DNA from: Botryllus schlosseri
Taxonomy: Eukaryota
DNA length: 64,000 bases
Assembly (NCBI GenBank): GCA_051294905.1
Contig: CM119371.1
Coordinates: 1,738,001-1,802,000, forward strand
Direction of reading: 5' to 3'
Under the pieces are notes generated by a model. The model did not search any database, was not told the DNA's origin, and worked only from the letters and a program-made list of their open reading frames with translations. The position numbers and the translations under genes are program-made. Each line of letters opens with the position of its first letter. Within the stretch, counting starts at the first letter, position 1. This document shows positions 1-64,000 of the stretch, piece by piece.

Positions 1-196
1 TTATAGTAAATGAAATATCTATACACTGTATAAAATTCTCAAAAGATATTATGGTATTGGTATCCTCATTGAAATTTAGTCACGACTAGTATCAGCGCAT
101 TCAGGACTCCATGAAGAGTTGAGGTATTTAAGCTGGTCAAAATCCTGTTTCTGTAATACCCATCCAGTGACACATTGTTATGACGCTCAGATTCGA

Positions 197-387
197 TCAA
201 CTTCTTCCATGATCACCTCGGCCGTTGAGGGAATAGATGGTGACGTGTAAGTTCGGAAATTTGTTGAGTGAAGGGGATTGTTGGACAGCCTCTATTCCGT
301 CCCATTCTTCGAAGTCACCATCTTGCAAGTCAACTATGATTGTAAGAGTTGACAAACTGGACATGGACAATATTACAATTAAATGAC
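197..387 (-). CDS. Possible terminal exon of an LRR-like gene (paralog remnant or distal exon)
   Basis: ORF 197..394 with a gtatag acceptor near 388. LIVILSMSSLSTLTIIVD...LHVTIY loosely parallels exon 17757-17946. Other candidate exons lie at about 550-650 and 1483-1571. Confidence 0.3.
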
Positions 388-2036
388 TATACAAAGTTTA
401 TGCTGTGAACAATCATTTATATATCATTGGCTGTGCACAAGTCTATCAAACCTGAAATGGACAGTGGCAGGAAGTTTCTACCTATTATGGGTCGCTCTTG
501 CGCACACACACACTTCTAATATATACCATCATATCATGGAAAATTGTACTCATGAAGTAGTTCGAAAAAGTAGGTTAGGACCAGATTTTGCAAAGGTTTG
601 TAGGTCAATTGGATATTGAAATCGACTTTTTGAAGCAGAAAATGAACGGTCTGAAAAGTACTCAAGTAGTATCAAGAAATGAGTTAGACTATACAATGTA
701 TACATCCGTTAGTCAATTGTATACTGTATCTACAAGCTGCTGACGATTACTTGCAAGCATATTTTCTGTACCTCCATCACTGCTGTGTGTTATGTATTTT
801 GATTGGATGAAAATGAAGACTCTCTACTCCTGATAAGTATCAAACAAAAATATGTTTCTATTTATTGAATTGTATGTAGGAGCATTCGAATCACAAGTTG
901 AATCTCCGTAACAAAGGAATAATGACTATTATTACTTCAAAAACGTGATGCTTTTTGCGATATCCTCAAGTAGGTTTTGCCTACTTTCACAACTTCAGAA
1001 GGCCCGACTTCAGAGTCAGTTTTAGAGCCTGCCTGAATTGACTTGAAAAATTTAGAAATGACTTCGTGACTTGATTAAAAATTTGCAATGACTTGAAAAT
1101 AGTGACCTGATCCCAACTCTACCTCGTACTATGAAGTATCCACCGGTATTTGATACTGCGAGACCACCTCCGGTCGCAATGTTCATCGTATAGGCACACT
1201 GGTACATCAGTTTCGTCTGAATATTAAGGCATGCTACTGGTATTGGCCAAAACCTGTACAGTATGAACACATTTCACCTGCAACAGAGGTCTCGATGAAA
1301 AACTTTTCACTACGTTAACGCCAGTTCCTGAAGAAAGATTGCTGGCGAACCATTTGTTTAGATCGATTTCATACCGCTGGTGAAGCATGACTCGCGACGC
1401 GCTCAAATGCAGAGCTCACTGGAGTTTCCAATCATTGTATATATATCATTGATTCTTCCTAAATTCAGTTGTAAAACCTTACCATGTCACTCTTTTTCGC
1501 CTTATCCAGAAATATAGGTGAGTCAGCCTTAAACATATTAGCTATATCTCCAACGCCCGATCGAATTAAAACTGATATTAGAACACTCAATCAGCAGATT
1601 TCATTCCATGTTTTGACTCAGAGCCATTGATGCACGTGAGACATTAGCTCCACCACGCGGAAGAACAAAAGGCGTCAAATCGATAACACTCAATCACTCA
1701 TGCAGTTCGATATTACATTTCCTTCATAATTTTGTTTTGTCATCTCTCCAAATTTTATTCTCCTGTACATATCGATGTTATCGGATCAGTCGATAAAGCT
1801 CACATTTAAATAGGGCACGTATTATAAACATTTAAAAGAACTAAACTGCTATAAAGGTGAGGAGCCATCGATGCATGACGTCCTTGGATATCAAGGAGAC
1901 CTCTTGCCGTGCCTAGTAACCGCCACTGTATATATCGTTTGCACTTGCCGTATGCCAGGGGCGGGCAACTTCTCCGGTCGGTGAGTCGGATATGGGAAAA
2001 TTAGGCACTTGGCGGGCCAGATTACAGAATATATAC

Positions 2037-2482
2037 TAGGCTTACCATACGTCCTCTTTTAAGAGGATTTGTCCTCATTTTTGACTTTTTTGAAAGTGTC
2101 CTCGGAGGACGCCCTTTTGTCCTCTTTTTTGAGATTTTGTCCTCTTTTTTGAAAATTTAGGTCAGATTTAGAGCAAATTGCGAGTGATATGCCGCAAATT
2201 AGCACAGAAGCGAAGCTCCGGCGGGTCTTTCGGAGTGAAAAAGGGTGATTTTAGCTCTGAGCGAAAAGATGACTTTTTTTAGTCATCCACCTGGCAATGT
2301 GGAGAGAAAAACGGTATTTTGAGTTCTGAGCGGAAAAGATGACCTTTTTTTCAGTCAACCGATCACAAAGTGGGAAAAACTCACCGGTTTTTGAGAATTT
2401 TACTACGGTTTTGAATGTTGCAAATTTCTGAAAAAGTGTCCTCTTTTTAGATTTTCAAAATATGGTAAGCCTAAACTGCCTA
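2037..2482. mobile_element. hAT-type MITE (TAGG[C/G]TT[A/G]CCATA family)
   Basis: TIR TAGGCTTACCATA at 2037-2049 and 2461-2473, gtcctc subterminal repeats, 8-bp TSD ATATATAC (2029-2036 and 2483-2490). Relatives at about 21500-21748, 23676-23955, 36400-36543 and 53722-57306. Confidence 0.8.
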
Positions 2483-2750
2483 ATATATACATTATACATA
2501 AATCGCATATTTATCCACCTCTACATGGACACAATTGTGTAAACTTCAAGTTTAAAGCATAGAGATCAAAAACAGTATTTAATGAATTTATTTACAACAG
2601 ATATTGAAGTCAATCAGACATCTATGATCGCTCGAAACTGTCAACTAGTTTTTTGAACTCTGTTGTATATCATATGCAAAACCCCTTGGTAAAGACTGCA
2701 CGCGAACATCAGTTGTATTGGAACGCAGCCAACCTCGTTAATGTCTGTGG

Positions 2751-2975
2751 CAGTGTTGGGATTAAGTCACTGCCTTCGAATCACAAGTCATCTCCAATGA
2801 TTGCACATTTTGACTCGAGTCGAGTCACTTGATTTTCATAGGTGGCAAGGGTCAAGTCAAGTCACTAAATTTTTGGAGGAGACCCGAGTCCCGTCGAGTC
2901 AAGTCAAGTCACGAGTGAAGTAACTAGTCAAGTCAAGTTGAAATTGCAAAGTGCTAGACATGATTCAAAGTCATT
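2751..2975. repeat. MITE end rich in GACTCGAGTC/AGTCA repeats
   Basis: CAGTGTTGGG start followed by many gagtc/agtca units. Same motif family as 30690-31191 and 37419-38362. Confidence 0.55.
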
Positions 2976-4268
2976 ACTAGGGCTATTTTGTACATAATGA
3001 GTTTGATTTATTTGGCTGTTCTTGTGTAAATCACACTAACATGTAACTAAGTTACTCCCGCCATTTACCGGCTTCAAAAATCTAGTGTTTTTCGGCTGTA
3101 ACTCGTTTTGTGTTAACAATAGTGAAAACTTTCTTCTTAAGACTGATAGAAACATGATGTTTTGGCCGCTTTCATGACCCTACGACCAGTGGTTGTCGAG
3201 ATGGGCAATTTCACCCCCTCTCGCGCAGAAATTGGGGGGATGCCATCTTGACCAAGCCTACCTACCTCCCATTCGAATTAAGTTCTGACACATGAAACAA
3301 TTGTCTGGCATTTATCCTGATTGCTACGCAACCATTTGTCACATTGTACACATTTGCGTAAAATACATTGTCTCTCCATATCCCGATAACCCAAAGAAAA
3401 TGCAAGGCTCAAATAACTAATAAATATTTGTTTCAAATCAATTCTATCCATTTCATAACATGAAAACGCAGCCAAATACAACATAAAATCACGGAAATTC
3501 CAGCCACTACTCTCTCAGTCTAAGATGAAGATACTTATTAGGAGTTATTAACAATACTCTGAGTTTGAGTTGTGGATAATATCAGTATAATTGCAAATTA
3601 GTCACAATCGACAGTAAGATTAATTTATGGAATGTTGAGCAGTAAATCATAATATTTCAGTAAAAAGGGAATATTGAATCACATTCATAAGATTATCTGA
3701 AATTTCGATTGGTATGGATTGACAATTTTCCTTTTTTTCAGTCAACTATGGTGCATTAAGTCATTGAGAATCAATTAATCACATGCCAATATCAAACGAG
3801 CGCATCAAGAGGAATAAGCCAATTATATTGTACTTAAACCATTTAGAAACACCAAGGCATCAGAAAACATGGTCATTGGTCATAGAAGCAAAAAAAATCG
3901 TTGGCTTGAATTCCAGCGACCGTCATTCTACAGAATAATATCAAGGTCATGAAATATCTTGCTAATGGAAGTTCTCAACTCGGTAATTTTACTATTCAAC
4001 AGTCTCCTGAAGTCAACTGTACCAAAGATATAGAGAAAGATCACAAGATCATGATGGAGCATGGAGAATCCTACATGATTGATATTACAATGGATTTCAT
4101 ACACTACACTACATTTATTTTTAACAAATTTTTATTTTTAAATTGTTTTTGGGTTTTTGGAAATATTACATTTCTATCATAATCCATCACACAAAACGTA
4201 AGGAACTACACAGTATACACTGCACACGTAAGATTATAACAATTTTATTCTTCATTTTCCATATTCAT

Positions 4269-6721
4269 TAGGGTTGTTCAGAATTGATCGACTTTCAAAA
4301 TGTCGTGGTTTTCAGTCCGATTCCCATGCCTTATACCATAAAAACATATTCTAGGTACTTTTTTTCGTAATTCATCCCTTGCATCCGTGTGCACATTGAG
4401 CTAGAAGAATATCGGCTAAAAATAAGGGATTACCCTAGAATTCGAGTGTCGCTATTCGGACTAGGCTAGAAAAACGTCATATATTAGCTGGTTTTATGTA
4501 GCTATTGCGGTTGGAGAGCTACATAACCTCATTATAGAAAGTATTGTCAGTTCAGGACATCATTATCATGTCCCACACTGCCTTAGAACTCCTCAAAACT
4601 GCCTAAGACTGATAGTCATTTTGTTGGATCACCTATCCTACACTCCTCAACCCTACTTGAGATTGTTCATCAATTGCCGGGATCACCACGTGCAAGAATA
4701 CAACTGTAAATGTATCATTCACTCACAGCCATATTATAAACATCACATTGTTCAAAGGGAACGAAACAAAAAGGCAAAGAAACAGATCAACTTGGCACAT
4801 TTCATTGCACTGGGATGCAAAGCTCTCTAGAAGTCGTTTCGGAGGGAAATTTGAGTCCTTGGCAGTGCTGGCATAGTCTGCGTATTCCAACGCATTTGAG
4901 AAAGGCAAACCTCTTGGCAATCGAACTCTGGAGAGTGCTACAGGAAAAGCACAGGCTGATCTGTCATTTGAACTGCTGGAACTTTATAATTTAACAAATA
5001 ATGTCAGAGCTCTTGTGTTTGACACAACACCCTCAAACAATGGAAAAAATAAAGGTGCGGCTCTGTTACTTGAAGAATTGAGAAACAGGAAAGTTTTCTA
5101 CTTTATACTTCTGCTTCTGCTCATATTTATGAACTAGTCATCCGGGGAGGTCTGGAAGTGAAGTGTGTTTGGATCTGCGACCACAGGTCCTGAAAACACA
5201 GATTTTAATACCTTCCAAGAAGTGGAAAGATATTCATCAATTAGGAAGCTCTAAAACACTTCAGTTTGATGAATGCAGCTGGTTGGCGATCAAAGCTGAT
5301 GAAGCTAAGCAAGAAATAATTTCACTGATGAAGCCATATAATGGAAAGCAGAAAGAAGTCTTGATAATAAATGACTACAGAGAATGTGCAACAGGCACCT
5401 TGGCGATTGTAGCTGCCCAATATATTGATAATCAATTTCGCAAGCCTGGTGCTACTAATAGCACTGTATGGATGAGTCAAGTGCTGTACTGTCAAAAATG
5501 TTCATGTGGAGAGAGCAAACGGCCTATTCTGAAGAGTTCATTAGAAAGTTGCCCTGTTTTATGTCCCAGCTTGGTTGAAAACTGGTAATGCATGTGACGC
5601 ACAGAATATTGATCTCAAATTCCTTCATGGCATGACAGACTTTTCATTGTGCGATTTCACAGTTGCTGATGAGGCATATAAAAAGATGCCAGAACATCAT
5701 TGGCATCTCACCGAGGAAACGGTGGTATCAACAATGTTCTCGGCTAAACCAAAGATTCCTGACAAAGTGAAGGAAGCGATGGCTACTATTGCTGCAAATG
5801 CTAATCCTTGAACAATTTCGCAGAGGTAGGCTATACCTCTGAGTCTAATCTCTGACTCTGTCTCTGAGTCAATGAGTATGGTTGCTTTAATTGAACCGGA
5901 ATCATGGTTTCTATTCAATGCTATACATGTCGAACATGATTGGTTTAGTCTTTCAGTTTCGGAATGGCATACTGATTCGCATTTCGTGACTGCTCAAGAA
6001 TTTGTGAGTAGCGTTGAAATAATTAACGGCGCAGCAGAGCGTTTGGTGAAATTGAATACCGACTTTGATGCTTTCAAAACATATGACAAAGAACAGCGAG
6101 CTAGCCTCTTACAGGCCGTGGAAGATAACGGGAACAGATATGCCGATTTCTCTAAACCAACCATTTCATCCGGACCTGATTTAAGTAGTATTTGCCAAGT
6201 TGATCTGTTTCTTTGCCTTTTTGTTTCGTTTCCTTTGAACAATGTGATGTTTATAATGTGGCTGTGAGTGAATGATACATTTACAGTTGTATTCTTACAC
6301 GTGGTGATCCCGGCAATTGATGAATAATCTCGGGTAGGGTTGAGGAGTGTTGGATAGGTGATCCAACAAAATGACTATCAGTCTTAGGCAGTTTTGAGGA
6401 GTTCTAAGGTAGTGTGGGACATGAAAATGGTGTCCTGAACTGACAATACTTTCTATAGTGAGGTTATGTAGCACTCCAACCGCAATAGCTACATAAAACC
6501 AGCTTCTATATGACGTATTACTAGCCTAGTCCGAATAGCGACACTCAAATTTTAGGGGAATCCCCTATTTTTAGCCGATATTCTTCCAGCTCAATGTGCA
6601 CACGGATGCAAGGGATGAATTACGAAAAAAAGTACCTAGAATATGTTTTTATGGTATAAGGCATGGGAATCGGACTGAAAACCACGACATTTTGAAAGTC
6701 GATCAATTCTGAACAACCCTA
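4269..6721 (+). mobile_element. hATm-type DNA transposon with ~530-bp TIRs and decayed transposase
   Basis: TIR starts TAGGGTTGTTCAGAATTGATCG. Arms are about 4269-4798 and 6190-6721. Perfect 8-bp TSD ATATTCAT. Confidence 0.93.
4830..6170 (+). pseudogene. Frameshifted hATm-like transposase
   Basis: Motifs split over several frames: VRALVFDTTPSNNGKNKGAALLLE, KPGATNSTVWMSQVLY, HHWHLTEETVV, IINGAAERLVKL. These match recalled hATm motifs FDTT.SN.G, PGA.H.ARW, HLWYL.EE and ND.AERGVKL. Confidence 0.85.
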
Positions 6722-8822
6722 ATATTCATGCTTTTTATGTAACTTCTATTATAATCAATTATTTTCAAGGTGTAAGACGACGGAATACATTCATTTTATC
6801 CTGCTATTCGATTCTACCTTGTGACTCAATCATTATAATAGCGAAAAATGAACAGGATGACGGCTTGAACTTTACTGTAGTAAAAGCATTTGTGCATTCA
6901 AATCACCGTGAAACCTTCATTTTCGGAAATATTTAGGTTCGACGTGATGTTTATGGTATTACCATTGTTTTCATCGAGTTGCGAAAATTTTTGCTACAGT
7001 TTAGGTTACCTAATTGTAAAATGCAATATGAAAATATAAATAGCATCGCGAAATTGCATCAATTATACATGTAATAGCCAGTTTAAATTGTTAAATGTAA
7101 CACGATAATTCTACACTCCATATTTCCGTTTTGTTGATTAGCGTTGTTGCATCCCATAGCTTATCCGCCACCCCCTGAAAAACAATTACCGCTGAATAAA
7201 TCAATATCCCAGTCAGACATGGGGTGATTACTTCATGAATGTAATCGATTGCGATTACGATTACTTCTGAATCACGCGATTACGATTACGATTACAGCAA
7301 AATCGGGAAGTAGTCGATTACGATTACATTGGAAAAGTAATCACGATTACTCACGATTACATTTATTTTGTATCGTAGTAGTTATATTGGAAGACACTGC
7401 ATGGATTGCGCTGGAAAGGCCCAATGATATAACAACTGTCTTTAAAAAGATGGGACATTTCCTTGTTACGTCATAATGTACCCATTGCCCATTTTATAGA
7501 GGACGGTTTATCGTACCCAATGATTTGCATTCTTGCCAGGTCCATAACTGCCAAACCCCTAATTCCCCAATAGGGTGGGGAGCGTGGTTGGAGGGGACTC
7601 AAAAGTATTTTGTAAACGAACATAAATTATAGAGTATTTTCGAGAGATTTCATTAACTTGGAATTTCTCTTTGAGCTTTGCGATTTAAATGTCTCTAGAT
7701 AGCTTGATTTCGAAATGCATACGTTACGTATCCCCCTCAAGAAATAAAGCATGCATAATTATTAGTAATAGGCATTTAGTTGCCAGTCAATACCGCTCCT
7801 CGACACATCGAAAGACATATGCAGTTTCGGCCAACATGAGACTCCACGAAGTGTGCTATTAAAGAAAGACATTGACCAAAACTTAGGGTATGTGTCCATT
7901 GTTAATAGGCGCGCTGGGTGGGCGTGACTAACAAGTCCATTCCTTCCAATCTGAGCCCACGATGCAAATGCCACCAGGGCACCCGCAGAGCATTAGACAT
8001 GACAATTTGTGTGTGCGTCTCAGTGGCCTCACGCAAGTTTTTCTTTTAGTCTGCTGTTTGGGCCGCTACGATCAATATCTTTTGGCTATATAACAGACCG
8101 GAGGTCACGAATTAACAACATACAATAAGGTAATTATTGCTAGGTACCATATGTTATAATTATGAATTACGCCCCCCACTGTTCAGGTAAATCTGACCAT
8201 CAGGCGCTGAGATAGGATTAAAAATGCAATATAATGCAATCACCAATATGATTGACGACATTAAATCTTTAACTTCAAAATTGACTACCCTATGGGGGCC
8301 CAAGACCAAAGTTTGGTTGGGGGACGCTTTTGCTGTTTTGATCCTGATTCTAGCTACACAACCCACGCTAACATGGTATATAAGCCGATGGCTATGGCGG
8401 CAGGTCCAATTGTTCAGTAAAGAATTGTGAAATAACGATTGGCGCCCGTTTTGAGTGGAATAATATGAGAATAACCGAAAGTGAACATAAAATTCTGCCT
8501 TCAACTTAATGTGATAATGTAATGCAAGCTGCCATTACGAGAAACGGCAAAACAACAGCCCAGTTATGTTCTATATCAGCAGCTGTTGATTTTAATGCTT
8601 CGTTGTGGAAACCGTAATGTTTTATTTGACGAGAACAAAATTTTAAACCTTTGTCTGCTGTACGTTCGTACCATATAGGCTTACTGCTCGCCAAGCAGCA
8701 ACAGTGAAACTGCATTTAACTATAGAATTAGAACTATTATATTCTATCGTTTAACTAAGCCTAACCAAACATCAATACAAAAGTAGCTATTGTAACTTAG
8801 GCAGAGAGGTGATTATGATTAA

Positions 8823-11800
8823 CACTAGAACTACCGGAACTTCGAACTACCTAGAACTACCATGTGGCTTTTTTGACGCATGTTGAATTTTCTTCGATTA
8901 AATGCATTTACCGGATCTAGAAATCAGCACCAATCTCAACAAACGGCATCAGAAACCACGGTTTATTGCGCTCACAGCTACTTGCAATATTTTACTTACA
9001 CCTTAGGTCAACACTTATAAAACAAATCGCCGTTTTTTGGTGTAACATATAAGGGTTGCTCTGGTGCGCATTTGGTATTTGAGCACGTTCTTAAAAATTT
9101 AGAGTAGGTCCCAGATCCTCTTTAGCCACATCATCATTGTTGGTTATTGCTGACATATCATAAAGCTTATCAGATAAGATTTGCATAATTCAATTTTGCA
9201 ACTAATCCTCGATTTGCATATTTTTAGAGTATCGGCATTTTGGCAAGTAGACGATCATTCACATTCTAAGAAAACATGCACGGACCATCGTCGACTTGTT
9301 GGTACCCTCATAGAATACTGCCTTGCAACCTGATCAATAATATCTCCCTGGTTTTGTTTCGTTATAACATTTAACCGTCACTGGTTTCTTGTTTGTGTTG
9401 TTTCTGAAGGAAACAGTTACCTCAGGTTGCAGTGAACTCAATATATATGTGTACAAATTCGATCTCTACACTGGCATCTCGCCGTTACGCTTATCAACAA
9501 GATGATAGCTTTGAAAAGTGTGGCTACATGAAGCTGCCTGTGTTCCTTCTGGTCCTGGGTAGCTTCAAGCAACTTTTGACAATAGTGTCAACTGGGACTT
9601 CGTTTGCTTCTCCAAGCGTATACACTATACAGCCACATTCACGTAACATTTTTTCGAGATGGATTACATCAGACTCTTCACATTACTATGCTTGGCAAAT
9701 GTATAGATTATGGAAGAGGTGGCCTGTCCTATCGTTGCCTAAATATGAGACGCCCTTGTACAGATACTTGGTAGAAGCAGCTTCCACCATCTGACATTTT
9801 ACCCTAATTATTTGCTGGCATTTCGACCATGTAATGAACGAAAACTATATTATCTTTATGGAATCCACACCTTTTTTTACTCCTTATGTCAATGGAAAGC
9901 TCATGATATCCATAAATCTGTTCTTCGAGAGGGCTTGACTAAACATAATGCACCCATGCCCTCAGTCCTCATATGCATTCAATTCACTAGATTCAGCTCA
10001 CTCTCCCCCAGAAGATCCATCTCGTAGACCGGAGTAAAGGCCCTTTTCCCTAGTCCAACCCAAGTATATTAGTATGGACAATACAGATGTCGGCTTGGTC
10101 AATGGTACATTTCAAATTTCATGTCCTGTAACACGCTGAGCTTCAGAAATACAATATTACAGAGCTTTGCCCAGGTAGCACGCCTACTTGGGTACCACAA
10201 GGTATCAAGGTGAGATGAATTGTGGTAACCAGCTGGTGAAACCAATCGGGAACCGTACATTTTTGGCCCCATATTACAGAGGTATTTTCTGGGGAACCAT
10301 GTGGGTAACCCACCAAGCTGATAGCGAAGACAATATTACGACCCCGGTCCTTGTGGCAGTAGCAATGACAGTGTACGCGGGCCGAGAAATCGATGCAGAC
10401 ATGTGCTGAGGCGATGTTAGGTAAATCCTACACGTTAGTTAACTTTAACACTGTATACTGTACAGTACATACCTGCTACCAACACTCACTCAAACCAAAC
10501 AGTATATACGGTAATCTGAGTATATAATAACCTTTACGGTGGGTGAGTGAGGCCATCATCGCTGTTTAAGTGTAATCGTTGAGTTATATTTTCAACTGAA
10601 CAAGACACACACAATGTACAATGCGATAAGATACAAAGCGATGTCATGAACAGATAGGAGGATGCTGACCGACGCGCAGTTGCCGTCTTTTAGACTGACA
10701 TCTACCTCGGCTTAGAGTGCCCGCCGTCACAGTTACTCTCGATGTTGATCATTTTCGAGGCAACGGCCCTTGCTAGCGATTTCCATAACTTGTGAGTGTA
10801 TTCGTTCGTCGAGTCATTCTCGGGTCTCGTGTTGCAAGAAGAGGAGCCCGGACAAACCTCCAACGGGAGTCGAACCGAGGCCGCGCTTATCGTCACCAGT
10901 ACTCGAATTCAATTCATATGGTGGTGGAATTCAATTTGGAAATGTCCCAGCGACCAGCATCGCAAATGAATAAATCGGAAACCGATTATAATATGACTTT
11001 ACTATATAGATGAACAAACCTTGCTGTAGGAAAATATAAGAGAAGCATCTATCTCGGAAAACTAATCAGTCACATGTGGGAGCCGTATGAAAAGTCGACC
11101 ATTCTTCATTGACGAAAATAACAAGTTCCAATTATTTGATCACAGAAATTTTACGAGTAAAATTAATCCTAAGTTAAAAATAATGGATACAGATAAGGGA
11201 TAAAGGTATTGGGATCTACGCAAGAAAATTATACCGCACGCTGTGAGGAATTGATCGAGTACTCTAGCAACGGAAATTTAAGTTCACTTCAGTGTGACAA
11301 ACGGTCAATTTTAAATAGTTCAAATCACATTGACGAAGTAAAGCATGGTAGGGGTTTTAATGTTCGAGGTTCGAGCAACCAACAGGGATAGCATAATAGC
11401 TAGAAAACTTTACTACATATGGAACCACCCGGGTGGCTCGGCTCTGAAGACTTTGTCATATCGAGCCTCCCGTCTACCTTGCATGTCGCATTTCACTGTG
11501 ACATTTTTGTAGTGTTATGTTGATATGTAATGTATACGAATAAAGATTCTCTCTCTCTCTCTCTTTATAATTCGATGAAATAAACCAAATAACATTGATG
11601 GAAAAGAAGGATGGTTCCTGTGTGGGTGATATATGGGAAATCTGAGCTCCTCCATAAGTGGATTTCTCATGTTTCAAGATGATTTGATATCAAAAACTCA
11701 ACAGGTAAAACTCGCCCGAGTTCAAATTGATAGGAACAATTAGAAGAGACTTATTGCAATCTACCTGGGATTGGTATGGTATAACCGCGCATCTTTATGG

Positions 11801-12304
11801 ATGGAAATCCCGCTTGGTTTCGATGTGGGTTACATGTTTCTAACCCATTCCGATCATCCATCCAACCTAACCACTTAAATTCCACCTGGATACCAAGTGG
11901 GCGTGCTAGCTGGGTGGTGACTTGGAACGAGGAAGATCCAGGGCCTTCTATTACAAGGGATGTTGTTGCTAACACAGTTAGACCGAGACGATATCAACAA
12001 AGCTCTGTTGTTACAAACGGCTTTTCTGCGTTTATCAGATACATAACCACTTTCAAGAATATGAAACTACGATGCCTGAAGGTAGAAAAGGTGTAATGCG
12101 TCAAAAAAGCCACTCGGTAGTTCTAGGTAGTTCTGTGTATAACTTTTTTATTTGTACTAGATAAGTGATGAAAATCATGGGTAAGGTGGCCTACATAAAA
12201 TAAATTAAAGTCAAGAAGTTTCAGCCCAACAGCGTAAGATTTGACTGAATGCCAGCTCTTCAAAAATGAAAATGCGTCAAAAAAGCCACTTGATCGTTCT
12301 AGTG
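8823..12304 (-). mobile_element. piggyBac transposon, decayed
   Basis: TTAA on both sides, TIR CACTAGAAC, internal GTGGCTTTTTTGACGCA repeats. Minus-strand transposase remnants STKYLYKGVSYLG and KKPVTVKCYNETK...IIDQVARQYSMRVPTSRRW. Confidence 0.9.
10170..11914. mobile_element. CACTA/EnSpm-like non-autonomous element nested in the piggyBac
   Basis: TIR CCCAG(G/C)TAGCACGCC(T/C)ACTTGG, 2-bp TSD TG, ggtaacc/ggttac subterminal repeats. Confidence 0.75.
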
Positions 12305-13172
12305 TTAATTATCCTGATGCGAGGTAGTGGCGCCTGAAATGTATTGATAAACCGATATACAGCACGGTGGGTTTTCTTACAATCATACTAATGTACATGG
12401 TACATCGAATATCTATTTACTATGTGTGGACACTTCCTACGCAAAGACGAGCAAAGCTAATAGGCTACCTCTGACGTCATCATGAGCAGTGGCATTCGAA
12501 AATCAGACGTTTGTGCTCTCAATAACTGATATAACATCTTTTCCTTGTTCACGAGAGTTCAGTTTATGTCACAGTCCTTGTACAAATAAAAAGTCATCGT
12601 TATTTCACAAAGAAATCGATTAAATATGGGAAGTAGTCGATTACGATTACGATTACTTCGGGATTTTTTCGAATGTAATCGATTGCGATTACGATTACTT
12701 AAAAATGCTGTAATCGTCGTAATCGATTACGATTACTAATCGCGATTACCCCATGTCTGATCCCAGTTATTCAACCATATCTGCAAACTATTCGGACTAT
12801 GAGCCGGATATGGACTCTTAACGCAGGTACGTAATCACACTGCACGAAATAGAATTCGATTTTTTTAGAGGAACTGGGCTCATAGTCGGATAGATTTTAG
12901 GGATTTAATCTACAGGTGGATTGTGCATTTATATTTTCGTGAAACAATTTTTAGGTATCTTGGGCACACAATCCAATATACGGTAACATATTCTTTAAGT
13001 ACTCCCATTTCATGAAAATGAACTTGCAGGCAACACATCGTATCCCAGGGAGCGCTATTGGCTGGGACGGTGTACTTGCTAGAGGACACTTTGGACAGTT
13101 TATATTTCAATTGAAAAAATTGCGGTGCAGTCAACAATGTCATGAATCAATGACACTTAAACAGTAGCTCTA

Positions 13173-14050
13173 CAGCTTGTTTGATCGAAATTATATTTTT
13201 AGTGCCACTACAATCATTTCTATGAGTGGAAAATTCACCAAAACTAAGGACGTGCGTTTCTTCTTCAAGGTAGCCTAAAATAGGTGACGATAAGCGCACT
13301 ACTATTATACTTATATGATTACACAATTCTAGTTGTCTAATTAGATTAGTTACAGCGAAATGCCGGTAATATAGTTTGAATCTATTTTGTAAAATGATTC
13401 TCTGCTCTAATTCTAATCTGTAATCTAATTTGTCAAATTTTTATATGCCCTCATTTTAATTCAAACCCTGTAAATGCTACTGAGAGAGAGAACTGTATAG
13501 TGCGAAACGAGCCAAACTTGTTTCACATACATTTTCTATTATCATGCTAATAAGAATAAACCATGATTTGATAGTAATGGGACTGGATTCAATGACCTAG
13601 TTTTTGCAGATTCAGTAATTTTAATTCCAATCTAATTTGGAAAAATGTATAATTATACCTGCAGTTCTAATGTATTTTAACAGCTTGTTTCATAAAAAGT
13701 ATATTTTTAATGCCTCTGGGATCATCTGCATGAGTGGATAATTTATCAAAAATAGATATGTGCGTTTTATCGTCAAGTTTGCCTAAAATAGGTGACGATA
13801 AGCGTACTCTTATCAGACAACGCGAAGCCTACCTCTGGTTTTCCTGTACATGCTACTGAGAGAATTGTATAGTGAGAAACGAGCCAAGCTTGTTGGACAG
13901 ACATGTGCTATTATCATGCTCATAAGAATGAACCATGATTTGATAGTAACGGAACTGGATTCAATGACCTAGTTTTTGTGGATTCAATTACAATTACAAT
14001 CTAATTTGGAAAAACGTATAGCTCTAACTATAGTTTAAATGTATTTTTAG
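13173..14050. repeat. Degenerate tandem duplication (~508-bp unit, second copy internally deleted)
   Basis: cagcttgttt...atgagtgga at 13173 and 13681; aaaataggtgacgataagcg at about 13278 and 13786; ccatgatttgatagtaa...ggattcaatgacctag at 13561 and 13933. Confidence 0.8.
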
Positions 14051-15655
14051 AAAATTACGGCGATAATTATAATTCTGCTATAATTTGGAAATAACTGTGT
14101 AGCGGCAATTTTTATTCTACTATATGTTGGTAAAATTTTAACTGTAATTCCAGTTTGAATACGAATTTGCAAAAGCAGGATATCTTTTAGATGACCGAGT
14201 CTGACTGGAAATGAATCTGAAATCTTGTCGATTTGTGGTAAAACTCTCGAGCACATTTGGGTACGGAAAATTTGTAAGCTGTCACTAAGATTACCTAATA
14301 AAAGGATTCGGCAACCAGTTCCAGTAATAATATTTGAAATTCACATACTCTGGTTCCTTTCAACCCTTCATTTAATCTATTGCTACTTGCCACCCGAGTC
14401 AAAATTAGACTGGATCACTCCAACTTCTGTTCGAGTTGATTCAATGACTTATTGGATAGTTTACAGAAAAATTATGTGACAACATATTACGACCATTAAA
14501 TCTATTTATTTCACCTTCAGCAGCTGAACAATCCAGACCGATTAATTTTCGACCAACGCCGTATAAACAGATAAATTCTTCGAGTATCTCATCAAATCTC
14601 AGTTTTGTAATATAACAAATATTTCTCCCAAGAATATGAGATCTGCTTGGTCCTAACGCAGTAGGTAATCATGAATTGAAGTGACGCATTACTGCCGAAG
14701 ATCAACTTTACTTTTGCACATTAGCGGAGGTGGTCAGTAACCGACTACTACTTTTTCAAAGTACAAAAGTACGTTTGCTCACTTTCACTACTAACCGAAG
14801 TAGTTATTACTTTGGACTACTTTTACTTCTACTTGACAACTGACATTTTTTCAGCAAAACTAGGAGTGACGTGAAAAGTATGTTGCGTTTTGATGTAAAT
14901 GATGCGTGACAACGCTATTATATTCTTGCAGAATAAACAAAGTCTTTTTTCCACAAAGCTACGTATGATGCACCGTTTGTCAACGTTATGACGCCAGTAT
15001 CCAACATCACATCAGTTAATATTGTATATTAATTTAATTAATACACAGTTTGCGTCACAATATTTCTAAGCTGTTGTTTGAAACTGAATGTGCATGAGAA
15101 TGGATCGACAATGTATTGGAAGGATAAATCTCAGCTATAATTTTAGAACGGTAACACTTCGTAACATCTACTCACCTCCGATAAAAATATATGTCGAGTC
15201 GCTCCAAGGCATTCGTTTCTCGGTCCACTAAAATAAGAAATAAGTTATATAGCTTAAAATGCTTGTTAGCAAAAGATGTATGCATCTTATGAATGGTGCT
15301 CTGTTGCTCAGCCTATTGCGTAATATCTGAAATAGTCATCAGGCTCAAAGAGAGTTGAAATCATCAAAAATATAAATGAATTTTGTCCTACGATACACGG
15401 TGGTTTAGTTATGGTAAGTAAGCGTACGGAACTTGCACTTATCTATTATTTTAAATCCGAATCCTATTCCTGATGATACATTCAAATCCAAGTACAAATC
15501 CACATTTTATTTTGTATAGCGTTCATATCCATGTCCAATCCGGTAACGGCTGAAACTTGATCAAAAGTCGCATGAAAATGAAAGTTACGTGAAATTCTAT
15601 GTCAAAGTACGGATAAAAATCCATCTTCAAATGAATCATAAACCATTATCTAAAG

Positions 15656-16000
15656 CAGTGGTTCCCAACGTCAGCGACATCGCCCCCCAACGGACGATTT
15701 GGCGGTGTAGGGAGGCGAAAATGACGAAGGGTGCGATAGGGGGGCGGAAATGGACGATAGGGGGCGATGGCGCGTTAAAACGGATATATTGGAGTCAAGT
15801 CGCAGAAAAGACTTTTTTTTAGTCAACCCACGAAATTTTATCTGCAAATGTGTAAAACTTCGATATCGCGCCGAAAAATTGACCTTTTTTAATTCAATCC
15901 GCCGATGATTACTGTTTGTATGCCCATTTTTCGGTTCACAAAATTTGGGGGGCGATGATCGGTGTGGTGCTTCGAAAGAGGGCGTTGAGTCGAAAAAGGT
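15656..16000. mobile_element. Buster/Charlie-type hAT MITE, one end degenerate
   Basis: CAGTGGTTCCCAAC start, ggggcgat repeats, aaaaaggt near the right end. Confidence 0.5.
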
Positions 16001-16569
16001 AAATGTTTTTCACACTCTCCACTTTTATTTCAGACAACATCATATTTAGAGCGCAGTGTCGTTTTAATGTCTTATAGTTATGTTAGTGGGCAGTCAAATG
16101 AGAAATCACACACAATATGATACCTCGACAGTACAATGCATATTACGTATATCTAATCCAATTAGATGTGAGAATGAGTGGAATTAACTCTAATCCATTT
16201 GTAAAACATTTCCTGCAATATGCAGCTAATTATTTACGAATTGTCAATCGATTCAAAGCACTAAATTTATACTCGATTTATATTCGCACCGGTTCCACGT
16301 TCTGTGAGATACTTTCACAAAACGAATATGAACTCGCATATTTGTTTTCGTATCAAAGGTAAATCGAACAAAGTAATCACGAATGGTAATTTAATAATTA
16401 TAGTACTTGATTAGGTTGGACAAAATGATTTCGGATTTAATGCAATGTTTTTGATTATAATTCAGTTCTACCTAAAAAAATGCACAATGCACATGAATGA
16501 TGAAATGATTCGTATCAACGCTAATATAAAAAGTGGAATGCTGTATGACATAAAACCACGAATCCTGCA

Positions 16570-17071
16570 GAGAGGTGGTCAGTAACGGAGTAGCTCTACT
16601 TTATCAGACTACTCGAGTAGTGCTGTCTACTTGCATCGCTTAATCAAGGGGTTGTCATTTTAGACTACTTCTTGTCACAGTTGTTAGTCAAAACTACTTA
16701 CTTCATACAATATTGATTTTGAAAAGTATCAAGTTGTTCCTAGCTGCGTATTCGTCATCGTTTTCAGTGAAATTCTTATGGGAGGCGCCTTAAATAGCCC
16801 ATGTATCACGGTGACTGCATTAACGTATTTTCAAAATTTTCCACACACTTACAATGTCTTTATACTGTTAAACGTATGCGGCCCTTCGACCAAATCTACT
16901 TTCTGAAACTACTTATTTCACTACATTTCAGACTAATACATTTTCTACTTCCACCTCGAGTCAATTCTTGATTTCTTGGAAATTGCTACTTCTGCATGTA
17001 TATCAGCAGCAGCTTACGGCGCTATTTATCGTTCTACATGAGTTTTAACTCGGACTACTTTGACCACCTCT
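16570..17071. mobile_element. MITE of the AGAGGTGGTCA family with (C)TACTT arrays
   Basis: gagaggtggtca...tgaccacctcta termini. Other copies or fragments at about 14725-14830, 23100-23351 and 23960-24083. Confidence 0.6.
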
Positions 17072-17756
17072 AATCATTCCTGAATTCGTGTTAGCAACTC
17101 TCAGAACCGATCGAAGTTCGCTTGGTCACCAGATGTCGTAAATAAGCTTCATGAAGTATTAAATTTGTTCCAAAGTTATATAAGTATGTGAAAGTGGTTT
17201 ACAAGTTTCTTTGACTTATCGTCACCTTATCAAGCTCGATATATATTTATCACGCCCCATAATGGTAGAAGTACTATCAGCAGCAAAGTAGTTGTGCTTT
17301 TCTATAGTACTTATTATTATATACTTGTTCTGCTTACTCAAGTAGTTTTGTTCGTATACTACCTCTACGTCAATAATTTTTATATGGTGAATACTAATTT
17401 ATGCATATTTGACATTGTCCAGTGAAGTAGATTTTGACGCACTTCAACGATGCCTTGCTTCGAAATTGATATGCAAGCTCACAATCGGCAACGTGTGAGA
17501 GATCATGCCTGAATTCCCTACAACAATTAATCGTATTAAGTATAAGATATCGAATGAAACTAAAATTCATGAATACCGTGCGTTATCACAAAACCCTGCT
17601 AACGACACTATGTCATGCATGAAACTAAAGCCGAATAATTTCTAGCGTTAGTAACGAATTGGACCTGAATTGACCATTTTATTCAAAGTGATCGTGCATA
17701 TTTAATATACCTAATAAAACGAATCTAAGATACGATGCAACCAAACAATGACTCAC

Positions 17757-17946
17757 AGTATAAAACTTCCAACTCAGTATAGAGATCATTTGCAATCTTC
17801 TGGAATTTCTTCAATTCGTCTCCTTTCAACATATATTGTCCCCGCTCGTATATCAATGTTACTTTCTTCAAGTTGTTGACGAGAGACAAAATGTCATCGA
17901 GTGAAGCACCAGATCCAAAGTTGAATATGCATCGGATATATTCGAA
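17757..17946 (-). CDS. NLR gene late LRR-region exon (FEYIRCIFNFGSGASLDDILSLVNNLKKVTLIY...)
   Basis: tctcactacag acceptor, gtgagt donor, 190 nt, phase 0 to 1. Lies within ORF 17725..18021. The terminal exon beyond it is unresolved. Confidence 0.7.
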
Positions 17947-19039
17947 CTGTAGTGAGAAATTATGACTATTAATATTGTGACCTATGACAATGATGCCTAC
18001 CACTATTGTTAACCATTTCACCAGGGCCCATCATGTATTACAATATACTTTGGATCATTAATTTGGACGGTTTAGTCTGACCCGCTAGGCGATTCTGAAA
18101 AATGGCCGTATTATCCAACACATTTGTAATACATGTTGAAATTTCTAGTAGGAAACATTTCCATTCTCTCAAGACAGAAAATGTTGAGCATTTTCTGTTC
18201 AGGTCAAATTATAACCATCCGACCGTGTTGTTGAGGTTACACTGTAGTCACCGTCAGCAACAAGTCACTGCCATTGACACTAGTGTTACCATAAGTCCTT
18301 TTTTCTCACTTTTTTTAAAGTGTTCTAGATGTACGAGGGGTGTTTAAAAAAAAACTTTTGTTAAAAAATTTCACCAGCTTACCGGTAGTTGTCAAATCGC
18401 CAGGTTACCTAAAAAAACGTTGCACACCGAATCTGACTCAATTCCAACCAGCAGAAGCCATAGGTCACTCAAATTGAAGTTTCGGTCATTTTTGAAATGA
18501 TAGTATTCACAGTGACCAATTGACTAAAAATCGTGTTCCAGGCAGGGATGTCTTTTTCACTTGTTTTGATCTTGATACGGACCCACGGTGGGGTTTGGAT
18601 GAAGACATCGCCAGTAAACGAAAAAATTATATGACACGGACTACTACCTGGAAATTGGTTCACTTCATTGAAATAGACATGTCAAAACGATGGTGATATA
18701 ATTTTCAAACAGAGTAGGCCTACTTTACGCACTGAAATGAACGACTACGAAAAGAAAATGAACTGACAAGCAGGTAAAATCCAGGAAAATATATTTCTCA
18801 AGTGATCTGTATTCTTGGCCGGTCCAATGTAAATTTCTTCACGATACAATTTGATATTTTATTATTTGCTCTGCACCACTCTTACGGTACTACCACTTAT
18901 GGGCATCGTGACAGATCTTCTTCCTATCGAAAGTTATCGTCCTCTATTCATGTCATCTTCCTCCTCCATATTCGGTTAATATAATCTAATTGTAGCCATA
19001 TATCGTGGTAAAACACCAATGCATTTTATACCTCTATGA

Positions 19040-20586
19040 CAGAGGCCTCAAACTCGAATGTGCTCGCGGGCCAATTTCTACTTTTTGATGGCGCCACGGG
19101 CCGCAGCACCAATAATAAGGGAATTCAATGTGTTTCAAAGTAGAGGTAGTTTCAAATAGAATCAGCGTTTGATTTTACCTTCGAATGTTGGAACAGATCA
19201 ATAACAACTTGAACATAACGGATATATGCCATAACAATATAAATGTGCAATCGCCGAAGAATCCATTGGTGTTACAGCTGTGGAGCGTAGGCTTGCGACT
19301 AGTGGATACTCGCCACATTAAATTGGCGATTATAACATCAATCAAGATACCCAAGTGCCAAGATCACACAGGATGTAACCAACTATACATGAAAAGGGCA
19401 ACATAATGCCAATGGCGGTTTCCATACCTACCGGCTTAGCTATCTAAATAAGCTACGCAAAGCAAGCTACCACCTTTTGATATTTTACTATTTCTCCTAC
19501 CAGTTTAATAGTTTGTTCATAGTGTCCTATATGGTGTGGAAACAAACAAATCTCACGGCTCAGTGAAATTGGTCTACGTCACCCATTCCATTTGGTCAAA
19601 ACATGGCCTACTAAAAACCATGGTCATGGTCAAAAGAATTTTGACGGTATTTTTGACTGGCTTGCCCATCATTAAATTTGATAGCACGGGTATCAATGGA
19701 AAGCCACCAAGGTACTGATTGCGAAAATATAAAGTTTATTCTTTTCGGGGCCCTGGGACTCGCCAAAATAAGCCTCGAATTTTGCATTGTAAGTGAGTTT
19801 GGTATTGCAACGCAACCATGCCGTCTGAGCAGCTCAGGAGAAAATGCGCACGAGAGTGAGAGTATGAATGCTGAATGCTCAATCGCTTGCGCAACGATGA
19901 CCAATACGCTTGCAGCTTGCGGTTCTCCTCACCTGCTCCCAGAGGTCATTGCTGCGTCACAATACCAAACTCACTTAGAATGCAACATTCGAGGCTTATT
20001 TTGGGTAGTTCCAGGACCACGAGCAGAATAAATTTATATTTTCGCAATCGGTACCGTGGTAGCTTTCGATTCATACCCGTTTTATCAAATTTCATGCTCG
20101 GCAAGCCGGTCAAAAATTACCGTCAAATTCCCTTTGACCAAATGGAAAGTGTGACGTAGACCAATTTCACTGAGCCGTGAGATTTGCTTGTGTCAACAAA
20201 CACCATATATGACACCATGGTTTGTTGCGTGGGTGGTTGTACCAAGTCACGGCTTTCCGAGTCACAAATGCCCTTCTCTGATTGTAAAGTTTGACGCGAC
20301 GATAATACGAGTATGAGAAATTCTACAGAAGGTCGCGCCCAAGTCCAAATCACAATTTTCAGTCACGAATCATCAATGGGCCATGTTTTACCATGAAACT
20401 TTTGAAAGTAATGTAATAGCGAAGTTTGATGAGTAGTTTCAGGCTTCTGGAAAAGTTTTAGAGCTAATTATAAGTTCTCAAATTGAAACAAAAATGGTAG
20501 GTAAATATTGTCGAATACTTCGAAATCCAACATATCGTCGCGGGCCGCACAAAATGGTCTCACGGGCCGCGTGTTTGAGACCTCTG
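19040..20586. mobile_element. Buster/Charlie-type hAT MITE
   Basis: TIR CAGAGG(C/T)CTCAAAC, gcgggcc motifs, perfect 8-bp TSD CTCTATGA. Confidence 0.88.
19518..20219. mobile_element. Palindromic P-element-like MITE
   Basis: About 700-bp fold-back, TIR CAT(A/G)GTGTC, 7-bp TSD GTTTGTT. CATRG termini with a 7-8 bp TSD are typical of the P superfamily. Confidence 0.7.
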
Positions 20587-22497
20587 CTCTATGACATGGG
20601 GGTCCTGGTGTTATTGAAAGACCAGAAAATGACTAATGTGCTTTATAAGCTCACTGGGTTACCATACCTTTTGGTATCCCGAATCTCGCATATGTGAAGT
20701 ATCAGAAATGTTTTTCAAGTCATAAATACTATTCAGCGGCATATCCCATTCTGAATTGCAAGCAGTACCAATTTCAACGCCCTGAATCAGTCAATGTCAA
20801 ACAGCAGAGAAATATTCAAACACAGAGCTTCTGAGGAATGCAACTGATGTCTCTGTGGATGAGGTTTTGGGAATAGCGTCTTTGCAATCAGTAATAACTT
20901 TGAATCAAGGCAGAAAGTATGCCCTGCATAACTGGGATCGATTTCGTCAAATCTAAATTTGTCCGACAGAAAATAGTTCTAGATATGACTAGCACTTGAG
21001 AAATATATTTACCTGTATTTTACCTGCTTGTCATTTCATTTTCTTTTCGTGGTCGTTACTTTTAGTGTGTTGAGTACTCTATTCTAAAATTATCTCACCA
21101 TCGTTTTAACATGTCTATTTCAATGAAGTGGAGCAATTTCCAGGTAATCCGGGTCATATAATTTTTTTCGTTCACTGGCGATGTCTTCATTCAAACCCCA
21201 CCCTAGGACCTTGTCAAGATAAAAACAAGTGGTAAAGACACCCTGCCACTTCGGGCATACCTGAAACACGATTTTTGGTCATGTCGGTGGTCGGTGGTCA
21301 TGACGAAATTGGTCACTGTGAATATTATTATATCAAAAATGACTGAAATTTCAATTTGAGTGACCTCGGCTTCTACTGGTTGGAATTGAATCGAATTCGG
21401 TGTGCAACGTTTTTTAGGTAAACTGTTGATTTGACAACTAGGCCGATAAAATTTGAAAAAAGAAGTTTTTTTTCAACACCCCTAAGGAGCACGTTCAAAT
21501 GACCTCTTTTTTAAAACTTCAGGTAAAATATACGATAAAATTCAACTGAGAAATTTGAAATAAGTACTAAAGTAACGCTCCGGCAGGTCTTTCGGGAGTT
21601 GAGCCAGAATGGTGACCTTTTTTTTACTCAACCAACTACAAAAATGGAATAAATTTGCCAATTTTTTCAAATTTCACTCCTGCATTGCAAGTCTGATTTT
21701 TTTTTAAAAGGTGTTCTCTTTTCAGATTCCCAAAATATGGTAACCCTAATCGACACTCGAGTTCACAGTTTTATTGGAAAACGGACCACAAAGTAGTTAT
21801 CTGCAGAAGTGGATAATAAAATTACGACAACAAAATATAATTCAAATATCTGTGGTCGCACTCCTTTTGCGCTTATGACTGAACATCTCCATGGCTCCTG
21901 GAGAAACTCGAATCACGATGTGAAAATGATGAACCAAATTTCAACGTCCACGTTTACGGTTAAATCGCTTGTATTCCTCACAACTCAGAGACATGACTAT
22001 ATTGTCAGATTCCGACTAAAACGAAGCAAGCATAGCAATTCGCCAACGTATATCGTCGGTCCGGCCATTCATCATAATTTCGCCAATTCGGTTGTTAGCG
22101 AATAATAATAGTATTGAGGGAATAGAACCAGATGGCCGTGATATAACGTGATTATTATAATGCGTATAAGCTTTATAATAAAGTATTCAAGTAAAAAACA
22201 AGGGCATGGATTTTAAGGAAATATTTTGGATTCATTTAACTGGTCCGGCCCGCGAGTGCTCTGAAAGTTTGACTCTGACCCGCGACGCCAGTTGAGTTTG
22301 ACACCCCTGCATTAGATGAACAAATTACCAGGAATCACGAACACCGCAACTGCGGCGGATATCTCGGGCATGGAATATAACTTAATTCATGTAGATGGGA
22401 CTCGTACTGTGCGGCAGAATACAATGATAAACGTGTGATGGTGGGAGAAGAACGTCCAATATATCCAATGCAACTAATACTGGATGATAAGTACTAC

Positions 22498-22665
22498 CTT
22501 CTTTTGCTGACAATCTTCTAACGTCTTCCTGAATTCATCTGCTTTCTCAACGTAAAACATTGCATGGATATGAAAGGGAACCGAAATTGCTCTACCGCGC
22601 TCCAAAATTAGTTTGTAATCGTCGACGGATATCTGGCCATTCACGGCAATATCCAGAAGATCCAT
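22498..22665 (-). CDS. NLR gene LRR-region exon (MDLLDIAVNGQISVDDYKLIL...)
   Basis: gcatttcag acceptor, AAG|gtagta donor, 168 nt (2 x 84), phase 0-0. Matches ORF 22474..22665. Confidence 0.7.
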
Positions 22666-22799
22666 CTGAAATGCGGAAATCTTTTTTTTTAGACTTGAAG
22701 ATAGCCACGGAAGAGATGATTGGGTTCGAAGTCATATAAAATGATAGGTAAATATAAATGCGTTTGGAAATACTTTATGAATCGAATGAGGAATCATAC

Positions 22800-22877
22800 T
22801 TGATACTTTTTCCAGCAAGTCTCAATCATCGACCAGTCGATGTTTTCTTCTGTACAATCGAGCACGATCTTGCTTAT
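22800..22877 (-). CDS. NLR gene LRR-region exon (ISKIVLDCTEENIDWSMIETCWKKYQ)
   Basis: gtgttcag acceptor, gtatga donor, 78 nt (about one LRR unit), phase 0-0. Confidence 0.7.
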
Positions 22878-23675
22878 CTGAACACAATATTGGTTTCATT
22901 AAGTAAGATTACTTGATTGTTACGATGTATTCGCATTTGAATAATTATTTATATAGTTTCAGTACAATAGTGTTTAGTATGAATTCTTCGATTCTCCATA
23001 ATGCATATACTACATCGGTTTTAGTCTCACCCAAGAACATGCTTCTTTAAAAAATCTACTTATGAATATGATATGCATTGTACAAACGGATGATATAGAA
23101 GATGATGGTCAGAGTAGTCATCGTCGGTGGTCAAGTAGAAGTAACGTCTTCAATTTCTACTCAAGTAGAGGTATAAGAAGCAATATGCAAGTGAGTACTC
23201 AAGGCCTAGTTTTGACTGAAAAATGAAAAACGCAAATAGAATTGAAAGTACGGTACTCTAAAATCATAACCACTTGAGTAAGTAGTTAAGTAGGAATAAT
23301 CTACTTGAATTACTACGACAAGTAGAAGTACTTTGTTACTGATCACCTCTGGATATAGGTTGTAAGGAACTCTGGCTAGGTAACGTAGTCACTCATTTTT
23401 ACCCAATCTTACCTATATACTTGGTACGGAGAAGCATACCTTATTTGAATAATTGCTAACTGCCAGCTTTCCAAAACCATTATTTGTAGCATGCATTGTT
23501 GATTTTCACCTCTGACAACGCCAATGCTGGAGCATACAATTTCACTTATAAAATAGATGAAAACTTATCCATGAAGTACTTTATACTTTCCAGAATCAAA
23601 ATTTATGAAAACTTAACACGAACTACTTTCTCGGTATCAGAATACAAAATACAACAAGCAATTAGTCTTGTAAAA

Positions 23676-23955
23676 TAGGGTTTTCATATTCTGGAATCGG
23701 GTAAAAATGGTCGACTTCGGAGTCGGTTGACTATAAAAAAGGCGAACTTTCGCTCATCTCACGAAATACCCGCCTGACAGTTAGTTCAGTGTTATTTTAT
23801 GGTATCTCGGTCGAATTTTGCCCTGTGTTTCAGCAAAATTCTAAAAAAAGGACAAAATCCCAAAAAGGAGGACATTTAGGCGTCCTCGGAGGACGTTTCC
23901 AATACCCCGAAAAAGGAGGATAAGTCCTCATAAGAGAGGACGTATGGTAACCCTA
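23676..23955. mobile_element. hAT-type MITE (TAGGGTT..CATA family)
   Basis: tagggttttcata / tatggtaacccta termini, gaggac repeats, tgtaaaa on both flanks. Confidence 0.75.
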
Positions 23956-24732
23956 TGTAAAAGAACTGCTCAAGTAGAATTGGAAGTAGTCAAAAACATT
24001 GCCGCTTCAGTAAGTAGCGAAGTAGGCAAAATTTATTTGAGTATTCTGGAGAAGTACAAGTACTGGTTTGCTAACCACATCTATTAACGAGTCACTTACA
24101 TATTTCCAGAGTACAGGGTTATTATGACAATTTCACTCATAATTTTAATGAAAACTTACGAACTACTTGATACTTTTCAGAATGCAAATTGTAACCAGTA
24201 AGTAGACTTGCCGAAAAATTGCTCAAGTCGAAACGGAAAGACGACCACTTGCGTAAGTACTTCAAGTATGAAAACTGTATTAACCCATCCATCAAAAGAC
24301 TACTTTTCAGTACAGTACAAAACAGGTTATGCCTACTTACATTACTAGCCCAATTGGTTTCGATTTTAAGCTACTTCCATTTCTACTCGGACAGCGCTTT
24401 CACAAATGCACATACTTTTCACGCACAAGTTAAGTAGAAATTGACAGCACAAGTTATAAAACTTGCATCTTACTGCACTGCGCATTCTCTCCTTACTAAA
24501 AATATCCAATTCGATATCTTATAAGATTTTCGCATTATCTGCTCTTATTAAAATAAGACCATATCCACTGTACTGAAATTGTAACAGCGAGCCATGAAAT
24601 GATGCCTTGAACCCCAAAACGAATTGGCCACCTGCAAACTACCCAACCATAATTATTATTAATTCAAGCGCGCTCAAGAAATCATTCGGTTACTTATTTT
24701 TGTTAGATATTCAGGTGTTGATTACTGGATTA

Positions 24733-25373
24733 CCGTAATTTTCCAAGTATAGTACGACCCCATGTATAATACGCACCCTTAAAATAGCACGCAATTTCTG
24801 TGAAAAAGCCTGTACCCGCAGTACATGAATAGCTGTGTTTTAGTATACGACGTTGTCTGTTTTGCGATGTCACTGTTTAACAATAATGACATATCGATTA
24901 CTAATAATTATGCGATTAACGGCATTGTCTCTAAACGATAGTAAAGAGCAGCCAAAGCCTGCGAGGCCGGCGATGCGACATCTTGCGCACGAGGTCAGAT
25001 GCGATTGTTATGTCGTGCACACCACGCCTGTGGGAGATGCGACTGATTATGCAGGCGATTATATTTTGCGCACGTGGCTTGTCGTTGAAGCGATGAATTA
25101 GCAAGGATTGCCGCGCGCGCTTGTAGCAATCAATGGATGACCTAATTTCGCTCGCGTGCAAACGGCAAACCCACGCAGCGCAGCAGGAGATCGCATGCTG
25201 TGCAGACGACTGTAGTTAATTGGCAAACAAACAAACATGAAGAAAGGCCTGATTCCAAGTTTTTTATCGAAGGAGATTTTTTTCAACGTGTTGTTCCCAT
25301 GTATAATACGCACCCCCCTATTTTAGGGCAAAAAATCGTGAAAATTTTGCGGATTATACATGGAAAATTACGG
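24733..25373. mobile_element. pogo/Tigger-like MITE
   Basis: TA TSD, TIR CCGTAATTTTCCA, internal atgtataatacgcaccc direct repeats. Related fragment at about 52140-52290. Confidence 0.85.
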
Positions 25374-25520
25374 TACCTACTATAAGATGAAGTACATTTG
25401 AAAGTAGAAGCAAATCGAATAGTCGAATCGGTCAACCGTGATTCAGAGTTCAAATCCACACCAAACATGAAACTAAATAAATAGCATAAGAAAAATATAT
25501 CTGTAGCAGACCTTCATTAC

Positions 25521-25661
25521 TTTATACTCTGATAACTCCAGTAAACCAGCCTGCTTGACATACAGTTCTTCAATCAATTTGACAAATTCTGCATTGAAGA
25601 GATTGATCAAAAATTCCACCGCCGCGAGGGAAAGAACCATTTTGAATGATAGAGTGGATTT
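25521..25661 (-). CDS. NLR gene degenerate LRR-region exon (KSTLSFKMVLSLAAVEFLINLFNAEFVKLIEELYV...)
   Basis: ttttcgcag acceptor (alternative in-frame acceptor at 25712), gtaatg donor, 141 nt, phase 0-0. Lies within ORF 25473..25706. Confidence 0.6.
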
Positions 25662-27112
25662 CTGCGAAAATAAAGTGTTGCAAGTTAGGTCACAATCCAC
25701 CATCAAGAAGCCCTAAGATATATGTGTGACTGAAGAATTTTATTAACAAAATTCAAAAGAAATATCAATGACTTGCAAACAGATAAATCAAAGTCAAGAG
25801 AGAAATTACTCCAACACCTCACACCGTAAGTGCTAGAATACGATGCCTTCGAAAATTGTCAATTTGGCGCGCCGTACAAAGCACTCAAACACAAACTCAA
25901 TTACAAAGCACAGTAGCATGTAGCACAGACTAGGAAATTAAATCAATGAAAAAACAATCAAGGAATCAAGCCAGTCAGATTGCTTTCGGCTTGCGTATCG
26001 TACGATCACTCAAGGTTCGCTTTACAATAGTGAGTACGACTGCCTACTGCGGGCTAGGCGAAATCGTCGCGTTATGAGAACATATCTTCTCAAACGAGTC
26101 GCCTGAAATTACGCACATGAACCACGTAACCGCCACATGCAATATATTGATCGAAACTTTTTGAGAAATATATTAGGCCGTCCATATCTATTTTGCGCCA
26201 AGCATGACGAAATTTTGGACTCTGCACCTGAATTTCTCCGTCTTGGTTTCTCTCTTCCTCCCTCATTTTTGGAGTACATAATACTTCTACTTGATAATTT
26301 GTAATTATCGAAAAGTAAGTGAGTAAGATTCAAAATATGACAGAACAAGCAGAAGCAGAGTGTTGGAATATTGGATTTACTTGTTCAAGTGCTACAAGTA
26401 GGGGAGTACTAGAGTACGTCGGAAAAGTAGAGGTACTTGGCCATTGACAAGTTCCGGGTTTTAATTAACAGAATATTTAAATTCGCTTCAACTCCTAATC
26501 CCTGTGTCATTGTATTGGTTATTTGAATTGACCAAAGTTGAATAACGTTAGATTCAAGGTTATTTGATTTGAGTAAACTAAGCTATACGATTACAAATCG
26601 CATCCCTTACAATGGTGTTTTACATAAATCGAAGAAGAGCTGTGTCCAGAATAGACCTTGAATATTCCACTTCCACCACAGAATATTTCAGTGCAAGATT
26701 TCGAAATATTTCAAGAAGATGGCTTGCCTGTTCAAAATAACGATGGGTAAAAACCTCATCCTTTGATTTGTAATCGATGTGATCTAAATTCCCGAATGGA
26801 ATTGAAAATTAAAGTACAGTGACGACAAAATATCTTTAAATTCAGCAGGCAAGAAAATTACTATTGAATTTAGCACAAGCTGTAAGCTGTAAGCTGTTAG
26901 CTTACTATTCCCTACAAAATTATCGCGTCTTCAAAACGCTCATAATTACGTTATAAGCTACAGCTTGGCTATACTACACTGCGAGGTCATCGCTTCACGT
27001 GCCTAGCGTTGTTTCCATTTTTGCGCATAGTAGAATCAGTGAAATGAGCGAAAGTTCAATCCAATCAGTAGTATGGACTCGTTATCAAAGTTGAATCATC
27101 TTGATATCAAAC

Positions 27113-27229
27113 CTTGACGTTATAAAGACCGTCAACCAGTAACTCGCCAAGAAACGATTTGCCACTTATCTTGATGAAATCTTCGTTCTTCAATTCAAAC
27201 GATTCTTTTTTTACAGTCAGCTTGACAAC
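27113..27229 (-). CDS. NLR gene degenerate LRR-region exon (VVKLTVKKESFELKNEDF...)
   Basis: atattcag acceptor, AAG|gtttga donor, 117 nt open, phase 0-0. Confidence 0.6.
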
Positions 27230-28169
27230 CTGAATATTGTTCACATGTGAAACTCGAGATCGTGCATTTTATCGATCATATACCACAGATTGTGACGTCA
27301 TATCACAGATACAGTGACGAAAGAAGCATCACAGATCATGATGTGTTTTACGTCATCGACACGGGTCATTGATTTTAACGGGTTTTTGTCAGTGGCGCCG
27401 TTTCGGGACATTTGCGACTCGATATCTCCGCTAACACTCGTTTATATGAGGTAAAAAGCATATAGGTGAGATCACGAGAACAAACTCTACTACTGAGACG
27501 AATACATTTTGGTCAATCTAGTTGCTCTTTAAAGCAAATCTTAAGCACCCAAAACCGTATTCCTGTATTTACACGAATTCACGAATGAATTTCGTCTTAT
27601 GCCGAACGCAAAATTGGAAAGTTTGCTATTGTGAGCATGTAACTCAGAAATATTTCATGGACATCATATTGACTCCTATATTACAAGGGAAACAAAACGT
27701 TGCAGTCCAAAACGCTGTTATGTTCAGTAAAAACTTTTTTGATGCGCACTTTGTTGATAAGGACTGGTATTTATCTGTTGCGTACCGACAATGTCCACAT
27801 GCACACTCCAGAATAGTGGCGGTGCTAACAATGTTACTTGTTACTCACGCAGTGCATTTTTTAGCGGCACGCGGCGTTTGATTGTGTAAATGGGACATAA
27901 TTTGTCAAAATATTGATGCACAACTTGATCGCCGCCAGACTGACGAGTATCGATCACACCAATACCAAATTTCATTACATTACATTCATTCTCAATTCAG
28001 TAAAAAGTGGACTATTGTTAACGAAATCAGCGCTCTTATTGTTGTCACTACGCTACATGATCCCCTATTTCACCAAATTCGATTATATAGCTCAATATTA
28101 ATGACAAAGTGCGGATAATAAAACATCATACTACTGGGTATAAATATTGTACGGCTTTGGAATGAAAAC

Positions 28170-29039
28170 AGAGTAAAACTGGTTATTTTTTTTTTTAATT
28201 CACCGGCTATGTGATAAAATTGTTAGGTTGGTTGAAACAACGCTGTAAACCAAATTTGGCTTCAAGTCCAACAAGTAAAACCAAGATTTTTGCTGTAGAA
28301 AGTTTTGAATTTATAATTAAAAAAAAATTCAAGAGTGTTTTTTTTTTCAATCCAATAAAATTGTTAGGCAATGAGTAGAGATGATGTATAACAATTCTGG
28401 CTCAATTCCAACCGCTAGGAGCGAAGTTATTGCCGTGGTAAAATTTCCAATTCCATGATTTTATAGGAAATAATTATAGCTTTCAATACAACATCCATTG
28501 TAATACAATATTTAAACTCAAATACTGTTCGGCACACTAAAGGGATTTAAAAGGATTTAGAAGCAAAAGCAAATCCGTTCAACTCCCTTCAGTGTTCCAT
28601 TAACTCTTGAAAGAGGCAACAAAAAAAAATCTCCGAGTTTACTAAATATTCTACTAGAATGGATTTTCTATTGAAAGTTATATTCAAGTTCTGTACCACG
28701 AATCAGCTATTTGAATAACTAATTAAAGAGCTAGCTACCGTAAAATTATTTTATTCGAATCCAAATTTTTTCTACCGCAATAACTTCGCTTCTAGTGGTT
28801 GGAATTGAGCCACATTTGGTGTGCATCGTTTCTACTGACAGCCCAACAATTTCACGTTGTTGACAGAAAAATTTTATAATTTAATTTTTTAATGATAAAT
28901 CCAAAATTTTCTACTGCAAGAAAATCGCTTCTACTGGTTGCAATTGACCCACAGTTGGCGTGCAACGTTATGGTTGGTTGCCAGCCTAACAATTTTATAA
29001 CATAGCCGAAGAAATCTGAAGGTTATTTGAACAGCCCTG
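28170..29039. mobile_element. Degenerate palindromic MITE (AGGGCTGTTC family)
   Basis: Right end ttgaacagccctg, inverted arms around a centre near 28560. End resembles 60261 and 38993. Confidence 0.6.
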
Positions 29040-29183
29040 ATGCAGAGAATGTATGTATAATGCTTTCTATCACGGCTATGACGTCACCAATCACGTGCGA
29101 TTGTTACGTCTCAAGTCTCCGCATACCCACATAAAATTATAGTGGCTTGTTAGTACACAACTAAATCATAGAATCGATCTCAC

Positions 29184-29288
29184 TTCCCAATCCAATTTTC
29201 CTGATAGCGATTCAATCCGACGATGTCCGAGAAGTGAACGTAGAGCTGTTGCTGACAATTTATTGACACGCAAATCCACTTCCTTCAC
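29184..29288 (-). CDS. NLR gene LRR exon (VKEVDLRVNKLSATALRSLLGHRRIESLSGKLDWE)
   Basis: cattccag acceptor, gtgaga donor, 105 nt, phase 0-0, LxxLxLxxNxL-type motif. Confidence 0.8.
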
Positions 29289-29589
29289 CTGGAATGATGA
29301 ATGAAATGCGAATACAATGTCTGCCAATATCATGTCAAACTAACAAAGCTTTGCACAGACTTAACCAGGGCATATTTTGGAAGCTGAGTATGTTCAACAT
29401 CATTGGGATCCCCATAATAAAGGCAAACGACCCTAGGTTTAGCGCCACGGTCTTTTACTAATCCACTCAAACGGCTTCAATGAATTCTAGGAATACACCG
29501 TACTCTATTATTGAGATTGCGATTTGATTTCAGTGAATGATGGCTAATTTTATTCACTTTCGACATCATTTTTGCGAGCGAGGCGGCCA

Positions 29590-31308
29590 CAGTAGGATCA
29601 ACTGCAATTTGTAATTGAGCTGCATGTAATTAATTATATTTTCTCATATTATTTTATTTTTCATTGAAGCATTTCTATTCTGTGTAATTGTAATTGTAAT
29701 TTGATGAAAATTTTACTAATTACAATTTCAATTGCATTGTTATTGAAACCTGACAATCACAACATAAAATAATTAGCCCATTAACATGGGTGTTCTATGC
29801 GTACCTCGTTAACTAATTCAGCCATACTAAACTGTTTCCCATAGGCCAACTTCAGCTCCAACAGAAAACTTGGTGAATATATGCTATCAAACAAAATCCT
29901 ACTATTTCATAAATGGACGAAAAGCAAATAAACTCTTCTGTAACATGTGCTGAACCATTTCCCACACCACGGACAGTTTTTTTTTTACAATCTCTTTCCA
30001 GAACTGAGGCTTGCTACAGCAATTGCAAAAAGAAATTCAAGTTTTCAACCAAGACTTCATCACGCTAGATCACACATTTGTAGAGATGTTATCCCAATCT
30101 TACCTCCTATCTTAGCTTAATTTACTGGGGCCAGAACCTTTCCGCATCCTAATGTTCATTAAATGCAGTCGACAGTTTTGAGCAAGTGAAAACGTAACTG
30201 CGAACCAAACTTATGTAGTTGGTAGTTATCAGGAGCTTCTTTACTTTTGCATTTATTTTAATTTGACACACCTTATCGGTATCATCCTTATTGTCTTACC
30301 AATTACATTTGATTAACCTTACTCAGCTCTGAGTATTCGTTTGAGTACGGTACATTTCATTGACTGTCTTGTATCCTATCCGCTATTAGTCGTTTCCAGT
30401 CGCTCGAACTTTTGATTGTTAGTAGTCGCTCATAAAAATTTTCTTTTTTTGTATTTTTCAGAGCTAATGACTAGAAATACTTCGAATATGTTCAAGTTTG
30501 TTTTTTCTAATTAAAGGGTATTCTACGTAGTACGAATCATGAATGAAACACGAATAGCTTGAGATTGTTGCTAAATACGTCGCTACAGTTGTCAAAGAGC
30601 GCCTATCTAGCGAATCAGTCAGACTTTTACCAGTAATTGTAATTATAATTGTACTTACTTACATGTTTAACAGTAATTGCAATTGTAGTCAAGGTTCCAA
30701 AGACTTGAGTCACGGTTTTCTGATGACTCGCAAAATTCGGAAATGATTTGATTCGACTCAACTCGAGTCAATCTGTGTATTGACACGACTTGGACTCGAG
30801 TCATTACGCATGACTCAAGACTCAGACGGCCAAGATCGGTATCTCATTGTAATTTCAAAGAATAGTAAAGTGACCACACTATTGAGATTTCGTTTAAAAA
30901 TGCGACCAGAAACTGCTACAAGTGAGGAAAATTAATATATTATGAATGCGAACCATTCGATATCAACAAACTGGGTTATAATAAGTGGGTGTAACAAGAC
31001 TTTAACTGGAAGCTGAGCCGTCAACACAATGACTTGGACTCGAGTCATAATACCATGCCTCGGAATCCACCCTCTGATCGCTGACTTAAAACCGGTGGTG
31101 AGTTGAAAATTACTCGACTTGACTCGAGTCAAAACTATGAAAATTAGATTAACTTGTTACTCGAAGCCTTCGTGACTAGGTTACAACCCTGATTGTAGTT
31201 GTAATTTGATATTTTAGCATAGAGTAGTTTAATTAAATTGTAATTAAAACATGCAATAAAGCAATTGTAATTAAAATTGAATTGAATTAATGTAATTGAT
31301 CCAACTTT
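29590..31308. mobile_element. Non-autonomous element with (TAATTG)n subterminal arrays
   Basis: ggatcaactgcaatttgtaattg near the left end, atgtaattgatccaac near the right. No clear TSD read. Confidence 0.55.
30690..31191. mobile_element. hAT-like MITE (GACTCGAGTC family)
   Basis: caaggtt / aaccctg termini, 8-bp TSD ATTGTAGT. Internal sequence shared in inverse orientation with 37419-38362. Confidence 0.85.
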
Positions 31309-33232
31309 AGAGGTTGCCCTATATTAAAATTAATACACAGTGTACTAAATTGCGCGTAGCGCCAAGAAAAAATTTCAGTAGCATAAATCTGCTATTATTG
31401 TTTATGTTTATTTGGAAAAGATTTTGACTGTACTTCAGGCCTTCAAAATTACGGACTTTGATGCATATATTAAAATTCCCTTCCAGACACATCGTGAACA
31501 GTGAAATTCCGAACATGTCCCGGAAAATCCAGACGTATGGCAATCCCAATAACTTACAATCATCCGTGCGCACTTTTTTCAACAAAAGCAATGTTATTGT
31601 GATGCAACGATGCGTTCAGAAAATACCCACACAGCACTGTCGCGAGGAAATTAGCCAAACTCCGACCCCGACTTCACAGCTCTGGTTACAACCCTGTCAT
31701 AATCCCGGCTCAAATTATCCCATGATCCATGTTATATCGGCGTTATTTTGATTATAGACATAGCATACAACGAGCGTAGGCTAACCACGATGAACAGATG
31801 AACAATAAACAGCCTCCAAAGTAAACGCAATTTATATACACCCCATAGTTTTAGTACACTGTAAATTCACAGCGTTGAATGAGACACAACATTGTGCATA
31901 GGTATATACAATATTTGGCTGACACATATTATCGGCTGAGATCTGACATCGAGAATCCGCCATGTTGTGTGCACGTCCACACATCATCAGTGAATGTCAT
32001 AAGATGTGGGTTAATGCTCATATGATGTGTCTATGAGCTAACATGCATATCAGTATAGTCATTCCGTAAAATTTCCTGTGGTGTCAAACATTCATACCGG
32101 ATATCAATTGAGAGGGAGTTTGAGAGGTCGCTTGCTAATCTTCACTCTGAAACTTCACGAGGTTACTATTGACGTGATATATCATCCCAGGCAGCCTAAA
32201 GCGCGGTAATATTGATACACGTCGAAAAGCCTCGCAAAATGTGATTTGATCGGTATGTCCTAAGTTATAGATTTTTCTTCAGGCTGCAGTGCTTAATTAA
32301 CAATATTATTACAGTTATATATAACCAAGATTGTAACCGACAGTGGTACCGGGCTTCAAGCAAATAGGTTGGTGATCAGATATTATGGTCGTGCTGTACC
32401 AATATCTGACTGACGACTCGCTGTCTTGAGGTTTGCTCTGATCTGACTTTACATACCTACGATAGTCACGTTAATCCTTATAGTTAATCGTTCGTTACTC
32501 ATTTCAGTTTATTATAAACAAATTATCAGATCAACATACTAAGAAATTGCGATAAAATAAAAGGTTGATCATATCATTTCCCTACCGAACTTACTGAAGA
32601 AATTTGTCATACAAATATGTATGAAACACCCCGACGTTGAACATTTTACTCGTATCGGGTACCGCTGTCATTGCCAACAGTATAGCAATCATTCAGTTAT
32701 TAGTAGTACCCTTTGTATTTTATCATCGATGAACTGTCTCTTCTTTACGCATGACTTACTGAGTCACGTGACTGTATGACGCAATCCTGAGACAATCGAT
32801 CGTTACCACGCAGGACCAGAGTGAGTGAGATATACCGTGAATCTGTCGGTCTTTGTTACGTGAATCTAAATAGCATATAGCAAGGGAATGGAGATGTTTT
32901 TAGTTCAAAACGGAATGGAGAGGGAGCACATTGATTTACTGCAAGGTAATTCGTTTATGTAAATTTTAACATCATCTGTAAATAATGTTATGGTAATGTT
33001 ATCGAGTTTCAAATACAGCACCAGCGGCCAGCGGTATGAGTAGATATAGATTACCTATTTTCGATCTAGCAGCTTAATGCGCCTTAAGAGCAGACCATGA
33101 AAATGGGAGCTAATGCTGTTTAATAATTTCATCTGAAGATATCATAATAGACTTGGTGATGAAACCTCATTTGCAGATGAAGTTATGTACATCTTTCTTT
33201 GCACTTGACCTGTTTCAATTACTTAATATGGT

Positions 33233-33502
33233 TTGGTAGAATGTCTGATGGAAAGTGTTGGTTGTGCCCTTTTATCGGACATACCGATTTGCTGTCTACA
33301 CATTTATTGTCACAGACAACATCCGAGTGTTATCATGTCATGCAGGATCTGTTGCACAGTGTATTCAAAATATGAAGATCTCTGTAGCTATTGTAAAAAG
33401 AGACACAAAAATATGAAGACACTGGACTTGTTTTGCTATGAAGCACCGTCTTCTCTTGACTATGACCTACTGCCCGAATCCTATCCGAATTCAATATATT
33501 AA
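33233..33502 (+). pseudogene. C2H2-like zinc-finger remnant, probably the EnSpm transposase N-terminus
   Basis: MSCRICCTVYSKYEDLCSYCKKRH inside the CACTA-like element. Confidence 0.4.
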
Positions 33503-35383
33503 AGTGCATTCATGATCAAATGCTTTTCAGTATTACTTCTCGAAAAAGCTGTCGCAAAAGTTGAGGAATCTCAGACAAAAGACAAAGGCATCTGGTACGT
33601 CTTCATGGAGAGCGCATGCTTTGTGTCCAGGCTCATCAGGTGATTGGGATGATTGTTATTCTTTTTTTTTATAATTTATAAGTTTCATGTTATTCAAAAG
33701 GTCACCCTAATATAACGATTGAAGATGCCAGGGTGCAGTTGGAAACAGAGTTCAACAGAACTGGCGCCAATTGGCTGAATGTCATCACTCTCATGAAGTA
33801 CACTCATCACAACAGACGTAATCAGTAGAAGGTGCTAGAATTTGGTGGCGTTGCTGAAATTTTGAAGAGCTTTCCAATGCTGCAAGATATTAGACCGGTG
33901 AGTTCTTTCGTTCCTTACAGATGACTACAATTTGCAGTCATAATCTCGAAAATCAGTAAAATGAAATTGTTTGTGTGCCTCGGCAAATTAAGCAATTATA
34001 TTGCCTATGTATCTTCCTATTGCATTAATATACACTGTTTTCCTATTACACAACATGTGTACAGTGTACACTGTACCAGGCTTGGACAACGAGTAGATTT
34101 TCAGCTCTTCCAAATTGAATTAGATTAGAATTAAAGCTCAGTTTTTTCCAAATTAGATTACAATTAGTATTACTCAATTTGCAAAAACTTGAAACTTGAC
34201 AGAAATTATGAATGACAAGGGAATCCAGCCAAATTCAAGCTTAGTTTATAGGAACGAGCATGAGATTGGTTAGCGTCTGTGCACCATAGCTGAAAAGTTG
34301 GACGTGATGTTGCACGAGACGGATATTTTTGTTAGCTCACTACCAAATACCATAGTCAATTAGGCATTTTCAGAAGAACTACGAATATGATCAGAATTCA
34401 AAGAATATGGAAACATTCAACTAATTGGGTTAGAATTAGATTGCTGAGCTTTCGTGATACCATGTGCTAAAAATAATTCAATTATTGTGATGATTAAATA
34501 AAGAAAATCTAATTATGTTCATATCAAGATGAGTTAGTGAATAACTATGTATTTTAAAATAAATAATATGGATGAATTTACTTACTCTAACTAACCTGTT
34601 TAAGTGCTATGCATATTCATGACCAACAGCTCTGAGTAACGCGTTGTTATTCCCAATAGATCAGACATGAGTTTCAACTGCTTGTTGATAGAAGTGTTGA
34701 AGAAATGCATGTGAAGTACATGGAAATGCTTCTCACTCTTGATAAAGTTTTTGGAGAGCAGACTGATCAAGAGGTTTGTATTATGTTCGATAATTAACAG
34801 TGCTACAGTCATAGGCGCCGACTTTTATTTTTGCATGGAGTGGCGGCAGAAGCGTAGCCAGGGGGTGTCGAAATCCCTCTTTTTGAAACGCAAAACAACG
34901 ATCTTTTGAAATGACCATTCTGACTCTAATATTCAGTTGCGATTCAACAAGTCGTATTATCGGTGTTACACGGGGCGGCGACCAATTAGCGATATTCGTC
35001 TGTGCACGCATATCGCACGATGCTACGCGACACGATTTCCCGCTGAAATATTTTAAACGCGGCTTGCGGCCCTCATTGATGCAAATAATGCACTTTAATT
35101 TGTAGGTGTATTTGTTCGTCAAATCGCGATAGGAGATGGTGTTTCTTAGAGCGCGCGATGAAATCTATGTTTCTAGCGATGAGGTCGAATTTGTACATCT
35201 AATAAGGAAATCAGCATAGAATGTTGTCGTTCAAACTAATCGAATAAATTAAGAATCTGCGCCATCGAGAATCTCGTGTTGCATCAATTTTTGACAACGT
35301 AATTCAACCCCGTGTACTGCACAATGCGCAGTATTAATAACAAATCAAACACTGACAAGTGACACCGAGGGAATACGAGTGTA

Positions 35384-35760
35384 TAATAATAATAATAATA
35401 ATAATAATATAATAATTTATAGAGCGCCGAATATAACAATATGTCATTACTACACTAGGGCGCTGTACATAAAAGGCAATAAAATATAAAAGTAAACGAT
35501 ATGTATAAAAGACGAAGTGCATAGTTGTAGGGCGGAAAGAACACTACTCTAGTTCGAACGCTCGTGTGAATAAAACGGTCTTGATTTTGCGTTTGAAAAC
35601 ATATAGCGAGTCACATAGTCTGATAGAAATTGGAAGATTGTTCCACAGAATGGCGGCCGAGGAAGAAAAGGTTCTCACACCGTAGGTCGATGTTCTAACT
35701 CTTGGAACTGACAAGAGCATTTGGGACTGAGAACGTAGCGCTCTTCCGGGAGCAGACAAG
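35384..35760 (-). mobile_element. L2/CR1-clade LINE 3' end, 5'-truncated
   Basis: ORF2 C-terminus LRS..LLSVPRVRTSTYGVRTFSSSAAILWNNLP..IR..SLYVFKRKIKTVLF, followed by a (TAT)n tail. Confidence 0.9.
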
Positions 35761-36842
35761 AATTAGAAGTCTTCAGATGATAGCAAACTAGATAGCACGC
35801 ATCTAATCAGTAATAAGTAATCACAACTTGCGTACAGCGCCAATGCCCAAACTTGCCTTTATCTGAAATGGAATGTGATGGCTGGAATAGAAACTTTTGA
35901 ATTGCAGGAATGTTCCTCACCTGTCTATTGTGGTTCTTATTAGTCCTTCACCTGTCTATTATGATTCTAATTGTTTGCAGGGAAATGAAGACGATAAAAT
36001 TCATATCCGGCTTGAACTGCAGAAGGCTCTCGAATAGACAAGAAAATAAAGTCGAACCATGGTTTGAGTGCGATATGTCTTTGTCAGGTAAGATTTGCTA
36101 CCAGTCTAGTATGGATCTGCTTCAGTTTAGATATACATAGAAGTTCTATAAAATAGAATCCTTATATATGATCAAAATTCTTGAGCCGTCCAAAACGAAG
36201 GTATATTTTGCTATGCTAAACACTGCGCTCGACGTAATGGAGCTGCAAAATTTCGTATATAGACCAACTGACGTGGCTGCGCGTCATCGATTCTTAACCC
36301 GTTGCGAAAATATGCGATGGTGAAGTTAACGCACTAAAAACGCGGAAGCTCGAGCGTAAAGGGTCTTATGCAAAATTCATTTAATTTATGTTCATCATAT
36401 TTTGGAATCGGGAAAGGAGGATTTTCACACTAACAGTACTGGAGTTGCCAAAAAGGAAGACATATGGGCGTCCTAGGACGACAATTTCAAAAACCTGAAA
36501 AAGGAGGACAAATCCTCCTAAAGGACGTCGTATGTTAGCCCTAATTTAATTGCAGCACCATTACGGTGGCTTTCTGAAGACAATGTCTGCGGCAAATCTT
36601 TTTCGACCTGCGAGTTGATTTGAGACCACTACCTTTTTATAGCGCAGTGCCCCTCTAAGATTAAGCAGCTAACAAGTTATGATCGAACGAGGTCCGAGGT
36701 TTATTGGTACCCCTTAAAATTCTGATGATGTAGAGAAATTTATGCATATGAACACAATTGGTGCATCAATTAATGCTTTAATTTATAATAGAATAATTTA
36801 ACAACTTATAATCAATTTGCCCTTTGGAGCTAAGCTTGTTAA

Positions 36843-37370
36843 CGGTGCACTGCACTCTGAAAACTGTGTGGTCTCCAATTCAAGGGCGAAACGAGAAAAT
36901 TTTTCAGGCCGCAGCCATTTTCTTATGAACGCCACCGTAATGGAGCTGCAATTTATTGAATTTTCCACAGGGGAATCATACTCTAGCAGTCACGCAGAAA
37001 TCGAACTTTATATAGTTGTCAGCCGATGCTATGAAGGAAACATGTCGTACACGCCCTATGTCCCCAAAAAAAGAATACACTAGGCCCGATTTTGACATAA
37101 ATCTCCTGACTGAACATCTTCCGTTGAAGGCGGTATCTAAACCATCTTTACGTGTACGACATATTTCCTTCATAATAACATCGGCTGACAACGATATAAA
37201 GTTCGATTTCTGCGTGACTGCTGTTGATGGAGCATGATTCTGATGTGGAAAATTCAATAAAATGCAGCTTCTTTACGGTGGCATTCTGAAGAAAATGGCT
37301 GCAGCCTAAAAAAATTTCTCGTTTCGCCCTTCAATTTGAGACGACATGATTTTTAGAGTGCAGTGCCCCT
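36843..37370. mobile_element. Palindromic Kolobok-like MITE
   Basis: TTAA on both sides, TIR (A/C)GG(G/T)GCACTGCACTCT, fold-back over its whole length. Partial relative at about 36220-36655. Confidence 0.8.
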
Positions 37371-37418
37371 TTAAACTATTCGCCGATTCAACTACACTTA
37401 AATCTTTAGTATGAGAAG

Positions 37419-38362
37419 CAGTGTCGTATCCAAGTCACAAGGCTCCGAGTCACAACTCAATCTCGCTTTTTATAGGATTGACTCAAGTCAAGTCGAGTCA
37501 TTTTCAATTCACCACCCAGTCAAGTCCAAGTCAACAAGTAGAGGTTCGAGTCCGATTCATGGTGTTATGCCTAGAGCCCGACCGATTATCGGTTCGCCGA
37601 TAATATCGAGTCGATGTTTCGCTTTGAAAGAATTATCGGTTTCGGCCATTGGAGCTGAAAAAATATCGGCTATTTTCGTGACGCCACAACATGAGGGTAG
37701 GAAGTCGATGAACTATAATTCTTGACCGCTAGACTGAGAATGTTGCTATATTTCGTATAGATTACACTTTCAAAGTGCCCAGATGCATCCTTTCTAGTCT
37801 ATTTCATGGTCAAGTATGACAGTGGCTGTAAAGTTGTTCAAATAAATGCTCTGAAGTTTTGAAAATGCGCCTTTTAAGGTAGATTCTCCTTATTTGAATA
37901 TCGGCTGAATATATCGGTGAAGATGTTAGATATCGGTATCGGCTCCAAATCCAATATCGGTCGGGCTCTAGTTATGACTCGAGTCCAAGTCATTTTGTTG
38001 ACTGCTCAAGTTTCCAGTTGAAGTCCTGTTAAACCCACTTTTTATGACTGTTTGTTGATATCGAATGGTTCGCATTTATAATACACTAATTTTCCTTACT
38101 TTTTAGTAGTTTCTGGTAGTATTTTAAAGTGCCAGCACCAATAGAAGAAATGCCAATAGTGTGGTTATTTTAGTATTCTTCAAAATTACGATGAAATGTC
38201 TTTCTTGGCCATCTGAGTCTCGAGTCATATGACTTCCTTCGAGTCATGCGTAATGACTCAAGTCGAGTCAATACACAGATTGTGTCGAATCGATTCATTT
38301 TTGTGTTTTGAGAAAATGACTCGAGTCATGAGAAAGTCATTACTCGAGTCATTACATCCCTG
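37419..38362. mobile_element. hAT-like MITE (GACTCGAGTC family)
   Basis: CAG...CTG termini, perfect 8-bp TSD ATGAGAAG. Confidence 0.85.
37572..37970. mobile_element. hAT MITE with ATATCGG arrays, nested
   Basis: TIR TAGAGCCCGACCGAT, TSD GTTATG(C/A)C. Confidence 0.88.
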
Positions 38363-39194
38363 ATGAGAAGTCTCCGATAAGCATTTCTAGCTGAAGTTGG
38401 TCAATGGTCATGTGCTCTGGATCTGCACGTGAATATTTAGCAAAATAATTAAAAGCCACATGTTGTTTTAATTCCAGGCACATACAGTCGATTTACCGAC
38501 TTCAAAGTTGACTCCTCCTCATCTTTTGATTGCACGTCATGAGAATCGAGATGAACAATCGTGGATGGCGGCCAATGGCATCGCCATCAAGCACAGATCC
38601 GAAAACCAAAGAAGACCGTTTGAGATGATAATTGATCTCCTAGCATGCTACTACTCATGGGATCTTAGTTATCCCAAGGTCTTTCAAATAATGCCATTCA
38701 TTCAACGTGTCCTTATTGGTGATAAAAATTCGGGATTTCAGTCCAACAAGTTTGTTATTCTTGGAAAAAATATCAAAATGCCCAGAAATCGATTGAAAAA
38801 ATGTAGGTTAATTAATCTCCCTTGCTCCAAGTACTTGTGCTGTGAGTACTGCTTTCGTTTGGTATAGAATGTACCTGTACATAGTGGATTTTGTTATTTT
38901 TTGCATTTGCAAAATAATTTGTCTTTTTTGTGGCTAGACTTTTGCTATGCTTTCAATTAGTAAACTTTTCGTTGTTAGTGGCACTGTACATTAGGGCTGT
39001 TCCAAAATAACATACTGTTGAGCCAAAACTGGTTTACTATGGTTTTTTGGCAATTCAATCAATCATTTGATCATGAAACTAGTCAATATGTGAGAAACAA
39101 TATTTATTGACGACATTACTGTACATACACCTTGCTTTCGTTCCGAATACAGTTCTTTTATACTGTTAATACTGTTGAATAGTATATTAATATT

Positions 39195-39580
39195 GAAATG
39201 AACCCGAATATTTTCGGTCGACACTCGCCAGCAAATCTAGTAGAGAATTGGAAAGAACATTGTATATCAACAATCGTATCACAAAGAGAAAGCATTCAAT
39301 CCCCTATTCCCAGCTGGTACACGAACTCCTGTTGACAGAGTTTCGGCTGGTGTATTTTATATCTTATCAAAATACACCAGCCGAAACTCTGTCAACAGAA
39401 GGAGTTCGTGTACCACCTGCATGGGAATAGTGCATTGAACGCTCACTAACTCGAAATTTCATGCTGGTGAAGGCATATTTTTAGATGCGATTGTTGATAT
39501 ACAATGTTCTTTCCAATTCTCCACTAGTTGCTGACGATTACATCTGACGAGTGTCATCAGAAAATATTTGGGTTCATTTA
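39195..39580. repeat. Palindromic MITE-like fold-back
   Basis: gagaattggaaagaacattgtatatcaacaatcg inverted at about 39490-39520; acgaactcct/gttgacagagtttcggctggtgtatttt inverted around centre about 39362. Confidence 0.75.
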
Positions 39581-42037
39581 AATATGAACATATACTATTC
39601 AATTGTGTATTGAATTTCTGTACCTCCAAGAAGCTCTGTTATTACTGTATAAAATCCTGTCTTACTTACTTACTGTGTCAAAAAATTGTTATGTTTTCAA
39701 TTTGTATTGTCATATTTAATGGCAACTTACACTGTTTCTTTTATCGCACATTCTACAACCGATTCTTTTGAAATAAAATATTTTTTCGATAAGAGCATGT
39801 GGGTGGAGGTTTTTCAGGTACATAATTTCGAGCTCTGCAGCGATAGGTACGGACATGCCACTTCAGACCACACAATATTATGACATACATCGCTACCACA
39901 CAATGTGGCTCCTAAAAAAAAATTCGAATATTGTGTGTTTTTTAGGTGCATAAATGCACGCGTTTAAGCTTACAGTATACGCATTGAAATATTTAATTAC
40001 AAATTCCAAGCAACTTTTCGCCGTCCGTATATTTCGCCCGCGGCCCGTCAAATGCCAAGGTCTGCTCTAAGATAATCTACAATCTTTGGGGGAACCCCTA
40101 ATTTTCCGTCAGTCACAACAACCAAACCAACCACACTACACAATCAGCACACATTTATTACATTACTTACATTGTGCGTCCGGTTAGTTGTGTTTTAGCT
40201 AGTTGCGGATTTTTACAGGTCATTAGTTCTCGTTGGGGTTGCATTTAAAACAAACGGTGTTTTAAAAAACATTGTCTAAAACATGTTGTAAACAGAAGTC
40301 ACTAGAAATAAAATTGTGTAAAGTTATGCCATAGGTGCGTAAATACTTTCCAAAAAACATTGTATGAGCCGAAGAACAATTACGACCCAATACAGCCGAC
40401 GTATATCGATATTGGATGGCTGGAACTCTAGAAATAGGCGGTTCAACAGTAATAGTACATATATTTCGTCAAAGAAACTATATTCATCCTATATTTTCAA
40501 TTGTCGATGTCAATCCATTATGACGTCACAATTGAATATTCATGAAGTCGTGACTTCAAAAACAATAAAAAAAAACATGCTTTAAACAAGGGCTTTGTTT
40601 ATATCATGTTTGTTTTAAATGCAACTCCAGTTTTAGTTATAGTTCTAGTTGTCGGTTTTGAAAGTGAATTTTTTTAAACTTCGAAAATGATTATATTGGT
40701 ATTTTCTGTCGATGCTCATGAATGACAAGATTTTAAACATTTTTACTCTCCAAATCACACAATATGAACATTTATTGTTCGACAATAAAGCGCGAAATGA
40801 TAGGTAAGGTACAGGACGGGCCAAGCCTCCTATATATTAGCGCAGTGCTGACACGTCCTCTGAGCACAGAAAATCTAAGCTGCGCACAAAAAATCCGATG
40901 TCATGATCATTTTTTCATTCGTTACGCACTGCTGTCCAAGGACCGCGCAGTGAGTTGGTGAGTGTGCACAGACTCGTTAAAATTAGAGGGAACATTGCTG
41001 CTAAGTGAATGTGTAAATAGCATAATAATATTTTCATATCAATTACCGAGTATATGACTGTTTATTCACAACAAAACTCACTGACCATGTAAGAATGCTA
41101 ACAAACAAGGTTGAAACTGAACAATACAATAATCAGACAGCAATGCCGAAGCTGGAAGTTGGAATCAGCATTCATTCAATTTAATTAATCAAGGTTTATG
41201 TAGACTAAGGGCGAAGGTTACGGAAGCTAGTTCATCCAGGTTAATTATGATCGTCTAATAATAATCTTTTATTATTGGCTAATAAACTTTGATATTGTGT
41301 TTCCCGAAAAATGAACATTTGCATAATATCTACTCTGAAGAGTTAATCAAGCCAATGTGACGTCTACCAGCGTCATATATTGCGCACAATTAGCCAGTTT
41401 TCGCCGCCCGGCTATTAAATTAGGTCAGTCGTCATACATGTGTTCGTTGGGTGAATCTGAATTAGTAATTTTAGGATAACAGCTGATGTCTATGGCATAT
41501 CACTATCTGGAGTAGCTAATCTTCAAAGTAATACTTTAAGCCAGGGGTCGCCAACCTGGTGCCCGCGGGCCCCAAGTAGCCCACGAGGACCAGATGAGTG
41601 GCCCGCGAGCCTGTTCTAAAAATAGATCGAATGCAGCATTTGCTAATATTCGTCAGATTATTGCCAGTGAGCTTTTAAATGTATAAATCGAGTTAATTAG
41701 CCATTCTTGTTTAAATCACACTATAACACGTGACTTAGAAATGACAATTCATATATATATAAACACTTAAAATGATGATATCAAATGTCCTAAATTACAA
41801 TTAGTAGGCTAATATACCAACATGTAATAGAATAACAAGATATCGAAGACGTAAAATACGGCGTACTGCCCATACAAGCGATATGACGGCATGCCATCCA
41901 CGGTCTTCTTGAAATGGTGGGGGGTTCCGTTATGGTTGCTCGACGTCCAGGACAATACCAAAGTAGTAAACAACATTACTATACGGTTGCAGATAGCGGT
42001 GAAGTACTAGCTGATGCAGTATGCCCATTACGTAATG

Positions 42038-43831
42038 CAGCGGTTCTCAACCGGGGGTCCGCGAAGCAATTTCAGGGGGTCCGCGAGACCTCTAAATTTT
42101 TTAAATGGCTGATAACCTAATTTTTATTTTATTTTTTAATTTGAGAAAGCATGAGTCAGTTTCGCACCACAACTGCTAAAACCTCATGACTCATATCATC
42201 ATAATAATCGTCTGACTTGGACTATCGTAGTGTGGGAACTCATTTTCATTGCCAATTTTCCAATAACCTGCAGATACAAACATAGCGCTGTTTAGAGACG
42301 TTTCGTTGGGGTTTGTGGATTGTGGAAAAAATAAAAATACGGAGATTTAACGTCAATCAGGGTGACTTCGTAATGTCTGCGAAACCTTCTCAATTTGAAG
42401 TTGTCAGTCTCGTCAAATTAGTGAACAGTCGTTTGAAATAAAAATTTACGAAGTTTTTCCATAATTTGTCCCAATGAAGGGAGCAGCTTCTTGGAGGTAC
42501 AGGACTTTAATACAATTGAATATTCATATTGAAATGGACCCGAATATTTTAGGCCGACACTCGTCATAAATCAGACAATGATATACCAGCTCCTAATCAT
42601 CATCATCATCATTGGTTTATTAGCAATTTTATCAGTTCAATACACCACAAAAAATGCGATACAATGAAGAGAAAGGAAGATGTCGAAGCGACTAGGAGTT
42701 GTCTATGGAATCGGACACCCACCTTGGCCTAGGCGATGTAAAGAGGCGGCATGCACACTGAATGAAAGTAGAAAGATAGTATAGAAGTAGAAAGATAGTA
42801 TAGAAACAGAAAGCGACAAGAAATAGGGCGGCATGTCATGGGAAGCGAGATCGATAGGTCAGTCGTGGTCCGGTAATCTTGAGGTTGGACTGTATTTATT
42901 TAGTAGTAATTGCTTGTATTTCGACTTGAATGTGGACATGCTCGTCGACTGTCGGATGGCCGGCGGGATACTGTTTCAGCACGGCTATCAGATTTTGCGC
43001 ATTCTAATTGCGGATGCCCTATCGACAAGGCTAATTTTTTGATGAATAAGGAGTGTTTCGTTGCTATCAAAGCATTACGCTCCAACCCTGACATTCATAT
43101 CACCAGTTCTATTGGTATGCAGCCTTGTCTTGTTAATGTTCAATTATTCATGGTCGAAAATGTTAGCTCGTAAATATATATGTAAACCCGAACAGAACAA
43201 GTCGTTTCATGACAGTCTTTCTCTGGTTGGAAAACTTTGATCGCATCCTTTGGAGCATAAATATTGTCTATATTGTCTGTAGGATTTCACTTTGACGGTA
43301 GAAACTCTCTGCGGGCCGATCAAAATGCCGTCGCGGGCCGAATCCGGCCAGCGGTCCGTATGTTCCCCGTCCCTGCGTTAGATGCTGGACGTGATATCTT
43401 CATAAAATATGTGTTTCTTCATTTTGGTGCCATAAATGTTGCGATCACACCAAAAGTATCGTTGGAAGCGTTATGCGTTAATATTGCATTAGCCTCCCTC
43501 TATCTTTGCGGAAATGGTTTTCGGCACTCCTCGTTCATATCAAAACGAAGACGCAAATTCTCAAGACATGACCACGAACTTCAAGAAATACAGCAGCAAA
43601 ATTAGCTTTGAAATACTAAAAGTCAACCAATTTCTACATAAATAGTATGATGTAATTTTCATGAAAAATCACTATTTTACCGTTTATCACAAGCCTACAG
43701 TTCATATTTGCACGAGACAGATGAAGGTTGCACCATAATAGAGCTAAAATTGAACTAAAACTTGAGGGGGTCCTTGAGGGTCCGTGACGGTCAAAAGGGG
43801 TCCGCGAAGCCAAAAAGGTTGAGAACCACTG
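42038..43831. mobile_element. Buster/Charlie hAT MITE, nested
   Basis: TIR CAG(C/T)GGTTCTCAACC, gggtccgcg repeats, perfect TSD ACGTAATG. Confidence 0.9.
42596..42980 (-). mobile_element. CR1-clade LINE 3' end
   Basis: NSIPPAIRQSTSMSTFKSKYKQLLL ORF2 end, 3' UTR with AATAAA and (GAT)n tail. Confidence 0.85.
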
Positions 43832-44919
43832 ACGTAATGCATCTTTTGATACAGCTTGTCTCTCTTACACTCAACGCAGTTTATAGTATCATTTTTTTAA
43901 CTTTCTGTAATCGATGCTGCTGTCAGGTATAATGAAATCTGTCATGTCTGGATGCTGAACAGTTAGAGATTGAAATTGTACCACTGCAAAGTCACCTACA
44001 CCCCAAAGCCCACAAGGCTGCAGCAAGCTTTTGGTGCCTTGTTGACACGGAAAAGTACAGTGGTGAATGCGCAGCAGCTATGGTTGGAAGCGTGTTTGGT
44101 TCAACCTATCGTTGTGAATCCGCCTTTGCGTACACGACCGTCATAAAAAAAACTCAAAACACGCCTCATTAATGCACATCTGGAACACTCACTCAGAGTT
44201 GCAGTGTCACGTTACATACAAGAGTACTGCATACTAGTTGATAGCATGCACTGCCAGGCCTCCCACTGACTGGTATAAAAACAGATAACACGATGTCCAG
44301 TCTAACGTGTGACATGATTTATTTTAAAATTTGAGCTGACAGTTGTTGTATAATTTATATAAACATGGTGCGAAGTAATTCGTGATTTCTTAAAAAGTGT
44401 TAGTGGCTAGCTAGTTGAAATGAGATATTTTGATTTAAAAGACACACTTAGAAGTCTTACCGCTATGCGATTCCTGCCCAGTGCTATGAATATCAAAGCG
44501 GAAATTCCGTTTGGTACGGGTAAACGGTGGGAGTAAATGGAAGCCCGTCGCTTCAATCAGTACCCAAAAGTAGCCCTTGGTTGCAAAAAGGTTGGTGACC
44601 CCTGCCTTAAGCCATCGCTGTCGGGTTCGTGATATCAATGAAAATACTCCTGATATACTCATATATCATGTATGTTCATAGTTCACTGAGCAGGTTGCTA
44701 CTATATCGTTCCCATCGAATACGATTTGAAAATTGCTATGGTTCCCGCAATAGGCCTAACCGACGCGAAATTATGACCCCGAATGGATTGCTACGAAAAG
44801 ATGTGAATATTGCACCATATCATATCGGAAGAGGGGAGGCTTCAAAATTAGATAAATTACAGAATAACACATAATATAGTTTTCCTACGAAATGAATCAT
44901 TTGAAAATGTATGACTTAG

Positions 44920-45233
44920 TCGTATTCGATTTTCCAGACACCTTGCAATGGTGCTCAAAAGCTCGTCGTCGATATTGCAGTTGAATAAATCCAAAGAACG
45001 AAGGCTTTGATTCCTTGCTGCGAGCGATCCAACGATATGAGCTTCATCACGATTCAATGAGATCCCATATACGTTGATGACGGAAAGATCTTTCATAAGA
45101 TTATCGTCGCCCGATTCGTAGATTGCTGTATATAGTTCCATGCGAACATATCTGTCTTCGTCATCAGTCTTATCGTGAAGTTGTGAAAGGACCGATTGAG
45201 ATAGAACTTGTTGCTTCTGTGTTTGATCCGAGA
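44920..45233 (-). CDS. NLR gene exon, end of HD2 and first LRR
   Basis: ttgcttgacag acceptor, phase 1, in frame with the NACHT exon. Encodes ELYTAIYESGDDNL and the LRR SLRSLDLFNCNIDDELLSTIARCL. The expected phase-0 donor reads CTAAGT, so the 3' boundary is inferred. Confidence 0.8.
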
Positions 45234-45883
45234 CTGTCAAGCAATACACAATGTCGTTGTACCCGTATTTGTAATGTTTCTTCCGTAATGGTTTGCATAA
45301 CAATTGAATAATTCACGCGACTGTGATGAGGCAGGGTTCAGATGGAGGCATTGAGGTCCGATGTTTAGTTTACAATAACAAGAGCATTTCATGCGCATCA
45401 ATATCGCATGTTAGACTAAGATCGGGTCCAGAATTCATACTTAAGTGTTGGATGTTTATTTAGGCTCACCCTCCTGAAGCTGTATCTTTCAAAAAGCTTA
45501 GAAGTGGGCCCTGCTACAAGTCGGCGGATGCGAAATCAAAAATGCCAAAAAATAGGCCGGGTGTAAATGACTCCTTTGGTCGACAGACACCATAAATACC
45601 CGAAACAAATTTACAAAACAATGTCACATATTGATCATCGATAGGCCCTTGTAGCGCACACGTTCCATAATCTGCGAACTTATGAAGATTTTAGATATAT
45701 AAGTTTTATTTAGCCGACTGAATGTGAAGACTTATTTACCAGCCGTGTATAAATTTAGGATTTTTCGACTATTTCACCCCATCGATTGTGACAATACCAT
45801 CAAAGTCATGATAAACCATAAGTGACCCATAATAATCAATCGATGCTGCGGTAGAATAGCCGCGGAAAACCATGATTACTCAC

Positions 45884-47329
45884 AGCTGTGAAGATCGTTA
45901 TTTGATTTCATGTAAACGATGCCTGTAACGAATCTTCGAACCACGGACCATCGTTTCTCATGTAGATGTTGGCCATCAAAGCGAGAGAACATTTCGAGCT
46001 CCATTTCCGAGATAAAACTAGCCGCCAGAAATTCTTGCATGCTTTGATGACAGAAGAAGAATGTGAAGTCGCCTTCCATCAAGTGACGGCTTAGGATGTT
46101 GTTGCCAGGCACTTTCGTCATCAAATCCTGCACTTCGTCTGCGGAAACTTTAAACCGATCCAAATCTGCTTTGTAGAATACGACTCGCCCCTGTTTCATG
46201 CCTTCAAACGCCATTGCTTTCAATTTCTGGATAATCGAGAGGATTTGCTTTCTGTTTCGCATATTTTCCACACTCTGCAAGACTAACATGATCCTGCTGT
46301 ATAGTTCTGTCACGGTAGACGGAGGAGGTCTATCTGGATCAATTCCCATCACCACTGCTATCAAAATCAGGAAAACCGGGACCGATACAAGTTGTAATAA
46401 TCGCGGTGACATGATTTTGATTTTCTCCCAGAGATGCTTCCCGTTCTCACGGAGCAGAGACGTGAACAGTTTATAAGCATCTTGTGGCGTGAGACCATTG
46501 AGTGTGATTATTTCTTTAGGGCGTGCTTGCGCCGGTAATTCGGAGACTTTGAATTCACGTGACGAGACGATGATCCTGACGTGACGAAGGATTTTGCGGG
46601 ATAAGATATTGTACATGATGATCGCAGAGCTCGCTTTCTTATACGGTGTAATCTTTCGGAGGCTGCTCTCCTCGAAATCCCACTGCATTTGATCAAGCCC
46701 GTCAAAAATGATAATTGCATCACTTTGATTGTCGACCAGCCATTCAAAAGCTTGGTCCTCTTCAGATTCATTTTTGAATAGACCGTCGAACAGGAACTTG
46801 GATGTTTTGATACCGTTCTCTTCATCCATGTTCTTCAATTCAATATAATGTATCATTTTTCGTTTCGGTTCACCGTTGTCACTCACAGATGACATTCCGA
46901 GCGCTTTTTGAGCAATTCTACGCATGAGGGTGGTTTTACCCGATCCTGCAGACGCGACGATAGCAGTGTAGCCAACTTCATAATTTGACGGTGACGGTAA
47001 TTTCTCATACTTTGACAGCGATTCCATTATCTTTTCCATAGTTATCGATTTACCGTCGTTGTCGGATTGACGATAAAACCCGACTTCCTCTATCAACTGA
47101 CTTTGAAAATCTTTTCTTCTAGATCCATGAACAGTTTCGTCCGTTGAAGATTTTTTCTCGCGAAAACGGCCTTTGTAGTAGTCATCAACATCGACTTTCT
47201 TCATCTGCGGGAAAACCTTGAAGTCAGGTTCGTGGACGAATTCATTCTTGAAGTCTTCACAAATTCCACTTGCCGTTTCTTGACGCGTGTTGCCGTTTAT
47301 AACCTCTATCAATTTCTTGTAATTAACGC
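45884..47329 (-). CDS. NLR gene, NACHT NTPase exon (NBD, HD1, winged helix, start of HD2)
   Basis: Covers ORF 45876..47312. Walker A ASAGSGKTT, Walker B IIIFDGLDQ, sensor-1 VSSR, HD1 VPVFL, WHD FCHQSMQEFLAA, then RWSVVRRFVTG. tttttctgcag acceptor, gtgagt donor, phase 1 to phase 1. Confidence 0.95.
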
Positions 47330-49046
47330 CTGCAGAAAAAAGAGCTTAAATTAGGAAAAATATCAAAACTGCCACGTCATCTTGCCAGTAAGAAATTACT
47401 ACAAATAATATTTTCTTACACTAGGACACTGTCATCAAGCTTAAATTTTTGCAGCTACATAAGCATGACAACCACTCTAAACGACCAAGAGATCGAGTGT
47501 TGCTCAATCAAGCCTAAATCAGTTATGATATTCCTCAGAAATCTAATCCTGCCTATGCTTATGAACTTTATTGCTATCTTCTCGCCCTCCATTATCTCCA
47601 ATGAATCATTACAAATATTTACCCTGTAGTAGATCAGTCTTCCTTAACGCGACAAGACTTATGCCGCCTGTTTTGCTTAGAAAACTGAGCCGCTGTCCGC
47701 AGAGTAGTTGTCATTGTTGTCGCCAATATGGTTGGTTGAGTTATTATATTGTGACGTGGCAACCTTGACAGCGGCTTAACCTAAGGTCACGGAAAGGTAG
47801 TAGGACGTTCATTGATTTCGTAACAATTGGTTTGTAGCTCAACCTTTCATGGCACTGGAGCATTTGCCATTTCGTCCGATACCGAAATCAAAATCCAAGA
47901 ATGGATGCCGGATGCCGCGACGCGGCCAGAGGTCGACTATTAGACCAGAGACCAGAGATCGAGACCAGAGATCGACTAATAATTCAACACGGTGTAGTGG
48001 GCGAGTCTGATATCATAGAAATGTTGAATTAGGCGAATTGGCGGGACCGTTATACGATCGGCAACGCAGGACCATAACAGCACTTTGTCAGACCCACCCC
48101 CCTCCCCGGAAAAAATCATTGGTATTGTGGCCCCATAGGGTGATATGCCCGACTTTTCGGGTAAGAAGTCCATCTGGCTTTACTTTTGGGGCTGCTACTT
48201 ATCAGCGAGTTTTGTGTACTGTTTGGCAAGTCAGCTTTAGTCGTCTAGACTCGCGAGAGACGAAATTTTTATATAATTCATGACTAAATCGGTCAATATG
48301 ATCAGGAATTGCATATATATATTGTTATCAATTTTTTATTTCCTCTCTGCTCATTTAACCAGATTTATTGGTAGAGCTGAGTGAGTTGTCTTGGAAAATG
48401 TAGGGGCCGTTTATAATGATGAAACAACTTCGGGCGGACCCGTTGGTATAATGATTTTATCGCATGATGTTATTTAGTGACCTCCTGTCTGCTATGTCGA
48501 AAGATACTGGCAAATAATTTTTCCCTGCGAGATGACATCTGTCTTGTGGGATTCAAATTTCAGCGCCATTTATTTAGCGGCTATGGACAACTAGACAATA
48601 TATCGAAGTTTTCGGTCAGCATAGGGGCAGTCTTTTTCAGCCAAGGATTTCTCTCTGGCGATTTTCCTGGCACACTTCTCGGAGTCGCATGTGACATGGT
48701 CTAAAACCACATGTCTTGGTGCGTCGTGACACGGTAATGGCCGAGGCCGAAATGTCAATTTCTCTAAATAATGCGCATTTGTTCTTGGGGAGGTAACCAA
48801 TGCTCAGGATATTTGGCAACAATAAATTGCGCGCAACGCGGAACATTTATGAAAATGTTGGATATCTATGAATTTCCCAAATTTCCAATTTCGTGAGGTT
48901 TGGGGTACCACAGAAGCCAGAACACTAATGAAATCTTCAAGACTTCCAGGCCTGGCAAAACTTCTTCACATATTTTGAACATCATTGTAAAGCAGACCCT
49001 TCCCCCAAATTTACAGACCGTATTGATTAAATAGCATCATACTCAC

Positions 49047-49193
49047 TTTGAATCCTGGAAGGTGTTTCTCCTTCAGCGCCAGTAATGCTGTAGACGATTT
49101 GTTTTACATTTATTTGATCTCCGGCCACGACGTTCACAGAGCTTTTCGTGAACTTCAGATTGACATTTTCTTCTTCGGCCAAAGTTGCGGATC
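49047..49193 (-). CDS. NLR gene exon 2, N-terminal segment with RHIM-like/amyloid-like motif
   Basis: ttcttag acceptor and gtgagt donor. 147 nt open, phase 1 to phase 1: SATLAEEENVNLKFTKSSVNVVAGDQINVKQIVYSITGAEGETPSRIQ. Joins the NACHT exon in frame. Confidence 0.8.
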
Positions 49194-50451
49194 CTAAGAA
49201 ACACATTTTTATTGTATACTGCTTGTCAGGTTCAATATATAGCCTTATAACAAAATGATATGGATTCTATTATTTTCTTCGATGTCCTTCGGATTATTAT
49301 TTGCGTAACAAGCAAAATGTACGGTATTTGAATAACTTCACAACTGTTCCAGATGGATAATATTATCATGTATTATAACAGATCTGATCTCAAATACTAG
49401 GCTACTAACCGCTTATTACGGAGGTCATTGATATAGGCTTGACATAAGCGACACCAGAATCGTTATCTTTACCCTCTTCTGGCACTCCACTGATAAGGTG
49501 GTACTAATTAGCTAGCATATATATGACGATGCTGAAAATATTTCTTAGCATTCTATGTTGAATCCTTCGAATTTCATAATCAATAACTTTCTCATCAACA
49601 GTCGTAACCTCTCATGCCATCAAACTGTCCGTTGGGATAGCCAGCATTCTTGTGGCCTTTTGTTGTGATATGGCTATAAAAGGGGCAGGATATTTTTATT
49701 GTTATAAAGGAGGGCGTGTCTATTAAAGCATGAACACCACTGTTTCACGGCATTGTCTTTAAACGATTGTAGATTGCAGCCAAAGTCTGAGAGGCCTGAC
49801 ACGCGATTATTCATGCAAGCGAATAGCGATGATATCTTGCGCACATGGCCTGTTGTAGGCCTACATACAGTGGCGGCTCGTGACAATATCGGGTGGTGGG
49901 GCAAGGGCTGCAAGCGACTTTTTATCACGATGACGTCACAATGACGTTTTCCAACATAAACAAGTAACTTGATGGTACGGTAACATGAATTTCCCGACAA
50001 CAGTGATTTTAACGTATGTGCCACGAGAGGTCTGCCGGTGAGCTGTGCCTTCAAGTGTGGTAACTGCGTAAACGGCGTACGGAACAAAGATTCAACACGG
50101 TTCATGTTCGCACGTGACCTCACTAATTATCTGCAGAAATGGAAATGACTATAACTCAAAAGATTTGTAAGCCTAAATGGAAAGGTTAACGAGTTCGGAC
50201 ACATACGCAATTTTTATCTCGTAGATTCGGCCTGTCATATTGAATCAAAAACATCATTCTGAAGAACTCGGAAGTTCGGTCTCGGTACAGCATAGGAGAT
50301 GTTGGCCTTGAAACTGGAGACTGTAACACGACACATACGGCTTACTGTATATATGTCTGCTGCGAAATCGCCTATGCAAAATATATTACCGAATAAATAC
50401 GTGGATGAAAGTCGTAATCTTAGTACACTGTTACATGACATCGTATTGTCA

Positions 50452-50560
50452 GATTCTATAGACAACCTAGTCGCTTCGACATCTTCCTTTCTTTCATTGT
50501 ATCGCATTTTTTGTGGTGTATTGAACTGATAAAATTGCTAATAAACCAATGTTGATGATA
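50452..50560 (+). mobile_element. Short 3'-tail copy of the same CR1-like LINE
   Basis: Reverse complement of about 42600-42712 and 54705-54821; aataaa followed by a degenerate gat tail. Confidence 0.8.
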
Positions 50561-50809
50561 TCATCGAGAAGTAGCCTCATGACACTTTTTGGTATGATGC
50601 ACTGTCAAAATTAATACGGACAGACCAACACCGAATTTTGCGTAAAATTTACTGAGGAATAGGCCTATCAAGGGATCAGCTATTAGTCGCCAGCTATCGC
50701 GCTTGACAGGGGTGAAATTGACATTGGAGAATATAAAGTAAAAGTAAATATTTGAATGCAAACCGAGAATGTTAGTAAACTGTTTCATGATATCATCATC
50801 TCATCACAT

Positions 50810-51581
50810 ATCTCAGTATGGAACACAGTTAACGTTAGCACAGATACACCGGCTTTTGCGTGAAATCCGCAATGCGTTATAGGTAGGCTAAAGTGTCAGA
50901 TCAGCGCACATCTCTACCATACTCGACCTTGATAACAAAATTACTGCCATAATCATTGAGTGTCAACCTTGAGACTTGGCACAGCGTTCGATACTAAAAT
51001 CAAGACATACCGTGTAAAAGCTCATGACGGATCTAGGTAAGGAGCATCGTTAAAATCAATAGAGACCAATACCGGCTTTGCGTAAGATCTGTTTGCGATA
51101 AATGACGAGTCAGTTCTCACTCGACTTAGGAAAAGAAATTACCACCAACATAGTTCAGTGACAAACTTGAAACTTGGTACAGCGTTCGATACTAACATTA
51201 AGACTTACCGTGCCAAATGTCATGACCGATCTCGGTATGGAACATCGTCAAAATCAATGGATACCAATACCGGCTTTTGAGTAAAATCTGTTTGCGATAC
51301 ATGACGGATCAGCACACACTCAACTTCGGAGACGGAATTACTACCCTAAACTTTAGGTAGAAACCCTGAAATTTGGGGCAGTGTTAACTACCACCATCAC
51401 ACGACACGACATACCAAGTTTCAAGAATTATCATGGTGTGAAACACCATCAAAATCGACCTATACCAGCAAAGGTCGACTAAACGCATATGACGGTAAAA
51501 CCGAGTTCAGACATAGATACGATTGTTACATCACACCTTAAGGGCAACAGAGCTATGTTGCCCCGGTTGCTCGGCAATTTT
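50810..51581 (+). mobile_element. Helentron/DINE-like element with ~198-bp internal tandem repeats
   Basis: ga(a/g)acttgg.acagcgttcgatacta unit at about 50971, 51169 and 51368. 3' hairpin GGGCAACA..TGTTGCCC (51542-51563) followed by ctcggcaattt. Confidence 0.6.
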
Positions 51582-54026
51582 ATGAATAGGAGAGAGTAAA
51601 TCACCGTTTCTTTATTGTGCGCGGCTTTGAGAGAATAGACAGTCAAAGCTTGTTATGAGCGCTACCAGGGCATGCCCCGGCTATACATTCGCAAAGCAAA
51701 AACACAGAAGAGAAGTCGATTTTCTCAGAGACTTCGCTATATATGGGCATTTACAAGCGAACTAATAAGAAGAATGCGATTTTCGCTGTGATTTCAGTAT
51801 ATATCGATTGCTGGGCATCTTAAATGGTAAAGAATTGTTATTGAACAGAATTTTAGGTGGGGCAATGCCCCAGTTTCCCTATAGGACGAGCCGCCACTGC
51901 CTACATACGATTGCTCAGGTCGGTTGTTGACGCGAACAATTATTGAGTATTGCGAGCGGGTGCAGATATCCAATCCACTACCCAATTATGCTCATGTAGC
52001 CTACAAATGACAAACCAATTCAGCAGGATATCACATGCGGCTCTGTGCAGCGCGGACGAATCTTGCTAATTGGCAACACGTATGTTGCCAATAATTGGCA
52101 GCGCGTAACACTGGTAATACGAATTATGCGAATCGCGATTGAAAACAAACACAAAGAAGGATGTGATTTGAAGTTTTATTTTGAGGGAGATTTTTTTCAA
52201 GAATTGTTGTACTCATGCGTAATGTGCGCCCCCTTACAAAAATCGGGAGGTAAGATTTTGCACAGTATAAGTGAAAAAAACTATGGTAACTCAGTATACA
52301 TGGACGGGCTACTCGTGAGCCACTTCAATTTTATTCTAGTGACTTTGATTCTAAAGCATAATATATATGACATAAACTTATAAGGAAATATATTACGTTT
52401 TCATAATTTTGTACCTTTCTATGCGCTCAGTGCATATGCTTGACAGACCGACCATCAGCTATTCAACTAACAGCAATACGCATTCTCCAGTTACTCTTAT
52501 CAGAGGCATCTCCGGATCGGTGCAATGTGCATCATTCAAAATCTAGTGTTAGTGCATGGATGGTTCGATCATCGCAATGATGACAGTTGAAATCGTAATA
52601 TAATCAAGATTATTGACGTTATTGAAACACGTTTCAACACAAATTAGACTTGTTCCGAGTGCAAGAAACGAATTTTGTTCGGATGGCTTCGTGTCCCCCT
52701 AATATGCTTCTACGCCGTCTAATGGAGGTGTGCCCCCAGTTTGAGAAACACTGTTTTAGACCTTAAAATGCATTTACCAGTACCTTTGATTTTATTTTAT
52801 TAGGCCTACAACAAAATAGGGGGTATTGTTCCATCTGTGAGGATCATGAGAGCTTTGCAATGTCTCAATTAGCAGAATAAGGTTAGCCTATGCAACTAGA
52901 TCAATATATTATAGATATACAGTGGTTCCAAAACAGTGAGCCGTCACAGAATCCCAGGTGTGCTGTAAGTCCTTCTGGGATTTTGAAGAAAAACACTGTA
53001 TAATATTGAAGATTGGGCAATGGGCATGCAGACCAGCAGAGCGGTCAAACTTTTACAGCATACTGATAAATAAAGAACAGACGCCCAAGTGCATTGTCCA
53101 TGAAATCAATCCTGGCATTGCCAATGAATATGGTAATGTCTCTAAATCATTATTGGGCGACTATGTCTAGATCAAAAGTTATTTTTATTCCCTTCAAATC
53201 AACTCATAATAACGAAATCGTGCCACAAATGTTTGCACAATGCCTAGAATTCAATATACACAACAATACTTTCCATGAATTTCTGTAAACATATAGGCCT
53301 ACAGGCTAGTAATCAACTCAATTGGAAGCCATAAATCAAACCACCGTTTTCAGAAGAAGAACATCTCATTGATGTACTGATTGCCTTTATTTTGTGATTT
53401 TGTGATTTAATTTGTGATGTCCCTTTCAAATCCTATTCCATGATAAGTGCAATCAACATTTATTGTTATCTGCACCTTAACAGGTTTATTTGTATATCTG
53501 TTTCTTTCATTTTGGCTGAAATAAAAAGGCGTAACCGAGATACACTGCTCGGAACACAACAATATGCAGGCATGTTACTGAATGATTAAAAATAGTTTCA
53601 GTGCAAGATATATTTGCATAAACAAGCATAGCCAACGCATACACGCGAATCGATTTGTAAGCAACCGAAAATGTGTCACAGTAAGCCTAAAAACTTTGGT
53701 AACCACTTTATATATATATAATAGGGTTGCCATATTTTGGTTTGACAAATTCCGGACGCTCTTCAGCGCCCCCTAGCGGATTTCAAAATGAGGTATGGGC
53801 AGTGAGCACATTGTCGATCAAGATGACGTCACACAAGCCATGCTTTGTCTATCAACTAGAGGTGGTCAGTGGTCATGATCCAGTTCAGGAGTATGTGGTT
53901 GTATGTTGTAAGTTGTAACTAGGGCCGAAGCCACACTTTTTTTCAGCCCCCTTCCCGACAAAATAAACACTGATCTTGGGTCCACCGTCAGTGAATCGAT
54001 GCAACTTCTGGGGGCTTACTAAATGC

Positions 54027-54543
54027 TAGGGCTGGGCAAAATCGAGTACCTGAGTGATTCGATTCTGAATCACGTGAAATGCTTCGAGTCGAGTCGAGTA
54101 ATCGAGTATCACCCATTATGACGTCACAACATAATGTAATATGTCGAATTTCAAATATGTACCTTTTATGCGACCTCAAAGACTATAATTCCTGTTATCC
54201 ATCACATTAAAGATACTTTGGTATTTTTTCGACCATGCCGATTTCATTGCACTTGGTGACAATGTTGTGGGATAATCATGGCTTCGGAAATGTGTTATTC
54301 CTAGTAACGTTCGTAGCTTTGTACTATATCTTTGGTATGCTACGATACGGCCAATCAAGGCTCCAAGGCTTCAACAGTGAAAATTAGTATCGAAACTATA
54401 ATTCTCGTTGATAAATTAGCTTTCAGTGGCGAGGAGAGTATAATTTCAGTACTCGAAAAAATCGTATTTTACTACTCGACTCGAATCATTAAAATTAATA
54501 CTCGATTCAGATTCGAGTACTCGAATCATTGTGCCCGGCCCTA
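54027..54543. mobile_element. hAT MITE with CGAGTA/TACTCG arrays
   Basis: TIR TAGGGC(T/C)GGGCA, perfect TSD CTAAATGC. Confidence 0.88.
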
Positions 54544-54703
54544 CTAAATGCATTTGGCCGTTGATTTATTTGAATGAATTATATCAATAATATTGGTTCT
54601 TCGATATCCTATATGATCAGCGAGTTAGCGGTAGACCTGGTGGAGGATGATGACTTCGAAAATGTAATGAGCGTAATTGTACATCGCTAAGTCATGTTCA
54701 TGC

Positions 54704-56640
54704 CATCATCATCATCATCATTGGTTTATTAGCAATTTTATCAGTTCAATACACCACAAAAAATGCGATACAATGAAAAGACAGGAAGATGTCGAAGCGA
54801 CAAGGAGCAGTCTATGGAATCTGTATTTCGACTTGAATGTGGACAATAGGGTTGTCCATAATTTGGAAAATCTCAAAATTTATGCGTATCCATGTCTCAT
54901 TCTATAGATTATAGTCAAAAAACGTCAATGAACCTGCAATAAGCTCACGGGAAAGTCGTTAACATTTGTCTAAATGCGTTTGAAAGTAGCTGCCGTAGAG
55001 TAGGCGTGTCAGCGACCATAGAACGGCAAGCAGACTAGTAATCACGAAATCACGGCGTTTGATTGGCTAATCTGCTACTCTTCAATGATCACGATATTGG
55101 CGGCTTGTTGGTCAGCTGGTCAAGGAATCGGCTAACGCCGGTGATTCTGTAAGCGCATTGTAGGTTGGACCGCCAATCATGATTAAGGATTAATTCAGAA
55201 CATGTTGAGTAACGAAACACATGATGAACAAAGAACAGCTGCTTCACAATATTTTCAAATACATGACATGATGGCTTATTGTGAAGGTAACCGTTGTAGC
55301 CTGTATGCCTTGATTTCATTGATGGAAAGCACAAAATCAAGCGGAAAAATATTGCAAAGGCGCTTATGCAAGTGGCAAACGAATTTCTAGTTTCAGAGAG
55401 GATGTAACATCATTGAATACAAATATAAAGCTGGACATTGACACTACTTTGTCTGATCTTATTAGGCTGTTGTCGTGGTATATAATTGAAGTCTTGAATG
55501 CTGTAAGGGCTGGATGAATCTGTCATTTATGCTTGGCACTTGTCAGATTATTGCAGCATAATGAATCATACCTGCAAGTGCTGTCAAAGTCCTCAATGAT
55601 GCCGCGAAAAGAAGTCTAAAGATAAGCACAGACTATGCTGGTAGGACCAGCAAAAAGACAGTTTGCTTGCATTGCTTAGCATCTCCTTAATGAATCTTAG
55701 ATCATTACCGGCTGCATCACGACTAATATTCTTGAATCAAACCAGACATGGACATAAAAATGATGTATTGAAGCGGTGTGGTAGTTACACTCTTCTTCAG
55801 AAATCCAATGTAAGCTACCTGGTCGGCCCACATATCTTCTGAGCATACAGGATTGTGTCCAGAATCCATATCACACGGTATGCTGCACCAGTTTGGCGAT
55901 GTCTAATATACCTTACCTCCACCCAGAAAAACAGGACCACTTGGTGTAATCTCAAGCATATCAGATATGTAGGCTATTTCTGGTATCTATACTTACTTCT
56001 ATAAGTTCACAATCACTGTTTCACCTCTGTCATGCCTGCAGTAGGTTATTGTTGCACTAAAGCTATCGATACCTAGTTTTAACCCTAAAACATTCAATGA
56101 CCAGATGTCTCATTTTATTATTAAATCACCAACCTACAATGCGCTTACAGAATCATTGCCGACAGCGAACTTCTTGAACTAGTATAAGCACATAATCAGC
56201 AAGCCGCTGTGGTCGTGACCATTCAAGCATAGCTGATTAACCAATCAAGAGACATGATTTCGTGATCACTAGTCTTCTCGCCGTTCTATGGTCGCTAACA
56301 CGCCCACTCTACGGCAGCTACTTTCAAACGCATTTAGACAAATGTTAGCGACTTTCCTATGAGCTTATAGCAGGTTCGTTGATGTTTTTTTTTATCAATA
56401 ATATACATAATGAGACATGGATACGCATCTTTTTTGATATTTTCCAAATTATGGACAACCCTAGTGGACATGCTCGTCGACTGTCGGATGGCCGGCGGGA
56501 TACTGTTCCACACATCAGGTCCGGCATATTTGATAGAGCGATGATCTTTTCGGTCGATCATATGATATTTGGACGACGTGGACGCGCGTGTGTTGTAATT
56601 GTGTGCTTTTGATTCCGAGGTAAAGAAGTCATTTTAATAT
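54704..56640 (-). mobile_element. CR1-clade LINE 3' fragment interrupted by a hAT element
   Basis: AHNYNTRASTSS...SIKYAGPDVWNSIPPAIRQSTSMST at about 56464-56610 continues across the insertion into 54704-54846, which carries the (GAT)n tail. Confidence 0.85.
54847..56463. mobile_element. hAT (hATm-like) element with ~320-bp TIRs
   Basis: TIR TAGGGTTGTCCATAATTTGGAAAAT, TSD GTGGACA(A/T). The uninterrupted target gtggacat is seen in the LINE copy near 42932. Confidence 0.9.
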
Positions 56641-57371
56641 TCGGGGCAACGACCGCAGTGGAACTGATACATAAACTTGTCACACCGATAAGATTATGCG
56701 CACTGCACCACCGAGCTATATATACGCCGCATATCCGGTGGTCTCCGACCTTTTATGGTCGCGATTTCATTTCCAATTCGAAAATGTTCCGTGGTCCAGT
56801 TCAAAATTTGATGAGCTGATTAATAATTAAAGGTTGGCATATTTCTCCAAACTTACTCATGGTCTATTTTCGAAGCTGATTACCCCATATTAAAGGCAAA
56901 CTACCCCAGATTTAGAACGTCTATATTTGAATAAAGCATCCAAATGGCCTAAGCCGACTCTATGAATGTACGTTATCTTTTAATTGCGATTACAATTAGA
57001 CTTATTTTTGTAAATGAATGTTATTTTTATTTATTTTTGATCGCAGTTTTTGCGAGGGTGTTTAGTCGCCATAATAAAACCAAAATACATGATACTAAAT
57101 CGCGCGCAGCGGGAAGAAAAATTTCATGTAGCATAAATTTTCCCAAAAATAATGTTGTTTATGCTGATTTACGAAAAAATTGTGAGCTCACTTCAAGCCT
57201 TCAAAATTCCGGACATTTAGGCATATTTTAGAAATTCCTCCCGGACGCAGTTTTAACAGTGAAATTCCGGACATGTCCGGGAAATTCCGGACGTATGGCA
57301 ACCCTAATATATAACCAATTCATATTGATAATATCGATCACACGAATAGCAGTAATTAGGGATATCCTAAC

Positions 57372-57444
57372 CGGTAGCTACGGCTAACGACGATGAAGGC
57401 ACATCAGTGATACCAGAATCTTCACATCGACGCCTTTTCGCCAT
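57372..57444 (-). CDS. NLR gene, putative first coding exon (MAKRRRCEDSGITDVPSSSLAVAT-G)
   Basis: ATC-ATG-G start context, 16 nt downstream of an atttag acceptor (57461-57466). Open 73 nt ending phase 1 at a gttagg donor, matching the phase-1 start of exon 49047-49193. Confidence 0.55.
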
Positions 57445-59003
57445 GATAGGCCAACTATCACTAAATATTAAATAGCTCCTGTATGAAACAATTACCTAAA
57501 ATGCAATAACAGTAGTTACGCTTTTCCAAGAACTTCATATGCATAAGATGCGGAGAATCAAGTCAGCAACTGCAAACGGACACAAATTTACCAGTCCAAT
57601 TATCCATGTGAAATTTGATCACCGTTCAGGAACAAATCACATCACCTATCCAAGAAGCAAACAATTTTTTATATGTTCATGTCATTTACATGGAGTCCAA
57701 CACCAACCTAGCGATCAGTAACCGTCAACAACTAAGCTTCTAGTTCAGGATTAATATTCCAGTAAAATTTATTAATCCCGCTGTACAACCCACGCCAAAA
57801 CTAAGAAAATACTGGAACTGAACTTCAAAACCTATTATTCTCAGTGAGCAGTTCTAGATCTGAAACTGTTTCAATTTGAACGGGTATGATCCATGACTGG
57901 CAACCTGTCATTCCTCTTATGACTCTAAATAGCAATCCTGAATGTCAAGCCATGCAGTCGAAATTAACAAAGTATGCCTTCTGTGCAGAGCAGCAAAGAA
58001 AGGATTACACCACGCTCTCAGCAAGTGTCCGTTTTGGCCTGATGAAGATTAGCAATGAAAAATGGAACTCGCTCGTTATCAGAGATAAAAAAGAAACGAT
58101 TGAGGATTCCAAATATACCACTACATTGCATTGTGACTCGTCTTCTATAAACTAGTTTTCTATCCTGGAGCTACTACACAGCTACATTGCCTTCAGTACT
58201 GCAAACCGACTCGCCACTGAACTCTAACGAAATTGTGGAAATGTTCGGATCCAGGAATACCAGTAGAAATCCCGTTGCCGACCAAATAATATCAACCAGA
58301 GATGAAGAGTATTTCAAAGTGTCAAACTGACGAGAAATAACGGTATTTTATAGAAACCTAGGGTTCTGGTAAACATCATGTTGCGTTTGATCAAAATCGC
58401 ATCTAATCAAAGCAATAATACAAATCATGATTATTTTGATATTTTGGTTTTTACTCATAATATTAACAATAAAAGAACATGGAAAAATGACGACCAGGCC
58501 AGATGCCAATCGAGGCAACGCAGCATATCGCATCAACTCAATAAAGCGCGACTGGGAATTACCATACGCATTGTTTAAAATGGTCAACCTCACTGACAAT
58601 AATTTGTCGCTAGAATAGCCATTAATCCGCTCCGAGACCTGTGGAGTATGGCTGGGTCAGGGTTCTAAACAGGTCACAAGGCTCCGACTTACACGTCAAT
58701 CTCACTTTCACAATTTTAACTCGAGTCAAGTCGATCACAAAGACAAGACCGAGTTGAAGTCCGGGTGTACAACTGGCATTATATCTGGGGTCGCATAAAT
58801 AGTACAATGTAGCCTACATATTTGAATTTCTCACGTCGCTTATACAGTTGTGATATCATTAGTCAATAATGTGTGTTACTCGAATACTTGATTTTAAGCC
58901 TAATACTCGATTCAGAATCGCATTCGTCAGGTGTACGATATCGACCACCCTTAATATCGAGTCAAATAGGAATCATATATAACACTAGCATATGTATCAT
59001 GAG

Positions 59004-59889
59004 TAGGGCAATTTTTTTTTGACATGTCATAACAACGCAAAATTAGGTCAAAATTGTAGCGTTAGGTCAAAATTTGTCAAAATTGTTTACAAATTCAAAC
59101 ATTTTTTGACCTCTGCATTTCGTTTGTATCGTAGATTTTGCGCTGTCGGTGAACTTATCATTTGATATTTTACAGCTTGTAGCCTACTTTATAGGTCTAC
59201 CGTTGTGAACGGACCATCGTCTGCTCATTGTGAATCATAAATGGTCAAATGAAACAAATAGTGACATGGTTTTATGGTCAACGTACCGCAATATCCTAGC
59301 TGAAGCAAGACTGCTTGGACATCGCATGGTTCTTATATCAAGAAGCGCAAGCTGAAAAATTGTGATATAGACGACATTGCCAGAATGAAGCAACACGGTT
59401 TGTCACCAGCAGTGTGCACATAACTTGAGTGTTGTCAGCCAACAAATGCTGCTGTTGAACTTTCTTTCTCCGTTCTTGGCAAGCTACGTAGTAAGGACAT
59501 ACACTTTCTTCCCGAGAACGTAGGAAAGGATCTTTCGTTGTACTACAACAAATTTTAATTATTTCCACCAGAATACGGAATGTAACCACTGGAATTCTTC
59601 ATAGGGCCAGATTTCGTTAAAATACTAGTTTTTCATGTAAAAATATGTCAGTTTTTAGTTTTTGAGCCAAAAACGTTTTTTCAAAAAAATCTACTTTGTA
59701 AGGACAGACAGTTCCAACCAGAAATGAAGATAAGTAGTACAATTTTAACATTATATGTGCAAACACCTAATTTGCATACGTGAGGTCAAAATTTGGTCAA
59801 ATTTCAGTTTTTTTAGGTCAAAAAAAGTCAAAATTTAAATTTTTTAGGTCAAAATCTTCCGTTTTTTAGGTCAAAAAAAAATTGCCCTA
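59004..59889 (+). mobile_element. hAT deletion derivative with C-terminal transposase remnant
   Basis: TIR TAGGGCAATTTTTTTT, TSD ATCATGAG, aggtcaaaa arrays. Remnant CQPTNAAVELSFSVLGKLRSKDIHFLPEN resembles the hAT dimerisation motif P.S..VERSFS. Confidence 0.85.
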
Positions 59890-60260
59890 ATCATGAGCAA
59901 TCTTCTCTCGAAGCTGCGTGCGTTGCATTGATCATGAGTATCATTGATGCTCATGGGGTGGTCTCTGGATGCGATAAACTAAGTCTGGTTTATGCACAAT
60001 TCGCAATGCACATCCAATAATAAACCCAATTCACGCATCATCTCCCTAGAAAATAAAACAGCGGCTAAAGAAAATCCACGAAATCAGCGCAGTGAACAGA
60101 AAATAAAAAAATCAAGGTTAGAAACTTGAATTAAATCGCATTGATTTAAATCAGCCAAATTTAAACAAGAATCCAACCTCTGACTGGGTTTTAGTGTGAC
60201 TTCGCAGATTCTAGTTTATTTTCATACATTTGCCTGAAATCCAGGGGCATGTATACTCAT

Positions 60261-60866
60261 TAGGGCTGTTCAAAAATAATTTCTTTCTCCTGATTCCAGC
60301 CTTTCACTTATTAAATTGTCAGGTTACCATAAAAAAACTCTGCACACCAAATTTGATTCAATTCTAACAAGTATAGGACTCCGCAGATCCAATTGAAATT
60401 TTTAATTTAATTTTTAATTTGAATTCTCAATTTTTTTGCCAATTCCCTGAAATTGTTGAGCTGTCTTCAAAGACGATGCAAAACAAATTTGACTCAATTC
60501 CGACCAGTAAAAGCGGAGTTAGGTGAGTTTTTTGTTGATAATTCTCGAATTATCCACCGATCAAGGATAATCCGAGGATTATCACCGAAAAACTCACATA
60601 ACTCCGCTTTTACTGGTCGGAATTGAGTCAAATTTGTTTTGCATCGTCTTCGAAGACAGCTCAACAATTTCATGGGGATGGCAGAAAAATTTGAGAATTT
60701 ATTTTTTAATTTTCACTAATAAATTAAAATTTTTAATTGGATCTGCAGAGTCCTATACTTGTCAGAATTGAACCATATTTGGCGTGCAGCGTTTTTTAGG
60801 GTAACCTGACAATTTAATCAGTGAATGGCTGGAATCCGGGAAAAAAAGGTATTTTTGAACTGCGTA
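60261..60866. mobile_element. Near-perfect palindromic MITE
   Basis: tagggctgttcaaaaata ... tatttttgaactgcgta, arms of about 300 bp, centre near 60570. Confidence 0.8.
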
Positions 60867-61713
60867 TTAGGAATGTTTAAAAATACCTTTTTTCCCGGAT
60901 TCCAGCCATTACGGCAAACTAGTTAAAAAATGTTGATGCAGGGGTGGGCTAACTACTGGGCGAATGCGGAAAAATCGCGCATGTGTTAATTGGAATCGCT
61001 CTCTGCATGTGCAGAAGTATTCATATTTATAAGATCTATACATTTTGGCAGGAGCGTATTTCAAGCTAGCATGGTTATACCGCTGTCAGCATTGTTACCT
61101 GGATTTGAACTAAAAGAAGAGGATGCAAATCTAATAACAGATCACTGCTCACAGAATCTAATCGCCGTCCTGTTCTAAGAATCGGGACAAATGCTAGGCT
61201 ATCAACCCTAATTTTTGAAAATTGGTTATTGAGGTTGACCAGCTTATGAAGTCAGATGCGTGTAAGATATTATCAAGCCAATGGTTGGTTGGTTTGTTAG
61301 TTTTAAATACACATTATTCTCGATTTGGACTTGGTCACAAGAAGAGCCAGATATGATCCGCGATACACCGGTTTACCAATTCTCACTGATGTAAATAACA
61401 TGCTTCATGGAGTATTTTTCGAAAGACATAAATCAGGCCATATTTGCCAAGGAAAATGTTTCATAGTAGTGTAAGTAGTTGAATATCACAAACACTTTAG
61501 TTTGGTAAGAAATGCCGTTAAGAAACCTACTTGGATAAAAAAAAAAAAGTCGAAGTACTTCATTGCTGGCTTTTTGTGATCAGACCTGATATCTGCGTAC
61601 TATTGATATTCGGACATGCTTCGGTGATGATATCTACGCATCAGAAAGAGCCCAAGAATAATTCAAAACTCGCATCTGCGCAGTATTGGGGGCCGGGTAT
61701 TCTTCGGAACTGA

Positions 61714-62028
61714 TTTCGATATAACATTTAACCGTCACTGGTTTCTTGTTTGTGTTTTTTCTGAAGGAAACAGTTACCTCCGGTTTGAGTGAACTCAATA
61801 TATATGTGTACAACTTCGATCTCTACACTGGCATCTCGCCGTTACGCTTATCAACAAGATGATAGCTTTGAAAAGTGTGGCTACATGAAGCTGCCTGTGT
61901 TCCTTCTGGTCATGGGTAGCTTCAAGCAACTTTTGACAATAGTGTCAACTGGCACTTCGTTTGCTTCTCCAAACGTATATACAGCCACATTCACGTAACA
62001 TTGTTTCAAGATGGATTACATCAGACTC
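61714..62028 (-). mobile_element. Isolated internal piggyBac transposase fragment
   Basis: Near-identical to 9357-9676 (compare ORFs 9432..9794 and 61789..61998). No TIRs or TTAA. Confidence 0.88.
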
Positions 62029-62530
62029 GAACATCCTGCTATTGCAACCTTTGATTTAATATCAAACACTAGAATCGAGCTCCTGTTACGCATCGAATTC
62101 ATATTATGCCTGTAAGGACAGTATCAAATCATTTTTTACAATTACAGAGTTCTCTGTAACATAGTTTTGTTGTGGCTGCGCAATCTCTAATTTGTTTACA
62201 ACAATGCATTTTCCAAGTACTTCGGCCGCGTGAGGCGAAACCAGTGATGATTAGTTCTTAAGAGTTTCGCCTGTGACTCATCACTATGGACGAGCTATCT
62301 GCCCGCCTGAAAATTATCATCAATGTAGTGTACAGTTCATCGTTACGACAAGTATCAGCATAATATTTCAGTTGGTTGATGACAGATATTGGTGAAATAA
62401 GCTCTATACGGATTGAGTCGACATTGCCATGTCATTGGGAGTTTATTTTTATACGAGTCGTGAAATACATATATTGTAGTTTTAACAGGTTTATATGTCA
62501 TACATGGTAAGCAGGTTTATAGCTCTATAG

Positions 62531-63574
62531 CAGGGGTCACCAACCTTTTTGCAACCGAGGGCTACTTTTACGTAATGATTGAAGCGGCGGGCTACTATTT
62601 ACTCCCGTCGTTTACCCGTGCAACACTGAATTTCCGCTTTGATATTCATAGCACTGGGCAGGACTGGACATCAGCATGTTATCTGTTTCTATAGCAGTCA
62701 GTGGGAAGCCTGGCATTGTATGATATCAACTAGTGCGCTGTGCTCTGGTATTTAACTTGACACTGCAATTCTGAGTGAGTGTTCCAGATGTGCAATAATT
62801 AGGCGTGTTTTGTGTTTGTTTTTGATGAAGTTTATGTCCGAAAAGGCTGATTCACAACGATAAGTTGAACCATAGACGCTTGCAACCTTCGTAGCTGCTG
62901 CGCATAGACCACTGTACTTTTCCGTATCAATAATGCACCAAACGTTGCTGCACGGTGAGGTGGGGGTCATTTTGCAGTGTTACAATTTCAATCTCCTACG
63001 GTTCAGCATCCAGAAATGACAATACCGGACAGCAGCAACGATTCCGGAAAGTTAGAAACATGGTATATTAAACTGCGTTGATTGTAACAGAAACAAGCTG
63101 TGTCAAAAGATGCAATACGTAATGGGTATACAGATATTGAAAATCTGCTAGTACTTCACGGCTATCTGAGTCCGAATAGTAATATTGTTTACTACTGTGG
63201 CATTGTCCTGGTCGTCGAGCTATCATATCGGAACCGCCACCATTTCAAGAAGACCGTGGGGCATTCAGTCATGTCACCTGTATAGGCATTGCGCCGTACC
63301 ATGAATTTATGGTGATTCTATATCACATATCTATATAGGCCTATTGCTAATTGTAATAGAAGATAAGTGTTTATATATGTAAGTTACATGTTAGTGTGTT
63401 TTAAACAAGAATAGCTGAATCGATCGATCTATATATTTAAAAGTTCATTGGTAATAATCTGACGAATATTGGTAATTGCTGTTATTCCACCTATTTTTAG
63501 AATGGGCTCGCGGGCTACTCATTTAGTCCTCGCGGGCTACCTGGTGCCCGCGGGCACCGGGTTGGTGACCCCTG
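62531..63574 (-). mobile_element. Buster/Charlie hAT deletion derivative, 1044 bp, uninterrupted
   Basis: TIR CAGGGGTCACCAACC, perfect TSD CTCTATAG. ORF 62752..62970 carries YGSTYRCESAFSDINFIKNKHKTRL..HLEHSLRIAVS (hAT C-terminal dimerisation region). Confidence 0.92.
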
Positions 63575-64000
63575 CTCTATAGTCTATATATATTTGAGTG
63601 GCAACTTAGCTGGGACACGCTACTTCATCATAATAAATTCTACTCAGGCTTTTGATTGAAGTGTGATATCAAATAATAATGAAAAAAGTAGCCAGTGGAA
63701 GATTCCATTGTAAAAAACAACTGCTGCAAAACCCCATAATGCTATGTTATCTTGTCGATATGTAAATATATTACATAATAAACATTAGCAACACTTCGCT
63801 TTAGCTGCTCGCAAACTGTTTTATGCCTTTGTGACGCTGTGTTCATAATAGCAGTATAGGTTATCCAATCGAGCATAAACAATACTAACTTAACAGTGCC
63901 TGTACCAGACTGCATACTCGTCACATATGCTGTAACTTACTGCACGAAGCTCGGGATTGCGTTACATCGCTGCGAACGGATTCCTGTGCGGTGTATGAAC

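Follow-up and report, generated by a model that had tools for sequence, protein, structure and literature searches.

Many invertebrate NLRs are annotated without an N-terminal effector domain. The NLR gene in the 64 kb window (the whole stretch of DNA that was analysed; all positions are those of the window) raises the question of which module stands in that place, and whether a short exon directly upstream of its NACHT exon supplies it. The gene is identified by two exons, in which, as in all sequences below, slashes mark exon borders:

45884..47329, minus strand: large exon of 1446 nt, encoding a pre-NACHT region (about 105 aa), the NACHT and a winged-helix/HD part; acceptor ctgcag/GC, donor AGCT/gtgagt, phase 1 in and out
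44857..45233, minus strand: next exon, encoding the end of HD2 and one LRR-like unit; acceptor gacag/TC, donor after 44942, or read-through to a stop at 44857-44859

The animal-type NLR recognized in the initial annotation is borne out by the large exon, in which Pfam detects NACHT (E 2.8e-19; 70 bits at a cut-off of 26.7) and NOD2_WH (E 2.2e-6). The Walker A motif GSGKTT and the conserved NACHT motifs are intact, and the best solved relatives of the exon are NLRP7, NLRP2, NLRP6, NOD2 and NLRP3. Its closest named relatives are 12 NLRs of Styela clava with 31-35% identity, followed by TIR-NACHT proteins of Clavelina lepadiformis, and ten ORFs from public assemblies share 41-51% identity with it. 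These relationships assign the window to a tunicate that is not Styela clava. The LRR part is weak. LRR_6 is matched with E 7.2e-4 and 19.9 bits, below the cut-off of 23.4 bits, and the LRR pattern occurs on the minus strand between 20000 and 46000 at one site, plus another that crosses stop codons at 25422. A tblastn search with Styela NLRs covers 45264-44929 over the next exon. With one LRR-like unit only, the NLR gene may be truncated.

The candidate for the N-terminal module lies upstream of these exons and comprises the following features:

49047..49193, minus strand: motif exon of 147 nt (48 full codons), encoding a conserved motif of about 30 residues, then a variable Pro/Ser/Glu/Gly-rich linker
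49090..49167, minus strand: core peptide NVNLKFTKSSVNVVAGDQINVKQIVY, exon residues 9-34
49111..49137, minus strand: near-invariant nonapeptide VNVVAGDQI, exon residues 19-27
49204..49206, minus strand: in-frame ATG four codons 5' of the acceptor, a possible alternative start (MCFLG...)

Translated in phase 1, the exon yields the peptide SATLAEEENVNLKFTKSSVNVVAGDQINVKQIVYSITGAEGETPSRIQ. It is bordered on the minus strand by the acceptor ttcttag/GA (tgtgtttcttag/GA) and the consensus donor CAAA/gtgagt, so that 49047-49193 reads ...ttcttag/GATCC...ATTCAAA/gtgagt. With its 147 nt, the exon is symmetric and the introns on either side are phase 1; the NACHT exon follows 1.7 kb downstream in a compatible phase. 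Splice signals, length and frame thus all fit the earlier proposal of a motif on its own phase-1/phase-1 exon directly upstream of the NACHT exon. The in-frame ATG is probably fortuitous, as the window reads YTIKMCFLG/S where related copies read ITIITCVLG/S or a close variant, with Met in the place of Thr. Because this ATG is not conserved in the aligned copies, an upstream coding exon is required.

To what extent the exon is maintained can be read from its copies elsewhere. With the exon peptide as query, phmmer (E ≤ 1e-3) returned 10 matches among 1.84 billion representative proteins. Six are ORFs of 73-124 residues in which the motif exon stands between diverged flanks (E 5.4e-12 to 2e-4; 59-71% identity), four are unrelated repeat proteins, and a long motif-bearing protein is not found among the 10. 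Two more motif-exon copies were detected by a profile search (E 1e-8 and 1.2e-3), giving a total of eight beyond the window. These eight copies, which come from public assemblies, were aligned with the window exon as protein-level ORFs in a nine-way alignment.

The consensus of this alignment is LAEGENVNQxFxxSxVNVVAGDQIxxNxxVYxI. VNVVAGDQI is exact in 6/9 copies and varies as LNVVAGDQI, VNVVTGDQI and IKITAGDLI in the others. Four residues, namely E6, G24, D25 and I27, are invariant in all nine copies, while L4, A5, F14, S17, N20, V21, V22, A23 and Q26 are kept in eight and N30 in seven. The last 12 residues of the exon form a variable linker, and the pairwise identity among the nine copies amounts to 57% in the exon core and 32% in the tail. 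The comparison of paralogues that had been suggested for the motif therefore turned out strongly in its favor. At the flanks, the six codons 5' of the acceptor have a pairwise identity of 64% and the four codons 3' of the donor one of 46%, while the more distant stretches have 27% and 12%. This drop beyond the splice-adjacent codons indicates an exon under constraint rather than a repeat element. Nor is the locus high-copy, with a DNA-contig depth of 0 at the motif exon against thousands in the neighbouring repeat bins. The codon directly 3' of the exon encodes G or S in all nine copies, which fits a retained phase-1 GT donor. Judged from these alignments, the 147 bp represent a genuine coding exon that is maintained by selection.

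This window is the only place in which a motif exon is observed next to a NACHT exon; the other eight copies are located on contigs of 915-1619 bp and would, by extension, be joined to NLRs as well. Metagenome contigs yielded 121 stretches that matched the pattern VNVVAGDQ, none of them confirmed, and a NACHT profile run over these contigs retrieved one locus with 21% identity and without the motif. A second copy of the motif was not found in six frames of the 64 kb window, where the next best stretch scores 5.7 bits against 92.5 for the exon itself.

Related tunicate NLRs carry other modules at this position. All Styela homology to the window begins at 47345-47300, where the large exon starts (tblastn). 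N-terminal of this boundary, the Styela clava paralogue P0002 has two Death domains (Pfam Death, E 4.5e-5), the Clavelina relatives have a TIR domain (PF13676), and six Styela paralogues (P0003, P0004, P0005, P0008, P0010 and P0012) have tandem repeats of a 69-aa unit, with up to about five repeats. Since homology starts at the NACHT exon and the N-termini differ, this NLR family swaps N-terminal modules at the place where the window has the motif exon. The Styela NLRs share the NACHT family and the boundary with the window, and those with repeats have a non-death-fold N-terminus that is rich in V/I/N/Q/E/T and belongs to no Pfam family; they differ in having a 69-aa tandem unit in place of a single 30-residue motif.

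In the explanation we prefer, to which we give an even chance, the motif is the N-terminal signalling handle of a tunicate NLR, a non-globular interaction motif that is new and specific to this lineage. The tunicate NACHT-(LRR) receptor would obtain its N-terminal module from the motif exon, at the position where related tunicate NLRs have a death domain, a TIR domain or long tandem repeats, and this module would act as a homotypic or adaptor-recruiting interaction motif. Oligomerisation of the NACHT would bring several copies of the motif together, and the clustered motifs could subsequently engage in β-strand pairing with a downstream partner whose motif is identical or complementary. Such pairing may be cooperative and amyloid-like. 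We infer both the interaction function and any amyloid state. As the motif measures about 30 residues and has three invariant core residues (G24, D25 and I27), the hypothesis is directly testable with a synthetic peptide.

Amyloid templating by the motif is speculative and is argued by analogy, based on its position N-terminal of the NOD module, the short linker, the length of about 30 residues and the Pro-free Asn/Val/Ile/Gln/Gly composition. The core had been described as N/Q/V/I-rich with alternating hydrophobics. The composition stands, as the core contains 0 Pro in 241 residues over the nine copies, with 17% N, 17% V and 10% I. The alternation is not statistically remarkable, since across the nine copies 9-61% of the shuffles that preserve composition attain the β-amphipathic moment observed for the core. 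Both faces of the central strand are conserved. The AF2 monomer of the exon peptide has a mean pLDDT of 56, with a maximum of 70 at residues 21-30, and almost no secondary structure; at this low confidence, no folded domain is shown. A prediction of a four-copy multimer, in which the alignment was not used, scored 0.02 against a mark of 0.32 and is neutral as evidence. In the ESM Atlas, the best score of the exon peptide was 0.77, below the usable range.

An alternative that we consider unlikely but worth serious attention is that the motif is a short linear motif to which a folded partner binds, or else a site of regulation or processing (β-strand docking; cleavage after the invariant Asp), without amyloid templating. 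A sharply conserved nine-residue core with an invariant G-D and variable flanks is typical of a linear motif, and it is in line with a monomer model without a fold, with the absence of similarity to amyloid families and with a strand amphipathicity that does not exceed chance. However, the conserved stretch spans about 30 residues, from L4 to I36, along which N, Q, S and G recur, whereas most docking or cleavage sites are shorter, and the extreme N-terminal side of the NOD module is the usual seat of homotypic signalling modules in other NLRs. If the motif is an ordinary docking motif instead, it still marks a handle for the signalling of this NLR family.

Death, CARD, PYD, DED and TIR domains were found in 0 of the 124 minus-strand ORFs of at least 35 aa at 47346-64000 (Pfam, E ≤ 0.01), and the scan yielded just two irrelevant sub-threshold matches. 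Pfam likewise gives no death-fold match for the pre-NACHT stretch of the large exon, and a tblastn search with the Death-domain paralogue P0002 gave nothing upstream at E < 1. The absence of a six-helix CARD/PYD/DD/DED 5' of the NACHT, as initially reported, therefore holds for these ORFs up to 64000, including those in the intron 49194-57371. The upstream part of the gene was modelled in the initial annotation by two features:

57372..57444, minus strand: putative exon 1, ATG GCG AAA ... ACC G/gttagg, 24 codons plus 1 nt
49194..57371, minus strand: putative intron 1 of 8.2 kb, repeat-rich and without a recognisable domain exon

A scripted join of four pieces (the exon 1 candidate, the motif exon and the two downstream exons) is open for 680 codons. 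The donor of the candidate exon 1 agrees with the consensus at 4/7 positions, and 10 of 261 rival segments with an ATG and a phase-1 GT donor at 49194-64000 score higher. The segment 57372-57444 is one of many exon 1 candidates and is not singled out.

A real effector domain might consequently be encoded on missed exons, either upstream of the window's end or split over small exons, with the motif as a linker or accessory segment. We regard this as improbable. It would agree with the many candidates for the first exon, with the upstream exon that the non-conserved ATG requires, with the mere 6.6 kb of window upstream of the candidate exon 1, and with the Death domains of one Styela paralogue. 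It is opposed by the empty death-fold/TIR scan over 16.6 kb upstream and the empty P0002 search, and the motif is far better conserved (57% identity) than the linker that follows it (32%).

Transcript support was assessed over 44500-64000 with three RNA-seq runs that carry an identical species label and one contig run, 6-13% of each RNA run being read. The contig run behaves as DNA, with contigs that cross introns. In the three RNA-seq runs, read to this extent, depth was at most 0.43 on the NACHT exon bins and at most 0.2 on the motif-exon bin, and no splice joint of the NLR gene occurs among the joints listed (15 of 36). The RNA reads that were placed are almost all partial fits to repeats (2076/2101 in one run). 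DNA-contig word depth ranges from 480 to 9900 in most bins of intron 1 and from 23 to 140 on the exon bins. Tandem and inverted repeats are present within the putative intron 1. The earlier count of about 73 residues before the NACHT exon is arithmetically right (73 + 147 nt) and the sequences are as described; the exon chain behind it is putative at an RNA depth of about 0, and its exon 1 is one candidate among many. In the remainder of the window, Rfam gave 0 matches over the whole 64 kb and Pfam found 0 families in six other long ORFs.

It is quite improbable that the exon lies outside a functional NLR transcript, as part of a decaying or silent paralogue or as an exon of a different, unannotated gene. 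The essentially nil RNA coverage in the three runs, the single LRR-like unit and an intron 1 that consists, in the initial model, of 8 kb of repeats would be compatible with this. Against it, the four-exon join remains open over its full length, the Walker A and NACHT motifs are intact, and so are the splice signals. NLRs are, moreover, often weakly expressed and in few cell types, and only a fraction of each RNA run was read.

The motif had initially been likened to a RHIM, and this likeness is not sustained. In the available text of PMC9444067, the RHIM core tetrad is given as (V/I)-Q-(V/I/L/C)-G, and according to that of bioRxiv 10.1101/2020.01.06.895854, RHIM, PP and BASS3 have G-phi-Q-phi-G in common. 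Both patterns are found in 0/9 copies and are also absent from the 680-residue conceptual protein; the tetrad position reads VVAG in seven copies, VVTG in one and ITAG in one. The suggested screen with RHIM and fungal amyloid-motif HMMs was negative, as Pfam RHIM, HET-s (HET-s_218-289), Ses_B and NACHT_sigma matched none of the nine members at E ≤ 10, a threshold at which most matches beyond about E 0.1 are already removed by the filters of HMMER. The window peptide did not match Pfam RHIM at E ≤ 1. A PDB profile search (E ≤ 10) retrieved no RHIM, RIPK or HET-s chain, and its sole match, a flagellin hook IN motif protein with E 0.57, is noise.

VVAG fits just the loose pattern VxxG, which is the minimal cRHIM pattern of insect and crustacean PGRP-LC/LE, Imd, STING and SRB2 (PMC13506858, available text). 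The pattern is present in 8/9 copies, yet 27% of random 46-mers with an identical composition also contain it, and the match consequently carries no weight. In RHIMs, an Asn is further conserved on the C-terminal side of the core, and a variable and then an apolar residue come after it (PMC4262963, available text). In our alignment, N30 (7/9 copies) stands six residues past the Gly and the residues that follow it are variable. The available text of PMC4262963 additionally contains a bioinformatic description of an amphioxus RHIM-NACHT protein, BF82280, and indicates that tunicates appear to lack RHIMs. On the basis of these motif and profile comparisons, the motif is a new, lineage-specific family and not a RHIM, with amphioxus RHIM-NACHT and cRHIM compared by description only. 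That it is a true divergent RHIM/cRHIM member, with an RHIM-type amyloid that would template a RHIM-bearing kinase or adaptor, is highly improbable: VVAG fits VxxG, the G-D at its end is reminiscent of GVQVGD, which PMC4262963 gives for RIPK3, V..G and the Asn six residues after the Gly recur in eight and seven copies, respectively, and amphioxus provides an architectural precedent, but tetrad and signature are missing from every copy, V..G is frequent by chance, neither Pfam nor the PDB search yields a RHIM, RIPK or HET-s relative, the spacing of the conserved Asn is unlike that described for RHIM, and RHIMs are apparently absent from tunicates.

Compared with known systems, the motif in the window resembles RHIM (RIPK1, RIPK3, ZBP1, TRIF) and amphioxus BF82280 as a short non-globular motif in the death-fold place before the NACHT. 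It shares with RHIM a composition rich in V/I/N/Q/G, a Gly-Asp in the core and an apparently disordered linker alongside, and differs in lacking the tetrad, the G-phi-Q-phi-G signature and any Pfam or PDB profile match. With cRHIM it has VxxG (VVAG) and an innate-immune receptor as host in common, and signalling without an obligatory death-fold is conceivable in both. The host is here an NLR, though, and not a PGRP or Imd, and VxxG is too loose to assign membership in a comparison made by description.

The arrangement of motif, short linker, NOD module and repeats, with an N-terminus that is predicted here, is also that of the fungal (HET-s/NWD2, PP/HELLP-PNT1, sigma) and bacterial (BASS1-10) motifs, which likewise measure about 20-40 residues, are N/Q/G-rich and Pro-free, and show lineage-specific diversification. 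In contrast to these systems, a second copy on an effector is absent in the 64 kb, and there is no similarity to Pfam HET-s, Ses_B or NACHT_sigma. As the host is an animal with split genes, the gene-cluster logic of the fungal and bacterial systems does not apply.

Given the amphioxus RHIM-NACHT precedent, an animal NLR in which a short motif replaces the death-fold is not new in kind; new here are the motif family and the lineage. In the passages covered, the literature on NLRs, amyloids or RHIMs in tunicates yielded no description of the motif. Tunicates are the sister group of vertebrates. If true, an NLR-linked amyloid motif in a chordate would widen the metazoan picture beyond RHIM and cRHIM, which are so far the signalling amyloids of metazoans, while fungi and bacteria have many families (reviews including PMC13506858, available text). 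The locus also illustrates how an exon of 147 bp, missed by domain libraries, can harbour a well-conserved candidate for signalling.

A bolder form of the preferred explanation brings in the Styela repeats. According to it, tunicate NLRs would signal via an undescribed, non-RHIM, prion-like amyloid motif (VNVVAGDQI) on a shufflable mini-exon, which would template a partner with the same motif after NACHT oligomerisation, and the Styela repeats would represent a pre-stacked, solenoid-like version of it. We hold this to be rather unlikely. An octapeptide of the window, NVVAGDQI, resembles NVTAGEAI of the Styela repeats. In Smith-Waterman comparisons of the exon peptide with nine Styela N-termini, 13 to 226 of 300 shuffles reach the observed score. 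The exon profile scores at most 1.1 bits against 31 tunicate proteins, where shuffles attain up to 6.1 bits, and its hhalign comparison with a profile of 14 Styela repeat units gives P 0.067 and a probability of 0.8%, with P 0.23 for the reversed control. None of the three tests of a relation between the motif and the Styela repeats is thus significant. An AF2 model of Styela P0003, built with a 9-sequence alignment, has a pLDDT of 21-33 over residues 1-230 and is uninformative on the repeats. The ESM Atlas model of residues 1-175 of P0003 resembles β-strand-repeat proteins, e.g. DUF4097 (TM 0.57-0.69 by query).

Within the NACHT family to which the NACHT exon of the window belongs, the N-terminal domains differ between members. 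Styela clava members carry N-terminal Death domains (P0002 and P0007; Pfam Death E-value 4.5e-5 for P0002), and the Clavelina members P0013-P0016 carry an N-terminal TIR domain (PF13676). N-terminal modules are thus swapped among tunicate NLRs, and the swaps occur at one fixed boundary, which precedes the pre-NACHT region.

A third type of N-terminus is present in six Styela clava NLRs (P0003, P0004, P0005, P0008, P0010 and P0012), namely a 69-residue unit rich in V/I/N/Q/E/T/A, for which no family was found in Pfam. P0008 has about 5 copies of the unit, P0004 about 4.3 and P0003 2.3, while P0005, P0010 and P0012 each have a single copy. The ESM Atlas model of the repeat N-terminus resembles DUF4097-type beta-strand repeats, whereas the AF2 pLDDT over this region is 21-33. 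These repeats may represent an undescribed repeat-type NLR effector module.

Two ORFs, P0034 and P0043, contain distinct copies of the motif exon, and the longest contig is 1619 bp for both. The two copies may lie in tandem on a single contig, in which case some genes would contain two motif exons. The exon-peptide search also matched P0041, a 397-residue protein built from three repeats of ~130 residues, in which one stretch is similar to the second half of the motif (GGDQTHVNQVSYSFAGMAGD versus AGDQINVKQIVYSITGAEGE, E-value 8.5e-4, 31% identity); this likeness is probably due to chance.

Downstream of the exon at 44857-45233, no more LRR exons were detected in window 20000-44856 (-) using tblastn with Styela LRR regions and an LRR pattern scan. 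In the NLR of the window, the LRR region may be very short, or the 3' end may be truncated.

Repeats were also located in and around the NLR locus:

Repeats in the window
54844-56466, inverted-repeat element inside the putative intron; 194-nt arms at 54917-55110 and 56197-56390, 86% complementary
44071-44605 and 62530-62898, three adjoining pairs of inverted repeats, separated by about 18 kb and 77-90% complementary
50879-51397, 198-bp tandem repeat in the putative intron; about 2-3 copies, 82% matches

The first is a nested mobile-element insertion. A few RNA reads, as well as DNA contigs, pass straight from 54845 to 56465 without the 1619 nt between them, and therefore insert-free copies or alleles exist. 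The pairs at 44071-44605 and 62530-62898, which bracket the whole NLR locus, probably constitute one repeat element in two oppositely oriented copies. Reads of one RNA run (X21) cover the tandem repeat about 16-17-fold and show fixed differences from it; related copies are therefore transcribed elsewhere.

Follow-up and report, generated by a model that had tools for sequence, protein, structure and literature searches.

Amphioxus possesses RHIM-NACHT-repeat proteins, such as BF82280, reported by Kajava et al. in 2014 (PMC4262963). That study, which traced RHIMs through invertebrates, reports that tunicates appear to be devoid of them. Amyloid motifs also occur on fungal NLRs (PMC12881547). 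The bacterial effector-associated domains (EADs) have been proposed to act as homotypic coupling adaptors on STAND NTPases, and one of them, EAD10, is described as a mixed alpha+beta domain (PMC7159879). As for ascidians, a survey of metazoan NLRs (PMC11508797) describes their NLRs as being without an N-terminal domain.

The locus described here lies in a stretch of 64,000 nucleotides from Botryllus schlosseri (hereafter the window), and its features are collected in Table 1. It harbors a NACHT NLR, as the earlier note had stated from the letters alone: the 489-aa frame matches Pfam NACHT (PF05729) with 70 bits (cut-off 26.7, E 2.8e-19) and NOD2_WH with 28 bits (cut-off 23.1). The NACHT exon opens in phase 1 at 47329, where ctgcag precedes it and its first two bases complete a codon, and it likewise closes in phase 1, at the donor ACAGCT/GTGAGT (G at 45883). 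Styela clava NLRs are 32-34% identical across 45906-47342, and their helical region aligns on into 44956-45240 (tblastn), within the exon 4 region that starts at a phase-1 acceptor at 45321/45320. LRR_6 reaches 19.9 bits, below its cut-off of 23.4, and no LRR exons are recognisable further downstream within the window.

Table 1. Features of the NACHT gene, with positions counted from the first letter of the window
Feature	Position	Strand	Description
Putative exon 1	57372..57444	(-)	Start exon, 24 codons + 1 nt: MAKRRRCEDSGITDVPSSSLAVAT
Intron 1	49194..57371	(-)	Two insertions, ~49857-51898 and ~53720-57306, by blastn vs closest paralog
Motif exon (exon 2)	49047..49193	(-)	147 nt, phase 1/1, 49 codons including split ones
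Conserved 37-residue core S1-T37	49081..49191	(-)	Basis of alignment, column counts, dN/dS and periodicity
26-mer of the earlier note, NVNLKFTKSSVNVVAGDQINVKQIVY	49090..49167	(-)	Peptide residues 9-34
NACHT exon (pre-NACHT region, NACHT, winged helix)	45884..47329	(-)	Phase 1/1, open frame 489 aa
Exon 4 region	44860..45320	(-)	Continues the helical domain; one LRR-like unit at 45003

The presence of a motif exon ahead of the NACHT exon, which is located 1.7 kb downstream of it, is confirmed. Read from 49191 to 49047 on the minus strand, the motif exon encodes, in frame and free of stops, the peptide SATLAEEENVNLKFTKSSVNVVAGDQINVKQIVYSITGAEGETPSRIQ; the alternative frame tried across it is full of stops. 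Its borders are an acceptor ...tttcttag/GA and a donor A/gtgagt. Upstream, the putative exon 1 closes in phase 1 with a GT donor, and an in-frame TAG stands four codons 5' of its ATG. The exon 1-exon 2-NACHT chain predicted from these elements would place ~73 residues ahead of the NACHT exon, and the earlier note, which put the motif on an exon of phase 1/1, is accurate as regards sites, phases and predicted chain. What speaks for this chain are the canonical sites, the matched phases and the exon-1-like sequences found upstream of other motif exons: the genome contains 10 exon-1-like matches, and three of these precede a motif exon by 3.4-8.2 kb. The exon 1-intron-exon 2 layout is kept in the closest paralog (L004/L051, with a 92% identical NACHT exon), in which intron 1 measures 4.1 kb as compared to 8.2 kb here.

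The ~73 residues do not seem to conceal a missed death-fold exon, in line with the claim that no six-helix domain precedes the NACHT exon. Among the 54 minus-strand ORFs of at least 45 aa between 47458 and 60712, an interval spanning both introns and 3 kb upstream, none matches any Pfam family at E<=0.01, and none of the 39 other ORFs of at least 90 aa in the window does so at E<=0.001. Genome-wide, the scan was made with the Pfam Death model, and none of its 116 genomic matches comes within 60 kb of a motif exon, for all 127 copies described below.

Expression of this particular copy was looked for in four raw RNA-seq runs carrying the same species label, aligned to 42001-60000 at 97% likeness, 6-13% of each run being read. 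Depth is 0 in every bin of 46201-49800 in all four runs, and no read spans either predicted junction. Reads heap up on the repeats inserted in intron 1, and many of them stop at 57306, the exact edge of an insertion; since they stop at this boundary, they derive from other copies of the repeat. This copy is thus without detectable expression in the sampled runs (6-13% of each). In this RNA check, which the earlier note had proposed, the junctions of the 5' exon chain are not confirmed and depth over the motif exon is zero; the chain is predicted from canonical sites and matching phases.

These data bear on the possibility that the present locus is a silent or decaying paralog, or that its 5' chain is wrong (exon 1 being unused, or additional exons being present), while the family to which it belongs would still be real. 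The ~73-residue N-terminus would in that case correspond to no protein expressed from this locus. This reading would be consistent with the silent interval and the missing junction reads, and furthermore with two substitutions at near-invariant positions of the motif (G7E and N35S, see below), the lack of downstream LRR exons and the two repeat insertions in intron 1. It would also fit three exon-1-like matches that, by eye, precede truncated NACHT matches with no motif exon in between. However, the 489-aa NACHT frame is intact, the splice sites are canonical and their phases match, the closest paralog keeps the same layout, and expression of NLRs is often low or seen only upon induction. We regard a silent locus or a wrong chain as improbable.

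The motif exon belongs to a large family. When its 48-aa peptide is compared to the 495-Mb genome, 127 places are matched at E<=10, the E-value being below 1e-3 for 65, and no second copy is found inside the 64-kb window. The motif stands far beyond chance because of these 127 genomic matches (65 below 1e-3) together with a core dN/dS of 0.19 (see below). The exon borders are kept as well. Among 52 splice-site rows, corresponding to 38 distinct copies and 14 re-fetched duplicates, an AG is located two bases ahead of the first full codon in all 52 and a GT donor one base past the last full codon in 50.

Association of this exon with NACHT exons was assessed from two scans, one with the window's NACHT exon as a query (216 candidates, 87 scored) and one with Pfam NACHT (224 candidates, 94 scored), which together define at least 121 distinct NACHT loci. 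For at least 69 of the 127 motif exons, a NACHT exon of the same orientation follows within 20 kb, at a median distance of 7.3 kb, and 62 of the 121 loci, among those scored, have a motif exon upstream; both linkage counts are lower bounds, many NACHT candidates being unscored. Mirror controls give three cases on the upstream side and none on the opposite strand. This strand- and side-specific linkage (69 vs 3 and 0) contradicts a transposon-borne pseudo-exon, a reading that was rejected. Two more copies (L032 and L039) have a NACHT exon by tblastn, and 53 copies are without a NACHT within 40 kb after the later NACHT scan.

A second architecture was also observed. Four of the 127 copies, clustered on contig C8, precede genes with six-bladed NHL repeats by 4-8 kb, and the conserved phase-1 acceptor would join them in frame to these NHL genes. 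A B-box scan found no B-box near the cluster, and a TRIM-NHL identity was ruled out on this ground. Copies may also occur in tandem: at one locus (L015), two canonical motif exons lie 1.1 kb apart upstream of a single NACHT exon, and at another (L050) two copies are separated by 0.5 kb, the second being without a GT donor. In one subfamily, six copies are orphans: each lies inside a repeated unit of 3.6 kb and is followed by no ORF. The cassette is a real, constrained coding exon; it precedes NACHT exons in at least 69 genes and NHL propellers in four, and is sometimes in tandem. This upholds the suggestion that the motif resides on a shuffled phase-1/1 exon, which is found ahead of NACHT genes, ahead of NHL genes and in tandem copies.

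Of the 66 copies that were without a NACHT partner before the later NACHT scan, 20 were inspected with 9 kb of downstream DNA, and 18 of these 20 have no NACHT there; the six orphan exons are among the 20. Executioner-type domains (kinase, caspase, TIR or pore-former) are absent from these 9 kb in all 20. The proposal that the same motif would be carried by a kinase, a caspase or a pore-former elsewhere in the genome has consequently found no example among the 20 partnerless copies inspected.

Selection acts unevenly along the peptide. Pairwise Nei-Gojobori estimates (dS>0.15) yield a dN/dS of 0.19 for core residues 1-37 (578 pairs) and of 0.69 for the tail (490 pairs). These values mark the core as a peptide under purifying selection and the tail as a linker; a functionless disordered linker was rejected, since the core value contradicts it. 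All 36 aligned copies have L4, and at least 90% of them keep each of A2, A5, G7, E8, N9, S17, V19, V22 and V33. The best-conserved stretch, A-T-L-A-E-G-E-N, is acidic. The glycine of the presumed turn, G24, is replaced by Arg in 8 of the 36 copies. The window copy itself deviates in having E at G7 (G in 34/36) and S at N35 (N in 30/36). Conservation among paralogs, which the earlier note had proposed to check for V-x-G-D-x-x-N, is thus found for the core as a whole (dN/dS 0.19), whereas that exact pattern is present in only 12 of the 36 copies.

The likeness to RHIMs put forward in the earlier note did not survive comparison with the family. Pfam RHIM (PF12721) has no match at E<=10 in the window peptide or in any of the 36 copies, and genome-wide its best match reaches 17.7 bits, under the cut-off of 20 and away from the motif exons. 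The tetrad [IV]Q[IVLC]G is present in 0/36 copies, and so is G-phi-Q-phi-G (0/36), the RHIM core as worded in PMC7885112. The exon could nevertheless encode a true RHIM that has diverged from the rest of its family, forming RHIM-type amyloid with RHIM-bearing partners. It occupies the same architectural slot as the RHIM of the amphioxus RHIM-NACHT proteins (PMC4262963), and V33-Y34-N35-I36-T37-G38 resembles, by eye, the pre-tetrad segment I-Y-N-[SC]-[ST]-G of the RIP1/RIP3 rows (Fig. S1A, PMC4262963); moreover, G-[DN]-Q-phi-N is found in 17/36 copies, as is the looser G-x-Q-x-[NG] (17/36). However, A-E-G-E stands where the RHIM tetrad should come after Y-N-x-T-G, a profile search of the PDB misses the RIPK1/3 RHIMs, a search of 1.84 billion representatives retrieves no annotated RHIM protein, and tunicates appear to lack RHIMs (PMC4262963). 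A true RHIM relationship is unlikely, and its full form, with RHIM-type amyloid and RHIM-bearing partners, very improbable.

The amphioxus proteins remain informative as to architecture. In both lineages NACHT receptors begin with a short non-globular motif in place of the six-helix death-fold domain, their families are expanded, and the motifs are sometimes in tandem and have flexible flanks (PMC4262963 for amphioxus). Unlike them, the present motif has neither a match to the RHIM profile nor an [IV]-Q-[IVL]-G tetrad, and it belongs to the ascidian lineage. The concept of an amyloid-type motif at the head of an NLR in animals, which the earlier note had advanced, is therefore already known from amphioxus since 2014 (PMC4262963), while the motif family itself matches nothing searched in Pfam, the PDB and annotated proteins. 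Its lineage is one for which RHIMs are reported to be lacking (PMC4262963) and NLRs to have no N-terminal domain (PMC11508797).

This last statement rests on several searches. The window peptide matches only KOW2_Spt5 in Pfam (E 0.1), and the PDB profile search gives chance matches, the best being MthK (E 0.11), with no RIPK1/3 RHIM or HET-s among them. A word-indexed search of the 48-aa peptide against longer proteins scored 0 of 72 candidates, and the ESM Atlas returned unnamed bacterial clusters (best score 0.77), which are uninformative. The profile search of 1.84 billion representatives gave 14 proteins at E<=1e-3, of which 12 were examined, leaving out P0033 (1425 aa) and P0034 (1890 aa). 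Eleven of these 12 are ORF fragments of 40-124 aa, consisting of the motif exon and read-through into its intron flanks. The remaining one, P0031, is a repetitive protein of 466 aa; it was taken for a chance match and set aside as a true relative. A relative of the motif was hence found in no annotated protein in the Pfam, PDB and protein searches, for 12 of the 14 profile matches. For two of the ORF fragments, identity to the closest sequence of the present genome is as low as 59% and 63%, and the exon family is therefore also present in at least one other sequenced genome. The fragment searches also exposed further divergent copies of the motif in the present genome. No description of the motif was found in the literature search, which covered few subscription journals.

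In composition, residues 7-37 average 22% N+Q, 35% V/I/L/F/Y and 0.33 prolines, with a net charge near zero, and polar and hydrophobic residues alternate at N9-T15 and Q26-N30. The column profile shows positive self-similarity only at offsets of 17 (7.7) and 34 (3.5), the next best being -3.0. This periodicity is moderately significant, its maximum being matched by 14 of 1000 column shuffles, and windowed tests are weaker (15/300 and 25/300 shuffles). The corresponding layout is a 17-residue pseudo-repeat, SATLAEGENVNLKFTKS / SVNVVAGDQINVNKIVY / NITGAEGE..., in which a turn, [AE]-x-G-[ED], recurs ahead of [NQ]-phi-N-phi. From the 36-sequence alignment, AF2 predicts strands at 10-18 and 32-41 with a mean pLDDT of 64 and a pTM of 0.29, that is, no confident globular fold and two strands only. 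A four-copy complex prediction run without an alignment gave no verdict, with a score of 0.02 and a mark of 0.32.

Taken with its position, these traits suggest that the motif exon is very probably a real N-terminal module. It spans ~37 residues, non-globular and strand-prone, rich in Asn/Gln, Gly and V/I/L, in which the 17-residue pattern S-x-x-phi-x-x-G-[ED]-[NQ]-phi-N-phi is loosely repeated two to three times. We tentatively favor a lineage-specific signalling module that is neither a death-fold nor a RHIM and that passes the signal on by a strand-stacking assembly, a reading we hold to be plausible if not quite probable as a whole. Oligomerisation of the NACHT domain would cluster the N-terminal peptides, which may then self-associate, or bind the motif on other proteins, by stacking of their β-strands. 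The resulting cross-β or small β-solenoid assembly would relay the signal in a way analogous to RHIMs and to the amyloid motifs of fungal and bacterial NLRs. We infer this homotypic role, for which strand stacking would be the most economical mode, on the precedent of the amphioxus RHIM-NACHT proteins and the fungal and bacterial NLR amyloid motifs. A role of the module in homotypic assembly or as an adaptor is somewhat probable; genuine amyloid templating by it is rather unlikely.

A serious rival to stacking is a non-amyloid role in docking or as a hairpin. The module may be a β-hairpin or a linear docking peptide for a folded adaptor, or may assemble only within the NLR oligomer, for example as a strand-swapped ring or as a membrane-inserting barrel of amphipathic β-hairpins (an "all-in-one" executioner NLR). 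The two-strand hairpin predicted by AF2 and the polar/hydrophobic alternation at N9-T15 and Q26-N30 would fit such a role, the best-conserved acidic block A-E-G-E-N is more like a recognition site, and no effector bearing the motif was found. EAD10 (PF19954) adds to this: three of the 36 copies give weak matches in the same register (E 0.0098-0.14), aligning residues 4-40 with profile positions 32-68 of 77, and EADs are proposed as homotypic adaptors (PMC7159879). EAD10 is, like the putative module, small and borne by STAND-type NTPases, and its proposed coupling to effectors is by homotypic contact. However, its best score, 16.4 bits, is below the cut-off of 24.1, the three copies are not independent, and the motif exons are not matched by the EAD10 model in the genome scan. 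Furthermore, AF2 confidence is low and no partner was identified, and tandem duplication and the 17-residue periodicity suit stacking better than a single docking site. Serious as it is, we judge this non-amyloid alternative to be doubtful.

A more specific version of the strand-stacking reading is that of a tunicate-specific prion-like motif, unrelated in sequence to RHIM, in which a two-rung β-solenoid of 17-residue repeats, carried by more than 60 NLRs and by NHL receptors, would nucleate a cross-β polymer when the receptors oligomerise, and this polymer would recruit further proteins that bear the motif. The likeness to described amyloid systems is with the HRAM of fungal HET-s/NWD2, the PP and sigma motifs and the bacterial BASS motifs. 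These are likewise N-terminal, located before the NOD, of ~20-40 residues, with conserved G, N, Q and hydrophobic residues, and their pseudo-repeats recall those found here, as in the two-rung HET-s solenoid. They also recur on an effector, usually encoded beside the NLR. They differ in that the present motif shares no sequence similarity with them, that no effector carrying it was found, be it adjacent or among the copies inspected elsewhere, that amyloid is here only inferred, and that its second architecture is another putative sensor, the NHL propeller. Against amyloid stand this want of a sequence link to known motifs and of an effector, the Arg at G24 in 8/36 copies and the acidic conserved block, A-T-L-A-E-G-E-N being unlike a usual fibril core. 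The prion-like version is unlikely, in our estimate.

The strand-stacking module can also be set against the N-terminal regions of related NLRs. In databases, the NACHT exon comes closest to ascidian NLRs: of its 18 matches, 13 are from Styela clava, four from Clavelina lepadiformis and one from a fish; the 12 Styela NLRs covering more than 90% of the query are 30-34% identical to it. One of the Styela proteins (P0004) possesses a Death domain in its N-terminal slot (23.9 bits vs 22.6), and a Clavelina protein (P0015) a TIR (TIR_2). Four other Styela proteins (P0003, P0005, P0006 and P0010) display 250-470 Pfam-free N-terminal residues made of tandem repeats rich in V/I/N/Q/T/E/A. Because Death, TIR or repeats occupy the same place in these related ascidian NLRs, the N-terminal slot is a position for swappable output modules in this NLR clade.

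The Death and TIR domains share with the motif this slot, on NACHT exons that are 30-34% and 26-28% identical, respectively, and, presumably, a function in signalling downstream through homotypic contacts. They are 85-125 residues long vs 37 for the motif, which is strand-prone and neither helical nor Rossmann-like. The Styela repeats resemble the motif in their position in the NLR, a similar composition, the lack of a Pfam domain and a predicted non-globular character, and they have short words in common with it (E-N-V, N-I-T-G, N-[VI]-x-A-G). In contrast, their units of ~68 residues are repeated several times, whereas the motif is a single cassette with a 17-residue period. A direct comparison of the motif to the Styela NLR N-termini yields an hhalign probability of 0.2% and negative hmmsearch scores, and the AF2 model of P0006 (residues 1-370, pLDDT ~22) carries no fold information.

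Present on about half of the scored NACHT loci, the cassette is a concrete candidate for the missing output module of ascidian NLRs. Were the tunicate prion-like reading true, it would be a metazoan counterpart of fungal NWD2/HET-S and would account for the "effector domain" that ascidian NLRs seemed to be missing. If the module polymerises, chordates would have evolved or retained amyloid-type NLR signalling beyond the RHIM family. If it does not, the exon would still define a domain-sized family absent from Pfam, changing the annotation of more than 100 genes.

RNA reads mapped in and around intron 1 of the NLR (window 49194-57371, minus strand) reach a depth of up to about 35. The reads display fixed differences and loose ends (e.g., at 57306), and an apparent "joint", 42931->56464, carries 44 ambiguous bases. 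The stretches that they cover are not NLR exons but dispersed repeats that are transcribed, and both insertions found in intron 1 by comparison with the paralog coincide with these repeats. The window's copy of the motif exon possesses a Glu at position 7 (49171-49173, minus strand), against a Gly in 34 of 36 paralogs, and a Ser at position 35 (49087-49089, minus strand), where 30 of the 36 have an Asn. Given these departures, and with neither RNA reads nor LRR exons found for it, the window's copy may be drifting.

One motif subfamily (SATLAQGENVNL.F.KSPVNLVAGNQTNVKNVFNF...) is housed in a 3.6-kb repeated unit, which recurs through the NLR cluster of contig C1 with 82-96% identity. No coding block was found downstream of the motif exon in these units at the six loci, and their best-conserved block, 168 bp long, harbors stops in all frames. 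On contig C8, where motif-exon copies lie upstream of NHL-propeller genes, a retrotransposon separates the motif exon from the NHL exons in one paralog (L037). A locus on contig C9 looks like a conventional TRIM-NHL gene; in contrast, the C8 motif-NHL genes have no B-box nearby.

The ORF fragments P0024 and P0032, retrieved by the profile search, contain the motif exon plus intron flanks. Their best match in the Botryllus genome displays only 59-63% identity, so their source is another genome, which carries the same motif-exon family. Used as a query, P0032 also reveals divergent Botryllus copies missed by the window's peptide, e.g., at C1:12465031 and C1:11612124. Genome-wide, 116 matches to the Pfam Death domain were found, many of them forming inverted pairs about 10 kb apart. 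The paired matches score identically, each with an open frame of roughly 100 residues, and look like a repeated element or a palindromic duplication with a Death-like ORF.

Table. Coordinates of the repeats, motif-exon loci and neighboring genes.
Feature	Location	Strand	Content
Subfamily locus L035	C1: 3.84 Mb		
Subfamily locus L038	C1: 2.40 Mb		
Subfamily locus L040	C1: 1.69 Mb		
Subfamily locus L042	C1: 1.31 Mb		
Subfamily locus L043	C1: 1.01 Mb		
Subfamily locus L044	C1: 0.58 Mb		
Retrotransposon	L037:2269-6427 (C8:3918996-3923154)		RVT_1, RNase H, integrase zinc-binding and core domains
B-box and NHL repeats	C9:19537425-19544241	-	B-box 5 kb upstream of NHL repeats
Inverted Death pair	C4:20656892 / C4:20667428	+ / -	
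Inverted Death pair	C5:25440527 / C5:25450416	- / +	
RNA-covered repeat	window 42600-43800		mapped RNA reads
RNA-covered repeat	window 49800-52200		mapped RNA reads
RNA-covered repeat	window 54000-55200		mapped RNA reads
RNA-covered repeat	window 56400-57300		mapped RNA reads

Four Styela clava NLRs related to the window's NACHT exon (P0003, P0005, P0006, and P0010) possess, ahead of NACHT, long tandem repeats rich in V/I/N/Q/T/E/A. This stretch spans 130-370 residues, with a repeat unit of about 68 residues in P0006; it matches no Pfam family in these four proteins and is predicted to be unfolded (pLDDT about 22 in P0006). These repeats may represent a second, independent non-globular N-terminal module of ascidian NLRs.
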